DNA from: an uncultured Pseudomonadota bacterium
GTDB taxonomy: Bacteria; Pseudomonadota; Alphaproteobacteria; RF32; CAG-239
Reading direction: 5' to 3'
Length of the DNA stretch: 64,000 nt
Assembly: GCA_949292375.1 (NCBI GenBank)
Contig: CASEZG010000002.1
Span: 78,182 to 142,181, forward strand
Positions 1-64,000 of the stretch are shown here, one piece after another (the first letter of the stretch is position 1; each line of letters opens with the position of its first letter). The notes below the pieces were generated by a model. That model did not search any database and had not been told where the DNA came from. It was given only the letters and a program-made list of their open reading frames with translations. The translations under genes were made by a program, and so were the position numbers.

Positions 1-230
1 GCCAAGAAATAGCCGCTCCAGCGCGATTTTCCGGACAAATAATCTCGTACGCGCTCCGGACTGAGCTGAGAACGAAACAGCGAGATGATGAATATTAATA
101 AATATAAAAGGACGAAGATTTTGGTGCTGTCTTCAATAAAAAAGTGTACAGCAGAGCCTAAATGGGTTTCTTTGGTGAGCCCAATTTGCAAAATTGCCCA
201 ATCTGCCAAATGTGTAAAAATGTCTAACAT
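1..230 (-). CDS. Predicted permease (DUF318/ArsP-like), N-terminal fragment running off the window edge
   Basis: Not in the ORF track. Manual minus-strand translation from ATG at 230 gives MLDIFTHLADWAILQIGLTKETHLGSAVHFFIEDSTKIFVLLYLLIFIISLFRSQLSPERVRDYLSGKSRWSGYF. It has a hydrophobic TM segment, and its ATG overlaps the arsR stop (ATGTTAG). ArsR-permease pairing is common. Confidence 0.5.
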   Translation of the reverse strand, partial: MLDIFTHLADWAILQIGLTKETHLGSAVHFFIEDSTKIFVLLYLLIFIISLFRSQLSPERVRDYLSGKSRWSGYFL

Positions 231-529
231 TGGCACCCTCCCTCGCAACAATCTGTCAGCAAAAATTTGGTAATTTCTTTAATTTGCTTACAATTTGGTT
301 TGTAAAATATTTGTTTGCCTTGTTTTTCTGAAGAACATAATCCGACATTTGTCATTAAGCTTAAATGGAAGGATAATGTATTTCTCGGAAAATCATTCAT
401 TAAAGAAGATATTTCGGTTGGTGTAATGCCTTCTGTGCTATGTTCCACCAAAATACGAAAAATTTGCAGACGTGTTTCATTGCTCAAAGCATCAAACACA
501 GCTGCTATATCTGTTAAATTATTTGTCAT
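224..529 (-). CDS. arsR: ArsR/SmtB-family metal/metalloid-responsive transcriptional repressor
   Basis: 101 aa. The winged-HTH signature ALSNETRLQIFRILV...TPTEIS...NTLSFHLSLM is typical of ArsR. The tail is Cys-rich (DCCEGGCQC). Confidence 0.85.
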   Translation of the reverse strand: MTNNLTDIAAVFDALSNETRLQIFRILVEHSTEGITPTEISSLMNDFPRNTLSFHLSLMTNVGLCSSEKQGKQIFYKPNCKQIKEITKFLLTDCCEGGCQC

Positions 530-541
530 AATCTTATTTCC

Positions 542-565
542 ATATTTCTAGTAATATAGAAATAT
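542..565. promoter_or_regulatory. Inverted repeat, candidate ArsR operator in the divergent promoter region
   Basis: ATATTTCTA-gtaata-TAGAAATAT: perfect 9-bp arms with a 6-nt spacer, 13 nt upstream of the arsR start codon. Confidence 0.3.
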
Positions 566-689
566 TATAAAAAAAATATTTTTTTCAAGTTTTTTTAATC
601 TGCATATAAAATCTGTTAAATAATACTTGACTTGGCTGAGGGATAAACGCTTTACTGTAACAAGTATTAATTTTGGGAATAATCTGGAA

Positions 690-1859
690 ATGTCTGAGGC
701 AAAGAAAGTTTATCTGAGCAAAGTTCAACTCAAGGCTGAGCTGGACAGATGTCTTAATTGCAAAAATGAACCCTGTATGCATGCCTGCCCTGTTCACTGC
801 AACCCGCGCGCTTTTATAGAATATACTAAAAACGGCAATACTCAAGGCGCGGTCAAGAACATAAGCGATGCCAACCCGATGGGGCAAACTTGCGGTTTGA
901 TTTGTCCTGATAAGTTTTGTATGAAAGCTTGCACGCGTGCTAAAATTGACTTTGCTATTAATATTCCTAAGGTTCAAGCAACCATTATGGAAAACTTTCG
1001 AACAGAAAAAGAAGACTACAGTCAGATTGAGCCCAATGGCAAGAAAATTGCCATTATCGGTGGTGGTCCGGCCGGTATTGCGGCTGCGACATCTTTAGCA
1101 AAAAAAGGTTACCTTGCGCATATTTTTGAAAAAACAGATAAAATCGGCGGTGCCTTGAACCTTATCCCGCAAAATAGATTGCCACAAGAATCTATTGATA
1201 AAGACTGGGCTTTTGTTAGCGATACACCTCTAATCTCGGTTAACTTTAATACGAGTGTGAAAGATGTTGTTGCTCTTTTGACTGATTATGACGGCGTGAT
1301 TGTTACCACCGGTGAACCTAACACTGCCATCTTAAACATTAAGGGCGAAGAGCATTGTGTTTCGCATATGGATTATCTGAAATATCCCGACAAATATGTT
1401 ACATCCGGCAAAGTGGCAGTCATCGGCGGCGGAAATGTGGCTGCAGACTGTGCTTTTACGGCAGCCAAAGGCGGTGCTGAACAAGTGGATATGTTTGTGC
1501 GACGCAAACTCTCTGATATGCGCATTTCTAAAGCGGAATATTTGGAGCTGATTGACGAACATATTAATGTCTCTGCCTTATGCAGCCCGGAATGTGTTGA
1601 AAAAACTCCTGATGGCTATACACTAACCGTGCATCGTAATCGATTCAGGGACAAAAAATTAGAAGCCGTGCCTGAAACATCATTCAAAATTCCGGGGTTT
1701 GCGCTGATTATTAAAGCTGTGGGGAGTTTTGCAGATGAAAAAGTCTCGCATGAAAAAGTTATTTATGCTGGAGATTGTAAAACAGGCGGTTCCACCCTTG
1801 TAGAAGCTCTGGCTTCCGGCAAAGCCGCGGCGGAAGAAATGCACCAAAAACTCAGCTGA
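690..1859 (+). CDS. GltD/PreT-like NAD(P)H-dependent Fe-S flavoprotein oxidoreductase
   Basis: N-terminal Cys clusters (CLNCKNEPCMHACP; CGLICPDKFCMKAC) followed by two Rossmann motifs (IAIIGGGPAGIAAA; VAVIGGGNVAADCA). ATG at 690 preferred over the TTG at 627 used in the track. Confidence 0.75.
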   Translation: MSEAKKVYLSKVQLKAELDRCLNCKNEPCMHACPVHCNPRAFIEYTKNGNTQGAVKNISDANPMGQTCGLICPDKFCMKACTRAKIDFAINIPKVQATIMENFRTEKEDYSQIEPNGKKIAIIGGGPAGIAAATSLAKKGYLAHIFEKTDKIGGALNLIPQNRLPQESIDKDWAFVSDTPLISVNFNTSVKDVVALLTDYDGVIVTTGEPNTAILNIKGEEHCVSHMDYLKYPDKYVTSGKVAVIGGGNVAADCAFTAAKGGAEQVDMFVRRKLSDMRISKAEYLELIDEHINVSALCSPECVEKTPDGYTLTVHRNRFRDKKLEAVPETSFKIPGFALIIKAVGSFADEKVSHEKVIYAGDCKTGGSTLVEALASGKAAAEEMHQKLS

Positions 1860-1933
1860 GATTAAACCTTGTCTCTGGCTTCAAAATATGCTAATATTTG
1901 AATTGTTCAAGAATTGAAGACAAGGAAAAGCAA

Positions 1934-3106
1934 ATGACATCACATCTCTATGTATATCAACGCACGGAAAAAACCGAAGATAATCCTTTTGGATTTGTGG
2001 AAAGGAAGCAGATTCCCGCAGATGAGGCTTGCGTGGTTTATTTGGGCGGCGACGGCACCGAAAAAGAAAAAGACGCTAATGGTTATGCTAAAATTATTAA
2101 AAACGAGATTTTAGCGCCGATGAACATAGATATACCCGTTTATAGCGTACGTTATGATTTTGGTGATGCAAACAAAGATTATATGCGAAAAAGTCTGTTT
2201 AAAAAACATGGGATGATTATGTCTTCCAAGCTGCGTGCTAAAATTGATGAAAATTCCGGTCCTGAAGAACTTAATCCGAAATATATTGAAGATTTGTACC
2301 ATAAAGTTATTGAGCCAAGAATCTCTCAAAACGGCAAAAAAATTGATGCAGAGGAAGCGATGCGCCGGCTACGCAAAGTTACTTTTGTGGCGCATTGCCA
2401 TGGTGGTTTTATGTCCGTGAAATTAGAAGAGCTTATGCAGCAAAAAATGGCTGAGCTTGGTTATTCGGGCAAAGAAAAAAAACAAATACAACAGCAGATG
2501 ACGGTAATTGCCCATGCGCCGGGGTGTCCTTTGGGCGTGGCGAAGTCAAATATCATCAGCTTTATGTCTGCTTATGATTACAAAATTCCTATACCATTAA
2601 ATTATTTTACGGATTATATTGATAAACGCTTACGAGAAAATAATATGCGTTATTATGCCGAAAAAAATAAGAATCAGGAAAATATTGAAAAATACAGATG
2701 GTTTGACCTAAAACCTTCATTCTTAAGCGGTAAAATGGGAAATATGTTTTTGGTTAAACAGAGATTTCCGTTTTCAGATGAAGGGCCTGCGGAGATTAAT
2801 CCCGATGAACATGATGTTGTCAATTATCAGGAGACTGCTCAGATTAATTATGGGCGGCTTCTTACACATTTCAGCAAGACTATCTTGAACAACGTCATCA
2901 AAAACTCTTTGCAACAGGATGAAAAATTTACGCCTCTGCCGCCCTTGGAAGAACTTATTTTGAGCGATGATAAAAATATGAATATCAAAGAAGCTTCGGC
3001 TTTTGAAAAAATGAAAGCAAACGGAGAAGCTTTGACCAAAGAAGTTTATGACCACGCCCGAAAAATTACTCGGGCTTATTTGGCGAAAAAACGGCAGAAT
3101 GGCTAA
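1934..3106 (+). CDS. Hypothetical protein, alpha/beta-hydrolase-like with a Cys in the nucleophile-elbow position
   Basis: Long ORF ending at a terminator. Motifs VVYLGGDG and TFVAHCHGG (Sm-x-Nu-x-Sm-Sm with Nu=Cys). I recognise no family. ATG at 1934 preferred. Confidence 0.55.
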   Translation: MTSHLYVYQRTEKTEDNPFGFVERKQIPADEACVVYLGGDGTEKEKDANGYAKIIKNEILAPMNIDIPVYSVRYDFGDANKDYMRKSLFKKHGMIMSSKLRAKIDENSGPEELNPKYIEDLYHKVIEPRISQNGKKIDAEEAMRRLRKVTFVAHCHGGFMSVKLEELMQQKMAELGYSGKEKKQIQQQMTVIAHAPGCPLGVAKSNIISFMSAYDYKIPIPLNYFTDYIDKRLRENNMRYYAEKNKNQENIEKYRWFDLKPSFLSGKMGNMFLVKQRFPFSDEGPAEINPDEHDVVNYQETAQINYGRLLTHFSKTILNNVIKNSLQQDEKFTPLPPLEELILSDDKNMNIKEASAFEKMKANGEALTKEVYDHARKITRAYLAKKRQNG

Positions 3107-3139
3107 AAAAATCCCCTCTTTTGCGGAGGGGATTTTTTT
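3104..3139. terminator. Bidirectional rho-independent terminator
   Basis: AAAAAAATCCCCTC-ttttgcg-GAGGGGATTTTTTT between convergent genes. Confidence 0.65.
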
Positions 3140-3680
3140 AATGAATGCTTTTGCCTATTTCATATGCCTGCTGTATGGCCGGAGATGCGTTAATATCGCC
3201 TATCTGCCAAGCTCCCGTACCATAAATCACGCCTTTTTCTTTAGCTCCTGTCAGGCAGTCTTCCGTAAAGCCTCTAAAGCCCTCCAAAGTGCGGCGCATA
3301 TTGTCCTTGTTATCATCTGCTGCCGCCACAATGAAGTAAAAGTCTTTGTCCGCTATTTCTTCATAGCGCGGAACAGTGCGGTCTATCAGGGTTTTCATTT
3401 GTCCGTTCATAGAATAAAAGTAAACCGGCGTTGCCATAACAATTACGTCGGCCTTAATCATCTTGTCCAGAATCTCGGCCATATCATCTTTTTGCACGCA
3501 TTTATGCGTATTGTTGCAAACGCCGCAGCCCCGACAATAATTTATCTGCTTGTCGTTAATATAAATCTTCTCTACTTCGTTGCCTGCTTCTTTGGCACCT
3601 TCCATAAATTTGTCGCAAAGTGTATCTGAATTGCCGTGTTTGCGGAAGCTGGCTGACAAGATTAAAACTTTTTTACTCAT
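3138..3680 (-). CDS. NADPH-dependent FMN reductase / flavodoxin-like fold protein (iron-sulfur flavoprotein-like)
   Basis: MSKKVLILSASFRKHGNSDTL, CRGCGVC and MATPVYFYSMNGQMKTLIDR are typical of the FMN_red / multimeric flavodoxin family. Confidence 0.8.
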   Translation of the reverse strand: MSKKVLILSASFRKHGNSDTLCDKFMEGAKEAGNEVEKIYINDKQINYCRGCGVCNNTHKCVQKDDMAEILDKMIKADVIVMATPVYFYSMNGQMKTLIDRTVPRYEEIADKDFYFIVAAADDNKDNMRRTLEGFRGFTEDCLTGAKEKGVIYGTGAWQIGDINASPAIQQAYEIGKSIH

Positions 3681-3695
3681 CTTTTTTCCTTTCTG

Positions 3696-4169
3696 TTATT
3701 TATACTCACTATCGGTAACCGGATTAAGCCATGTGGTTTGATTGTTCGGCAAATTGGTTTCTATGGAAATATGCGTAAACCAAGCGTTCGGTGCTGCGCC
3801 ATGCCAATGTTCAACATTGAGCGGAATGCGAACGACATCACCTTTATGCAAAACCTGTACCTCTTTTCCTTTTTCCTGATATCTTCCCTCGCCGTCCAAG
3901 ACCAAAAGGATTTGTCCGCCGCTGTGCTTGTGCCAGTTTGTTCTCGCGCCGGGCTCAAAAGTTACGTTCGCTATTGAGGAATTCCAGATTTCATCATTTG
4001 CGCTCAAACGCTGCAAATAAGTTTGTCCGGTAAAAAATTCGCCGTAAGGATTTTTCTCGCCTTGTCCGAATACGGTATTAAGCGGTGCTGTTTTCATTTC
4101 TGTTGCTCCTGTTATGCTTGAAAAAGTTAAAATGATGGCACTTAGCCCTAAGATTATGCTTTTGCACAT
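3696..4169 (-). CDS. Secreted cupin-domain protein
   Basis: N-terminal signal peptide. Cupin motifs NWHKHSGGQILLVLDGEG and VRIPLNVEHWHGA. Appears co-transcribed with the flavoprotein. Confidence 0.75.
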   Translation of the reverse strand: MCKSIILGLSAIILTFSSITGATEMKTAPLNTVFGQGEKNPYGEFFTGQTYLQRLSANDEIWNSSIANVTFEPGARTNWHKHSGGQILLVLDGEGRYQEKGKEVQVLHKGDVVRIPLNVEHWHGAAPNAWFTHISIETNLPNNQTTWLNPVTDSEYK

Positions 4170-4212
4170 TATGCCTCCTTTTTGAAGATTAAACGAATCT
4201 GCTTTTTTGAAA

Positions 4213-4243
4213 AGCGTAACACTTAGAGGTTACTCTAGGTCAA
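4213..4243 (-). promoter_or_regulatory. Putative promoter with a 19-bp spacer containing a dyad (MerR-type geometry)
   Basis: Minus strand reads TTGACC-tagagtaacctctaagtgt-TACGCT. The dyad TAGAG-n4-CTCTA lies inside the spacer, upstream of the cupin/flavoprotein operon. Confidence 0.3.
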
Positions 4244-4303
4244 GAGCTTATTTGCAACTTGCAAAAAAAATTTTTTGTTCTACAAAGTTAATATAGAGGT
4301 TTG

Positions 4304-4657
4304 ATGATGATTGACAGTATATTAAATAAACTTGAAAAATCAAAATTTCGCAGTTCTTTTAAGCTTGGTAAAAAGTATAAAACTTATGTTGCCGAGAAAG
4401 GCTATGACACCATCCGCCGACATGCGGAAGATTTTATTGCTACCCGCCTTGCTCCGGCGAATATCCCAAACGACGGCCACCAAACGCCGATGAAAAATCA
4501 TCCCGTATTTATTGCTCAACACGCTACGGCAACTTGTTGTCGGCATTGTTTTGAAAAATGGCACAAGGTTTCGCCGAATATTCAGCTCTCGGCTGAACAA
4601 CAGAAATATGCCGTAGATTTGATTATGGCTTGGATTGAAAAACAAATGCGCTCTTAG
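4304..4657 (+). CDS. DUF4186-family protein
   Basis: FKLGKKYKTYV...RRHAEDFIATRLAPANIPNDGHQTPMKNHPVFIAQHATATCCRHCFEKWH matches the conserved core I recall for DUF4186. Confidence 0.7.
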   Translation: MMIDSILNKLEKSKFRSSFKLGKKYKTYVAEKGYDTIRRHAEDFIATRLAPANIPNDGHQTPMKNHPVFIAQHATATCCRHCFEKWHKVSPNIQLSAEQQKYAVDLIMAWIEKQMRS

Positions 4658-5130
4658 GGCATTATGATATCTGCCGTAGCGCAATTTATGACCTTTTGCA
4701 AATCGGCCAAAGAAGTTTCTACCTGATAGCCGACTTTTCCCGCACTGTAAATTATTGTTGTGTAGTCCTGAGCCGAGGCGTGAACCACCGTCGGAAATTG
4801 TTTTTTCATACCTATCGGCGAGCAACCGCCGTGAATATATCCCGTGAGCGGCAAAAGTTCTTTTTGTTTGAGCATTTCAACGTCTTTTTCCTTTACTGCC
4901 GCAGCCGCTTTTTTCAGATTCAGCTCCTCGGCAACGGGAATCATAAAAACGTAATAATGTCTGGATTTGCTTACCGTTACCAAGGTCTTAAAAACTCGGT
5001 TTACATCCTCGTTTAAGGCGGCAGCGACTTCAACGCCGTTTACCGCGCCGGTTCCCTCGTAACAATAATGCTTGTAGGGAATCTTTTGTTTTTCTAAAAT
5101 GCGCATAACATTAGTTTTTACTTCGCTCAT
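4654..5130 (-). CDS. ybaK: Cys-tRNA(Pro)/Cys-tRNA(Cys) deacylase YbaK
   Basis: 158 aa with a YbaK signature (TNVMRILEKQKIPY...LTGYIHGGCSPIGMKK). 4-nt overlap with the upstream ABC-F gene. Confidence 0.85.
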   Translation of the reverse strand: MSEVKTNVMRILEKQKIPYKHYCYEGTGAVNGVEVAAALNEDVNRVFKTLVTVSKSRHYYVFMIPVAEELNLKKAAAAVKEKDVEMLKQKELLPLTGYIHGGCSPIGMKKQFPTVVHASAQDYTTIIYSAGKVGYQVETSLADLQKVINCATADIIMP

Positions 5131-6980
5131 TTTTTCCTTAATCTCTCCAATTTTTCAAGCTGTTCGCTTAAGCTCAGCCACTCTTCCTCATATTCGCCCA
5201 AAGTTGCGGCAATCCATGCCAGCTCTTTTTGGTTTTTGATGATTTCTTCCGTGCTCAGCGGAGTTTGAAAAGCATCTTCCAAAGTTTTTTTATCAGCATT
5301 GAGCTTTTCCATCTCGCGCTCGATACGGCGCAAACGAGAATTAATATTTTTCTTTTCTTCTCTTATATTTATCCTTGGCTCTTCAAGTTTTTGTTTAGGT
5401 TTTTGTTCTTTTTCTTTAGGCTGATTTTTATTCAAAAGAAGATTTTTATAATCTTCCAAATCGCCGTCATAGGGCTTGCAAGTTCCGTCTTTTACCAACC
5501 ACAAATTATCAGCAATAAGCTCTATCAAATGAATGTCGTGGGTGATGAGAATAACCGAGCCGTTATATTCGTTTAAGGCGGTTATCAATGCCTCGCGGCC
5601 ATCAATATCCAAGTGGTTGGTTGGCTCGTCTAAAATCAGGAGTTGTGGCGCATTATAAGTCATAGCGGCAAATAAAAGTCTGGCTTTTTCGCCACCGGAG
5701 AGCAAGTTTATTTGGGTTTGCGCTTTTTCCTGCCCCAAGCCAAATCTTGCCAAATGTGCACGCAATTTTGGCTCCGGAAAATCCGGCAGCAGATGCGCCA
5801 TAAAGGCACAAGGCGTTTCATCCATCGGCAGCTCTTCCGCCTGATGTTGGGCAAAATAACCGACTTTGAGCTTGGAAGAGCGAATGTCCCTACCCTCCAT
5901 TAAGGGTAACCTTTGAGAGATGAGCTTAGCTAAGGTTGACTTACCGTTGCCGTTGGCTCCGAGCAAAGCAATACGGTCATTGTCTACAATTTGCAAATTG
6001 AGCTTTTTTAAAACCGGTTTACCGTCATAGCCGACGACACCATTTTCTATGGTCAGCATTGGAGGCGGCAGTTCTTCCGCTTCAGGAAAACTGAAATGCG
6101 TTGAAGCATCATCTTCCATCAAAGTTACGGTTTGAAGCTTTTCCAACATCTTGATACGGCTTTGCGCCTGTTTGGCCTTGCTTGCTTTATACCTGAAACG
6201 ATCAACAAAAGATTGCAGGTGGCGGCGTTTTTGTTCCTGTTTTTCCGCCTGCTTTTGCAAGACCTCTTTTTGCTGAGCCCTCGTGGCCTGAAAAGTGTCA
6301 TAATTGCCGGAATAGGTTATGAGCTTCTGATGGTCAAAATGCACAATATAATTACACAGAGAGTTCAAAATATTGCGGTCATGGCTGATGATGACCAAAG
6401 TTCCGCGATATTTTTGCAGATGGTTTTCCAGCCACATTCCGGCTTCCAAATCCAAGTGGTTTGTCGGCTCATCCAAAAGCAAAACTTCGGACGGGCGAAA
6501 CAAAGCCGCCGCCAAAGCCAAACGCATTCGCCAGCCACCGGAAAACTCTCTTATCGGACGCGTAAAATCTTCATTCTTAAAACCTAAACCATGCAAAATC
6601 TCTGCCGCGCGCGCCGGAGCCGAGGCCGCTTCTATTATCTTCAAACGTTCGTGGATTTCGCCTAATTCGCTTTCCGGTGCAGTTTCAAGCTTTTGCAAAA
6701 GCTCGGCTCGTTCAACATCTGAAGCCAGCAAAAAATCCATTATCGGAATATTGATATCGTGCATTTCTTGCTCAACAAAGACCACACGATAGCCATTGGG
6801 AAAATATATTGAGCCGGTTTCGGTCTCAAGCTCGCCTTTTAATGCTCTGAACAGCGTGGATTTTCCGCAACCGTTTGCACCGACCAAGCCAACCTTTTGC
6901 CCGTCTGATATATGTGCAAAAGCGTGTTCCAAAAGAACTTTGGAACCAATGCGCAGCGTTATGTCGTTTATATCTATCAT
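5127..6980 (-). CDS. ABC-F family ATPase (tandem ABC domains, no TM domain, C-terminal coiled coil)
   Basis: Two Walker A sites (GANGCGKST; GANGNGKST), two signature motifs (FSGGWRMR; LSGGEKAR), two Walker B sites (LLLDEPTNHLD; LILDEPTNHLD), and a K/E-rich tail. Confidence 0.9.
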   Translation of the reverse strand: MIDINDITLRIGSKVLLEHAFAHISDGQKVGLVGANGCGKSTLFRALKGELETETGSIYFPNGYRVVFVEQEMHDINIPIMDFLLASDVERAELLQKLETAPESELGEIHERLKIIEAASAPARAAEILHGLGFKNEDFTRPIREFSGGWRMRLALAAALFRPSEVLLLDEPTNHLDLEAGMWLENHLQKYRGTLVIISHDRNILNSLCNYIVHFDHQKLITYSGNYDTFQATRAQQKEVLQKQAEKQEQKRRHLQSFVDRFRYKASKAKQAQSRIKMLEKLQTVTLMEDDASTHFSFPEAEELPPPMLTIENGVVGYDGKPVLKKLNLQIVDNDRIALLGANGNGKSTLAKLISQRLPLMEGRDIRSSKLKVGYFAQHQAEELPMDETPCAFMAHLLPDFPEPKLRAHLARFGLGQEKAQTQINLLSGGEKARLLFAAMTYNAPQLLILDEPTNHLDIDGREALITALNEYNGSVILITHDIHLIELIADNLWLVKDGTCKPYDGDLEDYKNLLLNKNQPKEKEQKPKQKLEEPRINIREEKKNINSRLRRIEREMEKLNADKKTLEDAFQTPLSTEEIIKNQKELAWIAATLGEYEEEWLSLSEQLEKLERLRKK

Positions 6981-7039
6981 AATGGGAAAGTTGATAGCAT
7001 AGAGTATTGTTTAGCGCAACATAAATTTAAGAAAACGAA

Positions 7040-7210
7040 TCAGCATATTGTGGTATTTGCTTGATAAAATTGGCTTACTTTTGTCGGGCTCGTGTCATCA
7101 TATGAATAGATGCGGTTGGAATAGATTGTATATAATATGGACACGACAATAAGGAAGCCGATTATTCCCAGCTTGAAGTAATCCAACAAAAACAGCAATG
7201 TTTTGAACAT
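7040..7210 (-). CDS. Possible 56-aa single-TM small protein
   Basis: Below the ORF-track cutoff. Manual translation: MFKTLLFLLDYFKLGIIGFLIVVSILYTIYSNRIYSYDDTSPTKVSQFYQANTTIC. Weak RBS and no homology recognised. Confidence 0.2.
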   Translation of the reverse strand: MFKTLLFLLDYFKLGIIGFLIVVSILYTIYSNRIYSYDDTSPTKVSQFYQANTTIC

Positions 7211-7324
7211 TTGCTCTTCGCCTTTACAAATCTTATTCCGTTTCTTTGCTCTTAGTATATTAATTTTTAATTCCGCAACAAGTTTTGTTTGAAATTAAGC
7301 ACAGCTTTTTATTTGCACAATAAT

Positions 7325-7340
7325 TGGCACGGAAATTGCA
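7325..7340 (+). promoter_or_regulatory. sigma54 (RpoN) -24/-12 promoter for the flgI operon
   Basis: TGGCACggaaaTTGCA is an exact match to TGGCAC-N5-TTGCW. The GG and GC are separated by 10 nt. It lies 46 nt upstream of the flgI ATG. Confidence 0.6.
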
Positions 7341-7385
7341 TATAACAATATAAGTTTAATGTGATTTTTGCGGAGTTTCTGCGTT

Positions 7386-8510
7386 ATGAATGCCAAATTT
7401 GTTAAGAAAACTGCCAGTTTTGCCCTAGTTGTGCTTATCTCACTGATGATGAGCGGAACGGCTTTTTCGGCATCGCGTATAAAAGATATTGCCGACTTTG
7501 AGGGTGTACGAGACAACCAATTGGTCGGTTATGGTATGGTTGTGGGCTTGAATGGTACGGGTGATAATATCAAGTCTATCAACTTTGCCAAGGAAAGTTT
7601 GGTTTCTTTGTTAGACAGCGTAGGTATTAACTCTCGTGATGGACAAGTTAAATCTAAAAACATTGCCTCGGTTATGGTTACGGCTAATCTGCCGGCTTTC
7701 GCTCGTCAGGGTAGTCGCATTGACGTTATGGTATCGGCTTTGGGCGATGCGACAAACTTGCAAGGCGGAACTTTGATTGCTACACCTTTGGTCGGCGCAA
7801 ACGGTGAGGTTTATGCCGTTGCTCAGGGACAAGTTGCCGTCGGCGGTGTTTCGGCTCGCGGTGCAAATGCTTCCGTTACCAAAGGTGTTCCGACCTCGGG
7901 ACGTATTGCTAACGGTGCGATTATTGAAAACGAAATTCCCTTCTCTTTGGAAAGCTTGGATACAATTCGCATTGCGTTAAGAAACCCTGACTTTACAACA
8001 GCCAGACGTGTTTCAGACGCAATCAACGCTTTTTTGGGTGAGCAAACGGCCAAAGCTACCGATCCTGCAACCATCGCTCTTGATGTTCCGGAAGCATATA
8101 AAGATAAAATCGTTGATTTGATGACCAAGATTGAGCAGCTCCAAGTTCAGCCTGACCAGACGGCAAAAGTGATTATTGATGAGAGCTCCGGCATTGTGGT
8201 TATCGGTAAAGATGTCAAAATCAATCGTCTTGCCATAGCTCAAGGAAACTTGACCATTAAAATCACGGATGTTCCTCTCGTTTCTCAGCCTTTGCCTTTC
8301 TCTGACGGAACAACGGTTGTGGATACGCTGACGGCTATTGATATTGATGAAAGCGTTGATTCTAAGCTCAGCGTTTTGGATACGGGTGTTAATCTGCAAG
8401 AACTGGTGGATGGTTTGAATGCCTTGGGAGTTAGCCCGCGCGACCTCATCAGCATTTTGCAAGCCATTAAAGCCAGCGGTGCTTTGCAGGCAGATATTGA
8501 GGTGATTTAA
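7386..8510 (+). CDS. flgI: Flagellar P-ring protein FlgI
   Basis: Signal peptide followed by RIKDIADFEGVRDNQLVGYGMVVGLNGTGD, the canonical FlgI N-terminus. C-terminus ALGVSPRDLISILQAIKASGALQADIEVI. Confidence 0.95.
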   Translation: MNAKFVKKTASFALVVLISLMMSGTAFSASRIKDIADFEGVRDNQLVGYGMVVGLNGTGDNIKSINFAKESLVSLLDSVGINSRDGQVKSKNIASVMVTANLPAFARQGSRIDVMVSALGDATNLQGGTLIATPLVGANGEVYAVAQGQVAVGGVSARGANASVTKGVPTSGRIANGAIIENEIPFSLESLDTIRIALRNPDFTTARRVSDAINAFLGEQTAKATDPATIALDVPEAYKDKIVDLMTKIEQLQVQPDQTAKVIIDESSGIVVIGKDVKINRLAIAQGNLTIKITDVPLVSQPLPFSDGTTVVDTLTAIDIDESVDSKLSVLDTGVNLQELVDGLNALGVSPRDLISILQAIKASGALQADIEVI

Positions 8511-8511
8511 G

Positions 8512-8871
8512 ATGATGACGGCGGCTTTACATACGGATTACAGCGGTTTGGCCATAGAACGCCAAAAAAACCTGATGTCTAATGCTCAAAACCAAAATAT
8601 GGATGAGATTAAGCAAACGGCTGAAGATTTTGAGGCTTTCTTTTTGAGCCGTATGGTTGAGACGATGTTTGAGGGTATTTCTACCGACGGAATGTTTGGC
8701 GGCGGAAACGGCGAAAAGGTCTTTCGCTCCCTCTTGATTAACGAATATGGCAAAGCAATGGCCAAAACAGGAACGGTCGGCGTGGCTGACTATGTAATGA
8801 AGTCAATCTTGGAGATGCAGGAAGTGCAATCTCAGGGTTTTATTGACGGAACAAAAACGAAAGAGGTGTAA
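8512..8871 (+). CDS. flgJ: Rod-binding protein (FlgJ N-terminal-domain-only type, no muramidase domain)
   Basis: 119 aa. AEDFEAFFLSRMVETMFEG is the Rod_binding motif. The short form is typical of alphaproteobacteria. Confidence 0.8.
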   Translation: MMTAALHTDYSGLAIERQKNLMSNAQNQNMDEIKQTAEDFEAFFLSRMVETMFEGISTDGMFGGGNGEKVFRSLLINEYGKAMAKTGTVGVADYVMKSILEMQEVQSQGFIDGTKTKEV

Positions 8872-8872
8872 G

Positions 8873-9328
8873 ATGAATACTTTGTCTCATAAAGAAGAAA
8901 TCAGAGAAAAAGTTTCGGACTATTTGGAAATCGTTCGCAACTTTGCCGATTTGCTCCGTGAAGAAAACGAGGCTTTGGAACAGTTTGACACAGAAAAAGT
9001 GGCCGCTTTGTATGAGCAAAAGGTTAAGTTGGTTACGGCTTATCGAGCTTTTGTCGCTTTCTTCATTAAAAACCAAGAAGGTTTGAAGCTCTTGGAACAA
9101 GATGAAAAGCTGCTCTTGCGCGAAGAATCTTTGAAGTTGGATGAACTGCAACACCAAAACAATACTTTGTTGCAGACAAGAATGAAAGTTAGCCAAACGA
9201 TTATGGATTCAATCGTTAATTTGGCAAAAAAACGTACGCAGGATTTTTCAACCTCGTATGGTGCTCAGGGCAAGTATTCGCCTTTGGATAACAGTAAAAA
9301 CGCAATAGCGATAAACAGAACTTTATAG
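8873..9328 (+). CDS. FlgN-like flagellar export chaperone (tentative)
   Basis: 151-aa helical protein directly upstream of flgK/flgL. LLREENEALEQFDTEKVAALYEQKVKLV resembles the FlgN family. The call rests on position and composition only. Confidence 0.45.
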   Translation: MNTLSHKEEIREKVSDYLEIVRNFADLLREENEALEQFDTEKVAALYEQKVKLVTAYRAFVAFFIKNQEGLKLLEQDEKLLLREESLKLDELQHQNNTLLQTRMKVSQTIMDSIVNLAKKRTQDFSTSYGAQGKYSPLDNSKNAIAINRTL

Positions 9329-9339
9329 GAGTTTTTACC

Positions 9340-11523
9340 ATGGCATTATTATCTGGATTACAAACTTCCCTCTCCGGAATGAAAGTGGCACAAAGTCAGC
9401 TGGAGCTTATCGGCCGCAATGTTGCCAATGTGGACACAGAAGGTTATACGCGCAAAACCATGGCGCAAAAGAACGTTGTTCTGGCCGGACAAAATGCCGG
9501 TGTGGCCTTGGGAAATATTACTCGTACGGTTAATGAAGGCTTGCTCAGAAGTTTTTTGGCGGCAAATAATGCCTATGGAACAGCAAATGGTAAAAGCCAA
9601 TACCTCAATAAAACAGAAACCTTACTCGGAACACCGGAAGGTGATGACTCTATCGCCGCAAGCGTGGCTGATTTGCAGGCTGCTTTTAACACCTTTTCAA
9701 CCGACGTTACCTCGGCGACAGGACGTTATAATCTGCTTAATGCCGCTAATACCGTTACTTCTCGGCTTAACTATTTGTCGCAGGAAATTCAGAAACTCCG
9801 CGGCGATGCCGATATGAACATTAAGGAAGATGTCGACCAAATTAATAACCTTTTGGACGAACTAAAAACCTTAAATGATAAAATTGTTAAATATCAAGTT
9901 TTGGGTTATGACGGCGTGGCTGATTTGGAAGACCAAAGAGATTCTGCCTTGCGTGATTTGAGCGGACTGATTGATATTAACTACTTTAAACGTGAAAACG
10001 GTGAAATGGTTATTCAGACTAAAAATGGTGTAACGCTTTTGGATAGAGACGCACACCATTTGAGCCACAGTCCTATTGCTCAAGCCAGCGCAACATCTTC
10101 TTATGCCGGCGGCGGTATTACGGGTATTTATGTTGATGGCGTGGATATCACCAACCAGATTGCCGGCGGCGAGATTCAGGGGCTAATTGAAATCCGTGAT
10201 GTTACCCTGCCCTCTTTGCAATCTCAACTTGATGAGTTAGCAGGTGTTTTAAAAACGCAAATTAACGCTATTCATAACCAAGGTACCGCTTATCCTAACA
10301 CACCGTCAATACTTACAGGCACACGCAGTTTTATTGACCCGAATGCGCAAAATATCAAAATAGAAAACGGTGATGTTCGTTTCATTGTTTTTGATTCGGA
10401 AGGTAATCAGGTTGCCACAACAAACCTTAATGGTGGATTGGGCTTCACGGAGGGAAGTGTTGCTGATATGACACAGCGCATTAATGATTGGCTGCAATCT
10501 CCGGACGGCGCAAATTTACCTCAGGCATCTGCCAGTTTTGATGATGACGGACATTTGGTTATTGATACGGGAGACAGTGAGTACAGCATTGCCATTATGG
10601 ATGAGGTCAGCTCTACAATCGGCAGTGAGCAAGGAAGCGTCAGTATCTCTTTTGATGCTAACGGAGATGGAACTTATGACCGCTCTGCTGAGGGCTTTTC
10701 CAGCTTCTTTGGCTTAAACGACTTTTTTGTCAGCAACGCAAATGAAGCTATCTATGACTCAAAAGTTGTCAGCAAAGGAATGAACCTCGGACTTAAAAAT
10801 GTCGTAACCCTTAACTTCTCGGATACTTCGCACGGATTGAACTATGGTTCTATCAATATTTATCCGAATGACAGTTTGCAGACAATCGTTGACAAAATTA
10901 ACAATGACCCTGTCTTAAATGAAAATCTGCAGGCTGCATTAGTTCCCAACGGAAACGGCTATGTTTTGCGTATTGTAAACTCTTCCGGCGAACAGCTTGA
11001 AATCTCTGAAAGCGTAGCTCCCGGTGGTCAGGGTGGTGTTATTGAAAAACTCGGAATTGCTCCGTCTAATGCTTCGGCATCTACATCCATTTCTGTAAGA
11101 GAAGAGCTGAAAACAACTCCGGCTTTGATTGCCAACGGTTCTCCGCAATATGATGTGGCCAGCAGCGAGTATAAGCTTAACCAAGCATCGAATACTATTG
11201 CAAATGAGATGGTGAAGGTATTTACGGAATCTCAGTCCTTTGGACAGTCCGGAACTTTGTCTTCAATGTCTACAACTTTGTCAAACTATGCTTCAACCTT
11301 TGTCGGAAATATTGCCTCCGAAACTAGTGAAGCAACTAAAACTCTTGAATATCAGCAAAGTTTGACGAGTTCAATTTCGACCAAAGAAGCGCAAATCAGC
11401 GGTGTGGATATGGATGAAGAGCTCAGTCAGTTGATTGTATATCAACAAAGCTATGCTGCTTGCGCACAAATGTTTACTGCATCCAAAGAAATATTGGATA
11501 TGCTGTTAGGTATGGTTAAATAG
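9340..11523 (+). CDS. flgK: Flagellar hook-associated protein 1 FlgK
   Basis: N-terminus LSGLQTSLSGMKVAQSQLELIGRNVANVDTEGYTRK and C-terminus SGVDMDEELSQLIVYQQSYAACAQM are canonical FlgK. Confidence 0.9.
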   Translation: MALLSGLQTSLSGMKVAQSQLELIGRNVANVDTEGYTRKTMAQKNVVLAGQNAGVALGNITRTVNEGLLRSFLAANNAYGTANGKSQYLNKTETLLGTPEGDDSIAASVADLQAAFNTFSTDVTSATGRYNLLNAANTVTSRLNYLSQEIQKLRGDADMNIKEDVDQINNLLDELKTLNDKIVKYQVLGYDGVADLEDQRDSALRDLSGLIDINYFKRENGEMVIQTKNGVTLLDRDAHHLSHSPIAQASATSSYAGGGITGIYVDGVDITNQIAGGEIQGLIEIRDVTLPSLQSQLDELAGVLKTQINAIHNQGTAYPNTPSILTGTRSFIDPNAQNIKIENGDVRFIVFDSEGNQVATTNLNGGLGFTEGSVADMTQRINDWLQSPDGANLPQASASFDDDGHLVIDTGDSEYSIAIMDEVSSTIGSEQGSVSISFDANGDGTYDRSAEGFSSFFGLNDFFVSNANEAIYDSKVVSKGMNLGLKNVVTLNFSDTSHGLNYGSINIYPNDSLQTIVDKINNDPVLNENLQAALVPNGNGYVLRIVNSSGEQLEISESVAPGGQGGVIEKLGIAPSNASASTSISVREELKTTPALIANGSPQYDVASSEYKLNQASNTIANEMVKVFTESQSFGQSGTLSSMSTTLSNYASTFVGNIASETSEATKTLEYQQSLTSSISTKEAQISGVDMDEELSQLIVYQQSYAACAQMFTASKEILDMLLGMVK

Positions 11524-11534
11524 GAGGTATTATC

Positions 11535-13778
11535 ATGGTTAGGGTTCCTACTTATTCGACTTATATGAGTTTGATGAACGGCGCGCTTAAGAATAAGCAG
11601 CTGGTTGACCAATATAGTTTTCAGTCTATTACCGGCCTGAAAGCACAGACTTATTCCGGATATGGAATGAGTGCTTATAGTATTGTTAATTTGGAAGCCG
11701 CTTTGACTGTTAACAACAACTATATGGATAACAACAGCATTTTGCAAGTTGAGCTCAATACGCTCAGTACATCTCTTGAGTCCGTTCAAACAACCATCAA
11801 CGACTTTAAGAGTATGTTGACTGCGTTTAGTGGTTCTGTCAGTGATACTTCGACACAAAAAGATCCGGATAAAACCGGAGGTGAAATCACTTTCTCCAGC
11901 AATGATAAAGCTGATTATCTCGGAAAATCTATCACTGTTAACGGCACAACTTATACTTTTGCTGAAGATGGTATTGGAAATAATATTGACATCAGCGGCG
12001 CAACATCTGCTCAAGATGTTATGGATGCTTTAGAGGCAAAATTGCCGGCTAACCCGAATTTTACGTTTGATGGTACAACCTTCTCCTACCCGCTATACAC
12101 GGTTGACAACACCTCCTCTATTTTGGATGCTAACGGCGTTACAACCGGCACTCCGAAGTCTGAGAGTATTGCGGCAAATGGAAATCTTACCCCTGATTAT
12201 ACCGGCGGTGAAATTAGTTTCTTAAGTGATAATATTGATGACTATTTGGGTAAAACTCTGACTGTTAACGGCGTAACTTACACCTTTGCAGACAACGGGG
12301 ACGGCAACAATATTGATATCAGCGGCTTAACTTCAGCTGAAGAGATTATGACCGCTTTGCAAAACAAATTACCGGCTAATCCTGATTTTAAGTTTGAAGG
12401 AACAAAGTTCTCGTTTCCTTTATATACTATCAATGGCAGTTCTACCGTGCTTAAAGCAAACGGTGTCACGACCGGTGAGCCTCACACAATGAGCAACGAC
12501 CAATACCAAGAGATGAAACAGCTTCAAACGAATGCATTTTCTTCTCTTAAGCTTCTTGTAGACAGCTTAAACACCTTTGTTAACGGAAAGTATTTGTTTG
12601 GGGGTGGAAATACAACTACTCCTCCGATTAATTTTCCGTTCAGCTCTTTAGATGAATTTCAGAGCTATTATGACGGTATTAATATTAAATTCCCAAGCAG
12701 CGCAGCCGCTAACTTGACTAATATGACTATGAACGGTGACAAAGTTGGCGATTTAACTATTGCTTCAACAGGCGGAAATACGGCAACTTTAACCGCAGGA
12801 AATGCCGGCGGCTTTTTGAAAGAAGGGATTACGGCTAATGATCGCACAACCGGCGATTTGACCTTTGACAAGGAAAAAGGAACAATTAAAGCAACACAAC
12901 ATGGAGCTTTTGCTTCGCTTAAAGCCGGTGATACTATTGTTATCGGAGGTGATGGTTCCGGCGCAAATGCTAAAGCCTACACAATTAAATCTGTTTCTTC
13001 TGACGGCAAAACAATTACGGTTGATGAAAGTACGCCGATTATGGAAAGTATGACTGTTTCTCCAACGGATAATGTTACTTTTTCAACCTCATTCCCTGTT
13101 GGTTCGGTTATTAATATGGAAGGTTTTGGCAATAATACCGCACCGCGCGTTCAGGTTACGGGTATTAGCGATGACGGTTCAACACTTTATGTGACTGCTG
13201 ACCCCGGATATTTGCCTGAAGAGGGTAATCCTCAAGTTATTGCTGCTTCTGATAAATGGAGCCTTGAGACACAATCTTATTATCAAGGCGGAACGTTGTC
13301 TTCTAATAAAATGATTTCCGACAACCAAAGTCTTACCTTTAATATTAATGGGCAAGATGCTGTTTTTGAGCAAATGTTCCGCGCGCTCGGACAAATTGCT
13401 CAAGGTAATTTGGTTGATACGAGAAATCCGGCTGACGGAATTGAGAGCACTATTAATGCTGACCAAGTTATGGACAGAGTTATGGGATCGTTGGATTTGA
13501 TTCAAAATGCTTTATTCAACTCTTCGGCTGGAACAACATCTAATCCTGATATGTATTCGGTGTTGGCAAAAGTAAATTCCGATACTGTTTTGCTTAACAG
13601 CGTTACGGAAAACCAAACTTTGGTTAAAAATAATCTGGAGAATAATATTTACTCCTTAAAGAATGTTGACAAGACTGAAGCTGCTACCAAGTTGCTTCTG
13701 GCGGCAGAGAATCTGCAAGCTTCTTATTCGGTTATGCAAACCACTTTGAACTTGTCAATTTTGGATTACCTTAAGTAG
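11535..13778 (+). CDS. flgL: Flagellar hook-associated protein 3 FlgL / flagellin-family protein, unusually long (747 aa)
   Basis: Position after flgK. Flagellin-type C-terminus (EAATKLLLAAENLQASYSVMQTTLNLSILDYLK) and an N-terminal helical region. The central region carries an internal duplication. Confidence 0.8.
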   Translation: MVRVPTYSTYMSLMNGALKNKQLVDQYSFQSITGLKAQTYSGYGMSAYSIVNLEAALTVNNNYMDNNSILQVELNTLSTSLESVQTTINDFKSMLTAFSGSVSDTSTQKDPDKTGGEITFSSNDKADYLGKSITVNGTTYTFAEDGIGNNIDISGATSAQDVMDALEAKLPANPNFTFDGTTFSYPLYTVDNTSSILDANGVTTGTPKSESIAANGNLTPDYTGGEISFLSDNIDDYLGKTLTVNGVTYTFADNGDGNNIDISGLTSAEEIMTALQNKLPANPDFKFEGTKFSFPLYTINGSSTVLKANGVTTGEPHTMSNDQYQEMKQLQTNAFSSLKLLVDSLNTFVNGKYLFGGGNTTTPPINFPFSSLDEFQSYYDGINIKFPSSAAANLTNMTMNGDKVGDLTIASTGGNTATLTAGNAGGFLKEGITANDRTTGDLTFDKEKGTIKATQHGAFASLKAGDTIVIGGDGSGANAKAYTIKSVSSDGKTITVDESTPIMESMTVSPTDNVTFSTSFPVGSVINMEGFGNNTAPRVQVTGISDDGSTLYVTADPGYLPEEGNPQVIAASDKWSLETQSYYQGGTLSSNKMISDNQSLTFNINGQDAVFEQMFRALGQIAQGNLVDTRNPADGIESTINADQVMDRVMGSLDLIQNALFNSSAGTTSNPDMYSVLAKVNSDTVLLNSVTENQTLVKNNLENNIYSLKNVDKTEAATKLLLAAENLQASYSVMQTTLNLSILDYLK
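11877..12482 (+). repeat. In-frame tandem duplication (period 327 nt / 109 aa) inside flgL
   Basis: GGEITFSSNDKADYLGKSITVNGTTYTFAEDGIGNNIDISGATSAQDVMDALEAKLPANPNFTFDGTTFSYPLYTV aligns with GGEISFLSDNIDDYLGKTLTVNGVTYTFADNGDGNNIDISGLTSAEEIMTALQNKLPANPDFKFEGTKFSFPLYTI. Confidence 0.85.
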
Positions 13779-13803
13779 AAAACAAAAGGTAATCAGGGCA
13801 GAA

Positions 13804-13840
13804 AGAAGGCCTTTCCAGAATGGAAAGGCCTTCTCGTTTT
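13804..13840. terminator. Bidirectional rho-independent terminator (flgL / malQ convergent)
   Basis: Perfect 14-bp stem AGAAGGCCTTTCCA-gaa-TGGAAAGGCCTTCT followed by cgTTTTc. Confidence 0.7.
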
Positions 13841-13841
13841 C

Positions 13842-16001
13842 TTATCTCTCTCTTCTAATGGCTTTAATATTTCTTATAAATGCAATATCTGTTTCAAATT
13901 TTTCTAAATTTACCGGAAGTTTGCGCCGCCAGTTCGGATGCTTATCTCTGTCAACGCCTGGCAAATTTTGCATCTTCTCAACATGGAAAATATCTTCCGG
14001 CTGTGCCAGAAAGACTTTGGAAACCGTCCTTGCACCAAAACGGTGAACAGCTTCTTCTATACCTTCGGGATAAGCCTCCCCGAATAGGTAATCAGCTTTT
14101 CTCCAATTATCTTCCGGCCATACACCATTGATGTCCAAAACATGCAACAGTTTCCATCTGTCAGCCTCTCTTTTTTGATAGGCTTGCGATTGAGCCTCGT
14201 CATTGTCAATAATGTTCAGACTACGCATTAAGGCTATATCATAGCCGAACCACCACATCCGAAGCGGGGCCATATCATGTGTGCCGATGGAGGTAAATGC
14301 ATATTCTGGATATTGTTGAGGGCTGCGGAAATCACCCCAACCAGCATCAAAACGTTCTGCCCATAAAACACCCAAGGAATAGACATTTCTGGCTCTTAGC
14401 GTATCCATAAAACCATCAGGAACATTACCAATACTCTCACCGACAATCATACACTGATTTAAGTGGCTTTCCAAAGCAACAATGTTGAGCATATCCCTAA
14501 AATTAAAGTAAAGATATGTTCCTGCCGTTCCTTCATCCGGTATGATATAGAGACGCATTAAACCCATAACATGGTCTATGCGCAGAGCTCCTGCCGAACG
14601 CATATTGGCTCTTAAAATCTTTATAAAAGGTTGGTAACATTTATCTTTAAGAACAAAAGGATTAAATGTTCCCAAGCACCATTTCTGACCTGCCGGAAAG
14701 AATGCATCCGGCGGGGCTCCTGCGCCAACCCCCGGAATAAATAATTCAGGATTGCTCCAAACCTCCGTACTGTCTGCACTTACACCTACGGGTAAATCTC
14801 TATAAAAACCCAATCTTAATCCACATTCAACTGCAGTCTGGTAAGCTAAGTCGAACTGCCTTTCTGCCTCAAACTGCATAAATTTGAAAAACTCTATTTT
14901 GTCCTTGTGGGCTGCTATATATTTTTGCATTCCTTCACTGTTGAAGTCCTGAAAATCTTTTTCCCAGGCGCGCCAGCCTCCGCCCCAATCATATGAGCAT
15001 TTCTCATCATATAAGCATTGGAAGGTTGCCATTTTATCCAAATCAATGCCTTTGCTTTCACTATAACGCTGGTAATCTGTCTGACGGTTTTGGTCTTTGC
15101 CAAATTTAAATCTTTTATAAAATTCTTCCAGAAGTTTAACTTTTAACTGATAAACTTCCGTATATCTGATTAATTCGCTCTCTCTTAATTCTTTTATCTG
15201 TTCTAAGTGTTCTTCCCTATCTGCCGGATTAAACTCCGGTACATTTTCGATATCAATATACATCGGGTTCATAAACAAGCGACTTAAGGAGCTGTATGGG
15301 CTGGCATCTTCAGGATAAGTGTGGTTCAAAACGTTTAACGGATTTAAACCTATTATGTTTGCACCGTTTCGGGCTGCTATCTTTACTAACTCCGCTAAAT
15401 CCGTAAAATCGCCGATACCCCAATTATGCTCACTTTTGATGGAGTATAATTGAAGATTTAGCCCCCATATTTTGCCGCTTGCCAGAACTGCATTCTCATA
15501 ACACTTTCTTGGGGCGACGGCTAATGTCGCATAGTAAACATCATCATCCACCTTAAATGATAGGTTATAGTAGCCAAAACTCAATGTTGTATTAATTCGT
15601 ATTTCAATACGCGCTAATTCAATATCGTTTAAGGTATATCTTTCACCGGTGTCATTCACACGAAAAGAAAGCTGACCAAACATGCCCGGACCAGAATTTT
15701 CGGGGGCCGCAATAACATCAAACTCAGCATTTAGCTTTGATGTTGGAATAACAGCCGTAAATTCAACATTGCCCTCTTCTACAACATATATTGCCTCTAA
15801 GGTACGGCTCCATTTACGATATTCAAATTCTGCCAAGGATTTAGCGACGTCTTCATTTGTCCAAGCTTTATAGCCTAAGCTATCCGCAATACGACGGATG
15901 ACTTCTTCGCTGACTTCATAATCTTTTCTGACCAAACCTGCATCCGTAAAACGAACGGAAAGACCTAATTTCTCCGCCAGCTCTCTTAGATTGTCATCCA
16001 T
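13842..16001 (-). CDS. malQ: 4-alpha-glucanotransferase (amylomaltase, GH77, long MalQ type)
   Basis: 719 aa. Motifs GALRIDHVMGLMRLY and GESIGNVPDGF, and a C-terminal MQNLPGVDRDKHPNWRRKL typical of MalQ. Confidence 0.9.
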   Translation of the reverse strand: MDDNLRELAEKLGLSVRFTDAGLVRKDYEVSEEVIRRIADSLGYKAWTNEDVAKSLAEFEYRKWSRTLEAIYVVEEGNVEFTAVIPTSKLNAEFDVIAAPENSGPGMFGQLSFRVNDTGERYTLNDIELARIEIRINTTLSFGYYNLSFKVDDDVYYATLAVAPRKCYENAVLASGKIWGLNLQLYSIKSEHNWGIGDFTDLAELVKIAARNGANIIGLNPLNVLNHTYPEDASPYSSLSRLFMNPMYIDIENVPEFNPADREEHLEQIKELRESELIRYTEVYQLKVKLLEEFYKRFKFGKDQNRQTDYQRYSESKGIDLDKMATFQCLYDEKCSYDWGGGWRAWEKDFQDFNSEGMQKYIAAHKDKIEFFKFMQFEAERQFDLAYQTAVECGLRLGFYRDLPVGVSADSTEVWSNPELFIPGVGAGAPPDAFFPAGQKWCLGTFNPFVLKDKCYQPFIKILRANMRSAGALRIDHVMGLMRLYIIPDEGTAGTYLYFNFRDMLNIVALESHLNQCMIVGESIGNVPDGFMDTLRARNVYSLGVLWAERFDAGWGDFRSPQQYPEYAFTSIGTHDMAPLRMWWFGYDIALMRSLNIIDNDEAQSQAYQKREADRWKLLHVLDINGVWPEDNWRKADYLFGEAYPEGIEEAVHRFGARTVSKVFLAQPEDIFHVEKMQNLPGVDRDKHPNWRRKLPVNLEKFETDIAFIRNIKAIRRER

Positions 16002-16016
16002 TTTATTACCCCTTTA

Positions 16017-18089
16017 TTATTTTTTTACTTCAAATATCAGCACGCTCCACCCCGGAACTTTTATTGTCTTTCCTGATGCTGCCGTACCAACAAATTTTTC
16101 CGAACTGTCTATCAGCAATGTCCAAGCCAGATTTTTATCAATTTCGGGGAGTGTCCAACTTTGCTCATTAAAATCAGCGTTGAAAATACACATCACATGA
16201 TGCCCACCGGAATAGATGCTATACGAGATGCATTTGCGCTGAGGATTATGCCAATCAGCTTCCGTAAATTCATCGCCCCTTTCCGTGTACCATGTAATAT
16301 CTTTGATGCCGCTTTTGCCTTGAATATGCCCCGTAAAGAATTTGTTCCTCTCAAAAATTTTGAGCTTTTTGCGTAGACCTATTAACTTCTTTACAAAGCG
16401 CGCAAAATTTCTGTTCTCGTTTGTTATTGCTTCCCATGCAAGCCATGTTAAGATATTGTCCTGACAATAGGGATTATTATTGCCAAACTGCGTCCGAGCT
16501 AACTCGTCACCTGATAATATCATCGGTGTACCGAAAGACATCAGCAAAGTGGTCATCAGAGCACGGGCTCTGGCATAGCGATTATTCTTTACGGTCCTGT
16601 TATCACTTTCTCCTTCGGCTCCGGAGTTCCAGCTCCAATTGCTATCACTTCCATCTCTGTTTTCTTCGCCGTTAGAATTGTTGTGTTTACCGTTAAAGCT
16701 AACCAAATCCCTTAAGCAAAAGCCATCATGTGCCGTAACAAAATTTACACTAGCCCAAATGTCTCTGTTATTATAATTAAAGACATCTGATGAACCTGTT
16801 AAACGGCTGGCCAGCTCTGCCGTTTGACCTAAATCTCCCTTCCAAAAACGGCGGACTACGTCTCTGAATTTGTCGTTCCACTCAGCCCAACCCGGCGGAA
16901 AAGCTCCAACCTGATATCCGCCGAAACCGACATCCCATGGTTCGGCAATGAGTTTGGTTTGACGCAGCAGTGGATCTTGTCCCGTAGCATATAAAAATCC
17001 GCTTTGTTGGCTAAACTCTTTATTTTGCCTGCTGACAGTGGTCGCTAAATCAAAACGAAATCCATCAACATGCATTTCTTTAACCCAGTAACGTAATGAG
17101 TCCATAACCAAAGCCAAAACATTCGGATTTTGCACATTAAATGATGCGCCACAGCCTGTTGTGTCAAAGTAATAACGTTTATTCTCCGGATTCAAAATAT
17201 AATAAGATTCATTATCTATACCGCGGTAGCATAAGGTTGGTCCGAGTTGGTTACCTTCGCCCGTATGGTTATATACGACATCCAAAATAACCTCCAGATT
17301 ATTTTGGTGTAGTTTTTTGACCATATCCTTAAACTCTTTTATTTCTCCGTGTTCCAGATATGACTGCTCAGGGGCAAAAAATGAAAAGCTCTCGTACCCC
17401 CAATAGTTATCGACGACATAACCCTTTTTATGCCTGTTGCCAAAAAAAGCATGTATCGGTAATAGCTCCACTGCGGTTACGCCCAACCATTTTAGATAAC
17501 CAACTACTGACTTATGACTCATCCCTAAAAATGTTCCGCGTTTAGCATCCGGAACTTTGGGATGCAAACGAGTAAACCCTCTGGTATGAGTTTCATAAAT
17601 AATGGTTTCTTCAAACGGACGTTTAAGCGGTTCATCACCCTCCCAGTCATAATCATCATCAACGACGACAGACTTCGGAACATAAGGTGCGCTGTCTAGC
17701 TCCGAAAAAGATAAATCTTTTTCCGGACTATCCCAGTCATAACCAAATATTGCCTTGTGCCAAATAAGCTTGCCGACAAGCTGTTTTCCATAAGGGTCTA
17801 TCAATAACTTATTCGGATTAAACCTTTTTCCTTCTTCCGGCTTATAAGGTCCATAAACACGGTAGCCGTAAACCTGCCCCGGCTCCAACCCCGGAATATA
17901 AATATGCCAGATACTGTTATCGTTCTCGGTTATGGCATAGCGTTTTTGTTCTTGAGCTCCGGTTTTGTCAAACAAGCAGAGCTCAACTTTTTCGGCATGT
18001 GCCGAAAACAAAGCAAAGTTTACACCCTTTCCGTCGTAAACCGAACCTAGTGGATAAGGTTTACCGCTTGAGGGTTTATTGCTTGCCAT
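16017..18089 (-). CDS. glgX: Glycogen debranching enzyme GlgX (GH13)
   Basis: 690 aa. PYPLGSVYDGKGVNFALFS, VILDVVYNHTGEG, DGFRFDLA, LIAEPWD and FVTAHDGF are canonical GlgX blocks. Confidence 0.9.
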   Translation of the reverse strand: MASNKPSSGKPYPLGSVYDGKGVNFALFSAHAEKVELCLFDKTGAQEQKRYAITENDNSIWHIYIPGLEPGQVYGYRVYGPYKPEEGKRFNPNKLLIDPYGKQLVGKLIWHKAIFGYDWDSPEKDLSFSELDSAPYVPKSVVVDDDYDWEGDEPLKRPFEETIIYETHTRGFTRLHPKVPDAKRGTFLGMSHKSVVGYLKWLGVTAVELLPIHAFFGNRHKKGYVVDNYWGYESFSFFAPEQSYLEHGEIKEFKDMVKKLHQNNLEVILDVVYNHTGEGNQLGPTLCYRGIDNESYYILNPENKRYYFDTTGCGASFNVQNPNVLALVMDSLRYWVKEMHVDGFRFDLATTVSRQNKEFSQQSGFLYATGQDPLLRQTKLIAEPWDVGFGGYQVGAFPPGWAEWNDKFRDVVRRFWKGDLGQTAELASRLTGSSDVFNYNNRDIWASVNFVTAHDGFCLRDLVSFNGKHNNSNGEENRDGSDSNWSWNSGAEGESDNRTVKNNRYARARALMTTLLMSFGTPMILSGDELARTQFGNNNPYCQDNILTWLAWEAITNENRNFARFVKKLIGLRKKLKIFERNKFFTGHIQGKSGIKDITWYTERGDEFTEADWHNPQRKCISYSIYSGGHHVMCIFNADFNEQSWTLPEIDKNLAWTLLIDSSEKFVGTAASGKTIKVPGWSVLIFEVKK

Positions 18090-18119
18090 AGTTGTTCTCC
18101 GCTTGTTTTAAAATTTGTC

Positions 18120-20342
18120 CTAACGTATCGGCTTAATAACGATGGTTGACAAAGGCGGGAGTGTTACGCGAATAGAATATGGTTTCATATTCCACTCCTG
18201 TTCTTCGGCCTCCATAAAACCTTCATTTTTAACGCCGCTACCCCAGTAGTTTACATCATCACTGTTAAAAATTTCTTGATAACGACATTTTTCAAAAACA
18301 CCAACGCGATAATCTCTTCTGACAACCGGCGTGAAGTTGCAAATTGTAATCAGATAGTCTCCGGGCTGACTGCCTTTACGGATATATGAAATAACACTAT
18401 CATCTGCATTAGAGTGTTCAATCCACTCAAAACCGCGGTAATCAAAATCGACTTCATAAAGTGCCGAGTTGCCCTTGTACATCAGGTTCAGGTCACGGAC
18501 GCAGTTTTGCATACCCTTGTACATCGGATATTCCAGCAAGTGCCAACGTAGGCTTTCTTCCGCATTCCATTCCCAATCCTGACCAAATTCGTTACCCATA
18601 AACAAAAGCTTCTTTCCGGGGTGGGTAAACATAAAGCCGTAATAAGCTCTTAAGTTTGCAAATTTTTGCCACTCATCTCCCGGCATTTTGGCCAACATTG
18701 AACCCTTGCCATGAACTACTTCGTCATGAGAAATCGGCAAAATAAAGTTTTCATTAAACGCATAGAGTAAACCAAAAGTCAGCATACCATGGTGGTATTT
18801 GCGATGAATGGGATCTTTGCTGATGTAACGCAAAGTATCATTCATCCATCCCATATTCCACTTATAGCCAAAACCCAATCCGCCCATTGAGGTCGGACGA
18901 GAAACCATCGGCCATGCCGTGGACTCTTCGGCACAAGTGAAGGCTCCTTTGTTGTGACCATAGACCAACTCATTCATCTTACGCAGAAAAGAAATAGCTT
19001 CCAAATTTTCGTTTCCGCCATAAATATTCGGAATCCATTCTCCGTTCTTGCGCGAATAATCCAGATATAACATGGACGCAACGGCATCTACACGCAAGCC
19101 GTCAATGTGATATTCCTTTAACCAATAAAGTGCGCTTGCACACAAGAAGTTGCATACTTCGGTGCGGCCATAGTTATAAATCTTTGTACCCCAGTCCGTA
19201 TGTTCTCCTTTGCGTGGATCCGCATGCTCATATAAATGCGTACCATCAAACTCTACCAAACCATGTCCGTCTTTCGGGAAGTGTGCCGGAACCCAATCCA
19301 TAATCACACCAATACCGGCCTGGTGGAACTTGTCAATCATATAGCGAAAATCATCCGGATTACCAAAACGAGATGTGGGGGCAAACATACCGGTTACTTG
19401 ATAACCCCAAGAAGCATCTAACGGATGTTCTGCCAAAGGCAAAAATTCGACATGCGTAAAGCCCATATTGCTGACATAGGGGACCAGATAATCAGCAAAT
19501 TCGCGATAGGTCAGATATTCTTCTCCTTGTTCACCTTTGCGACGCCATGAACCTAAGTGGACTTCGTAAACCGACATCGGACGATCAAAGCTGTTGGCTT
19601 GTTCGCGATAGTTCATCCATCCTTCATCTTCCCAATGATAGTTATCAATATTATAAACAATGGAGGCTGTGTTTGGTCTTTTTTCAGAATAAAAAGCAAC
19701 CGGGTCTGACTTAACCAAAATATAATCTTGTTGGGTTTTTACTTCATACTTGTATAACTCACCTTGACCAATACCCGGAATGAAGATATCCCACACGCCG
19801 CAAGTCGGATGCTTGCGCATCACATTAACGCGACCATCCCAGTTGTTGAAATTTCCGACAACCGAAACTCTTTTGGCATTCGGTGCCCAAACGGCAAAGC
19901 TAACACCGGAAACACCATCCATCATCATCGGATGCGCACCGAGCTTTTTATACATATCAAGATGTGTTCCTTCGGCTAAAAGATAAGCATCAATATCGCC
20001 GATGTTGGACTGAAAACGGTAAACATCTTCAGCCATATAAACATTGCCTAAGTCATTCTCAATTTTAAAACGGTATGCAAAATTTTCACCGACACCGAGG
20101 TTGATTTGATAAAAACCACGGTCATCCAATTTGGTCATTTTTCCAAGTGATGTTCCGTCATTTTTTATGACTTCAATTGAGCGCGTGTTGGGTTGATATG
20201 CTCTGATATAAACTTCTTTGCTACCCTTGTCGCGGTGTATGCCTAAAACAGCAAAAACATTGCCGTGATTACCGTCAATTACTGCCTGCATTTCTTCTTT
20301 TGATAACAGATATTCCATATAGCCCCCTATAGACTTAGACAT
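18120..20342 (-). CDS. glgB: 1,4-alpha-glucan branching enzyme GlgB
   Basis: 740 aa. [34 protein letters not shown] and [13 protein letters not shown] are canonical GlgB blocks. Confidence 0.9.
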
Positions 20343-20469
20343 AATTAATTTTTATAATAAAATAGCCCTTCAAAAATAGATATAAATTCTTCTCATTTTA
20401 ATTGCAAGGTAAATTCGGTACCTGTTTATCTTTTATTTTGCAAAATCAATATTATCTCAAGATTTGTTA

Positions 20470-20497
20470 TTGACGTATAAAATTTTGAATGTATATT
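20470..20497 (+). promoter_or_regulatory. Putative sigma70 promoter
   Basis: TTGACG-N16-TATATT, about 45 nt upstream of the ATG at 20542 (RBS GGAG at 20532). Confidence 0.4.
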
Positions 20498-20541
20498 AGA
20501 ACGTGTTAGCAAACATTTTTTATTTTTATTTGGAGTTAGTT

Positions 20542-20793
20542 ATGGTTAAATACAACGAAAATGCAATCAAAGAAGCTGCTTACTATTTGTGGGAAAATGC
20601 TGGTCGCCCGATGGGTCAGGACGAGTATTTTTGGTCTTTGGCTGTAGCTCAGTTTTCTAACAATTGCAAATCTTCTTCTTGCAAGTCTAACACTTCTTGC
20701 AACACAAAGAAGACCTCTGCTTCTTCTAAGAAAACTTGCAGCAAAACATCTTCTTGCAAGAGCACTTCTTCTGCTAAAAAATCTGCAAAATAA
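20542..20793 (+). CDS. DUF2934-domain small protein with a Ser/Lys/Cys-rich low-complexity tail
   Basis: IKEAAYYLWENAGRPMGQDEYFWSLAVAQ matches the DUF2934 core. The tail reads NNCKSSSCKSNTSCNTKKTSASSKKTCSKTSSCKSTSSAKKSAK. Good RBS, followed by a terminator. Confidence 0.6.
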   Translation: MVKYNENAIKEAAYYLWENAGRPMGQDEYFWSLAVAQFSNNCKSSSCKSNTSCNTKKTSASSKKTCSKTSSCKSTSSAKKSAK

Positions 20794-20820
20794 TCGCATT
20801 TTTTTAGAGTTGAAATTATA

Positions 20821-20852
20821 AAAAAAACCTCTCATTTTTGAGAGGTTTTTTT
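20821..20852. terminator. Bidirectional rho-independent terminator
   Basis: AAAAAAACCTCTCA-tttt-TGAGAGGTTTTTTT between convergent genes. Confidence 0.7.
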
Positions 20853-20864
20853 ATTGCGTTTGGC

Positions 20865-22391
20865 TTACTTTTTTTGAGCTGAAATTACATATCCAAACAC
20901 TTCGGAATCACCTTCATTTCTTAGTTTTTCTCGACTGATTTTTTCTTGTAAAAAATTATTTTTTTCAAGCAAATTTTGAACATATTTTAGACTATGTAAA
21001 AAACGACCTGAGGCATGCAAAAACCACTCAGAATCGTTTATAGAATTTTCTGAAACAGTGAAGATTATGCGACCATTTTTTTTAAGAGAATCAGAAAGTG
21101 CTGAAAAGAGTTTTTTCATATCCCCGATGTAGGTAAAAACATCTGCAGCAACAATCAAATTATAAGATGATTTTTGGCCTTCAAGATGTTCTATAATATC
21201 TTGGCAAATCAACTTATTATATATCTTTTTAGCGGCAGCCTCTTTGAGCATTCCGGAAGACAAATCAACTCCAATCAGACCTCTGAAAGAGGCATATTTT
21301 TTTAGAAATTTTCCGCATAATCCGGTACCGCAACCCGCATCCAGAATCCTTAATCCAAAGTATTTTGATGAACCGTAAATTTCTTGTAAGAATCTATAAA
21401 TTAAGTCTGGTGCCCGATATTCAAGTCCGTGCAAAACTTGCTCAAAATCAGGAGCGAAAACATCAAAAATATTACGTATATATTCCGCCGGAGCAATATC
21501 CTCAGAACCCTTATCAGACAAGGCTTTGCACATATGTAAAACTATTTTATTTTTGCCATATTTTTCTTGCCAAGTTTTTACATATTCTGCACAAAGAGAA
21601 TCTTGTTTTTCTAATTTTGCTTCATATAAAAGATAACCAAAATTTATATGATGAGACTCTTCTCCATCACTTTTTTCCACAGCCTGCCATCCATTTTCAA
21701 GGGCATTTTTCCACAGCAATTTTTTTTGATATGCTTGTGATAAATAATTGTGAATCCATGGGTCTGCAGAATCGATTTTTTCGGCTGTTAAAAATGCCGA
21801 TAATGCTTCGTCATAATCACCTGTTTCCAACGCGGAATTTCCAATTAATGTCCAAGCCTGCAAAGCTTTGGAATCCAACTTTGCCGCCTGCTTGGCATAC
21901 TGCAAAGACAAGACATATTCTTTTAGGTCAAAATAGGTATTGGCCAGATTGATGACGGCAACAAAATAATCTTCTTTTATCTCGACTGCTTTTTTATAAT
22001 ATTCCAATGCTCCGGTATATTTTTTTTGGCGATAAAAAACGTTGCCTAAATTTATCAGTGCTGAAAGATTTTTAGAATCATATTTCAAAGCTAGACGAGA
22101 ATATTTTTCCGCCTCCTCCATTTTTTCCAGTTCATAATACGCGGTTGCCAAATTACTTATGGCCGGAAGAGATTTTTTATTTTGCTTATATGCTTTGAGA
22201 TAACATTTAACCGCCGACTCTTTATTGCCCATTGCATCAAAACAATTTCCAGCACAAATATAGTATTCTTCCTTTTGAGGAGAACTTTGGGCAAGCTCTA
22301 ACCAAGCAGAAAGCGCCAAGGGAAACTCGCCTTTTTGATAATATTCTTGCGCCATATTTTCCAGATTTGACAATGTCTTAACCCTTTTCAT
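20865..22391 (-). CDS. TPR-repeat protein fused to a class I SAM-dependent methyltransferase
   Basis: The N-terminal approx 230 aa are TPR-like repeats (GNCFDAMGNKESAVKCYLKAY and others). The C-terminus has MTase motif I, ILDAGCGTGLCG. Confidence 0.8.
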   Translation of the reverse strand: MKRVKTLSNLENMAQEYYQKGEFPLALSAWLELAQSSPQKEEYYICAGNCFDAMGNKESAVKCYLKAYKQNKKSLPAISNLATAYYELEKMEEAEKYSRLALKYDSKNLSALINLGNVFYRQKKYTGALEYYKKAVEIKEDYFVAVINLANTYFDLKEYVLSLQYAKQAAKLDSKALQAWTLIGNSALETGDYDEALSAFLTAEKIDSADPWIHNYLSQAYQKKLLWKNALENGWQAVEKSDGEESHHINFGYLLYEAKLEKQDSLCAEYVKTWQEKYGKNKIVLHMCKALSDKGSEDIAPAEYIRNIFDVFAPDFEQVLHGLEYRAPDLIYRFLQEIYGSSKYFGLRILDAGCGTGLCGKFLKKYASFRGLIGVDLSSGMLKEAAAKKIYNKLICQDIIEHLEGQKSSYNLIVAADVFTYIGDMKKLFSALSDSLKKNGRIIFTVSENSINDSEWFLHASGRFLHSLKYVQNLLEKNNFLQEKISREKLRNEGDSEVFGYVISAQKK

Positions 22392-22434
22392 GCAAATTTA
22401 TTGATATTTTTAATGATTTTTAGTAAAAAAACTA

Positions 22435-22463
22435 TTGACGTTTGGAAATAAATAATATATTTA
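22435..22463 (+). promoter_or_regulatory. Putative sigma70 promoter for tRNA-Leu
   Basis: TTGACG-N17-TATTTA ending about 18 nt before the mature tRNA 5' end. Confidence 0.3.
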
Positions 22464-22480
22464 TTCTCTTCGTAAACGAT

Positions 22481-22566
22481 GGGGGTATGGCGGAACTGGT
22501 AGACGCGCTAGACTCAAAATCTTGTGGCCTCAGGCCGTGTCAGTTCAAGTCTGACTACCCCTACCA
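22481..22566 (+). tRNA. tRNA-Leu (anticodon CAA), type II with long variable arm, CCA encoded
   Basis: Folded by hand: acceptor GGGGGTA/TACCCCT, 3-bp D stem, anticodon loop CT-CAA-AA, variable arm GGCC-tca-GGCC, T arm GTCAG-TTCAAGT-CTGAC, and 3' ACCA. Confidence 0.9.
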
Positions 22567-22570
22567 ATCA

Positions 22571-22605
22571 AAAAAAAAGACCTGTTTTTTACAGGTCTTT
22601 TTTTT
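22571..22605. terminator. Bidirectional rho-independent terminator
   Basis: AAAAAAAAGACCTGT-ttttt-ACAGGTCTTTTTTTT immediately after the tRNA. Confidence 0.7.
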
Positions 22606-22948
22606 ATTCTATTACTTCAATAAAGTTTGAATATCGGCCCACCGATTCATTAGACTGCTTGAGCGCAACATCGCTCATTATCTTATTTTCATACAGCTCC
22701 TTAAAATAATCCGTCGGTTCCACGCTTAAAATTGAAGATGCTTCATCATAGCTCAATTCCAGCCCTATCAGCGGTGCCGTCACATCAAAGTTTATCATCT
22801 TTTCATAATATTCTTTGGCTATCTTAAACTTGGTGGTCAGCGGTGTATCCGTCCCCTCGTCTCTGATTTGCACATAACGTTTGGCCGTTTCAAAACGGAT
22901 ATAATTTTCTATCAGAATCGGAAAAAACTCTTCCAATGCTTCAGCCAT
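22604..22948 (-). CDS. Hypothetical protein (114 aa)
   Basis: ORF with a good RBS (GAGAGGAAATT-ATG) at the internal ATG 22948. No family recognised. Confidence 0.45.
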   Translation of the reverse strand: MAEALEEFFPILIENYIRFETAKRYVQIRDEGTDTPLTTKFKIAKEYYEKMINFDVTAPLIGLELSYDEASSILSVEPTDYFKELYENKIMSDVALKQSNESVGRYSNFIEVIE

Positions 22949-23099
22949 AATTTCCTCTCTTTTACATTTGACTTTTGTTTTTTCTACAGCCTGTAATAAC
23001 ATCTGTCAATCACTAATAAAATTGCCCAAAAAGTTTATATACAAGCAGCAAAAAATCTTGTAGCATCATCTTAAATTAAACATTTTCGGAGAAGTAAAT

Positions 23100-23786
23100 A
23101 TGTCTGACATCTTGCAATATGAGGACTTGCGAATCACCTTTCTCGGGCACAGTGGTTTTGTGCTCAACAAAGACGAATATTCCGTGGTAATTGATCCTTT
23201 TTTGACCAATGCTCCGATGTCCACTCAAAAACCGGAATCCATTAAAGCTACGGATATTTTGCTTACCCACGGCCATGCTGACCATTTGGGTGATGCCGTT
23301 GCCATTTCTAAAGCTAACAAAGCCCCTATTACCGCTGTTATGGAGCTTGCCGAATATTGCGCCGAGCAAGGTGCGGAAATCATCCGCCTTCCCATCGGCG
23401 GCACTTGGAAATATGCTTGGGGAACAGCACAATTTCGTTATGCCATACACAGCGGATTTTTACCTAACGGTAAGCCCTTCGGTCAAGCTGCAAGCATCTT
23501 TATGAACTTTGGCAAGGTCAAAGTCTATGCCTTGGGCGATACGGCTCTCCAGCAAGATTTTAAGCTTGTCGGTGAAGTTTATAAACCAGACATCGCTTTT
23601 ATTCCCATCGGCGGGCGTGCGAATATGAATATTGATGAAGCAGTCATCGCCGCCGGTTGGCTTAATCCCAAAATCGTCGTACCCATCCACTATGACCTCT
23701 TCACGGAAGGGAAAGTTGACCCGCTTGACTTTAAAACCAAATTGGAATCCGCAACCAACATTCAATGCAAAATTATGCTCCCCTGA
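23100..23786 (+). CDS. UPF0173-type metallo-beta-lactamase-fold hydrolase
   Basis: LRITFLGHSGFVL, ILLTHGHADHLGD and VPIHYD fit the MBL-fold UPF0173 family pattern. Confidence 0.8.
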   Translation: MSDILQYEDLRITFLGHSGFVLNKDEYSVVIDPFLTNAPMSTQKPESIKATDILLTHGHADHLGDAVAISKANKAPITAVMELAEYCAEQGAEIIRLPIGGTWKYAWGTAQFRYAIHSGFLPNGKPFGQAASIFMNFGKVKVYALGDTALQQDFKLVGEVYKPDIAFIPIGGRANMNIDEAVIAAGWLNPKIVVPIHYDLFTEGKVDPLDFKTKLESATNIQCKIMLP

Positions 23787-23920
23787 CAAGCTGTTGCCAG
23801 CTTGACAAGTGGACGCACTTGAGCGAACACTGGCTGCTTTGAGAATCTTTATTGAACCGCGCAAGCTGTTGCCAGCTTGACCGCATCAATGGCTGCGGTG
23901 CTAACCTTTGTTGAACCGCG
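23787..23920. repeat. Two tandem copies of a hairpin-bearing intergenic repeat
   Basis: CAAGCTGTTGCCAGCTTGAC occurs at 23787 and 23862. It is itself a 7-bp stem, CAAGCTG-ttgc-CAGCTTG. Each unit ends with TTGAACCGCG (23852 and 23911). Confidence 0.6.
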
Positions 23921-23964
23921 ATGCTTCCTAAGTGCATATCTATCTTTTGTACCCTGTGTCTTAA

Positions 23965-23997
23965 ATAAAAAAAAGCACCTTGCGGTGCTTCTTTTTT
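23965..23997. terminator. Bidirectional rho-independent terminator (MBL hydrolase / cysS convergent)
   Basis: AAAAAAAAAGCACC-ttgc-GGTGCTTCTTTTTT. Confidence 0.6.
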
Positions 23998-25381
23998 ATG
24001 CTCTTTTCCAGGTTGTACCTGATGGTGTGTCTTCCAAGATTATACCGGCCTCTTTCAACTCGTTGCGAATCTGGTCTGCCTGTGCATAATCTTTGTTCTT
24101 TTTGGCAGCCAGACGTTCCGCAATTTTTGCTTCAATATCAGCCTCGCTCATACCGCCTTTTTCATCAGCTCCGCCCTTAAACCAAACTTCCGGCTCTTGG
24201 TACAATAAACCCAAAACATCTGCCGAAGCCAAAAGCTCAGATTTATACTTAGCCTTCTCTTCCATTGTTTCAGCTTTGTTCAGATTATTGACAATCTCGT
24301 GCAGAACAGACAATGCCAAAGGTGTGTTGATATCATCAGCCAAAGCTTCCATCAACTTAGCATTCGGAGTTGTTTTTTCAGCCTTAACATCGGCATTCTG
24401 ACGCAAAGCATTATAGAACTTGTCTAATGCTGCTTTTGCCTGATTCAGCCCCTCAAAAGTGAAGTTAAACGGCTGATGGTAATGTGTGGTCAAGAACAAC
24501 AGACGCAGTGCCTCTGCCGGATATTTGGATATAATCTCGTCCACATTATAGAAGTTACCCAAAGACTTGGACATCTTAACACCATCTACCATCAACATTC
24601 CGGCATGCACCCAATATTTGGCAAAACTTGAGCCGGGATGTGCGCAGCAAGACTGAGCGCATTCGTTCTCGTGGTGCGGAAAAATCAAGTCTGAACCGCC
24701 GCCGTGAATGTCAAAAGAATCGCCCAATAATTTGGAGCTCATCGCCGAGCATTCCAAATGCCAGCCGGGGCGGCCATAGCCCCAAGGGCTGTTCCATCCG
24801 GGCTGGTCGGGGTCTGAGGGTTTCCACAAAATGAAGTCTGCCGGATTTTTCTTATAATCCGCAACCTCAATGCGTGCACCGGCCAACATCTCCTTCATGG
24901 AACGGCCGGAAAGAAAACCATAATTCGGCATAGAATCTACACTGAACAGAACATGTCCCTCTGCCTCATAAGCATGACCATTTTGCAAAAGCAACTTAAC
25001 CAGCTCTATCATCTCCTGAATATACTCTGTCGCACGCGGGCGATAATTCGGATTCAGAACATTCAGTTTTTTCATATCGTCCAGATACCACTGAAAAGTC
25101 TGTTCCGTAATCTCACGGATGGATTTTCCGGTTTCTTTGTGCTTGTTTAGAATCTTGTCATCAACATCCGTAATATTAGACACGTAAGTTACGTGCTCTT
25201 TGCCATAAACCTGACACAGAAAACGATACAACACATCAAAAACAACCGAGGTTTTGGCATTGCCCAGATGTGCGCGGTCATAAACAGTCGGACCGCAGAC
25301 ATACATACGCACGTTGTTTGCATCAATCGGGGTAAACTCCTGTTTGCGGCGCAACAGCGTATTATGCAAGCTGATTTTCAT
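23996..25381 (-). CDS. cysS: Cysteine--tRNA ligase
   Basis: HIGH-type motif (CGPTVYDRAHLGNA), KMSKS present, Zn-site region GWHLECS. ATG at 25381 (MKISLHNTL) preferred. Confidence 0.95.
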   Translation of the reverse strand: MKISLHNTLLRRKQEFTPIDANNVRMYVCGPTVYDRAHLGNAKTSVVFDVLYRFLCQVYGKEHVTYVSNITDVDDKILNKHKETGKSIREITEQTFQWYLDDMKKLNVLNPNYRPRATEYIQEMIELVKLLLQNGHAYEAEGHVLFSVDSMPNYGFLSGRSMKEMLAGARIEVADYKKNPADFILWKPSDPDQPGWNSPWGYGRPGWHLECSAMSSKLLGDSFDIHGGGSDLIFPHHENECAQSCCAHPGSSFAKYWVHAGMLMVDGVKMSKSLGNFYNVDEIISKYPAEALRLLFLTTHYHQPFNFTFEGLNQAKAALDKFYNALRQNADVKAEKTTPNAKLMEALADDINTPLALSVLHEIVNNLNKAETMEEKAKYKSELLASADVLGLLYQEPEVWFKGGADEKGGMSEADIEAKIAERLAAKKNKDYAQADQIRNELKEAGIILEDTPSGTTWKRA

Positions 25382-25391
25382 TTTCTGTCTC

Positions 25392-26708
25392 CTAATCACT
25401 TATTCCCATAAGGCGTTTTTGAGCCTTTTCTCTGCCGATGAAAGGCAGGAGATGTTTTAGTTCCGGTCCATCCGGCAAACCGGTTAAGGCCAGACGTAGC
25501 GGATGGAACAAATCTTTTCCTTTTTTGCCGGTTTGTTGCTTAATGGAATCGGTCCAAGTTTTCCAGGTTTCGTCATTCCACGGCTCTTGCGGCAAAAGCT
25601 CGGCCGCAGCCTTAGTTACAACTTCATCTTCAAGCACAGGTTTAATATTTTTAAAGCAAACATCAGCCCAAATCTGAACATCATCAACCTTGCTTAAATT
25701 ACCGCGGACGGCATTCCAAAATTCTTCACTGACATTCACCCTATCTTTGACATTTTCATAAGGCAGAGTATGCAGATAAACCGTATTGAAACGGCGCAAA
25801 TCCTCGGCATCAAACTTTGGCTGAGAACGACCTAAACGACCGAAATCCAGAGATGCAGCCAAATTTTCCAGCGCATAAAAAGGCTCAATGCTTTCAGAAG
25901 TGCCAAGCTTTGCCAAGAAAGAGCAAATTGCCATAGGCTCAATGCCTTCAGCTCTCAACTCTCGAACCCCTAAAGAACCCAAACGCTTGGATAATTTACC
26001 TTCCTTACCCGTGAGCAACGGCAAATGTGCAAACTCCGGCACTTGACCGCCGATAGCATTAAACATCTCTATCTGGACTGCCGTATTGGTCACATGGTCC
26101 TCGCCGCGGACAATATGTGTAATCCCAAAGTCAACGTCATCAATAACCGAAGGCAGATGATACAAGAAAGTTCCGTCTTCGCGAATAACAATCGGGTCAC
26201 TCAACTTAGATGCGTCATACTTAACCTCACCGCGAATCAGGTCGGTCCACTTAATCTCACCGGAAACAAGTTTGAAACGATAATGCGGACGGCGGCCGGC
26301 TTTCTCTCGCTGCGCGATTTCTTCATCACTCAATCTGCGGGCATATATCGGCGGTTGACCTTTGGCCATAAGCTGCTTACGCATCAACTCCAATTCTTCC
26401 GGAGTTTCCCAGCAAGCATAAATCCGTCCTTGTTGTTTGAGCTGCTCCACAAAGGCATTATAACGACCCATCCTAGCGGACTGACGTGCTTCCTCCGTCC
26501 AGTTTAGTCCGAGCCAAACCAGTGACTCTCTTAATGAATCCTCATATTCTTTCTTGGAACGCTCTCTATCCGTATCATCTATACGGAGCATAAAACGACC
26601 ACCTAACTTTTTAGCTAAAAGCCAATTAAACAATGCTGTGCGCGTATTGCCGATGTGCATATAGCCGGTCGGGCTCGGCGCAAATCTAACCTTAATATTA
26701 TTACTCAT
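25392..26708 (-). CDS. gltX: Glutamate--tRNA ligase
   Basis: VRFAPSPTGYMHIGNTRTALFNWL (HIGH motif) and KLSKRLG (KMSKS motif), 438 aa. Confidence 0.95.
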   Translation of the reverse strand: MSNNIKVRFAPSPTGYMHIGNTRTALFNWLLAKKLGGRFMLRIDDTDRERSKKEYEDSLRESLVWLGLNWTEEARQSARMGRYNAFVEQLKQQGRIYACWETPEELELMRKQLMAKGQPPIYARRLSDEEIAQREKAGRRPHYRFKLVSGEIKWTDLIRGEVKYDASKLSDPIVIREDGTFLYHLPSVIDDVDFGITHIVRGEDHVTNTAVQIEMFNAIGGQVPEFAHLPLLTGKEGKLSKRLGSLGVRELRAEGIEPMAICSFLAKLGTSESIEPFYALENLAASLDFGRLGRSQPKFDAEDLRRFNTVYLHTLPYENVKDRVNVSEEFWNAVRGNLSKVDDVQIWADVCFKNIKPVLEDEVVTKAAAELLPQEPWNDETWKTWTDSIKQQTGKKGKDLFHPLRLALTGLPDGPELKHLLPFIGREKAQKRLMGISD

Positions 26709-26781
26709 AAAAAAAATCCACTAAAGTTTTGCAAAACTATAGCGGATAATATAAGTTTGTTACAATAAATTCAACAGATTT

Positions 26782-27447
26782 TTAGAGATTTTGTTCTCCT
26801 AAATTCATTTGATTTTGTTTCTCTGCCGATGCGGTTACGGTTTCCAAATCTTCCAAGAACCATTCTATCTCATCATCAAGCTCTTTTATCATCTCGTAAA
26901 AACGCCCACGATACGAGAGAATCAGGCTGCTTTCGCCTAATTTGAGATCAATGATTTTTATTCTTCCATCAACCTTATGAACCCTAAAACTCACCAAAAA
27001 ACTGTTTTGCTTCTGAGCATCGGAAACTTCGCCGTCTAAGGTGATTAATGTGTTGATATCCGTATAGTTCTTTTCTGTTTTAACCGAGGCCACCTTAAAA
27101 TTTATATCAAAGTCAAAATTTAGCGGAAAACCTTTATACAAGCTCAAAGAATAACGCTTAAACAAAGGCATATATCTTTCTTGCTGTTCTTTGGTCATTT
27201 GACGCCAATATTTGCCTATTACAAACTTGCCGATATAATCTAAATCAATGTCATTCAAGAACATCTCATCCAGTTTGGCATATTTTACTGAAATATCTTG
27301 AAGAGCAAAAGTATCAAGCAAATCTTTTCCTTTTTGATAGGTCCAGCTTTCTGCCTCTTGTTGAGATATCTTTTCCGCACACAAAGCCACATCAGCAAAG
27401 CTCACAAAACAAAATATGATAAGTTGTAAAAAAATCTTACTTTTCAT
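26782..27447 (-). CDS. mlaC: MlaC/Ttg2D-family periplasmic phospholipid-binding protein
   Basis: Signal peptide. IDLDYIGKFVIGKYWRQMTKEQQERYMPLFKRYSLSLY is typical of the Tol-tolerance/MlaC family. Confidence 0.65.
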   Translation of the reverse strand: MKSKIFLQLIIFCFVSFADVALCAEKISQQEAESWTYQKGKDLLDTFALQDISVKYAKLDEMFLNDIDLDYIGKFVIGKYWRQMTKEQQERYMPLFKRYSLSLYKGFPLNFDFDINFKVASVKTEKNYTDINTLITLDGEVSDAQKQNSFLVSFRVHKVDGRIKIIDLKLGESSLILSYRGRFYEMIKELDDEIEWFLEDLETVTASAEKQNQMNLGEQNL

Positions 27448-27472
27448 AAAAAATCTCTTATTATTGTTCTAT

Positions 27473-27536
27473 CTTTTGTAACTATAACATAATTTGGTTA
27501 ATAACTTTTGTAACTATAACATAATTTGGTTAATAA
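27473..27536. repeat. Perfect 32-bp tandem duplication (2 copies) in a divergent intergenic region
   Basis: CTTTTGTAACTATAACATAATTTGGTTAATAA at 27473-27504 is repeated exactly at 27505-27536, ending 1 nt before the ATG at 27538. Confidence 0.9.
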
Positions 27537-27537
27537 A

Positions 27538-28560
27538 ATGAAACTTAAATTCGTTTTCGGGTGTTTTTTTTCTTTTTTGCTCTGCAATGAGGCTTTGGCG
27601 GTTGATGCCGGTTTGCGTTATATACAGACAAGAGGCTTGGTACGCTGTGGCACGGACCTCTCATCAAAAGCATATGCTTACAAAGATGAAAACGGCTATT
27701 GGCGCGGGATTGACGCAACTTTGTGCCGCGTGCTCGCCGTTGCCGTTTTGGGTGATAAAGACAAGATTGAGATGGTTAATATTCCGAGCAATCAGGTTTC
27801 AAAGTCTTTAGCAACTAACAAAATTGATATTATGCTCGGCGGAACACCCTATTCTGCCAGCAATGAGATTCAATCTCAGGCTGCTCCGATTGACGTTGTT
27901 TATTATGACAAGCAAATGTTTTTAGGTAGAAACGCAGACAAGGCAACCTCTATGGAAGATTATCGCGGAGAAACGGTTTGTGTCGTTAATAATTCTGATG
28001 ATCAATATAATTTAAGCGAGTATAATACGCGCTATAACCTTGATTTTAAGATTTTGCAATTTGCTAATTCGCAACGCGCCAAGGAAGCTTTTCTGCTTAA
28101 ACGCTGCTCCCTTTTGAGCGGGAACGCTCTGTTTCTGAATAATGTTTTGGATACGGTGAGCTCTAAGGATGAAACGACACAAATTTTACCTGAAGTTGTC
28201 AGTATTAAACCCGTTTATGCTTTTGCTGCCAAAGAAAATTATACTTGGAGAGTTTCGGCAAAATGGATATTGAATGCCTTAAAACTCGCAGAAAATATTG
28301 GGATTTCGTCAAATAATGTTGATATTTTTATCGGCATTAAAGATCCTTCATCAAAAAATTTGCTCGGCATTGATGAAAAACTTTGGAGTAAATTTAAGGT
28401 GCGCGACCCCAAATGGCTCAGAACGGCGTTAAAAGAGTTTGGAAACTATGGTGAAATATATGAAAAAAATTTGGGGAAAGAATCGCCTTTTAAGCTTGAA
28501 AGAGAACAAAACAAGCTTATGAAAGATGGCGGAATGATTATTCCCCAGCCGTTTCTCTAA
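27538..28560 (+). CDS. Periplasmic amino-acid ABC transporter substrate-binding protein (family 3 / AapJ-like)
   Basis: Signal peptide. RGLVRCGTD...GYWRGIDATLCRVLAVAVLGD...KIDIMLGGT is typical of SBP_bac_3. Confidence 0.7.
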   Translation: MKLKFVFGCFFSFLLCNEALAVDAGLRYIQTRGLVRCGTDLSSKAYAYKDENGYWRGIDATLCRVLAVAVLGDKDKIEMVNIPSNQVSKSLATNKIDIMLGGTPYSASNEIQSQAAPIDVVYYDKQMFLGRNADKATSMEDYRGETVCVVNNSDDQYNLSEYNTRYNLDFKILQFANSQRAKEAFLLKRCSLLSGNALFLNNVLDTVSSKDETTQILPEVVSIKPVYAFAAKENYTWRVSAKWILNALKLAENIGISSNNVDIFIGIKDPSSKNLLGIDEKLWSKFKVRDPKWLRTALKEFGNYGEIYEKNLGKESPFKLEREQNKLMKDGGMIIPQPFL

Positions 28561-29251
28561 ATTTGCTATTTAAATATTTAGCGGCGACAGACAACGTTTC
28601 TTCCGTGACACGGTGTCTGCCTCCTTCAACGACATAAGTTTCGACCAAGCACCCTAATTTTTGTAAATTTTTTCTAGAAAATTCCTGAGCCTCGAATCTA
28701 ACCAAATTGTCCTCATTGCCATGTATCAGCAATATGTCGGGCGTGCTTTGAGCATGTTTTGCCAAATATTTTGCGGGAGCAAGAATACCGCTGAAGCTTA
28801 TGCAACCCCCAATCTTTTTTTCTCGCATAAGCGATATATATATCGCCAACATTGCCCCTTGAGAAAAGCCGCATAGATACAAATCTTTGTCTTCCAATTG
28901 ATATTCTTCAAGACAATGATCTATGTATGGATTGACATAATCAAAGGCTTCTCGATATCCCGGAGCCATTTTTTCATAAAAAGAAACGCATTCTTTCAAT
29001 GTCGGAACGGTTTTGCGATCATCATTGGGGTCAAAACGATGCAGGGAATACCATTGTCTTTTGTTGGGGTGTATCTCGCACATAAACGGCGATTGTGGCA
29101 CATGAATAGCCACATCGTCCAGCTCATCTATCAGTGGAACAATTGTTTTATCTATTGCCTCAGACGAATCTATGTAGCCATGCAAAAATATGACCAACCT
29201 TTTAGGATAGCCTTTGATGTGTACGATTTCCTCTGTAATTAAATCCGGCAC
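28538..29251 (-). CDS. Phospholipase/carboxylesterase-family alpha/beta hydrolase
   Basis: RLVIFLHGY, nucleophile elbow GFSQGAM, and LLIHGNEDNLV fit the Abhydrolase_2 pattern. Confidence 0.75.
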   Translation of the reverse strand: MPDLITEEIVHIKGYPKRLVIFLHGYIDSSEAIDKTIVPLIDELDDVAIHVPQSPFMCEIHPNKRQWYSLHRFDPNDDRKTVPTLKECVSFYEKMAPGYREAFDYVNPYIDHCLEEYQLEDKDLYLCGFSQGAMLAIYISLMREKKIGGCISFSGILAPAKYLAKHAQSTPDILLIHGNEDNLVRFEAQEFSRKNLQKLGCLVETYVVEGGRHRVTEETLSVAAKYLNSKFRETAGE

Positions 29252-29321
29252 TATTTTAACCTTTTTTATCTTCTACTTGCTTAGTGCTTACTAAAAAAAA
29301 ATTAACATATGTTAAACATAC

Positions 29322-29360
29322 AAAAAAAATATCCCCCCGAAGTTTTATCTACGGGGGGAT
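29322..29360 (-). terminator. Strong rho-independent terminator closing the phage-like operon
   Basis: 9-bp stem ATCCCCCCG/CGGGGGGAT followed on the minus strand by 8 T residues. Confidence 0.7.
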
Positions 29361-29363
29361 AGA

Positions 29364-29558
29364 TTATTCTTTAGGATATTTTTCTTTAATATCCTGCCAT
29401 TTTTCAATAACATCTATTAATTCGTAAGGCAAATCTCCGCCATCTTGCAGTACCATATCAAATGCTTTGAGTATGGCATCCAATTGGTCGCTTAGAGGAA
29501 GTGTTTTTTCATATGCCTTGCGTCTTTTTTCTTGATATGTGAGTTTTCTTCTTGCCAT
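29364..29558 (-). CDS. Phage-cluster hypothetical protein (64 aa)
   Basis: Strong RBS (AAGGAG); last ORF before the terminator. Confidence 0.5.
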   Translation of the reverse strand: MARRKLTYQEKRRKAYEKTLPLSDQLDAILKAFDMVLQDGGDLPYELIDVIEKWQDIKEKYPKE

Positions 29559-29569
29559 GTTTTTCTCCT

Positions 29570-30091
29570 TTATTTCAATACTTTATTGGCAATTGAAAGT
29601 CCTGTATCCAGCAAGTTTTTACGATATTTGTTCTGTGTATTATTATATTCCTCTTCTTGGTTCATAAATTCTAAATTATCTTTTTCGATATCATCAAAAG
29701 CTTCATCAATTAGTCGGTTGTTTGCGGCATCTGCCGATGAAGATGATGAAATGCCCATACTTGCCATCCTTGCATGTCTTGTTGCCAACTGCTGCTCTAA
29801 AATATTTTTCTTTCGTTGCATATTGGCATATTGTAGCAATAGAGCATTTTTTTCTTGTCGTTTTGACGAATTTTTTAAGTCGACCATATTTTTTATATCC
29901 AGAGCAATTCCCATCGGACCTAGCATTGTGCTATATGTTAATCCTCCTTTGCCGGAAGATGCCGCTTTTGAGGCACCTAATGCCGTTGCTGCTCCCATAA
30001 GTCCGCTTGCTGTTCCTGCGGAACCTGCGGCTCCTGCCGTTCCTGCAGCTCCGGCTGTTCCGGCCAAAGCTGCTGCTGATAATCCTCCCAT
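29570..30091 (-). CDS. Phage-cluster protein with a Gly/Ala-rich N-terminus and coiled-coil C-terminus
   Basis: MGGLSAAALAGTAGAAGTAGAAGSAGTASGLMGAATALGASKAASSGKGG followed by a helical polar region. RBS AGGAGA before the ATG at 30091. Confidence 0.5.
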   Translation of the reverse strand: MGGLSAAALAGTAGAAGTAGAAGSAGTASGLMGAATALGASKAASSGKGGLTYSTMLGPMGIALDIKNMVDLKNSSKRQEKNALLLQYANMQRKKNILEQQLATRHARMASMGISSSSSADAANNRLIDEAFDDIEKDNLEFMNQEEEYNNTQNKYRKNLLDTGLSIANKVLK

Positions 30092-30107
30092 AATTTTCTC
30101 CTTTCTT

Positions 30108-32009
30108 TTATCCTTTAATTTTAACTTCCAAGACTGCTGATAGCAAAGTGAATGCCAAAGGTTCATCTGATTTGATGCTCCATAATGGTTTATCCATCTC
30201 TCTTATCCAACCCAAGGCGCGCAAACAAACATCTCCGCTATAAACACTCGGCGGAGCATCCAGAATTTCGTCTTTGAATAATCTTTTCAGAGGAACCTGC
30301 AAATAACCGTTACCCATATCTATACAAAAACTTCTGGTGTTTAAAATTCTGAATAAGCCGCTGATTACTCTTAGTGCTTGCGGAGAATATGGTTTTACGG
30401 CTTCGGCGACATAAGGTAATGGTTCTATGATATGCTCATAAGGAAGTCCTACTTCTACTTCGGAGGCTTCTTCCAAAAGACTGATACAACCATTTTCTAC
30501 CATATATTTGCCAACACTAAAGCCATCTGCCAATACAGAGACTTCACATCCTTCCAAATGCTCTAGTCCTGACCAATCTTTTTGAGACTGTTCTGCCTGA
30601 AGTTTGATAGCACAATCAGCATAAAATTCATTACTCATCTTTTCTAGATAGTACCCATTTGCTCTTTGCGTACAGAAGTAAACTTCGTTGGATATTACGG
30701 CAACGGATAAGAAATTTCCTTCCGTTTTTAATTTACTCCAAGCCGTTACTTCTTCTGTTCTATAACTTGTTAAGCAAGATACACTGCCATCTGCTAACAC
30801 GATATAGAGAACGCATTCATCTTTGCTGAAATCGTTATCCATAGGATTTTTTATAATATCTCCAGACATTAATGTTAGGTCTTTTGACTGATACGCTTGT
30901 TCCGTATCTGTATATAAAAATTCCCTTAATTGGTTTCCGCTTTGTGAAACAAAAACGGTAGCTCCATCAATCTGCTGCGGATATATGCTGCACTTGTCGT
31001 AACTTCCCGTACTGGTTTGTCGACTGAGCTGAATGCTGGTTGGGGTTAAAGGATCTCCGCTGACCATCCATTCTGCTCCGGTGGTAAAGACCAATAAGTG
31101 TCTTGCTGACACCAATGCCTTAATTGTATTTACCTGATCTGACAAAATACCAAACTCTATCGATTCATCATCCAATCCTGTTCCGATGTCAAAGTTAAAT
31201 AAATCTCCTGACTTTGAAAACCATAAACGGTTTGGTAAGCTTCTAGAACCACCAAAGACTAAACGATTCTGATGGAAAGTCACCGAATTTGGCCAACCGC
31301 GACGCGGTGAATATGCGGATTCCTCCCAATCTATGGTTTCAGAGCCTGAACTCAGCGACTTTTTTACGGTTCCCTTAACTGATGTTGAACTTACATATTC
31401 CGTAATTTCGATTTGCCCATTGCTGATATTAATCAGTGTTCCGACTGTTTCCGGTGTAAAAATCTCAGATGAAGATTTGACGGTAACTGTTCCGCTGCTT
31501 CCGCTTGAAGAAATTTTTACTTTATGATTGTAAAAATTATAGAATGGACAATAGATTTTTCCGTCTTTGGAATAAAATTCCATTTTTGCAATTTGCCAAT
31601 CTTCATTATCTCCACGGGTTATTTGTTGTGGTTCGACATCTGGATGAACAACTAATAACGTATCTGCACTCTGTGTATAATTTAAGCTGTTTAACTGAGC
31701 TTCCGTCCACGGAGACGTTAGTGTCTTGATGCATTCTCCTTCTTTATAAATCTTAATTTCACCTTCGCTGATGCAAATCAGATATATTTGTTCCGTGTTG
31801 AACTCAAACGGAATAAGTCTGGCCCTTTGGGGTAAAGTATCAATCAGAGCCAGACCTTTGCGACGAGAAACACCTCCCGTTGGTTGAATAATTACATTTT
31901 CTAGCGTACGCGCACCATTTTCAAATATACTTAAATCACCGCGACCATACAGATTTCTGCCAATGCATCCTGCCGTGAAATTTGTTTTAACTTGTCGCAA
32001 ATTACTCAT
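30108..32009 (-). CDS. Phage tail/nozzle-position protein (T7 gp12-like position; phage stabilisation-protein-like)
   Basis: 633 aa, second ORF after the capsid module, ATGA overlap with the upstream ORF. Assignment is by synteny and vague N-terminal resemblance only. Confidence 0.45.
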   Translation of the reverse strand: MSNLRQVKTNFTAGCIGRNLYGRGDLSIFENGARTLENVIIQPTGGVSRRKGLALIDTLPQRARLIPFEFNTEQIYLICISEGEIKIYKEGECIKTLTSPWTEAQLNSLNYTQSADTLLVVHPDVEPQQITRGDNEDWQIAKMEFYSKDGKIYCPFYNFYNHKVKISSSGSSGTVTVKSSSEIFTPETVGTLINISNGQIEITEYVSSTSVKGTVKKSLSSGSETIDWEESAYSPRRGWPNSVTFHQNRLVFGGSRSLPNRLWFSKSGDLFNFDIGTGLDDESIEFGILSDQVNTIKALVSARHLLVFTTGAEWMVSGDPLTPTSIQLSRQTSTGSYDKCSIYPQQIDGATVFVSQSGNQLREFLYTDTEQAYQSKDLTLMSGDIIKNPMDNDFSKDECVLYIVLADGSVSCLTSYRTEEVTAWSKLKTEGNFLSVAVISNEVYFCTQRANGYYLEKMSNEFYADCAIKLQAEQSQKDWSGLEHLEGCEVSVLADGFSVGKYMVENGCISLLEEASEVEVGLPYEHIIEPLPYVAEAVKPYSPQALRVISGLFRILNTRSFCIDMGNGYLQVPLKRLFKDEILDAPPSVYSGDVCLRALGWIREMDKPLWSIKSDEPLAFTLLSAVLEVKIKG

Positions 32010-32575
32010 TGTCTGGCCTCCACCAAAGTAAAGTCCTCAAAACGTGTCGGGGTTGACTGTTGAGCATCAATTAAACGGGTTCTTTTTTCCAATTCCTCAA
32101 AGTTTTTTTGCAAATAATCCGAGCGCGTTGTGCTTTCGGTCAACGGCAAACAAAACTCTGCGGCCAAGCGTGCAATCAATAACTCACAAAAATATGCCGG
32201 AAATAAACTTTCGTGCGGGCGAAAAATATATGTTAAGTTAACTTCCGGTGCATTTGTATGTAGGCGGTTTTCTATAATCCGATATACTATCCCTCTTCCG
32301 TTGCAACCGCTTCCCGCTGACAACACGCGTAAAAAGTCATTTGGAAGCTGATAGGCATAACTATAATCAGCCAAGGGTATATCCGCCAATCTGGGGAGGG
32401 ATTTTTGTCCGACAGCAAAACTCCATGGATATGAAGCAAGTAGACCATCTCTTATCATCGGATATAAATTTGCCGCTACCTCCGCTTCTGCCGTGCCGTC
32501 TAAAAATGAAGTAATACTTTCTGCTCCGATTTTTAACAAAGCATTTGAACATATGCTAATGTCGGTATAAGCCAT
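32006..32575 (-). CDS. Phage adaptor / tail-tubular-A-position protein (T7 gp11-like position)
   Basis: 189 aa from the ATG at 32575 (RBS GGAGA). Assignment is by gene order. Confidence 0.4.
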   Translation of the reverse strand: MAYTDISICSNALLKIGAESITSFLDGTAEAEVAANLYPMIRDGLLASYPWSFAVGQKSLPRLADIPLADYSYAYQLPNDFLRVLSAGSGCNGRGIVYRIIENRLHTNAPEVNLTYIFRPHESLFPAYFCELLIARLAAEFCLPLTESTTRSDYLQKNFEELEKRTRLIDAQQSTPTRFEDFTLVEARQ

Positions 32576-32588
32576 TTCGTTTCTCCAT

Positions 32589-32623
32589 AAAAAAATGGGA
32601 AGCCGCTTTTTACACGACTTCCC
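32589..32623 (-). terminator. Weak terminator-like hairpin after the capsid module
   Basis: GGGAAG-15 nt-CTTCCC followed by A+7T on the minus strand. The stem is short and the loop long, so the call is tentative. Confidence 0.3.
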
Positions 32624-32655
32624 GATTATCATTTGCTAATAATGCATTGGTTTAT

Positions 32656-32916
32656 TTAGGCAGCGGCAGCCTGCGCAATATCCGCAACAGTGACTGAACC
32701 TGCCGCAATATCCGTTACCGACAAAATTGCCGAAGCAACGGCTGCGGCATTATTGGCCACAACCAAAATCATATCTCCCTTGCGTGCAAAAGCGGAAACA
32801 TCATTGAAATATCCCTCTCCTTTTACGGTTTCTAAGGTATCTGGGGTTTGATAGTTCCAGAGAGTGAAACCATTCGCATAAGCCATTACGCTAAAGTTTT
32901 TTGAATTAAAAGCCAT
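32656..32916 (-). CDS. Phage-cluster hypothetical protein (86 aa, possible head decoration by position)
   Basis: ORF directly after the capsid gene, with an Ala-rich C-terminus. Confidence 0.45.
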   Translation of the reverse strand: MAFNSKNFSVMAYANGFTLWNYQTPDTLETVKGEGYFNDVSAFARKGDMILVVANNAAAVASAILSVTDIAAGSVTVADIAQAAAA

Positions 32917-32939
32917 TTTTTTATTCCTTTCTTATTTTA

Positions 32940-33770
32940 CTAAATTGAAGCTTCTTTACATTTGATGCGGATAACGCCTGTTCCGTCAATCAGACAAGCA
33001 CCTTGACTCATCATATTATTGACGAAATGTGCGGCATGGTCACCGTGCCAACTGATGTCTGATTTTACTTCCTGACCACAAGCATGTCCTACTGCCGTCT
33101 TATGGAAAATGAAGCAGTCACGATTGGTGCCGTCAAGCGGCAATCCTGTATGCATAATCCAGTTTATACCCAACCATTTGCGGCTTTCCGTACCCTTCAA
33201 GAACGGTAAGTTATCTCCGGCATAATCCGAATTTGAAAATTCCTGAATATTCAGCAAAGCATTCCACTGATGCGGACCAACCAAGCCAAAACGCTGACCA
33301 TCATCCGGAACATCGTTTTCATTCAACTTAGCAAAAGCATCCAAGATTTCTTTTTTGGTCATAACTTCGGCATAATCACCAACATCATTTTCCGACCCGA
33401 CCTGAGACAAGGCATTTATAATCAACTCGTCTGTCTTGCGGCCCAAAGCATAGGCTCCGGAGTTAGCAATAACCCGACGTTCGTCAATGCTCAATTTGAG
33501 CTCATCCAAAGCATCTACCCAATCGCCGGCATAGTAATCCTGCAGCTCGCATTCAACGGGAGAATGATCCAAGCTCATTACCGGAACCAAGCCATGGCGT
33601 GCTTTTTGAGAGGCAATGCCTTTGCCAACTTTTTGGAATACGGTTGAAGAGCCCTTTACACCATTTTTATAACGAACGGTATTTCTCAGCTTAGAACCAT
33701 TTTGCTGGTAGCAAAGATGAACGTCTGCTTCAAATTGTTTGATAAAAGATTCACTTACTTGTGTTGACAT
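32940..33770 (-). CDS. Phage major capsid protein
   Basis: 276 aa, directly after the scaffold gene. The N-terminus SFIKQFEADVHLCYQQNGSKLRNTV resembles capsid proteins of BPP-1-like podoviruses as I recall them. Confidence 0.65.
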   Translation of the reverse strand: MSTQVSESFIKQFEADVHLCYQQNGSKLRNTVRYKNGVKGSSTVFQKVGKGIASQKARHGLVPVMSLDHSPVECELQDYYAGDWVDALDELKLSIDERRVIANSGAYALGRKTDELIINALSQVGSENDVGDYAEVMTKKEILDAFAKLNENDVPDDGQRFGLVGPHQWNALLNIQEFSNSDYAGDNLPFLKGTESRKWLGINWIMHTGLPLDGTNRDCFIFHKTAVGHACGQEVKSDISWHGDHAAHFVNNMMSQGACLIDGTGVIRIKCKEASI

Positions 33771-33814
33771 TATTTTTTCTCCATAAAATTAAAAAAAAGA
33801 TTTTTGTTTTGGTT

Positions 33815-33846
33815 AAAAAAAATCCTGAGTTCTTATTTCTCAGGAT
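33815..33846 (-). terminator. Terminator-like hairpin spanning the scaffold stop codon, upstream of the capsid gene
   Basis: ATCCTGAG-9 nt-CTCAGGAT followed by 8 T on the minus strand. Confidence 0.4.
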
Positions 33847-34528
33847 AAAGTTTTTCAAAGCCTTTGGTGATTTTGGCGATATAGGCCTTATCTTTGTCGC
33901 GCCAATAACGCGGATCTTCCATCATCTTGCGCAAATTTTCTTCGCTTAAGTCCTCGCCGAGATCTCTATCTTTGCCTAAAGACGGCTCGTTTGATGACAT
34001 CATTTTATACAAGGCAATGACACCGTCTGCCGTTGACCCCAAGGCTTCATATACATCCGTTTGCAGATTTCTTTTTGCCCAAACGGAAATCTGGCGACAA
34101 ATCTCACTGAATTTTTCCTCAGAACCAAAATAGCGTTTAAGTTTATCCAGTTGTCTTTCCGCTTCATAATCTGACGCAAGACTGTCTAAGACCGGAATAA
34201 CTCTTTCGTTGGCTAAATCATAAACCAACTGAGCCTGATCATTGGTAAAGCCTTTTTCATAAAAGCGTTTGAAAATTTCATCATCTCTGTCAAGCAAAGG
34301 ATGCGGAAAATTAAGTTCATATTTGTCATAACTTTCCGGCATATTGCGTTTATGAATCTCAACCAAATTATCATCGCGAGAAGCCATATAATTATAATCT
34401 TCAATCAATGCCTCAAGGTTTATCTGTCCGGTTTTCTCATTCCAGAATTTATCCGGAAGTCCGGCCGGTTTGCCCATATTGGCGGAAGGCGATTTTTCAA
34501 TCAAATTTCCTTCAATGTGTTTGTTCAT
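33833..34528 (-). CDS. Phage scaffolding / capsid assembly protein
   Basis: 231-aa helical, charged protein between the portal and capsid genes. LPDKFWNEKTGQINLEALIEDYNYM is scaffold-like. Confidence 0.55.
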   Translation of the reverse strand: MNKHIEGNLIEKSPSANMGKPAGLPDKFWNEKTGQINLEALIEDYNYMASRDDNLVEIHKRNMPESYDKYELNFPHPLLDRDDEIFKRFYEKGFTNDQAQLVYDLANERVIPVLDSLASDYEAERQLDKLKRYFGSEEKFSEICRQISVWAKRNLQTDVYEALGSTADGVIALYKMMSSNEPSLGKDRDLGEDLSEENLRKMMEDPRYWRDKDKAYIAKITKGFEKLYPEK

Positions 34529-34555
34529 TATTTTTCCTTTCAAAAAAAGAAGTTG

Positions 34556-34780
34556 TTAAAATTTGTTACCAGAGAGCGACAAGATACAACTTACTAAATG
34601 CCGCTGGCCTTCCAGATGTCTTAAGGCATCGGAAGAGCTATCCGGCCCGAGATATCGCTCTATAGTAATTTTTCTTAGATGGGAAAGGACTATTCGCCCT
34701 TCTCTGCTTGCAAAACACCTGACATAAGCATTGCGGATTTCCTCATCGCTCATGCCTTTGGTATCATAAAGTTCCGACAT
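34556..34780 (-). CDS. Small phage protein (Bbp19-like, tentative)
   Basis: 74 aa. DEEIRNAYVRCFASREGRIVLSHLR...LEGQRHLVSCIL resembles the Bbp19 family as I remember it. Overlaps the portal 3' end by 17 nt. Confidence 0.35.
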   Translation of the reverse strand: MSELYDTKGMSDEEIRNAYVRCFASREGRIVLSHLRKITIERYLGPDSSSDALRHLEGQRHLVSCILSLSGNKF

Positions 34781-36323
34781 TTTGCGTTGTCTCCCCGGTT
34801 ACCAGAGAAGCCAGCTCTGCCAAACCAGTTTCTGTATCCGGTTTGTTTTCAACAATTAATGATGCCGGAACATTCAGGGTATGTCCGAGCCATTTGGCGG
34901 CCTCAAACATATTTACGGCTGCTTGCCCATCTGCACCGAGCATTGCCGCCTGAGTAATCCATTCGGTTACATTGCTGACATCCTTTCTTGCCTGAGACAT
35001 TGCCAAAGGGGATTTATACTGAAGGTCAACAATCTTGCCGTCCAGATCAAAATTCATAACATCTCCGCGCCTTCTTAAGATGCAAAATGCTCTTTTAAGC
35101 AACGGGGTTAAAAGTTCTGATTGAAGTCGGCCGAAGCTTGCGCCCAAAATGCGCGCAATTTCTGCCGAGCGTTCTAAAACCTCTGTCGCGGTCATTGAGG
35201 GTGTATTGATTTCGGCCAACCTATCCGCCAACAAAGCATGATTGATTCTTTTGCGCAAATCTTCCAAAACAAGCTGCGACACATCAAATTTTCCGGGGGC
35301 TTCCAAAGCTGTAAGCCCCTTTGAGCCTACGGCTTTGGGAATTATGGCTCCGGGAACCAATTTAATATTTGCCGGATTGAGCACGCCGTCATCATCAGCT
35401 TGCCAAATGCCTGTTACAGAAATGGAAGCATTTTTCAAAATCAGCTCCACAACTTTGTTAGCGGTTTTAATGTCTGGCAATGCTTTCATTACCGGCGAAC
35501 GCCCATAAATTTCTCCGGGAGCTTTCAGCCAGCGAAAGTTGATAAACGGTGAGGTTTCGAATACTCCTTCTCTCAAAATAAAGCCGGAATTATTCCCAAC
35601 ATCACTATCCCAGATAAATGCCGTATAATCATAACCGCAAGAACCGCAATTGCCGTTGCGCGGCACCACCGCTTCTATCAAACGGACTTTATAATCCGGC
35701 TCGTCTTCGCTTTTCTTTAAAAAATCTGCCGGAACTTCGCTTTCCGGAAAACGTTCTCTGATTCCGCCCAAGTTAATACGCGAGCATCTGAAGGTGGTAT
35801 CAATTTTTCCGGATGCGCTTTCTTCAATGGCTATTTCTCTTAATGGAACCGCATAAAACCGAAATGCCGAAGCTTCGCCCAAAGGTGCTTCTTCAAACAT
35901 TAGGCAAGCCGTACCTGCCGTTACTAAATCCAAATAACACTGATGAATTTCTACTGCAAAATTAGAGTGCTCAAAATTTTGAAGCATAATATCCGTTGTT
36001 TTTTCCAAAACAGGTGCTACTTGTGTTTTTTCGGCTTCCGTAAGTTCGTTTCCCGATTTTAAGCCAAACCATTTTGCCCAAGCCGGTGTTAACTCCGCCA
36101 ACAAAGATGAAGCTAATTGATCTACTGCATCTGGAGCTGTTCCATCGTACAAATGCAAATTATTTTTTGCACCATAGTTTTCGTACAAACCTTCTGAACT
36201 TACATTTTCTCGTTGCGGAAATGCATATTCATAACACTCGCGCCAGTGTTCCTCCCAGTTATTTTTCTTCTCTGAGGCTTTCTGATAACGTGCCACCAAT
36301 TTTTCAAGTTTGTCGTTTTCCAT
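34764..36323 (-). CDS. Phage portal (head-to-tail connector, podovirus/T7 gp8 type)
   Basis: 519 aa. The N-terminus LEKLVARYQKASEKKNNWEEHWRECYEYAFPQRE is typical of the podoviral head-tail connector family. Confidence 0.8.
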   Translation of the reverse strand: MENDKLEKLVARYQKASEKKNNWEEHWRECYEYAFPQRENVSSEGLYENYGAKNNLHLYDGTAPDAVDQLASSLLAELTPAWAKWFGLKSGNELTEAEKTQVAPVLEKTTDIMLQNFEHSNFAVEIHQCYLDLVTAGTACLMFEEAPLGEASAFRFYAVPLREIAIEESASGKIDTTFRCSRINLGGIRERFPESEVPADFLKKSEDEPDYKVRLIEAVVPRNGNCGSCGYDYTAFIWDSDVGNNSGFILREGVFETSPFINFRWLKAPGEIYGRSPVMKALPDIKTANKVVELILKNASISVTGIWQADDDGVLNPANIKLVPGAIIPKAVGSKGLTALEAPGKFDVSQLVLEDLRKRINHALLADRLAEINTPSMTATEVLERSAEIARILGASFGRLQSELLTPLLKRAFCILRRRGDVMNFDLDGKIVDLQYKSPLAMSQARKDVSNVTEWITQAAMLGADGQAAVNMFEAAKWLGHTLNVPASLIVENKPDTETGLAELASLVTGETTQNVGTL

Positions 36324-36325
36324 TT

Positions 36326-36523
36326 TTATTCTCCGAGAAGTTTTTTACGATCCGGTTGCGTATCTTCTTTATTGTTATTTTCTTCCTCCTTAATTCCCGT
36401 ATAAGAAGTTTTGACCAAACTATCATAACCTCGATGTTTACGCGCCAGTTCTTCTTTTCTTTTACGGTCTTGTTCCATTGCCTGCAAAATTAGAAGTTTG
36501 CGAGATGGTTTAAATCCTCCCAT
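36326..36523 (-). CDS. Phage-cluster small basic protein (65 aa)
   Basis: ORF packed against the portal start. No family recognised. Confidence 0.35.
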   Translation of the reverse strand: MGGFKPSRKLLILQAMEQDRKRKEELARKHRGYDSLVKTSYTGIKEEENNNKEDTQPDRKKLLGE

Positions 36524-36550
36524 TGTTTGTTCCTTTCATTTATGTTGAAG

Positions 36551-36868
36551 TTATTTTTTTGTTTTAAATTTTGAATTTTTTGAAGATGACAAAGAATCGC
36601 ATTTTACAAAAGCAATACCCAGGACACCGAGTGCCACCCCCCATAAAGATGATGTATCAACCATTGCCATAATAATTTCGGGGGCCTTGGGGTTTCCGCC
36701 CACGGCAACCCAACAAATTGTGCTCATAACCATAAGCCAAGCAACAGACACGGACCAGCCAAATGCAGCTTGCCATAATGGTTTGCTCGTTTTTCCTTTT
36801 TTACTTTTGATATTAATTTGATGCACAAACTTAAAAGGCAGGAAAAAAGCATTTATCAATTTGTTCAT
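36551..36868 (-). CDS. Phage membrane protein, holin candidate (2 TM)
   Basis: Two hydrophobic segments (FGWSVSVAWLMVMSTICWVAV; LWGVALGVLGIAFV) and a basic tail. Adjacent to the endolysin. Confidence 0.45.
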   Translation of the reverse strand: MNKLINAFFLPFKFVHQINIKSKKGKTSKPLWQAAFGWSVSVAWLMVMSTICWVAVGGNPKAPEIIMAMVDTSSLWGVALGVLGIAFVKCDSLSSSKNSKFKTKK

Positions 36869-36870
36869 TT

Positions 36871-37287
36871 CTACCCCTCAATATCGTTATAAAAAATATG
36901 CGCTCCTATCTCGGCGCAAGGAATTTTGCCGACTGACCATTTAGGGCGCAGATTTCTGGTGTGATAATGTGTTGCTCCTTGCGTTTGGTCTTCTAACAAT
37001 CCTGAAACAGCCCTCATTGCTATTCTTTTACAAATGCAAAAACCTATGTCTGAATCATCAACTTTCTTTATGATTTTGCTGTTTGGGTCGTCTGTGTTCC
37101 AGCAAGAAAACTGTTTGGGAAACTGACAAACATCCGCTATCGTATTTCCCCACCAATAACGCCCTTTCTTTTTGGCTAAAGCAACCCTATTTAAAACAAC
37201 AGAGGCGATTGCTTCCTGTCCGGAAATGCTCTCGCCTCTTGCTTCGCCGTAAATGGTTCGGGCTAAAATATCCGCATCTTTATTCAT
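36871..37287 (-). CDS. Cell-wall hydrolase, SleB family (endolysin)
   Basis: LARTIYGEARGES...ASVVLNRV...FSCWN...ATHYH are Hydrolase_2/SleB motifs. No signal peptide. Confidence 0.85.
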   Translation of the reverse strand: MNKDADILARTIYGEARGESISGQEAIASVVLNRVALAKKKGRYWWGNTIADVCQFPKQFSCWNTDDPNSKIIKKVDDSDIGFCICKRIAMRAVSGLLEDQTQGATHYHTRNLRPKWSVGKIPCAEIGAHIFYNDIEG

Positions 37288-37541
37288 CTTTTTCCCCTTC
37301 CCACATTATCCAATTTCTTTTCTATGCGCAGGAGATGATCGGTTATTCTGTTTTCAACGTCCTTCAGATAGTTTACCGATACATAGTTACGGGCAACGTG
37401 CAGCTTAAATTCTGCCAAAGCATCTTTACAAAAACTGATTGAATTTTCACAATCTTTCTTTTGCTTAAAGATGATTTTGAATAAGGCTGCCAAGAGCGGA
37501 ATCTCTATCATCGTTACCCAATTAAAGGTATCCAAAAACAT
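37284..37541 (-). CDS. Phage membrane protein (N-terminal TM plus coiled coil; holin/antiholin/spanin candidate)
   Basis: WVTMIEIPLLAALFKIIF is a TM segment, followed by a helical region. 4-nt overlap with the endolysin gene. Confidence 0.4.
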   Translation of the reverse strand: MFLDTFNWVTMIEIPLLAALFKIIFKQKKDCENSISFCKDALAEFKLHVARNYVSVNYLKDVENRITDHLLRIEKKLDNVGRGKR

Positions 37542-37553
37542 TGTTATTTCTCC

Positions 37554-39038
37554 TTATAAAGTAAAGTTCGTTTCTGCAGAAAATTGTTTTGAGTTTCCTT
37601 GCCATCTGGCTGACGATAATGGCGTATTGACTATGATTGAGCCTATGCGTATGGGTTCGGAAGCCAAGCAACCTGCAACCGCATCTAAGGCATCATCATG
37701 AGAGGTTCCGTCTACACTCCATTCGCGCATTTCCTCAATAAACGGTGTTTGCCAGATTTTGCGATGAACATGCAGTGCACGTTCCGCCAACAAAACCTCA
37801 AAAGCTTCTAAAATTCGCTGTTGTTTGTTGTCTTTTGAATAAGCCTCTAAAACAGCGGCTCTAATCCGACGTTCTTTTAAGACTTGCTTCAAAATCCCAG
37901 GCAAAAATCTTCCGATACCGTTTACTTCTACCCGAACGGAAGACAAATGATTACGCACTAAAAAATCTGCCACCTTACCGCATTGTAAAGAGGCCGCATT
38001 ATCCGCATTTTCCGAAGGAACCTTGATATACTCAATATCATGCAGCCAGAATTTTCCGTCTTCATCGCTAAAGACGCAAGCAATGACACTATTATCTCCT
38101 TTATCTTTTGCGGCAAAAGACGGGTCCCACCAGCAAGAGGCTGAAAGCATTCTTTTACCACCAATTTTTAAAATCTCTTGCTCGTTGGCAAAAGAGATTT
38201 CAACTTCTCCGTCATAAGAACAAAGTCTTTCCGGAGATAATGTACTGTCCCTGAAGTTTACGGGTTGTAACATCATCTGTGAAAGAAATTTGTTCTCACC
38301 CGAACGAATCCTTACTGAGGCAATTTTTTCTTCCGAAAATCTTTCCGGCCAAGCACTTTTGCCTTCCGCATTCAGAATTGGTAATACCAATTTTGTAAAA
38401 CCTTGCAAAAATGGTTCCGTATCCGGCTTATTTAAATCTGTTTCCGTCTGATAAATTGTATAATAACTGTGTGGCGTTCCGATATATAATTGCATGCCGT
38501 TCGGCGTCAAAATATAATCAAGTTCATTTAGCTTTTCTCTTAATTCCTGACGTTTGAGCGGTGTGTCGCAATTTTTTGGAACCTCAACATCATCACAAAT
38601 TATTAAATCTGCACGCAAGCCCGTAATGTTTGCCCCCAAGCCTTTTGCCAACATCGACGGGTCGCGAAGCTCTAGTGGGCGGCAAACCGTAAATTGATCT
38701 GACGCCCATTGGTCAAGTCTCGGCGGTTTCAGTTTCTTGGTTAAAGGATGTTGCTCTATAATACGCTTTACATTTCGTACCATTTTTTTTGCCAAAGAAT
38801 GATCAGCCGCCATTACCAAAATTCGGATTGAGGGATTGCTATATAAGCCCCAAGCACAAAAAAGACCGACAATGGTTGACTTGCCCGAGTTTCTAAAAGC
38901 CATCAATAAGGCTTGTCTATCCCCTTTATCATGCCATAACTCTGATAACCATTTTGCCATCTTCTTTTGATGCTTCGGAACTCTTAATCCTTGTAGCCGA
39001 AACCAGATGTATACAAACTCAAAAAAATCAATCTTCAT
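37554..39038 (-). CDS. terL: Phage terminase large subunit
   Basis: Walker A FRNSGKST and Walker B ADLIICDD. The C-terminal nuclease-like region includes DDALDAVAG. Confidence 0.85.
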   Translation of the reverse strand: MKIDFFEFVYIWFRLQGLRVPKHQKKMAKWLSELWHDKGDRQALLMAFRNSGKSTIVGLFCAWGLYSNPSIRILVMAADHSLAKKMVRNVKRIIEQHPLTKKLKPPRLDQWASDQFTVCRPLELRDPSMLAKGLGANITGLRADLIICDDVEVPKNCDTPLKRQELREKLNELDYILTPNGMQLYIGTPHSYYTIYQTETDLNKPDTEPFLQGFTKLVLPILNAEGKSAWPERFSEEKIASVRIRSGENKFLSQMMLQPVNFRDSTLSPERLCSYDGEVEISFANEQEILKIGGKRMLSASCWWDPSFAAKDKGDNSVIACVFSDEDGKFWLHDIEYIKVPSENADNAASLQCGKVADFLVRNHLSSVRVEVNGIGRFLPGILKQVLKERRIRAAVLEAYSKDNKQQRILEAFEVLLAERALHVHRKIWQTPFIEEMREWSVDGTSHDDALDAVAGCLASEPIRIGSIIVNTPLSSARWQGNSKQFSAETNFTL

Positions 39039-39339
39039 CTTCAGAACTCAGTTCGTTTTGGGCTTCCTGCAAAAATGATATTAGTTGTTTGTTTTCATTT
39101 TGAGGCTCCGTATCCGTATCTTTGGCATCTGTCCACTCAGCAAGTTTTAGAAGTGTTTCGGCATGAACAACCGCTGACTTACAAGCCGAATGATGCGCAC
39201 TGAAACCCTTGGCATCTTCCGGTATCGGCTGTTCGGAAAAATTTTCGTAACTATCTATTACCTCAGAAATTTTTTCGGGCAGCGTTTTGCGTAGTCTACT
39301 TTTCAGAGCCTTTAGTGTTTTTATTTTTTTTGTTGTCAT
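39028..39339 (-). CDS. Terminase small subunit candidate (by position)
   Basis: 103 aa from the ATG at 39339, overlapping the terL start by 11 nt. The track's longer start at 39390 would place a terminator hairpin inside the coding sequence. Confidence 0.4.
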   Translation of the reverse strand: MTTKKIKTLKALKSRLRKTLPEKISEVIDSYENFSEQPIPEDAKGFSAHHSACKSAVVHAETLLKLAEWTDAKDTDTEPQNENKQLISFLQEAQNELSSEDED

Positions 39340-39355
39340 TCTGATTAAACCCCAT

Positions 39356-39388
39356 AAAAAAAGACCTCTTGTACGGAGGTCTGTTTTC
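39356..39388 (-). terminator. Rho-independent terminator upstream of the packaging/structural genes
   Basis: The minus strand reads AGACCTC-cgtacaa-GAGGTCT followed by TTTTTTT. Confidence 0.6.
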
Positions 39389-39458
39389 ATTGCTCAGTTT
39401 ATTTTAGATACACTACTAGCAAGTGATGTTTAGGGTGTAACATAAAAAAAATCATTTG

Positions 39459-39848
39459 TCAAGAGTTTTTTCCTACAACTTTTAATTTTTTATACAACTG
39501 ATATGGTGTTATTATACTCGCAGAATGAATCCCCAAAATTCTCTTTACCATCTCAACACAAGTAAAAAATCCTAACGGAGCACATTTTTGAGGTGCGTTT
39601 TTAATCTTTACGGCGCAAGCTAAGCTTTCGCCTCTACCGACTAAAAATTCTTCTATAGTTATAGATTTTTCATATCTGTGCAAACTTATCATAACTTGAT
39701 TGGAATATGGATTTATTTCTAACCATAAGTGACCTTTTTGCATTTTTTGCAAGATATAACAATGCCTGAAGCCGCTTTTGAGCAACCTGAGCCACCATAA
39801 TCCCGTTGTATTTGTAAAAACAACATATGTGCTTTTTATTTTCTCCAT
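39459..39848 (-). CDS. Phage-cluster hypothetical protein (129 aa)
   Basis: ORF with WWLRLLKSGFRHCYIL and FTCVEMVKRILGI. No family recognised. Confidence 0.45.
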   Translation of the reverse strand: MEKIKSTYVVFTNTTGLWWLRLLKSGFRHCYILQKMQKGHLWLEINPYSNQVMISLHRYEKSITIEEFLVGRGESLACAVKIKNAPQKCAPLGFFTCVEMVKRILGIHSASIITPYQLYKKLKVVGKNS

Positions 39849-39849
39849 C

Positions 39850-40200
39850 TTAGATAATTCCCTTTATTTTCAAATAGATATCAAATACATATATTCCATT
39901 TTCCCAAAGCCTTACTTCGCTTGCTTTGGCTCTTCTATCATAATATGGCGGCGTGCCAATCCTTCCCCACTTGAGCATTACTCGCAGAATCCGATTGCTT
40001 ATTTCCCCTTTGGCTCGCATCCTTTTCAAGATTCTTTCGACATCTCCTATTTCCAGACACCTCAACTTCCCCGAATAATCTGTTTTTGAGCGAATGCCGT
40101 CTCCTCTGGCTTCTAACGATTGACAAAACCAAAACCATACTTCTTCGGCATTATCAAAAGGCTCATAATTTTCCCTCATATTTTTAGTCCCCCAGTACAC
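39850..40200 (-). CDS. Phage-cluster hypothetical protein (116 aa), possible DNA-binding regulator
   Basis: First ORF of the leftward operon, divergent from the repressor. AEEVWFWFCQ...ISNRILRVMLKWGRIG suggests an HTH, which is weak evidence. Confidence 0.4.
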   Translation of the reverse strand: MYWGTKNMRENYEPFDNAEEVWFWFCQSLEARGDGIRSKTDYSGKLRCLEIGDVERILKRMRAKGEISNRILRVMLKWGRIGTPPYYDRRAKASEVRLWENGIYVFDIYLKIKGII

Positions 40201-40335
40201 AACTTAATAAAATGTTAACTATTGAAGTTATATATTAAGTTGTAGGATTTTCAACATAAAAAAAGAATTGATTCCTATGCGAAATTGTTTTATCATCTCC
40301 TTATAAGTTGAAATCTTTAGATTTTGAGGTGCATT

Positions 40336-40956
40336 ATGAAATATGAACAAGTTTGGGAAGCTGTTGATAAGTTGGCTAAAATTAATGGGCTATCCCCCTC
40401 AGGACTGGCTAAAAAAGCAGGACTAGACTCTACTACATTCAACAAAAGCAAAAGGACGAGACCTGATGGAAAAAAAAGATGGCCATCGCTTGACAGCTTA
40501 AATAAAATTATTGATGTATGCAATATCAGCTTTGATGAGTTCTTTGCTCTTGTTTCCGATGATGATAGTGATAAGCACTTGCACTCTATTCCTTATGTAT
40601 CATATTCAGATTTATCTGAAGGAAAAGCTTCTATATCTGCCAATTTTTCAAACAACAAATGGCAAAAAATCCAATTCCCTGATGCTAGAGATAATTTATA
40701 TGCTTTGGATCTAAATACAAATATTTTAGAGCCTTTTTATAGAAACGGAACTCTTCTTATTTTGTCTCAAGAATCTGAAATAAGAAGTGGTGACAGAGTT
40801 GTTGTCTTTATGAAAAACAATGCTATTGTCGTTGCCGAATTTATTAGAAGAACAGCAGCAACAATTGAAACAAAAGAGATTATCGGCTCTGAAAAAAAAT
40901 CAATTAATGTTGATGATATCCACCTTATTCATAGAATTGTTTGGGCTAGTCAGTAA
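40336..40956 (+). CDS. CI/LexA-like HTH regulator with a C-terminal S24-peptidase-like domain
   Basis: N-terminal HTH (GLSPSGLAKKAGLDSTTFNKSKR), C-terminal S24 fold (SGDRVVVFM...RIVWASQ). ATG at 40336 with RBS GAGGTG. Confidence 0.8.
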   Translation: MKYEQVWEAVDKLAKINGLSPSGLAKKAGLDSTTFNKSKRTRPDGKKRWPSLDSLNKIIDVCNISFDEFFALVSDDDSDKHLHSIPYVSYSDLSEGKASISANFSNNKWQKIQFPDARDNLYALDLNTNILEPFYRNGTLLILSQESEIRSGDRVVVFMKNNAIVVAEFIRRTAATIETKEIIGSEKKSINVDDIHLIHRIVWASQ

Positions 40957-40967
40957 AGGAATATATA

Positions 40968-41198
40968 ATGAATCTACATAAGTTTTATTTGCAACTAAGC
41001 ACTGAATCTATTGATATTATGGAAAAAAAGTTTGATTTCGTTCCTGACTTATCAAACGCAGCCGCGGCAAAGTCTTTAGATAATATTTGCAGGCTTAAAA
41101 CTCAGGAGATTTCTTGCTTGCGCAACCTTGATGCAAACACATCTGCTTCCGAGAAATCTCTCAGAGAATATCGTGATTATGCTACAAAGCTTTTATAA
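40968..41198 (+). CDS. Hypothetical protein (76 aa)
   Basis: ORF only; no recognisable motif. Confidence 0.3.
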   Translation: MNLHKFYLQLSTESIDIMEKKFDFVPDLSNAAAAKSLDNICRLKTQEISCLRNLDANTSASEKSLREYRDYATKLL

Positions 41199-41693
41199 AT
41201 TATCTTTGGCTCTTTGTTCTTTGATAAAAATCTCTATATCTTCCAGCGTTTGTTCGGGAGACTTTTGAAAATTAATGTGCCATTTATCTTCGATTTGGCA
41301 TTGTTTTGCTTTTCCATCATAAAAACAAAATGGTGTGCTGAATCCTTCGCTGTACGACAAGGAATCGTCTATATGCAAATCTATATGTTCTTTTTCGCAA
41401 TATTGCGCTTTGGCACTATTCCATAAATCATCATCAACCTTAAATTCGCCATTTTCAAAAAATTTTACACAACCTTTGGCATCATAAAAATCTAAGATTG
41501 CAAAAATCGTCGTATACGGAATCTGCCATTGTCTTAAATATTCTTCTATTGTTGCCTTGGGACCACCGCTTATGACATGAAGCTCCATTTTTCTTTTTAA
41601 TGCTTCTGCAGCAAATTTTTTAAAATATTCCGGATTGCTCGTTATAACCCCGTGAAAATCCAAACCAATTTTTATTTTAACGTATTCTGACAT
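41193..41693 (-). CDS. HAD-like hydrolase-fold protein (tentative)
   Basis: KIGLDFHGVIT resembles HAD motif I with the second Asp replaced. Overlaps the AsmA-like 3' end. Confidence 0.4.
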   Translation of the reverse strand: MSEYVKIKIGLDFHGVITSNPEYFKKFAAEALKRKMELHVISGGPKATIEEYLRQWQIPYTTIFAILDFYDAKGCVKFFENGEFKVDDDLWNSAKAQYCEKEHIDLHIDDSLSYSEGFSTPFCFYDGKAKQCQIEDKWHINFQKSPEQTLEDIEIFIKEQRAKDNL

Positions 41694-44600
41694 TGTCATC
41701 ATCTCCAAACAAGTTGGAAAATAAATCTTTTAATGAGCTTGGGCTTAAGACAGATAATGGATTAATGTTTATTTTGGGATCCGATATATCTCCCGCAATG
41801 GTATAATTGGCGGCAAATATGGTGCCATCTTTACCCGCCAATAAGCTGCCGACAACCGGAAGTTTTCCTATAAATGTATTTATGCTGTAAGCCGGCGCAA
41901 TAACACCCTTTATATCCAAAACTTCTGTTGCTCTGTTATATGCTCCGCTACCGCTTATACCCATAACATTACCAAAGGCTTTACCTTCGTTTACAAATAA
42001 TGTTTTGTTCTTATATTCAAATGGTGCGTCGAAATGTGAAAAAGCCATTCCTTCGCCTGTTAATAGGTTTACCATTCCCGTAAACGATGCCATAGTTAAT
42101 AACTTGGCAATTATAGGCGTGTTATAGATATTGAAGTCTCTAATGGATGCGTGCCCGATAAACTGCTTGTCCTTATTTCTTCTTGCCTCTATTTTTAGAT
42201 TTCCGCCCCGCATATTTTCATAAACACGCAAAACTTTTAATGTGCTTCCGGCATTATTTGAATCAATTGACAAGAAATACTCGCCGTTTGGTTTTGGCAC
42301 ATAGTCCGCTTTGATACGAGCTTTGCTGCTTAAACCAAAATTGCCAACCATATGAAGCTCTGAAAGACCTATTCCATTTCTTAACTCTGCCGAACCTGCA
42401 AAATTGGTTATCGGAACCTCCGGATTGGTCCATAAATTATTTACAGCAATAAAGATATCCGTATCCTTAACCTTTTCCAGTTCATCTTCTTCATCATCTT
42501 GTTTGGCAAACTGCATCTTTTTTATACGAGCTTTGCTTTTCATTGTTTCTTCATCTCGTTTAAACAACTCTGTTAAATCATAGCTGTTTCCGGAAACATT
42601 GATTTTAATTTTTTTGTTAGGTTGACGTAAAAACTCTATTTTTGCTTTTGCAGATGTTTTTGGGCCTTCTATTTGAGTAATGTCAACAACTTCTACTTCA
42701 CCTGTCTTATCTAAACGAATGTTGCCATCGACCTTAAAGTCCTCCTTCGATAAACCAAAACTCGGAATATTCGTCAGCTTATCATTACTAAACTCCAACT
42801 TTGCTTTGATGGCTGCTTGCTGGCTAAAAGGTTTTCTGAAACCTAAGAATGAATAGTCTATGGTTGCATCTTTCAGTGCAGCGAGCACATCTATATCAAA
42901 TCTTTTATCATTATATTTGGTTATCTCGGCATCAACATCCGCATAGCCTTCAATATAGGGGGGATTGAGCATTCCGATATCTATGCCTAATTTTTGCTTT
43001 ACAGCATCATCAAAACGGAATGAAATCTTGTATTTGCTCTTATAAGCCTTGCTCTGGAAATTTTCATCCCAAATCAGACGCAGAGGAATATCATCAAGCT
43101 TGGCATCACCAATAACCGACATTCCGTTATTATCAACGACCAAATTGAGCGTTTCTGCCGTTACTGTTTTATCTTGCACTATTTTAGGGATGGAAACATT
43201 GCTTAAAGCCGACTTAACATTTACTTTTACTTCATCTGGTTTTAAATCATTTTTTAGTTCAAAATTTAATGATAGCTCTGTTTCCGCATCTCCTTGAATC
43301 GCTTCGGCATCAATTCCCATGTCTGATGTATACCCCAAAGGCGGGTTATCTATTAATTTAAGCGCATCAGTTATACTTGATGTAATTTGCAAATTGATAT
43401 CGGCAAAATTATCATACTTATCCAAATCATATAACAAAACGCTTCCGCCCGTTAAAACAACCCCATTAGACACGCCCTTATCAACATCTATCTTGATGCT
43501 ATTTTCCGTAAAATAAGCCGTACCATACATATTTTTAATATCAGGCATACCTTTCAAATAATTTAGGTTCGAATCTATGATTCCACCTTTGCCTTCCAGA
43601 TTGGCAAACTTTAATTTCTTTGATTTTTTATCATAGTCAAATCCAAGCGTGAAAGATGCATTTTTGATATCTCCGCCATAAATGCTGTCTTTTACCCATA
43701 GCCAAGCATCTTCTCCGACATATCTCGGCCAATATTTGCTCAAATCATCAAAAGCCAATTTCTGAACATCAGCCGTAGCAGATATCTGCAAATCTTCTAA
43801 CGAATTTTCGAAGAAAAACTTCTTCATACCGCTTATCTGCAAACCTAATTTTGTCTTTTGTCCGCCGAGGTTAAAATCGGCATCTTTAACCTCAATTTTA
43901 TCTACCCCGCCGTTTATATTACCGTTAAGCAAAAAGGATGAGATATCATAACGATAATTTTGGTCTTCGGAAAACATTATGCTTCCTTGACCTCCTTCAA
44001 ACTGAAAACTTATATTTTTGACAGCCGTATCCAAACTTTTTACCAAATCTTCTTTATTTTTTAGGACATCAGCAAAATCTATTAAGGCTTCTATAGTTCC
44101 ATTCATAGGTAGATTTACGGAATATAAACTTTCGCTTAATTGCTTTTCTAAAAAAGTATCAACAACATCTGCCGGAACCAAATCCGAAAAATAGAAACGC
44201 AGGCCCAGTCTACTGCTTCCCGGACGATACTCTGCATCAATACCCACGGTCGAAATACGATCTTTTATTTTAAGCAGCGCATTAAAATCCGTTTCCATAT
44301 TGGTGAAATTGCGTTCAAATGTATAGTTCAAATCGGAGAAAATCCATTTGCGTCCCAAATCTACTTCATGAAATTCCAACTCCGCATTTTTTATGGATAT
44401 ATCATGAATATAACTCTCCGGATATAATTTGTCCTCCGAATTAAAACGCTCAACAAAATCTTCAAATGAGGCAAAATAATATTCCAATTTCTTCTTGTTT
44501 ATCTCATTTTTGTTATCTTTGTTTATTCCATATGTCGTAAACAAGTAAACTGACGGAGAAGTTACTTCAACCGAACTCGGAGCAATAACACCTCGCAACA

Positions 44601-44922
44601 GTGCTCTTATACTGAAAGAAACAGAGGTTTTGGGAGCATTTACAATAAATGTTCCGTCATTTTTCTTATAAACGACATCATTGGCTATAATTTTAATTGG
44701 CTGAATGGAACGTACTAGCTCTAAATTTACGGCTTTTACGGTCACCTGATACTCGGCATCATCATGATTGAGTGCTTTAATGATATATGGCTTTAAAAAT
44801 GGTACGGCGACAGGACCGCGATAAAGCTGCCACAAAAACAATAGCAGCAAAACCAGAAAGACGACGCCTGTATAGTCCATAATTTTACGGGCTTTATAGA
44901 TTTTAATTGAAACCTTTTTCAT
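41677..44922 (-). CDS. AsmA-like / YhdP-type giant envelope protein (DUF3971-like)
   Basis: 1081 aa with an N-terminal TM anchor (VVFLVLLLLFLWQLY), a long beta-rich repetitive body, and a C-terminal ...INPLSVLSPSSLKDLF typical of the AsmA2 family. Confidence 0.7.
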   Translation of the reverse strand: MKKVSIKIYKARKIMDYTGVVFLVLLLLFLWQLYRGPVAVPFLKPYIIKALNHDDAEYQVTVKAVNLELVRSIQPIKIIANDVVYKKNDGTFIVNAPKTSVSFSIRALLRGVIAPSSVEVTSPSVYLFTTYGINKDNKNEINKKKLEYYFASFEDFVERFNSEDKLYPESYIHDISIKNAELEFHEVDLGRKWIFSDLNYTFERNFTNMETDFNALLKIKDRISTVGIDAEYRPGSSRLGLRFYFSDLVPADVVDTFLEKQLSESLYSVNLPMNGTIEALIDFADVLKNKEDLVKSLDTAVKNISFQFEGGQGSIMFSEDQNYRYDISSFLLNGNINGGVDKIEVKDADFNLGGQKTKLGLQISGMKKFFFENSLEDLQISATADVQKLAFDDLSKYWPRYVGEDAWLWVKDSIYGGDIKNASFTLGFDYDKKSKKLKFANLEGKGGIIDSNLNYLKGMPDIKNMYGTAYFTENSIKIDVDKGVSNGVVLTGGSVLLYDLDKYDNFADINLQITSSITDALKLIDNPPLGYTSDMGIDAEAIQGDAETELSLNFELKNDLKPDEVKVNVKSALSNVSIPKIVQDKTVTAETLNLVVDNNGMSVIGDAKLDDIPLRLIWDENFQSKAYKSKYKISFRFDDAVKQKLGIDIGMLNPPYIEGYADVDAEITKYNDKRFDIDVLAALKDATIDYSFLGFRKPFSQQAAIKAKLEFSNDKLTNIPSFGLSKEDFKVDGNIRLDKTGEVEVVDITQIEGPKTSAKAKIEFLRQPNKKIKINVSGNSYDLTELFKRDEETMKSKARIKKMQFAKQDDEEDELEKVKDTDIFIAVNNLWTNPEVPITNFAGSAELRNGIGLSELHMVGNFGLSSKARIKADYVPKPNGEYFLSIDSNNAGSTLKVLRVYENMRGGNLKIEARRNKDKQFIGHASIRDFNIYNTPIIAKLLTMASFTGMVNLLTGEGMAFSHFDAPFEYKNKTLFVNEGKAFGNVMGISGSGAYNRATEVLDIKGVIAPAYSINTFIGKLPVVGSLLAGKDGTIFAANYTIAGDISDPKININPLSVLSPSSLKDLFSNLFGDDDNVRIR

Positions 44923-45745
44923 TTTCCTCCAGCCACGAAATTATGTCATTATAATTACGAAAACGATATAAATCATTATGCCCTGCATAAGGATAGATAA
45001 TCATTTTTTTCGGTTCTTGAGCATATTGATATAAATTTTTTGCTAATTTTACAGGGACCAGCTTATCCGCATTTCCTCCCATAACCATTATCGGACTTTT
45101 TAGCTGTGAAACAAGCTCCAAATTATCGTAATAATGCTCTTTCATCAGACTACCTAACGGCAACGGAAGCTTAACTTTGTCCTGAACGACATTGGCCAAA
45201 CTATCAAACGGAACTTCCAAAATAACTGCGTTAACCGGATTTTCTTTTTGCAAATCATATGCTGTGTTCAGAGCCATATGTGAGCCTAAGGACATCCCGT
45301 AAATTATGATGTCCTCATTGTTATATCCCATTTTTTGCAGCTCTTTTACCGCAGCAAGAGCATCCGCTTCTAAGTTTTTTTGATTAATTTCACCATCAAG
45401 CCCGCCAAAGCCTCTATATTCCGGCAAAAAGACGCCATAACCTTTTCTTGCAAAAGGCACGAGTTTGTGGAAAAAACCTTCAATGTTATGCGCATTACCA
45501 TGCATAAAAACAATAACTTTTTTATCTTCTTTAGGCTTAACATACCATCCCAAAAGTTTTGTTCCGTCTGCGGATTTATATTCCTTTTGCTCAACTGTTA
45601 GCCCACTTTCCTTCGCCTCCGAAATATCAGAAGCAATGTCTGACGGAGCATAAAACAACATCTGCGGTACAAAAATTATTAACCCGCAAAGCACAGCATA
45701 GACACCGGCCCAAAGTCCCGCAGCATAAATTAAAATCTTTTTCAT
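44903..45745 (-). CDS. Membrane-anchored alpha/beta hydrolase
   Basis: N-terminal TM, HGNAHN oxyanion region, nucleophile elbow GMSLGS, C-terminal GHND. Confidence 0.8.
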
Positions 45746-46846
45746 GCCTCGCCTACCTTACCTGCCAATGCTGCCGACAAAAACAAATCAATGTCGCCAT
45801 CCAAAACGGCCTTAGTATCCGAGGTTTCAGCTTCGGTTCGCAAATCCTTGACCATTTTATAGGGTTGCAAAACATAAGAACGAATCTGATAACCCCAGCC
45901 GTTATCACCCTGAGAATCGCGAATCCCCTGGGCCTCGGCCTCACGCTTTTTAAGCTCAATCTCATACAAACGTGCTTTCAACATATTCCAAGCACTTTCG
46001 CGGTTTTGGAACTGAGAACGTTGGCTTTGACATTGGACTACAATACCTGTCGGAATATGGGTGATGCGTACGGCAGAATCTGTTTTATTAATATGTTGTC
46101 CGCCCGCACCCGAGGCTCTATAAGTATCTACCCGACAATCTGCCTCATTAATTGCTATCTCGATTTTATCATCAATTACCGGATAGACGCCAACCGAAGC
46201 AAAACTCGTATGACGGCGACCCGCACTGTCAAAAGGCGAAATTCTCACCAAACGATGCACTCCGGTTTCCGACTTTAGCCAACCATAGGCATTATGACCG
46301 CAGATTTTTATGGTTACTGATTTTATGCCGGCAACATCGCCTTCCGTTTCTTCTACATATTCAACTTTATATTTATGTGCTTCTGCCCAACGAGTGTACA
46401 TTCTAAGTAGCATTTCTGCCCAATCCTGAGCCTCTGTACCACCGCTTCCGGCATGGACCTCCAAATAAGCATCATTAGCATCAACCTCTCCTGAAAGCAA
46501 AGCCTCTAGCTCGCCTCTTCGTGCTTGTTGCGCCAAATCATCCATTTGTTGTTTGATATCAGAAACTAAAGCCTCGTCGCCCTCTTCTTCCGCCATCTCG
46601 ACTAAACCGCATAAATCATTTAAAGAGCTTTCCATCTCCTGATAATTATTGATAGCCTCTTCCAGATTATTTTTTTCAGACATCAAGCGCTGCGCTTTGT
46701 CTGCATCGTCCCATAATTTGGGATCTTCAGAGAGTGTATTTAACTCATCCAACCGGAGTAAGGCATTATCATAGTCAAAGAGACCTCCTCAGCAGCTCCA
46801 AAGAGTGCTTTATTTGTGTGGCTATTTCGCTTATTTCGGCTCTCAT
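45742..46846 (-). CDS. prfB: Peptide chain release factor 2, expressed via programmed +1 frameshift
   Basis: Frame 0 runs from ATG 46846: [23 protein letters not shown]-stop (TGA at 46777-46775). The +1 frame continues [13 protein letters not shown]... into the 336-aa ORF of the track. SPF and GGQ ([10 protein letters not shown]) motifs are present. Confidence 0.9.
46774..46790 (-). promoter_or_regulatory. prfB autoregulatory +1 frameshift site
   Basis: The minus strand reads AGGAGG-tct-CTT-TGA-C, i.e. an internal Shine-Dalgarno followed by the canonical CUU UGA C slippery/stop context. Confidence 0.85.
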
Positions 46847-46860
46847 TCTACTTAATTCTC

Positions 46861-49329
46861 CTAATATTCCGCACCCAACTGAAAATCACTGTTGGAAGAG
46901 TTCTCAAAAACCGCTCCGCTTTCGGTATTATTATCATTCTCGGCTTCCGTATTGCTTCCGATAACACGTTGGCGGACTTTGTCAAAATCAAAATCAGGTT
47001 TTAAGGCCTCAACAATTACGGATTTATCTGTCGGAACTGCCGGTTTGCCCGTGTCGTGGTTAATTCTTACCAATTTTATACCTTGCGGAATACGGAACGG
47101 AATATCCGGCTGATTGGCCAAGGCTTCTTTCATAAAACCGTAGAATATCGGCAAGGCGGCCGCGGCACCTGTTTCTCTTCTGCCTAAGGTTCTCGGTTCA
47201 TCAAAGCCAACATATACGCCGACAACCAAATCCGGCGAAAATCCCATAAACCATGCATCTTTATTCTGGTTTGAGGTGCCGGTTTTTCCTGCCAAGTGTT
47301 TGCCTATGGAACGCAATCTGGCACCGGTTCCGCGCAAAGCAACACCTTCCAAAATACTGGTCATTTGGTAAGCTGATAAGGGGTCGACTATTTGTTCTCT
47401 GGAATCTGCCAAATGCGGAATTTCCTGATTTTCAAACTTATCTGCATTGCAATTTTCACAAGCTCTTTTATCTTGCTTCAAAATCGTTTTTCCTTCACGA
47501 TTTTGAATGCGCTCAATGAAATATGGCTCAACCTTTTTGCCTCCGTTTACAATGACAGCATAGGCACTTGCCATATCTATCAGTCTTGTATCACCGGCTC
47601 CGAGCGACATTGACAACAGTTCGGGCAAGTTCGGATTTACACCAATGCGCTTGGATAGCTCTGAAACCTTATCCATTCCGACATCTTGCGCCAAACGCAC
47701 CGTCATTAGATTGCGCGATTTTTCAATTCCCTGACGCAAAGTCATTAAGCCATAAAATTTCTTAGAATAGTTTTCCGGTTTCCACTTTGGCAAACCTGCT
47801 CCTTGGTCTAAAACAAATGGGGCATCTAAAATTAAATCTGTCGGAGAATAACCATTTTCCAAAGCCGTCAGATAAACAAAGGGCTTGAATGCCGAACCTG
47901 TTTGCCGACGCGCCTGAGTTGCTCGGTTAAATTGTGACTTTTTAAAAGAATAGCCACCGACAACAGCCAAGACTTTACCTGTGTGGGGGTCCATGGCTAT
48001 CAACGCGCCTTCTGCATTCGGAACTTGACGCAATTCATAGCTATTTTCGGCTAATTTTTTGGCTTTGATTGTTTTTTCCGAAGCATGTTCAACATAAACA
48101 ATGTCGCCTTTATGCAAAACGTCGGAAGCTGCTTTCGGAGCTCCGCCGACATCTTGCGTCTTGGGCAAATTCTTTCTTGCCCAACCAAGCAAACTTAAAG
48201 GTATTTCGCCTTTTTCATTCTCTGCCGTTTCAATCAAAGCCTTGTCTGTTTTTACATCCAAGACAATTGCTTTTTGCCAGCTAGCATCTGCACCCTTAGG
48301 CATTTCAACCTTATCAAAATTCTCTTTGTATTTTTCATCTAAGGCTATATTGGCAACGGGTCCGCGCCAACCGTGTCTGCGGTCATAGTTCATTATCTCA
48401 TCATGAAAAACTTTGGTTGCAATGTTTTGAAGCTTGGGGTCTAAGGTTGTTCTGACAATCAGGCCTCCTTCGTACAAGGCTTCGTCTCCAAAATCATCGC
48501 TGATTTCGCGTCTTACTTCCTCGCTGAAATATTCGGCATTTTTTAAGAATCCGCTACTGCGCTCTACTGTCAATAAAGGCTTTTCTTTGGCTTTTTCCGC
48601 CTCTTCCTGTGTTATGTAGCCCTCTTCCGCCATACGATCCAAAACCCAGTTACGACGACCGACTGCCGCTTCATATTTGCGTTTTGGGTGGTAATTGTTC
48701 GGACCTTTGGGCAACGCAGCCAAATAAGCTATTTCTTCAATATTCAGCTCGTTTAAGGATTTTCCGAAATAGTTTAATGCGGCGGCAGCTACACCATAGG
48801 AGCGATTGCCCAAATAAATCTCATTCAAATATAACTCCAAAATGTGGTCTTTGCTGAAAGCGTTCTCAATACGGGTTGCCAAAATAGCTTCTTTAATCTT
48901 GCGTGTGTAAGAAAGCTCTGAAGACAACAGCATATTTTTAGCAACTTGCTGTGTAATGGTTGATGCCCCTGCCGGACGACGTCCCGTTCCGATATTTTTG
49001 ATATTGCCGAGCATTGCGCGAATAATGCCCAGATAATCTATCCCGCCATGGGTATAAAAATTTTTGTCTTCCGCGGCAATAAAAGCATTTTTAACCTGAT
49101 CCGGTATCTTGTCTATCGGCACGAAGAATCGTTTTTCAGCGGCATATTCCATCAAAAGCTGACCATCACCGGCGTAAAGACGCGTGGTTACGGGAGGTTC
49201 ATATTTTTCTAATTGATGGTAATCAGGAAGTTCTCCTGCATATTTCCACAGGCTGCTGATTATGATGACAAAACCAATAACCGCGAAAAAGAAAAATGTG
49301 CTTAGTAGTGACGATAGTGTTTTAAACAT
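46861..49329 (-). CDS. mrcA: Penicillin-binding protein 1A (bifunctional transglycosylase/transpeptidase)
   Basis: GT51 motifs (FIAAEDKNFYTHGGID; RKIKEA), TP motifs SAFK and KTGTSN, N-terminal TM. Confidence 0.9.
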   Translation of the reverse strand: MFKTLSSLLSTFFFFAVIGFVIIISSLWKYAGELPDYHQLEKYEPPVTTRLYAGDGQLLMEYAAEKRFFVPIDKIPDQVKNAFIAAEDKNFYTHGGIDYLGIIRAMLGNIKNIGTGRRPAGASTITQQVAKNMLLSSELSYTRKIKEAILATRIENAFSKDHILELYLNEIYLGNRSYGVAAAALNYFGKSLNELNIEEIAYLAALPKGPNNYHPKRKYEAAVGRRNWVLDRMAEEGYITQEEAEKAKEKPLLTVERSSGFLKNAEYFSEEVRREISDDFGDEALYEGGLIVRTTLDPKLQNIATKVFHDEIMNYDRRHGWRGPVANIALDEKYKENFDKVEMPKGADASWQKAIVLDVKTDKALIETAENEKGEIPLSLLGWARKNLPKTQDVGGAPKAASDVLHKGDIVYVEHASEKTIKAKKLAENSYELRQVPNAEGALIAMDPHTGKVLAVVGGYSFKKSQFNRATQARRQTGSAFKPFVYLTALENGYSPTDLILDAPFVLDQGAGLPKWKPENYSKKFYGLMTLRQGIEKSRNLMTVRLAQDVGMDKVSELSKRIGVNPNLPELLSMSLGAGDTRLIDMASAYAVIVNGGKKVEPYFIERIQNREGKTILKQDKRACENCNADKFENQEIPHLADSREQIVDPLSAYQMTSILEGVALRGTGARLRSIGKHLAGKTGTSNQNKDAWFMGFSPDLVVGVYVGFDEPRTLGRRETGAAAALPIFYGFMKEALANQPDIPFRIPQGIKLVRINHDTGKPAVPTDKSVIVEALKPDFDFDKVRQRVIGSNTEAENDNNTESGAVFENSSNSDFQLGAEY

Positions 49330-49433
49330 AAAAAAGCATCCGAAAAATTAATTAATTTTTTGCGTTATCTGCAATTTAGTACAAATTATCTCAATAGAAC
49401 AGCAAAATTTTATGTATGTTGAATAATTTTTAG

Positions 49434-50675
49434 TCAGAAGATTGAGGCATGCTGCATATTGTCAAAAAACTTATTAACTGCCTTTGTTGTGGATACGGCA
49501 AGTTTTTTGCGGTAAGAGGCTTGCTTCAGCAAGCGTTCTTCCGTGCGGTTTGACAAATAACCCATTTCGAGCAAGGCCGACGGAATATCCGGAGCTTTTA
49601 AGACCGCGAATCCGGCAAAACGATGTGTATTGTCCACTAACTGAACAGATTTGCGCATCTCCTGAACCATAAAGGTTGCAAACTCAGAAGAGCGGTTCAT
49701 ACTTTCTCGTTGTGCCAAATTGATTAAGATATCCGAAACCTCTTTGGAATGTTCCACAAGATTGAGACCGCCGATAACATCCGCCTTATTTTCTCTTTCA
49801 GCCAAAGCCTCGGCTTCTTTGTCTGACGCCGTTTCTGAAAGCGTGTAAACAGACAAACCTTTAGCACTACGATTAACGGCACTGTCAGCGTGGATGGATA
49901 AGAACAAATCAGCCTTATAACGACGAGCAATTCTTACACGCTCACGCAGGGGAATAAAAATATCCGTGCTACGCGTTAGATAAACCTTATAGCCTTCTTT
50001 TTCCAAAATCTTTTTAAGTTCCTTGCCCATTGCCAAAGTTATGTTCTTTTCATAAACACCCGAATAACCGATGGCTCCGGGGTCACGTCCGCCATGTCCG
50101 GGGTCTAAGACAATGATTTTTTTAGAATCTTTTTTGACGGTTTTAACCGGATTTGAGCGCGATTTTGAGACAACTTTTTTCGGCGAAGAATCGCTCGAGA
50201 AAACATGATCAGAACCGACTTTAGAGGCAAACTCTCGCTCTGATGCAACAGACACATCCACAACAAAGCGCCACCCGAAAGTTGATTGGGGCGGCAACAT
50301 AAAGGCTTTTTTAATGATGGCCGGCTTTTTCAAATCAAAAACAATTCGGGTTCCGTCCGTACCCACGCTTCCCAGCCTTGTTTGGCTAACCAGATTATTT
50401 TTATCGTTGTAATCTTCTAATTTTTTGCTGACATTAATATCAAAAGTATCCACAACCAGACGCTTGGGATTGTTAAGCAAAAACACTTTATAATCAAACT
50501 TCTTATCCGCATCCAAAACGATACGAACCGTTCCTACTCCCTGACCTATCCGCATAGATTTGATACCGGAGGCAGCTTCCGCCGAATAAGAGAAAAGCAT
50601 AGCACACAAAAGCAACAGGCAGCAAAACGCTCTACCCGCGAAAAACTTCAAAAGATTTTTCAATGCCTTTGTCAT
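49434..50675 (-). CDS. amiC: N-acetylmuramoyl-L-alanine amidase (AMIN domain plus Amidase_3)
   Basis: Signal peptide, AMIN-like region (VRIVLDADKKFDYKVF...RLVVD), catalytic domain IVLDPGHGGRDPGA...SIHADS. Confidence 0.85.
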   Translation of the reverse strand: MTKALKNLLKFFAGRAFCCLLLLCAMLFSYSAEAASGIKSMRIGQGVGTVRIVLDADKKFDYKVFLLNNPKRLVVDTFDINVSKKLEDYNDKNNLVSQTRLGSVGTDGTRIVFDLKKPAIIKKAFMLPPQSTFGWRFVVDVSVASEREFASKVGSDHVFSSDSSPKKVVSKSRSNPVKTVKKDSKKIIVLDPGHGGRDPGAIGYSGVYEKNITLAMGKELKKILEKEGYKVYLTRSTDIFIPLRERVRIARRYKADLFLSIHADSAVNRSAKGLSVYTLSETASDKEAEALAERENKADVIGGLNLVEHSKEVSDILINLAQRESMNRSSEFATFMVQEMRKSVQLVDNTHRFAGFAVLKAPDIPSALLEMGYLSNRTEERLLKQASYRKKLAVSTTKAVNKFFDNMQHASIF

Positions 50676-51188
50676 ATCTTTCCGTAAAAATGTTAAACCT
50701 ATTTTGATTATAAGAAATACTTATTACCAATATATTAAAGCCACAAATAAAAAAACTTAATCTTCCGCATAAATTTGCTGTTGTGTTTTAAATCAAATCG
50801 TATATTCTAGAGCGGAATTGTATGTATTTTTATGTATCGGCTTTAGGTCTTCATACAGAATTTGGAACATTTTTTCAAGGTCTAAATTTCGGTACCGCCG
50901 TTTTTCATAGCGAAAAATGTGCTTTGCATACAATGATGAGGAAAAGATTTTTGCCGGATTAAGGTCCGCGGGTTTTGAGCACGAATAATAAATAAGCAAT
51001 AAAGATGCTTGAAGCCAAAGAGAGAGAGTTTTTATATACGAGGCTTCCCTATATGGTTGAAGCTTTGGATGTTTGTTGATAAACTCGTATGTTACGGGTG
51101 TTGGGTTTAGTTTAAACACTCCCTCGGCCTACCGGCTGGTGAAATTTCTTGCGGCAAAAAATGCCGTAAGCTATTATGGAGTTTGTTT

Positions 51189-53864
51189 ATGACTAAAAGA
51201 ATGCTGATTGATGACACGCATCCGGAAGAAACTCGCGTTGTTGTCGTTAACGGAAATAAGGTTGAAGATGTTGAGTTTGAATCAAGCAACCGCAAACAAA
51301 TCAAAGGCAATATTTATTTAGCAAAAGTTATGAGGATTGAGCCCTCGCTGCAAGCCGCTTTTGTGGATTATGGCGGGAACAAACATGGCTTCTTGGCTTT
51401 TGGAGAAATCCATCCAGATTATTATAACATTTCTGATGAAGAAATGGCTGAGGTCGACAAAGAAGTTGATGCGATTATTGAGGCAAAGAAGCAGGCTTTG
51501 AAAGAGCGTGAAGAACAGCGCGAAAGACAACGTATTGAACGCGCGGAGCGTCGTGCCCAATATGAAGCAAAAAAAGCTCAGGAAGAGGCTGAAAAAGCCG
51601 CTGCTCTTGCCGCTGCAGAGGCTCAAAAGTCAGCCGAATCTCAGGAAGAAATTGCAAAACAGCCTGAAGAAGTTTGCACCTCTCAAGAAAGTGTTCCAAC
51701 ACAAAGCGTTGCCGAAGATGTTTCGGAAACGGCTCCCGTTGCCATGGAACCCGTGGCTGAAGAAAATGCACAACCTGTTGTCGAAGATGCTCATGCTGCT
51801 GAAGAACGCGCCATCGAGGAAGAAGCTGCTTCGGACACCAAACCGCGCAAAAGAAGAATCCTGAAAAAACGTTATAAGAAGAAACTTGCCGAAGAACAAG
51901 AGAAAGCTGAGCTCAAAGTTTTGAGCGAAGCTACCGGTACGGAAGAGGAATCCGTTAGCGAAGAAGTTTCGGAAAATAATGACAACGAAGAAAATCTCAA
52001 ACAAGAGAAATCATCTTCTTACGTAAATGATGATGATGCCGTCGATGATGACGATGAAGATGAAGAATATGACTTTGAACTGCAAAGAAAACTGATTAAG
52101 GTCAGAAAACTTTATCATCGCAGCAATATCCAAGACGTGATTAAAGAAGGACAAATTTTAGTTGTTCAGGTTGTTAAGGAAGAACGCGGCAACAAAGGTG
52201 CGGCAATGACAACTTATTTGTCTTTGGCCGGACGCTATTGCGTTTTGATGCCCAACCGCATTAAGAGCGGCGGTGTCTCCCGTAAGATTACGAATGCGGC
52301 TGACCGCAAACGCCTTAAGGCTATTGTCAAAGAGCTTCCGTTAACCAGCGATATGTCTATGATTGTTCGTACCGCAGGTGAAGACAAGACAAAAGCTGAT
52401 ATTGTGCGCGACTACAACTATCTTATTCGTTCTTGGAATCAGATACGCTTAGATGCTTTGAAAAATACGGCTCCGGCTCTTATTCATGAAGAAGGGAATC
52501 TGATTAAGCGCGCTTTACGTGATATGTACACCAAAGATATTTCAGAAATTATCGTTGATGGTGACAAAGCATATCAGATGGCCAGAGATTTTGTTAAAAT
52601 TCTCTCTCCGCATAATTTGAAGAAGATAAAGTCTTGCAAAAAGAACGATATTCCTTTGTTCCAACGTTTTCAGGTTGAAAGCCAGCTTGACAAACTTCAT
52701 GACTGCAATGTTCAACTTGAATCCGGCGGCTATCTGGTGATTAATCCGACCGAGGCTTTGGTCTCGATTGATGTTAACTCCGGTCGGGCGACCAAAGAAA
52801 AGGATTTGGAAGAAACCGCTCTTAAAACCAATTTGGAAGCAGCCGATGAAATTGCTAAGCAGCTCAGAATGCGTAATCTTGCAGGCTTAATTGTGGTTGA
52901 CTTTATTGATATGGAAGACCCGCAAAATAACCACGCCGTTGAAAAACGGATGAAGGAGGTGATGAAGCAAGATAGAGCTCGTGTACAAATCGCTAAAATG
53001 AGTTGTTTCGGCTTGCTTGAAATCTCTCGCCAGAGAATGCATTCCTCCTTCATGGAAAGCAATTATCAAGTTTGTCCGCATTGCCATGGTATGGGTGTAG
53101 TCAGAACAACAGAATCCGGTGCTGTACTTATTTTGCGGGTTATTGAAGAAGAAGGCATTAAGAACCGTTCCGCTAAAATCAGCATCACGGTTCCGACAGA
53201 TATTGCCATCTATCTCTTAAACCAAAAACGTCAGACGCTTTGTTCTTTGGAACAACGTTACAATATGGAGATTGTGGTTTGCGCCGATGACAGTATTAAA
53301 AATGTTTCGGAATATAAGTTAGAAAGGATTAAAAGCCTAAAAGAAGCAGCTAAAGAAGCTGATGAAGAAAAGAAATCCGCTAGCGACGTTGCGGAGGAAA
53401 AAGTCACTGACGAAAATTCCGTAAACGAAGCAAAATCGGAAGAAAACAATCGGAAACAAAGAGGTCGTCGTAATAATAGGAGACAACAACAGCAAGTTGA
53501 AAATGCAAATGAAACTACTGAAGAAAAAGTTTCCGATGTTAGTGCTTCAGAAGAAAATGAAGCTCAAGAAACTGAAAAGACTTCTGATGATATGGCGGAA
53601 AACAATGAATATAACAAAGAAAGAAGAAACTTCCGCAGAGATCGTCGCCGCGACAGAAGAGGCCGCGACAGACGTCGGGACAGAAGAAATCGCGACAACA
53701 GACAAAATGGAGCTTCTTCTCAGGAAAACGAGCATCATAAAGAAAAAGCCGAAACAATCATCTTATATAATTCGCATGAGGATATTAAGCCACAAGGTGC
53801 AGAGGCTCAAGATGAAGCTGCGAAACAGGAGAAAACGAACTGGTGGCGAAAACTTATCGGATAA
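51189..53864 (+). CDS. rne: Ribonuclease E
   Basis: MTKRMLIDDTHPEETRVVVV...IKGNIYLAKV (S1 domain), DVIKEGQILVVQVVKEERGNKGAAMTTYLSLAGRY, VSIDVNSG, and CPHCHGMG (Zn link). The C-terminus is Arg-rich (RRDRRRDRRGRDRRRDRRNRD). Confidence 0.9.
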   Translation: MTKRMLIDDTHPEETRVVVVNGNKVEDVEFESSNRKQIKGNIYLAKVMRIEPSLQAAFVDYGGNKHGFLAFGEIHPDYYNISDEEMAEVDKEVDAIIEAKKQALKEREEQRERQRIERAERRAQYEAKKAQEEAEKAAALAAAEAQKSAESQEEIAKQPEEVCTSQESVPTQSVAEDVSETAPVAMEPVAEENAQPVVEDAHAAEERAIEEEAASDTKPRKRRILKKRYKKKLAEEQEKAELKVLSEATGTEEESVSEEVSENNDNEENLKQEKSSSYVNDDDAVDDDDEDEEYDFELQRKLIKVRKLYHRSNIQDVIKEGQILVVQVVKEERGNKGAAMTTYLSLAGRYCVLMPNRIKSGGVSRKITNAADRKRLKAIVKELPLTSDMSMIVRTAGEDKTKADIVRDYNYLIRSWNQIRLDALKNTAPALIHEEGNLIKRALRDMYTKDISEIIVDGDKAYQMARDFVKILSPHNLKKIKSCKKNDIPLFQRFQVESQLDKLHDCNVQLESGGYLVINPTEALVSIDVNSGRATKEKDLEETALKTNLEAADEIAKQLRMRNLAGLIVVDFIDMEDPQNNHAVEKRMKEVMKQDRARVQIAKMSCFGLLEISRQRMHSSFMESNYQVCPHCHGMGVVRTTESGAVLILRVIEEEGIKNRSAKISITVPTDIAIYLLNQKRQTLCSLEQRYNMEIVVCADDSIKNVSEYKLERIKSLKEAAKEADEEKKSASDVAEEKVTDENSVNEAKSEENNRKQRGRRNNRRQQQQVENANETTEEKVSDVSASEENEAQETEKTSDDMAENNEYNKERRNFRRDRRRDRRGRDRRRDRRNRDNRQNGASSQENEHHKEKAETIILYNSHEDIKPQGAEAQDEAAKQEKTNWWRKLIG

Positions 53865-55204
53865 GCAATTCGTTGAGCAAAATCTTTTTAGGGCTGATTT
53901 GCAGTATCTTGCTGCAATCAGCTCTTTTGTCCTATGCCAAAGCAGATTCAATCAGCCTAATTTCGGATGAAGAAACCGAACAATTCTTAGCCAAACAATT
54001 ACAACCTATTTTCAAAGCTGCAGGAATTCCCTTTAACCGAAACAACATTTATATCGTTAATGACGATAGCCTAAACGCTTTTGTCAGTGATGGAAATAAT
54101 ATGTTTGTTAATACGGGAACATTGATTAAGGCTGATAATGAAAATGAAATTGTCGGAGTTCTGGCGCACGAAACCGGACATATTATGGGTGGACATATTC
54201 TGCGGCAAAAACTAAAGATGCAAAATATGCAACAAGTTAGTCTGGCGTCTATGCTTGCAGCCGGAGCTGCTGCTGCCGCGACGGGAAGAGCTGATGCAGC
54301 AATGGCGATTATGATGGGGACGCAAAGTTCGGTGCTTAATGCTATGATGGCTTATCAGGTAGAGGAAGAGAGAAGTGCTGATGAATCTGCCGTTAAGTTG
54401 TTGAATATGACTCAGCAAAGCTCTGCGGGGATGTGTAATTTTATGAAAAAAATCGCACATCAAAATCGGCTAAGCGGTATCAGCGAAAATCCGTATTTTA
54501 GAACGCACCCCGTAACATCCGAAAGAATCAGATTTTTAGACAATGCGGCAAAAGCATCTCCTTATACCAAAGAAACCAAACCAAGTGAAGAATTTTTGCG
54601 GATTAGGGCTAAACTTATTGCTTTTTTGGAAGATGCCAACAAAGTTTTGCAAAAATACCCGCTCAGCGACAAATCTGTTGCCGCGCGTTATGCTCAATCC
54701 ATTGCATTTTTCAGAATGCTTAAGCTTAATCAATCTCTTGAGCTGATTAATGGGTTAATTGCGGAAGAGCCGGACAATCCCTATTTTCACGAGCTCAAAG
54801 GACAAATTTTTATGGAAACGGGAAAGATTAAACCGGCAAAAATTGAATATCAAAAAGCTCTTTCTTTGTTGCCAAATTCCGCTTTGTTTCAAATTAATTT
54901 GGCTCATGCCGCTTTGGAGGATGCGCCCTCTCCTTCAGAGCTTAAGCAAATTGTGGCTTTGCTTAATAAATCTATTTTGCAAAAACCCGATACTTATGGC
55001 TGGTTGCTGCTTGCACGAGCTTATGGTGAGTTAAACGATGTGGCCAACTCGAACTATGCTTCTGCTGAATATAGCTTGCGCATTGGTGCATATGATATTG
55101 CTAAAAAACAAGCAAACACAGCTCTGAAAGCGACATCGTCACCTCAACTCAAACTCAAAATTAATGATTTGCTTAATCGACTAGACGAGCTTAAATCAGC
55201 TTAA
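53843..55204 (+). CDS. M48-family metalloprotease with C-terminal TPR domain (BepA/YfgC-like)
   Basis: Signal peptide, HETGHIMGGH (HExxH), TPR-like C-terminus. The start is uncertain: GTG at 53843 overlaps the rne end, and TTG at 53873 is an alternative. Confidence 0.8.
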   Translation: MAKTYRISNSLSKIFLGLICSILLQSALLSYAKADSISLISDEETEQFLAKQLQPIFKAAGIPFNRNNIYIVNDDSLNAFVSDGNNMFVNTGTLIKADNENEIVGVLAHETGHIMGGHILRQKLKMQNMQQVSLASMLAAGAAAAATGRADAAMAIMMGTQSSVLNAMMAYQVEEERSADESAVKLLNMTQQSSAGMCNFMKKIAHQNRLSGISENPYFRTHPVTSERIRFLDNAAKASPYTKETKPSEEFLRIRAKLIAFLEDANKVLQKYPLSDKSVAARYAQSIAFFRMLKLNQSLELINGLIAEEPDNPYFHELKGQIFMETGKIKPAKIEYQKALSLLPNSALFQINLAHAALEDAPSPSELKQIVALLNKSILQKPDTYGWLLLARAYGELNDVANSNYASAEYSLRIGAYDIAKKQANTALKATSSPQLKLKINDLLNRLDELKSA

Positions 55205-55213
55205 GTTTTTAGT

Positions 55214-55246
55214 AAAAGCACATAAAAATCTTATATGTGCTTTTTA
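55214..55246. terminator. Bidirectional terminator (M48 protease / cheR convergent)
   Basis: GCACATA-aaaatctta-TATGTGC followed by TTTTT. Confidence 0.5.
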
Positions 55247-55263
55247 TTTGTTATATCTAAGCG

Positions 55264-56205
55264 TTACTTTTTTAGGCTTTCAGACAGCACAGGACGGCGG
55301 TATGATAAGTTTACGGGTCTTACGAAACTTGGCATATTGTCATCTGTTGTGCTGTCTTGTTTGGCTTTCTCAAGAGGTTTTACCTCTCTCTCCGGCATTA
55401 TTTTTGCCTGATACAAGCAAGACATTTCCGAAACTGGTTCGTAAAAATCCTCAAGCCCAGATATGTTCTCTTTATACCCTAAATAAAGAAAACCTCCTTC
55501 CGCTTGTCTTGTATATATTTTTTCCAGATGTTTGCGTTGCGTTTCTTTATCAAAAAAGTGCAATACATTGCGGCAAAAGATAATATCAAATTTTTCCATG
55601 AATGTTAAATCGTCCATCAAGTTATAACGACGAAACTCAACCATATCGGCAATATCATCGTTTATAACCCAACCTCCGCGTTCCTGATGAAAATTATCAA
55701 TTATCATTCGAGCATTCAATCCCATTTGAACCTCAAACTGATTATATAAACCATGCTGCGCCTTGGTTATTGAAACTGTTGATAAATCCGTACCGATAAT
55801 TTTTATATCCCAATCTCCGTTCATAGGTAAGGCATTATGAACAGCCATCGCAATAGAATAAGTTTCTTGGCCCGAGGAGCAACCCAAGCTCCAAATACGC
55901 AACTTTTTTGCGCCTCTGTTCAACTCTTTAATATGCGGTAGTATGCTCTCTTCAAAATTTTTAAAAACTTTATAATCCCTATAGAAACTGGTTTCAGACA
56001 AAGCCAAAGCTTCAACCACTTGCCAAAGCAAAGCCTTTTGTCCCATTTTGAGTTCGGCAATCAGTTCCTCTACTGAGGCATAGCCTTTTTCGCGCACAAA
56101 ATTGTACATTTTTTTATCAATGATGAAATACTCGTCATCATTAAAATCCCAGCCTGCATTGTCTTTTAAGAGCTTTAGAAGATAGTTATAATCGCGTTTC
56201 CTCAT
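55264..56205 (-). CDS. cheR: Chemotaxis protein methyltransferase CheR
   Basis: ETSFYRDYKVF and LRIWSLGCSSGQETYSIAM, with IIFCRNVLHFF; canonical CheR. Confidence 0.85.
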   Translation of the reverse strand: MRKRDYNYLLKLLKDNAGWDFNDDEYFIIDKKMYNFVREKGYASVEELIAELKMGQKALLWQVVEALALSETSFYRDYKVFKNFEESILPHIKELNRGAKKLRIWSLGCSSGQETYSIAMAVHNALPMNGDWDIKIIGTDLSTVSITKAQHGLYNQFEVQMGLNARMIIDNFHQERGGWVINDDIADMVEFRRYNLMDDLTFMEKFDIIFCRNVLHFFDKETQRKHLEKIYTRQAEGGFLYLGYKENISGLEDFYEPVSEMSCLYQAKIMPEREVKPLEKAKQDSTTDDNMPSFVRPVNLSYRRPVLSESLKK

Positions 56206-56214
56206 GGTTTTCTC

Positions 56215-56580
56215 CTAAATCAGCCCCAAAATTTCCAACTTGCTGATGATAATTTCTTCATCAAAAGGCTTCATAATATAGTCATCAGCCCCTCCGCTCA
56301 AGGCATCATCTATCTTGTCGGGATCTGTTATTGATGAACAAAACATAATTTTGGGCTGAGGTATTTTTTTCAAACTTCTTATTTTATATAGGGCATCTAT
56401 ACCATCCAGAACAGGAAGACGCCAATCCATTATGACAACGGCTGGTTCGTTTAACTCCACAGCCTCTACAACTTCTTCTCCGTCTTCTGCCTCAACGACA
56501 TCAAAACCAAGATTGGCCATAATTTTTGACAGCAACATTCGAATAACTCGAGAATCATCTGCTATTACACATTTAGCCAT
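56215..56580 (-). CDS. Single-domain response regulator (CheY-like receiver)
   Basis: 121 aa with DD (IADDS), phospho-acceptor D in VVIMDWRLP, S/T (CSS) and K (IMKPF). Confidence 0.85.
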   Translation of the reverse strand: MAKCVIADDSRVIRMLLSKIMANLGFDVVEAEDGEEVVEAVELNEPAVVIMDWRLPVLDGIDALYKIRSLKKIPQPKIMFCSSITDPDKIDDALSGGADDYIMKPFDEEIIISKLEILGLI

Positions 56581-56588
56581 TCTACCAC

Positions 56589-57200
56589 CTATTCAATACT
56601 CAGCGCGAAAACATCCGTTTCAATTACGTTTAACTTCAGTTTGAACTTATTTAAAATCTCTTGTAAATAGAACAAGGGTGCGTATTGTGCCGTGTGCTCG
56701 ATTAATTTTCCATTAACGGCATCTGATATTGTTTTAATTTTTTCTGCTGAACGGTGCTCTCCTCCGGCAGAAATAAGCAGGCGACCAACCTCTTCTTTGA
56801 CTTCTATTTGTCCACCTTTGATAAAGGTATCTGCCAAAATCATTACGGCAAGCATTGACATTCGGCTTAATTGCCAATTTTTAAGGTTCATTTGCAGGGT
56901 TATCGGATAATTAACATTGCCTAGTGTTTTTAGGTAATCCGCCGTTGTTTTCTCAACTAAATCTAACTTTTCGAGATTGGAATTATCCAAACCAAAAGCC
57001 ATACGGAAAAATTTTAACCTTGCCGTTAATACTCCGGAACTTACTTTTAATATGGAGCGAATATCATCCATAAAATCCATATCACCTTCTTCCAACAACT
57101 CGACAGCATTTGATACTGCTCCGATATTGCCGATTAGGTCGTGGCTGATGCGGGTGCAAATTAGTTCTGATATTTCGGTTGATGATATTGTATTTTCCAT
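56589..57200 (-). CDS. chpT: Histidine phosphotransferase ChpT
   Basis: ELICTRISHDLIGNIGAVSNAVELLEE matches the ChpT/HPTransfase phospho-His helix. 203 aa. Confidence 0.8.
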   Translation of the reverse strand: MENTISSTEISELICTRISHDLIGNIGAVSNAVELLEEGDMDFMDDIRSILKVSSGVLTARLKFFRMAFGLDNSNLEKLDLVEKTTADYLKTLGNVNYPITLQMNLKNWQLSRMSMLAVMILADTFIKGGQIEVKEEVGRLLISAGGEHRSAEKIKTISDAVNGKLIEHTAQYAPLFYLQEILNKFKLKLNVIETDVFALSIE

Positions 57201-57207
57201 AGCTCAC

Positions 57208-58398
57208 CTAAAAACTGTATAAATCCGTATTCATATAACGTTGGTCTTCTCTTGACATCCTTGTATAATCAAGCTCCCGCAACATCGGATCTTCCAATAC
57301 CAGCCGACCTGTTGCTGCTTGAAGATAAGGTTTATTGCCTCCCAAACCCCAGATGACATCATCTCGGTTATCCGGACTACCATACTTTTGGTTAATTTTT
57401 TTCCAAAAATCATAAATTTTTATGTTGCGAAGATAAATAGCTTTTTGCGAATTTCCCGTTATGTTGGCGGCTTCGCTCTTATAAAAAATCTTATAAGCCT
57501 TATTGCCGGTAAAATTACTGGTAAATTTTACTTCAATCGTTTCTTTTGTGTCATATTTGGCATAAGATGCCGTTTCAACATATTGGTGCTTGTCCCTTTG
57601 GGCAACCTTAATGACACAATTTTCTAGACGTTCGTAACCAACAACACCTGAAGCTCGACATTTTTCCTCATTCCGCCAACGAATAAAATTCGGAATATCC
57701 ATTTTCTGGACCGTGCGACGAAAACCTCGCTTGGTCAACGTATCATCAATCTGCTTAAAAGACATTCTTAGCATCGCGCCAGAAATATCAAAAACAGAAG
57801 CATTTGAACGTCGGCTGCGCTTTTTGGATTTTTCCATCATCGTCTCAAGGTTTGTCTCTGCTGATGCTGATGATGCACCTGATGTTGAGGAAGATGCTAC
57901 CTTATCTTCTGCTTTCTCGGCCAATTTGTTAATCCAGCTTTCTCCTCCTTTTGCTGACTGCGTTTGACTTCCCGTGTCTTTTAAGTTTGCGGTCAGGGAT
58001 TGATCCTTATCTACTTTAATTTCACCTTCTGCTTCCGGCTTGTTTTCCTCTGCGGCGTTTTTTTCCTCGGGATTGGGGTTAAGCTGCACAGGAGATTTTT
58101 GCAGCATGGGTATCTCTACCGGTTCGTTTGATTGCATATCTTCTTCAAAGGCATTGCCGATATTGTCAAAATTAAATTCTTCGTCATCAACAAATTTTGG
58201 TGCATCAATAACAGAACCGTTCGGAGTTGGAGATAAAGAGGTTTTGGTCATGGCATTGGGTTGCAGGGCGGAATTTTCCATAGCTTGTTTTTCTGAGAGT
58301 TCGGGATAAACCGCAGGATCATACTCCTCATCCGCCCAAGACGAAGCCGCACAAAAAGCCGCTAAACAGCTGATTATAACCCAAATATAACCTTTCAT
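57208..58398 (-). CDS. Secreted hypothetical protein (396 aa)
   Basis: Signal peptide (IISCLAAFCAASSWA), acidic/low-complexity N-terminal half and a folded-looking C-terminal half. No family recognised. Confidence 0.5.
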   Translation of the reverse strand: MKGYIWVIISCLAAFCAASSWADEEYDPAVYPELSEKQAMENSALQPNAMTKTSLSPTPNGSVIDAPKFVDDEEFNFDNIGNAFEEDMQSNEPVEIPMLQKSPVQLNPNPEEKNAAEENKPEAEGEIKVDKDQSLTANLKDTGSQTQSAKGGESWINKLAEKAEDKVASSSTSGASSASAETNLETMMEKSKKRSRRSNASVFDISGAMLRMSFKQIDDTLTKRGFRRTVQKMDIPNFIRWRNEEKCRASGVVGYERLENCVIKVAQRDKHQYVETASYAKYDTKETIEVKFTSNFTGNKAYKIFYKSEAANITGNSQKAIYLRNIKIYDFWKKINQKYGSPDNRDDVIWGLGGNKPYLQAATGRLVLEDPMLRELDYTRMSREDQRYMNTDLYSF

Positions 58399-58551
58399 TT
58401 CAGAATCGCATCCTTTCCTTTTGCCCTACTATATCCGTTTTTTCCTAATTAGCAAAGTGTTAGCTTTAAGTTATCAATAAGAAGAATGTTGAAATTTTGG
58501 TTTACAAAATCAGGAAAAACGGCTAAATTTCCGCTAAAATTAGCAGGAGTG

Positions 58552-59919
58552 ATGATGGTGGAAAAAATTGTTCATGTTATCGGTGCCGGCTTAGCCGGTT
58601 GTGAAGCAGCTTGGCAGATTGCCTCGCGCGGCGTAAAAGTCGTTATCCACGAAATGAAACCCAAAAAATATTCTCCGGCGCATAAAAACGCCGATTTTGC
58701 CGAGTTGGTTTGCTCAAACTCTTTGCGCTCCGATGATTTTTTACATAATGCCGTCGGACTTATGCACGAAGAAATGCGACGTGCCGGCTCCTTGATTATG
58801 GCTTGCGCCGATAAAACAAAAGTTCCGGCCGGTGGCGCATTGGCCGTTGACCGTGACGGTTTTGCCGCAGAAGTTACACAAAAGATTAAAAATCATCCCC
58901 TTATTGATATTTCCTATGAGGAGATTGATTCCCTCCCTGATGCCTCTTTCGGAAGAGTGATTATTGCCACGGGGCCTTTAACCAGCGAAAATTTGGCTCA
59001 CTCCATCCTTAAAGAAATCAACAACCAAGCCTTATCTTTTTATGATGCCATTGCGCCGGTTGTTTACAAAGACAGTATTGATTTTTCCAAGGCTTGGTAT
59101 CAGTCTCGCTATGATAAAGGAGATAAACTGGATTATATCAACTGTCCGCTTTCTCAAGAAGAATATTATCGTTTTGTAGATGAGCTTCTAAAAGCGCAAA
59201 AAGTTGAATTTCATGACTTTGAAGAAGCGCATTATTTTGACGGCTGTCTGCCGATTGAGGTTATGGCCGAACGCGGTATTGAAACCTTGGTTTTCGGTCC
59301 CATGAAACCAATCGGTCTGACAAACCCGCATTCTGACCAAAAGCCTTATGCCGTTGTTCAGCTCAGGCAAGACAACAAAGAAGACACCTTACGCAATATG
59401 GTCGGATTTCAAACAAAAATGAAATATGGCGAACAAGAACGTATTTTTCGGATGATTCCGGGGCTTGAAAATGCTGAGTTTGCGCGTCTTGGCGGCATCC
59501 ACAAAAACACCTTTATCAAAAGCCCTGTCCTCTTAGATGAATTTTTACGCCTAAAAATTCGACCGAATATCAGTTTTGCCGGTCAAATCACCGGTTGCGA
59601 AGGTTATATTGAAAGCGCATCCGTTGGTCTTATGGCAGGATATTTTGCCGCGACTGAAGCTTTGGGACAAACACCTGTTCTTCCTCCTCGAACAACAGCG
59701 TTCGGCTCTATGCTTGCCCACCTGATTGATGACACAAATTGCGATGATTTTCAGCCGATGAACATAAATTTTGGTATTTTTCCGACCATAACAGGTGAAA
59801 AAACCGCCAACGGAAAATTCCGCAAAATTAAAGGGACCGAGCGCAAAACCGCCTATTGTGAACGGGCTCTCGCAGACTTAACACCTTGGTTGGAGAAGTT
59901 TAATGAAAACAAGGCATAA
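58552..59919 (+). CDS. trmFO: Methylenetetrahydrofolate--tRNA-(uracil54-C5)-methyltransferase TrmFO
   Basis: [26 protein letters not shown], and [13 protein letters not shown]; canonical TrmFO/Gid. RBS AGGAG before the ATG at 58552. Confidence 0.9.
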
Positions 59920-60763
59920 GCAAGCAAAAGACGAGAATTTTCCGGTTGGGTCCCTCTTGATTTCCAAAGAGCTCCGCCCTTTGGTGGCAAAATATTATAA
60001 ATTTGCTCGAATGGCTGATGATATTGCCGATAACCCAAAGCTTAACATGAAGCAAAAGCTCCAAGCCCTTGATGAAATGGAAGATATTTTATATCAGCGA
60101 ATCGGCAGCAAAAGTAAAAAACTTTCCTTCATTAACGGCTTGCGCAAGGATTTTATAAGCGAAAACTTATCTTTCTCTCTTTTGACAGACTTGTTGGTTG
60201 CTTTTCGGCAAGATGCCAGAAATTTTACTTATGAAACTTGGGCACAACTTACGGAATATTGCCGTTGGTCTGCAGCTCCCGTTGGACGTTTTATGTTGGC
60301 CATACATAATGAAAACCCTTCTACTTATTTGCCGGGGGCTTCGCTTTGTGTGGCTTTGCAGATAGAAAATCATCTTCAAGACATAAAATATGATGCAAAA
60401 TTATTAAAAAGGGTGTATATTCCATCCGGTATGCTGAAAAAGTTTGGCGTAAAAGTTAAGGATTTGCTTAAAGATAAGGAAACGCCGGCTTTGAACAGCT
60501 TGAAAAAAGACATTTTGCAAAAAGTGAAAGGTTTGATTAAGGAGGCGGAAGTCCTGCTCTCCATCGTAAAAAGCAGACGGCTCAAATTGGAGCTCGGCGT
60601 TATTCTTTCTTTAACTCATATTATGTTAAAAAAGTTAGAGAAAGAAGATGTTTTGGCAAAAGATGTTAAACTCTCCAAAACAGATTGGCTGAAAGCTGTT
60701 GTTTGTGGCATTGCCAAAGGCTTGTTTACAAAACCGAAAACATTGACTACAAAAGGTTTGTAA
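59903..60763 (+). CDS. hpnC: Hydroxysqualene synthase HpnC (squalene synthase family)
   Basis: [34 protein letters not shown], the HpnC N-terminus with a DDxxD-type motif. Confidence 0.85.
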
Positions 60764-61602
60764 TGAACAATAATATCAAAAAAATCGTTAAAAAATCAGG
60801 TACCTCCTTCTTTTGGAGTATGAGATTTCTTCCCAAAGCAAAACGTGAAGCTATGTATACGCTTTATGCTTTCTGCCGTCATATTGATGACATTGTTGAC
60901 GGCGACAGCTCTATCGCCGAAAAGCAAGAACTGTTGCAGGCTTGGCGCGAAGAAATGGATAATATCTATGATAAAAAAGTTCCCGCAACAGATATCGGAC
61001 GCAAAATTTATAAAAATTGCATGCGTTTTAAGCTGCCAAAATCCGAATTTTTGCGCTTGATTGACAGCATATCTATGGATGTTCCTAATCCCGTACAAGC
61101 TCCGAGCCTGAATGATTTTTACAGCTATTGCCGCGGTGTTGCCGGTGTGCCGGGAAGTTTGTCTTTGCGCATTTTTGGCTGCAGTGATGAGAAAATGATT
61201 GAGGAGCTCTCCTCTTCTCTCGGGAATGCCTTGCAAATTACCAACATCTTACGTGATGTTAAGGAAGATGCTTTGGCCGACAGGTTATATATCCCTCGTG
61301 AGTTTTTAGAAAAAGCAGATATTAATATTACCGACCCGAAATCCGTTATTACTGATAAAAATTTGGTCTTTGCCAGAGAAGAATTGGCAAAACTTGCCAG
61401 TAAAGATTTTCAAAAGGCCTATGAGCTGATAAAACTTTTAGATAAGAAGACTGCCCGCCCCGTAAAGATGATTGCAAATATCTATAAAAAATATTTCGAT
61501 ATTATGCAAAAGCGCGGCTGGGAAGTTATCTCCCCTAAACCGACAATCAGCAAATTTGAGAAGCTTGCTTTAGCCCTTAAAGCTCTGTTGTCTAACAAAT
61601 GA
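60763..61602 (+). CDS. hpnD: Presqualene diphosphate synthase HpnD
   Basis: SGTSFFWSMRFLPKAKREAMYTLYAFCRHIDDIVD and ALQITNILRDVKEDALADRLYIP. TAATG overlap with hpnC. Confidence 0.85.
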   Translation: MNNNIKKIVKKSGTSFFWSMRFLPKAKREAMYTLYAFCRHIDDIVDGDSSIAEKQELLQAWREEMDNIYDKKVPATDIGRKIYKNCMRFKLPKSEFLRLIDSISMDVPNPVQAPSLNDFYSYCRGVAGVPGSLSLRIFGCSDEKMIEELSSSLGNALQITNILRDVKEDALADRLYIPREFLEKADINITDPKSVITDKNLVFAREELAKLASKDFQKAYELIKLLDKKTARPVKMIANIYKKYFDIMQKRGWEVISPKPTISKFEKLALALKALLSNK

Positions 61603-62663
61603 GTTCTGCTCTTGTAAAATATCATATTATTGGTGCGGGGATTGCCGGCTTACAGACAGCTCAATTGCTTAAGCGCAAATATCCGCAAGCACAGATTGTT
61701 GTTTATGAGGCGGCAAAAAACATCGGCGGACGTTGTTTTTCTTTTTCTGATACAAAACTTGCCGCAACCTTAGATAATGCCACACATGCCGTTTTGCGCG
61801 GAAATAGTTTGGCTGCTAAACTGCTTGGCAAAAATACCAAATTTGCTCCAGCTGCTTTTTACTCTCCCAAAATAGGAAAAATAAGCCGCAAGAAATTTGA
61901 CTTTATCAGCGAAAAAGCCTTGGCTCTGTTCAACCTTCCTCTTAATAAAGTTGCACAAGGTGTTGTTTTTAAAACCTTATCCAAACTTTTCCCTTTTACC
62001 TCACGGCAGCTTGATGTTTGGTTCTCACGCGGAGATTTGAGCTCCAAACTGATTGAACCTCTGGCGCAAGGGCTTGATATTCGCCTTGGATGGAAGCTGA
62101 AAGATTTTGCCGCACAAGATGGGTATATTTACAAGCTCATTTTCAACAAAGAAAGCATTGCTCTTCTGCCGCAAGATAAAGTTATCTCGGCCTTAGATGC
62201 GCATAACTTCATCAAAATCTTCGGCGGCGAAGATTTTGCTTATAATGAAATCATAAATATCTTTTATCGGACCAGTATGCAAATCAGCCTGCCCGAAGGT
62301 TCGGAGTTTTTGGGTTTGAGCAATATGCAAGCACAATGGCTGTTTTCTTCTCCGGGGATTTTGACCGTAACTATAAGTGATGCCGAAAATCTTAAACTCT
62401 CGGATGAAGAATTGGCTTTATCCGTTTGGAAAGAGGTTTGCGCTCTACGCGGTCATCAAAGTGCTTTTTTGCCGGCTTACAGAGTGTTGCGCCATAAAAG
62501 AGCCACCATCCGCCAAGACAGTCGTAACAATGCGTTACGCCCGACAAATTGCCGAAGCAAGTGGAAAAATATGTATCTTGCCGGCGATTGGACAATGAAA
62601 AATTGGCCTTGTTCTATTGAAGCGGCCCTTACCTCCGCACAACGCATCGCGAAAATCTTGTAA
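61599..62663 (+). CDS. hpnE: Hydroxysqualene dehydroxylase HpnE (FAD-dependent amine-oxidase fold)
   Basis: YHIIGAGIAGLQTA...YEAAKNIGGRC is a dinucleotide-binding motif. ATGA overlap with hpnD and C-terminal LAGDWT. Confidence 0.8.
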   Translation: MSSALVKYHIIGAGIAGLQTAQLLKRKYPQAQIVVYEAAKNIGGRCFSFSDTKLAATLDNATHAVLRGNSLAAKLLGKNTKFAPAAFYSPKIGKISRKKFDFISEKALALFNLPLNKVAQGVVFKTLSKLFPFTSRQLDVWFSRGDLSSKLIEPLAQGLDIRLGWKLKDFAAQDGYIYKLIFNKESIALLPQDKVISALDAHNFIKIFGGEDFAYNEIINIFYRTSMQISLPEGSEFLGLSNMQAQWLFSSPGILTVTISDAENLKLSDEELALSVWKEVCALRGHQSAFLPAYRVLRHKRATIRQDSRNNALRPTNCRSKWKNMYLAGDWTMKNWPCSIEAALTSAQRIAKIL

Positions 62664-62695
62664 AAAAAACTCCGGTTAACTTACCGGAGTTTTTT
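62662..62695. terminator. Bidirectional rho-independent terminator (hpnE / rplS convergent)
   Basis: AAAAAAAACTCCGGT-taactt-ACCGGAGTTTTTT. Confidence 0.7.
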
Positions 62696-62716
62696 AGATT
62701 TCTTTATCGCAAAGGA

Positions 62717-63115
62717 TTATTCTGCGTCTTTGTTCTCTTCACGAGCTTTGGCAGCTGCCGTCAAGTCGTCGGCAATACGAGCTGAACGACCACGCAATGC
62801 ACGCAAGAAGTACAACTTCGCACGGCGGATTTTACCGATACGAGATACTTCAATCTTAGCTACGTTCGGAGAATATAACGGGAATACACGCTCAACACCC
62901 TCACCGAAAGAGATTTTTCTAACAGTGAAAGAAGAGTTCAAGCCGTCATTCTTACGAGCGATGCAAACACCCTCATAGATTTGGATACGTTCACGGTCGC
63001 CTTCTTTTACTTTGGTATGAACCTTCAAGGTATCACCCGGTTTGAAGTTCGGGATATTTTTACCGGAAGTGAGCTTCTCCATCTGCTCTTTTTCTAAGTT
63101 TTCAATAATGTTCAT
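62717..63115 (-). CDS. rplS: 50S ribosomal protein L19
   Basis: [36 protein letters not shown]...[21 protein letters not shown]; canonical L19. Confidence 0.95.
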
Positions 63116-63156
63116 TACTTTTACCCTTTGTAAAATTATTTATGTTCTCTATATAC

Positions 63157-63846
63157 CTAAACCTTTTTAGAATCAAGATATTTTTTATAAAGGTCAGGCC
63201 GTTTGCGCTTTGTTACTTCTATGGATTTTTCGTGCCTCCATGTGGCAATATTTTGATGATGTCCGCTTAAAAGAACCTCCGGTACTTCGCGTCCGTCCCA
63301 AACTATCGGCCTCGTATATTGCGGATACTCCAAAAGTCCGGTCTCAAAACTCTCATCCGTTGTGGACTCTGAGTTGCCCAAAACTCCCGGAATCAATCTG
63401 ATTATGGCATCCAACATTATCATGGCCGCCTGCTCGCCCCCGGTAAGAATATAATCGCCAATACTTATCTCCTCAATCTGACGGGCTTCTATGACTCTCT
63501 CGTCTATCCCTTCAAACCGACCGCAGATGACGGTGATTTCTTCTTCCAATGACAGTTCATGAACTTTAGCCTGGGTAAGAGGCTCTCCGCGTGGGGACAT
63601 ATATATCAGACGACCCTGTTTGTAATTGGCTTTTATGGCCGCATCCAAAATATCAGGACGCATTATCATACCTGCTCCGCCGCCGCAGGGAGTGTCATCT
63701 ACCGAACCATGCTTGTCAAAAGCATAATCCCTGATATTGACCGTCTCCAGTTGCCACAAGCCCTTGTCTAAGGCCTTGCCCGTTAAGGAATACCCCAAAA
63801 ACCCCGGAAATATCTCCGGAAATATGGTCAGTATCTTAACCTTCAT
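63157..63846 (-). CDS. trmD: tRNA (guanine37-N1)-methyltransferase TrmD
   Basis: MKVKILTIFPEIFPGFL..., DDTPCGGGAGMIMRPD, and CGRFEGIDERV. ATG at 63846 preferred over the upstream start. Confidence 0.9.
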   Translation of the reverse strand: MKVKILTIFPEIFPGFLGYSLTGKALDKGLWQLETVNIRDYAFDKHGSVDDTPCGGGAGMIMRPDILDAAIKANYKQGRLIYMSPRGEPLTQAKVHELSLEEEITVICGRFEGIDERVIEARQIEEISIGDYILTGGEQAAMIMLDAIIRLIPGVLGNSESTTDESFETGLLEYPQYTRPIVWDGREVPEVLLSGHHQNIATWRHEKSIEVTKRKRPDLYKKYLDSKKV

Positions 63847-64000
63847 CGGCAACTTTTTCCTCTGCTTCTTCTGGTGCAAAGTTCATTATCGCAGATTCAA
63901 CAATAATATAGCCTTCTTTAACATTCACCTCAGGAACATATTGCTTGGTAAAAGGTATCATCTCAAGCCGGTTGGTCGCTTTGACCTTGAGCTCCAAGAT
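63836..64000 (-). CDS. rimM: 16S rRNA processing protein RimM, C-terminal fragment (runs off the window)
   Basis: Not in the ORF track. Manual translation: ILELKVKATNRLEMIPFTKQYVPEVNVKEGYIIVESAIMNFAPEEAEEKVADEG-stop. It shows a PRC-barrel-like pattern, fits the rimM-trmD-rplS synteny, and overlaps the trmD start by 11 nt. Confidence 0.7.
   Translation of the reverse strand: MLELKVKATNRLEMIPFTKQYVPEVNVKEGYIIVESAIMNFAPEEAEEKVADEG

Follow-up and report, generated by a model that had tools for sequence, protein, structure and literature searches.

RcGTA of Rhodobacter capsulatus and CcGTA of Caulobacter (Rhodogtaviriformidae) are gene transfer agents (GTA) encoded by chromosomal structural clusters of Alphaproteobacteria, which have no integrase or replication genes, are inherited vertically under purifying selection, include or are associated with lysis genes and may have some of their parts encoded elsewhere. 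In CcGTA, the late genes have been described as controlled by antitermination. BaGTA of Bartonella (Bartogtaviriformidae), another alphaproteobacterial GTA that was domesticated independently, has a compact capsid and packaging operon, bgtA-K, with a terminator and antiterminator as its gate, and is coupled to a run-off replication module; its particles in B. henselae have been described as tailless or short-tailed. Capsid-forming satellites of the cf-PICI type are compact islands with their own capsid, portal and terminase in which part of the virion is missing; they have an integrase, att sites and a replication module, and move from strain to strain.

The locus described here, in a window (the whole stretch of DNA analysed) of 64,000 nucleotides from a gut alphaproteobacterium, shares the above features of RcGTA and CcGTA, antitermination being only inferred in its case. 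However, its phage ancestry is separate. The RcGTA particle has a tail of 49 nm and a small head, T=3/oblate, with ~4 kb of DNA (PMC9662315), whereas the window encodes a portal of T7 gp8 type, a scaffold of gp9 type and an adaptor and nozzle of the gp11/gp12 kind, together with a capsid most closely related, among solved structures, to a T=7 one. None of the RcGTA structural gene families was shared with the module in any scan, and no NCBIfam GTA family was matched among the small ORFs scanned. Membership of the RcGTA-like GTA was rejected, there being no homology to their head-tail cluster and T7-type parts instead. The likeness to BaGTA extends to a similar terminator gate, for which no antiterminator has been identified; in BaGTA, however, a portal gene of 1863 bp adjoins a TerL gene of 1344 bp and fibre genes are present, a size and order unlike those of the window. 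This comparison rests on published gene lists rather than sequences, and homology to BaGTA is not settled by sequence. In the literature searched, we found neither a podovirus-like GTA among described GTAs nor a description of such a podovirus-type chromosomal particle system.

We lean, by a modest margin, towards viewing the cluster as the domesticated, chromosomally fixed remnant of a T7-like temperate podovirus, with an LME-1- or pelagiphage-like ancestor, kept by its host as a GTA-like particle system or viriform whose particles, cargo and transfer are inferred. It consists of 17 intact, closely packed minus-strand ORFs running from 40200 down to 29364, within positions 29322-40956 (Table 1). 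ORFs overlap at 32006-32009, 37284-37287, 39028-39038 and 34764-34780, and several probably start a few codons inside the longest ORF. The flanks are housekeeping genes, encoding Abhydrolase_2, a solute-binding protein, MlaC, GltX and CysS on the left, and a YhdP/AsmA-like protein, a hydrolase, PrfB, PBP1a and AmiC on the right.

Table 1. Coordinates (window positions) of the cluster, its control regions and neighbouring features, with the basis of each assignment.
Feature	Position	Strand	Basis or remark
Small ORF, 76 aa	40968..41198	+	3' of regulator; membership of the system uncertain
Divergent CI/LexA-like regulator	40324..40956	+	PF00717, PF13443; phrog_4 transcriptional repressor
Early promoter/operator region for g1-g2	40200..40277	-	Conservation; promoter and operator roles inferred
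Inverted repeat TAGGAAT-N20-ATCCTA	40243-40277	-	Part of early promoter/operator region
-35 TTGAAA	40249-40254	-	Part of early promoter/operator region
-10-like TATATA	40227-40234	-	Part of early promoter/operator region
GTTAAC..TTAAG box	40200-40219	-	Part of early promoter/operator region
g1, first early gene	39850..40179	-	109 aa from ATG 40179
g2, second early gene	39459..39848	-	129 aa; phage-derived
Promoter-leader-terminator gate 5' of late operon	39356..39464	-	Conservation across related loci
Invariant TCTTGACA	39453-39464	-	Overlaps g2 stop codon
Conserved leader box ATCACTTGCTAGTAGTGTATCTAAAA	39402-39427	-	Part of late-operon gate
Intrinsic terminator hairpin and T7 run	39356-39382	-	Part of late-operon gate
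Small terminase candidate (g3)	39028..39390	-	phrog_31793 E 2e-45, residues 18-120
Large terminase TerL, intact	37554..39038	-	phrog_38 E 5e-83; PF17289
Small membrane protein	37284..37541	-	phrog_29007 E 3e-41; weak phrog_462 match
SleB-type cell-wall hydrolase (endolysin)	36871..37287	-	PF07486 E 2.5e-20; phrog_938
Two-TM small protein, holin candidate	36551..36868	-	Hydrophobic segments read from sequence
Small conserved protein	36326..36523	-	Adjoins portal on upstream side; C-terminal K-x-LLGE motif
Portal, T7 gp8 type	34764..36323	-	PF12236 E 3e-133, profile positions 3-489 of 489
Bbp19-like small protein	34556..34780	-	PF25181 E 4e-14
Scaffolding protein, T7 gp9 type	33833..34543	-	PF05396 E 6e-16, profile positions 8-186 of 188
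Major capsid protein, full length	32940..33770	-	PF19821 E 3e-75; phrog_3437
Small ORF between capsid and adaptor	32656..32916	-	phrog_18004 E 7e-26
Internal hairpin and T-run	32597..32623	-	Terminator scan; after capsid and decoration genes
Tail adaptor/tubular protein A, T7 gp11 type	32006..32632	-	phrog_394 E 1e-49, profile positions 2-189 of 190
Tail nozzle/tubular protein B, T7 gp12 type	30108..32009	-	phrog_376 E 7e-159; PF25675
gp14-like internal virion protein	29570..30091	-	173 aa from ATG 30091; Gly/Ala-rich hydrophobic N-terminus
Conserved acidic protein, 64 aa	29364..29558	-	Last gene of operon; PHROG matches weak
Strong intrinsic terminator closing operon	29322..29360	-	Read directly from sequence

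A T7-like virion module is present, with its portal, scaffold, adaptor and nozzle served by a gp19-type terminase. TerL combines a T7 gp19-like ATPase, whose half of the protein matches T7 gp19 itself (4bij, E 8e-24), with an RNaseH-like nuclease; its Walker A (GKST) and Walker B (LIICDD) motifs are directly readable and its dN/dS is 0.03. The portal is full length (dN/dS 0.02), and conservation within the module is highest for the capsid (dN/dS 0.01, 64-89% identity across the family). The closest solved relative of the latter is the capsid of Legionella phage LME-1 (9eg4, E 1e-27), which has a T=7 head of ~60 nm and a short tail (PMC12407071). The nozzle matches the tail nozzle 8ck1 in the PDB (E 7e-63), and the adaptor likely starts at the ATG at 32575, its counterpart in locus L001 being called as 189 aa. 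Other assignments are less direct. The likely start of g3 is an internal ATG at 39339, which gives 103 aa, and its role as TerS is inferred from its position and its coupling to TerL, whose start it overlaps by 11 nt. The ORF following the capsid gene lies in the decoration-gene position (the order in the LME-1 accession is MCP, decoration protein, adaptor, nozzle), from which alone its role is inferred. The small conserved protein next to the portal has a homologue with an identical C-terminus 5' of the portal in L016 and related ORFs in Azospirillum-type loci; its place matches that of T7 gp6.7/7.3 and it may be a minor virion protein, a role that is again inferred. The gp14-like protein has no direct family match of its own, and its identity is weakly supported, at the family level only: a homologue lies directly 3' of the nozzle gene in all loci with a full-length nozzle match, 7 of 20 members match PF24072 T7_gp14 (best E 8e-5) and the L016 member matches phrog_418, an internal virion protein. 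The final 64-aa protein shows 59-92% identity where present, is relocated in L034 and was not detected in the L020-L022/L044 group.

Much of this had been read in a first-pass annotation, in which the 17 packed intact ORFs with their four overlaps, the ordinary chromosomal flanks and the strong terminator at the operon end (ATCCCCCCG-loop-CGGGGGGAT then T8, with the hairpin at 29331-29360) all held. Its TerL, SleB endolysin, gp8-type portal, scaffold and capsid were upheld by family, profile and PDB searches, and its ORFs in the gp11 and gp12 positions proved to be adaptor and nozzle. Its 'terS-like' first gene held only in part: g1 and g2 are not TerS-like, and the candidate is the third ORF. 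Its 'Gly/Ala-rich protein' is refined to the gp14-like one, and its estimate of a quarter of a podovirus genome is corrected to about one third, because the related free phages measure 31-35 kb.

Among these free relatives, LME-1, Pelagibacter phage Hodr, marine phage Carin-1 and the IMG/VR contig L109 have homologous capsid, portal, scaffold, adaptor and nozzle genes in the same order; they are, however, real phages, whereas the window module is chromosomally fixed. They retain gp14-gp15-gp16-fibre and replication genes, with ORFs of 748-783 aa and 1036-1247 aa at the gp15/gp16 positions. L109 carries a replication gene (helicase loader), an ORF the size of gp15, a gp16-like protein and a fibre, none of which is in the window module, and Hodr has ORFs of 159/783/1247/349 aa in matching positions, whereas the window cluster has no gp15- or gp16-sized gene and, of the core/ejection set, only the gp14-like protein. 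gp15/gp16 are absent from the chromosomal family in every locus examined. The window, and every Scatocola-like locus to a distance of 10 kb from the module, yielded no fibre or receptor-binding protein. Elsewhere, L016, Azospirillum, Thalassospira and some of the Enterousia loci have a fibre whose N-terminal adaptor domain is of gp17 type (PF03906), and a fibre or tailspike lies within the cluster in the first three. At the loci examined, the window lineage has lost gp15/gp16 and the fibre.

Signs of mobility are equally wanting. Family scans of all ORFs detected no integrase, tail fibre or replication gene in the cluster, as the first-pass annotation had stated, there are no replication-like genes within the whole window, and an att-like flanking repeat was looked for around the cluster and not found; the sole tRNA is ~7 kb away. 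Without integrase, att pair, replication genes or a cleavable repressor, the locus does not qualify as a functional temperate prophage. Across ~20 species-level relatives (gut species, from GTDB species genomes) the module is found in the same gene order at the same insertion site, one same-site carrier species having 89% capsid identity. Distance matrices for module and flanks co-vary (r = 0.946, Mantel p = 2e-4), and module dN/dS is 0.01-0.22 at dS of about 0.5-2, similar to the 0.02-0.12 for flanking genes, values that are only approximate because dS is near saturation. Intact copies account for 130 of the 133 large-gene instances, and possible frameshifts occur in two MAG loci (L032 adaptor, L035 nozzle). 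We regard as shown the gene identities, the absence of mobility genes, insertion at one fixed site, divergence in step with the host, constraint by purifying selection and conservation of the regulatory DNA. Farther afield, at least 580 species genomes encode a relative of the capsid, in rearranged versions: the family is present across Azospirillum and Thalassospira, with a host GGDEF/EAL gene inside the Azospirillum-type cluster L167, and is kept in Candidatus Enterousia genomes of 0.8-0.9 Mb, where a DnaB gene is interleaved with the cluster.

These data bear on two rival explanations. The first, a helper-dependent satellite or split prophage that still moves horizontally and relies on a helper phage, or on genes located elsewhere, for fibres, ejection and replication/excision functions, can claim that a related helper would supply precisely the absent fibre and gp15/gp16, that a CI-like regulator is kept and that capsid-forming satellites are a known kind. 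Against it are the lack of integrase, att pair and replication initiator and the single insertion site, with co-divergence from flanking host genes across deep divergence, grounds on which PICI/cf-PICI membership was rejected. Moreover, a self-excising, self-packaging unit is incompatible with the interleaved host genes, and we regard this rival as very unlikely. The second, a recently truncated or neutrally decaying, functionless prophage remnant, would account for the small size relative to related phages, the missing virion genes and the sporadic possible frameshifts. It is, however, virtually ruled out by a compact gene set kept at such low dN/dS though flanking proteins differ by ~50%, by conserved regulatory DNA with covarying terminators, by retention in genomes as small as those of Enterousia and by the lack of a longer version in any close relative. 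The first-pass annotation had left undecided whether the module is maintained and GTA-like or a trimmed prophage. Comparison favours maintenance, GTA activity itself being only inferred: the check that it proposed, whether related genomes have the 11-kb module at the same position and dN/dS <1, was passed, and none of its refuting outcomes (a full-length prophage in a close relative, ORFs truncated relative to phage profiles, an overlooked integrase/att pair) was found.

The regulator has an N-terminal Cro/C1 HTH and an S24-like C-terminal domain. When aligned with E. coli LexA and lambda cI, it has L-S, I and A in place of Ala-Gly, Ser119 and Lys156, from which we infer that it has lost the LexA-type self-cleavage residues, which are kept in its Azospirillum, Thalassospira and L016 homologues. 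ORFs of 76-85 aa are called in the position 3' of it in L001, L007 and L015, with 33-66% identity in relatives (tblastn). The early promoter/operator region is almost invariant across 17 species, in which flanking proteins are 45-50% different. In the late-operon gate, the -35 and leader box are conserved in relatives, and the hairpin and T-run occupy an identical position in the window and in 16/16 related loci examined, with different stem sequences; a by-eye reading also places a hairpin and T-run 3' of g2 in L016, L099 and Thalassospira L176. The gate region has no Rfam match. A hairpin like the internal one, with other stem sequences, is found in 13/22 related loci and is possibly an attenuator comparable with T7 T-phi.

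Of the two early genes, g1 is shared throughout the chromosomal family, with 25-63% identity at the loci where it was detected, and was not detected in Enterousia-type loci; it matches nothing in Pfam, PHROG or NCBIfam, its single-sequence structure model, a poor one, gave no fold match and it is possibly a regulator. g2 is conserved in the family and in the phage relatives L109 and L130. Its AF2 model (pLDDT 87) has no PDB match and matches only uncharacterised phage proteins in BFVD (TM 0.66-0.78); no Q-like fold was found in it. Of the proteins around the SleB hydrolase, the one with an N-terminal TM segment (read from sequence) and a coiled coil is 99-100% identical in the two nearest species and is a putative spanin- or holin-like lysis accessory. 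The two-TM protein has no family match in Pfam or PHROG scans and evolves fast (dN/dS 0.14-0.22). A further likeness to the RcGTA-type agents is that one relative, L016, carries a member of the PF11351 GTA_holin_3TM family.

In our working model, the CI-like regulator, its self-cleavage lost, would keep the operator-overlapped promoter closed, and its relief would allow early g1-g2 to be produced. A second, constitutive-looking promoter just after g2 would lead into the conserved leader and terminator, and late-operon expression would need that terminator to be overcome by antitermination. TerS, TerL, lysis proteins, portal, scaffold, capsid, adaptor, nozzle and gp14-like protein would then be made; heads would fill with host DNA, because in a cluster without replication/excision genes chromosomal DNA would be the only terminase substrate, and the SleB lysin and membrane proteins would free the particles. 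These would carry the gp14-like outer-membrane channel protein without the gp15/gp16 trans-envelope core, so delivery would be to the periplasm only, with uptake dependent on the recipient, as in RcGTA. Particle production, cargo, antitermination, periplasmic delivery and gene transfer all remain inferences. General GTA/viriform criteria are met insofar as this is a chromosomal phage-derived structural cluster that lacks functions of its own for replication, integration or excision and is inherited vertically under purifying selection; that of a capacity below the coding region may fail because the head, by homology to the T=7 LME-1 capsid, may hold 30-40 kb, more than the 11-kb cluster. On delivery to recipients and recombination there, the observations are the lack of gp15/gp16 and of a fibre in or near the module in this lineage; on host-integrated regulation, they are the conserved promoter/operator, the late-operon gate and the altered self-cleavage residues of the regulator. 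Random packaging is not assured, since TerL is T7 gp19-like and T7 terminase is sequence-specific on concatemers.

Domestication for another purpose, as an anti-phage decoy or abortive system against T7-like phages or for programmed lysis with DNA release, is a third rival. A decoy would poison the assembly or packaging of related T7-like phages; under both options the particles would be a by-product or non-infective. In its favour, purifying selection proves function but not which one, the particles encoded here, with no fibre and no gp15/gp16, may not bind or inject, and free phages of the same capsid family exist; a trigger other than SOS, possibly an infecting phage, would be needed because the regulator has lost SOS-type self-cleavage. 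However, the full packaging, tail-tube and gp14-like set is strongly constrained and exceeds what interference or lysis needs, and particles that bind cells are favoured because the L016, Azospirillum and Thalassospira clusters keep a fibre or tailspike. We consider this rival unlikely. Because the cluster is chromosomally fixed, inherited and intact in hundreds of species, we retain the host-owned GTA-like system as the preferred reading.

A bolder version would make this an ancient, unrecognised podovirus-derived GTA family of Rhodospirillales-type and gut Alphaproteobacteria (Azospirillum, Thalassospira, Candidatus Scatocola and Candidatus Enterousia), spread over the capsid-bearing species genomes counted above. 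Its production would be gated by the conserved promoter-leader-terminator switch, the terminase of the Enterousia system would be encoded by two genes, one for the ATPase and one for the nuclease, and DNA would reach only the recipient periplasm because the gp15/gp16 ejection core has been shed. Taken jointly with these parts, the proposal falls a little short of even odds in our judgement. If it is true, each particle, with its T=7 head, could transport 30-40 kb of host DNA, a capacity several times the 4, 7.5 and 14 kb quoted for known GTAs.

The cluster constitutes a complete set of head, tail-tube, packaging and lysis genes that is under selection, has no means of excision or replication, is inherited vertically and retains conserved control DNA. 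That it is a domesticated particle system akin to a gene transfer agent (GTA), or viriform, is the reading we favour with moderate confidence, its function being inferred from conservation alone. As the first-pass annotation had claimed, 17 ORFs lie on one strand (the minus strand) from 40200 down to 29364, with almost no intergenic space, and both the four ORF overlaps that it listed and its strong terminator at the operon end are borne out by the sequence. Its terS-like label on the leading ORF failed, as neither this ORF (g1) nor the next (g2) is TerS-like; the candidate is the third ORF, a weak assignment that remains no more than possible. Searches of solved structures relate the ATPase half of TerL to T7 gp19 (4bij, E 8e-24), the capsid to that of Legionella phage LME-1 (9eg4, E 1e-27) and the nozzle to 8ck1 and the LME-1 tail entry 9efk. 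On either side of the SleB lysin lies a small ORF whose sequence shows hydrophobic stretches, one in the first case and two in the second; both ORFs are inferred from sequence and position to be lysis accessories. None of the small module ORFs received an NCBIfam name, and g1, for which the single-sequence model was poor, gave no fold match.

Features of the particle gene module and its control DNA (window coordinates)
Feature	Coordinates	Strand	Evidence or remark
CI/LexA-like regulator	40324-40956		HTH and S24 domains; divergent from module
Divergent intergenic region	40200-40277		predicted promoter
TerS candidate (third ORF)	39028-39390	-	phrog_31793 E 2e-45; overlaps TerL start
TerL	37554-39038	-	phrog_38 E 5e-83, PF17289
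SleB-type hydrolase	36871-37287	-	PF07486
T7 gp8-type portal	34764-36323	-	PF12236 E 3e-133, over full profile
Bbp19-like protein	34556-34780	-	profile match
T7-type scaffold	33833-34543	-	PF05396
Capsid	32940-33770	-	PF19821 E 3e-75
Hairpin and T-run	32597-32623		possible attenuator
gp11-type adaptor	32006-32632	-	phrog_394
gp12-type nozzle	30108-32009	-	phrog_376 E 7e-159, PF25675
Operon-end terminator	29331-29360		followed by T-run

Across all loci, the capsid is conserved far above the portal, TerL and nozzle (64-89% identity versus about 27-77%), with a dN/dS of 0.01, and it is 62-63% identical even to the capsids of two free phage-like contigs (L109 and L130). This unusually strong constraint is without explanation.

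Apart from the module and its regulator, the genes scanned in the 64-kb window are all housekeeping, the neighbours including a YhdP/AsmA-like protein, PrfB, PBP1a, AmiC, RNase E, glycogen enzymes, FlgK, GltX, CysS and MlaC. Family and profile scans found no integrase or replication gene among the window genes, upholding the absence reported in the first-pass annotation; an att pair was also looked for, and a repeat search over 28000-42500 returned no att-like flanking repeat, only short imperfect chance repeats. The sole tRNA is ~7 kb distant, module GC content and skew are those of the neighbourhood, and when the entire module was compared by megablast with 50,697 phage records, nothing matched. 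The lack of integrase, att and replication genes shows that this is not a live prophage. Two other features of the window were observed. A low-GC stretch at 19000-23000 (0.34-0.38 versus about 0.42), which contains a TPR-methyltransferase gene (20865-22391) beside tRNA-Leu(CAA) (22481-22566), might be a small acquired island with no tie to the module. A 171-aa ORF (41193-41708, phrog_13623) overlaps the end of yhdP, next to which it is kept in related species; it is probably host-owned and outside the module, and may be HAD-phosphatase-like, judging its sequence by eye.

The alternative that the module is a recently truncated prophage can be confronted with its distribution. The window's own capsid is found on metagenome contigs in identical context, and a second species present in many gut metagenomes (capsid 89% identical) has the same genes, order and flanking genes. 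The closest ~20 species, which are uncultured gut Alphaproteobacteria including Candidatus Scatocola, have nearly all 17 genes in the same order and most share the flanks as well, while a capsid alignment run against GTDB genomes, a single one for each species, detected a relative in at least 580 species. In 16 taxa, pairwise protein distances for seven module genes and three flanking host genes are strongly correlated (r = 0.946, Mantel p = 2e-4) and yield identical clades, between which the module is more conserved than the flanks (about 0.28-0.34 versus 0.40-0.55); the flanking genes that stand for the host here are in physical linkage with the module. In comparisons with the two closest species, all module genes display a dN/dS of 0.01-0.22 at dS of 0.5-2 (flanks 0.02-0.12), values that are approximate because dS is close to saturation, yet dN is far under dS throughout. 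Large genes are intact in one frame in 130 of 133 instances (seven genes, 19 species). Fixed site, congruent distances, dN/dS and intact genes together all but exclude a recent truncation. The check proposed in the first-pass annotation, an 11-kb module at the same site in relatives with dN/dS below 1, is thus passed, and its suggestion that the module is maintained held.

The comparisons rest almost entirely on MAGs, a few of which bear implausible labels (Lactobacillaceae, Muribaculaceae), most likely through binning or naming errors. The adaptor of L032 (11207-11766) and the nozzle of L035, both from related loci, each align in two pieces, possibly reflecting frameshifts that are either MAG assembly errors or real single-lineage decay. 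Contigs of 35-40 kb with close capsids were considered as complete phages; those examined, in the P0001 capsid group, are chromosomal fragments with the same flanks.

What the module lacks is best seen next to free phages. The 34-kb genome of Pelagibacter phage Hodr has counterparts of the lysin, portal, Bbp19-like protein, scaffold, capsid, adaptor and nozzle, and carries ORFs of 159, 783, 1247 and 349 aa 3' of its nozzle gene. In L109 (an IMG/VR contig of 35 kb, capsid 63% identical) the order is gp14-like, a 748-aa protein, gp16-like (phrog_342), fibre and a DnaD-like helicase loader. A gp14-like protein directly follows the nozzle in all chromosomal loci with a full-length nozzle match. 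This assignment is only tentative, resting solely on weak matches to PF24072 (seven of 20 family members) and phrog_418 (the member from the MAG relative L016); the profile of the post-nozzle family matched nothing among PDB sequences. Proteins of the gp15 and gp16 class, whose absence the first-pass annotation had noted, are lacking from the window and from all loci of the chromosomal family examined. The lack of a tail fibre likewise held for the window, and none lies within 10 kb in any Scatocola-like locus, only the locus surroundings having been covered. L016, Azospirillum, Thalassospira and about 24 Enterousia-type loci do encode a fibre bearing the N-domain of T7 gp17 (PF03906). When the N-domain of the L016 fibre was used as query, 11 matches came back, none assignable to the window's organism.

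The control DNA is conserved too. The divergent intergenic region, almost invariant in 17 species, contains a 7-bp inverted repeat overlapping a predicted promoter (TTGAAA-N16-TATAAC) and a GTTAAC..TTAAG box. Right 3' of g2 begins what appears to be a gate for the late genes, consisting of an invariant TCTTGACA overlapping the g2 stop codon, a 26-nt conserved leader box, and a hairpin with a run of seven T found in the window and in 16/16 related loci examined, with differing stem sequences; next come the TerS candidate's ribosome-binding site and start. A hairpin and T-run also follow g2 in L016, L099 (another related locus) and Thalassospira. The two phage relatives, L109 and L130, have no such promoter-leader-terminator unit, and Rfam at permissive E-values returned nothing credible. 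Late control in lambdoid phages has this same arrangement. For BaGTA and CcGTA antitermination has been reported; here it is only inferred. The lambda-Q-like position of g2 prompted its consideration as a Q-like antiterminator, which is unsupported; its AF2 model (pLDDT 87) has no PDB match and resembles only uncharacterised phage proteins. A further hairpin and T-run after the capsid/decoration genes, similar in 13/22 loci, could be an attenuator, a possibility inferred from sequence alone.

The window regulator was aligned with those of L146, L148, L167, L176 and L016, and with LexA and lambda cI reference sequences. The LexA-type Ala-Gly site, Ser nucleophile and Lys are kept in the Azospirillum, Thalassospira and L016 regulators, and replaced by L-S, I and A in the window. 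Cleavage site and Ser are lost across the window's gut clade, of which the window, L018, L098 and two further members lack the Lys as well. Because of these replacements, we infer, purely from sequence, that an SOS-cleavable repressor became non-cleavable in this lineage; the residue loss makes it likely that the induction signal changed in the gut clade.

The wider family is more varied. IMG/VR 'proviruses' from isolates that resemble L016 correspond to many Azospirillum and Thalassospira species, and in this group the order is regulator, g1, g2, portal, Bbp19, scaffold, capsid, g13 (a small module gene), adaptor, nozzle, gp14-like, fibre/tailspike, TerL, g5 (another small gene) and SleB, L016 adding lysozyme and holin between fibre and TerS candidate. 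Its 15461-16611 stretch encodes a DUF6127 protein, a phage lysozyme and a PF11351 (GTA_holin_3TM) protein; as this family is named for GTA holins, lysis modules may be shared among unrelated GTA-like elements. In the Azospirillum-type locus L167 a host-type GGDEF/EAL/PAS/HAMP signalling gene (5697-8084) sits between scaffold and capsid, where L146, L148, L157 and L175 show a similarly sized stretch of unannotated content. In Candidatus Enterousia and related rumen/gut MAGs (capsid identity about 65%) a rearranged cluster encodes TerL as two intact ORFs, the break falling exactly at the linker between ATPase and nuclease; between them the two retain Walker A/B and nuclease motifs. The halves are 3.3-3.5 kb apart in 70 loci (L017, L036-L097 and many IMG/VR loci; e.g. 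L036 13749-14342 and 17735-18550) and only about 300 bp apart in L139 and L141; in L017, an annotated example, three opposite-strand genes including dnaB lie between them. Retention of the cluster in Enterousia is telling because these genomes are just 0.8-0.9 Mb (PMC8035907). No integrase was found in the example loci that were annotated.

The module meets those criteria for a GTA or viriform that sequence can address, namely a chromosomal cluster without replication or integration genes, vertical inheritance and purifying selection, the functional ones being inferred only; that it is a satellite is very unlikely. Three GTA families are formally classed as viriforms (RcGTA-like, BaGTA and BhGTA/VSH-1), further GTAs being Dd1 and VTA, and those clearly described have long non-contractile tails, the morphology of BaGTA being disputed. 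The module is not RcGTA-like, as its gene families differ, and it differs from BaGTA in gene sizes and order, judged from the published gene table only and without sequence comparison. In the literature searched, which leaves many subscription papers outside coverage, no GTA of podovirus or T7-like type is described, in line with the first-pass annotation, and the cluster itself goes unmentioned for Azospirillum, Thalassospira and gut Alphaproteobacteria alike. Azospirillum particles with random 10-kb host DNA have been cited and attributed to RcGTA-like genes (PMC3899980); the T7-like cluster is a possible alternative source. An unverified 5-kb 'Bacteriophage sp.' scaffold from human faeces in Mexico (MT838907.1) encodes a capsid that shares 79% identity with that of the window and, if it came from a virus-like-particle preparation, its origin being unverified, would hint that module DNA reaches particles.

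In the proposed working of such a system, relief of the regulator would allow g1 and g2 to be made, and an unidentified factor would then permit transcription through the terminator. Heads would assemble and be filled from the chromosome because no phage replicon is present, and the cell would lyse. Particles with a gp14-like channel and without gp15/gp16 would bring DNA as far as the periplasm, from where uptake machinery of the recipient would finish its entry. The nearest solved capsid, that of LME-1, is T=7 and about 60 nm (PMC12407071), so that by analogy a head capacity of 30-40 kb is possible; this would exceed the cluster itself and set the module apart from classical GTAs.

If true, this would add an independent, podovirus-derived origin to the few known domesticated phage particles, in hundreds of species. 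Among these are members of the plant-growth-promoting genus Azospirillum and of marine Thalassospira, as well as uncultured Alphaproteobacteria that are abundant in the gut and have genomes <1 Mb. Azospirillum is a cultured genus with a long history of study in which knockouts are expected to be feasible, making the hypothesis directly testable. The loss of gp15/gp16 in all examined loci would be a natural experiment on what short-tailed particles need for DNA delivery, and the promoter-leader-terminator gate, together with an inactivated CI-type protease domain, would represent a phage switch rewired to host control.
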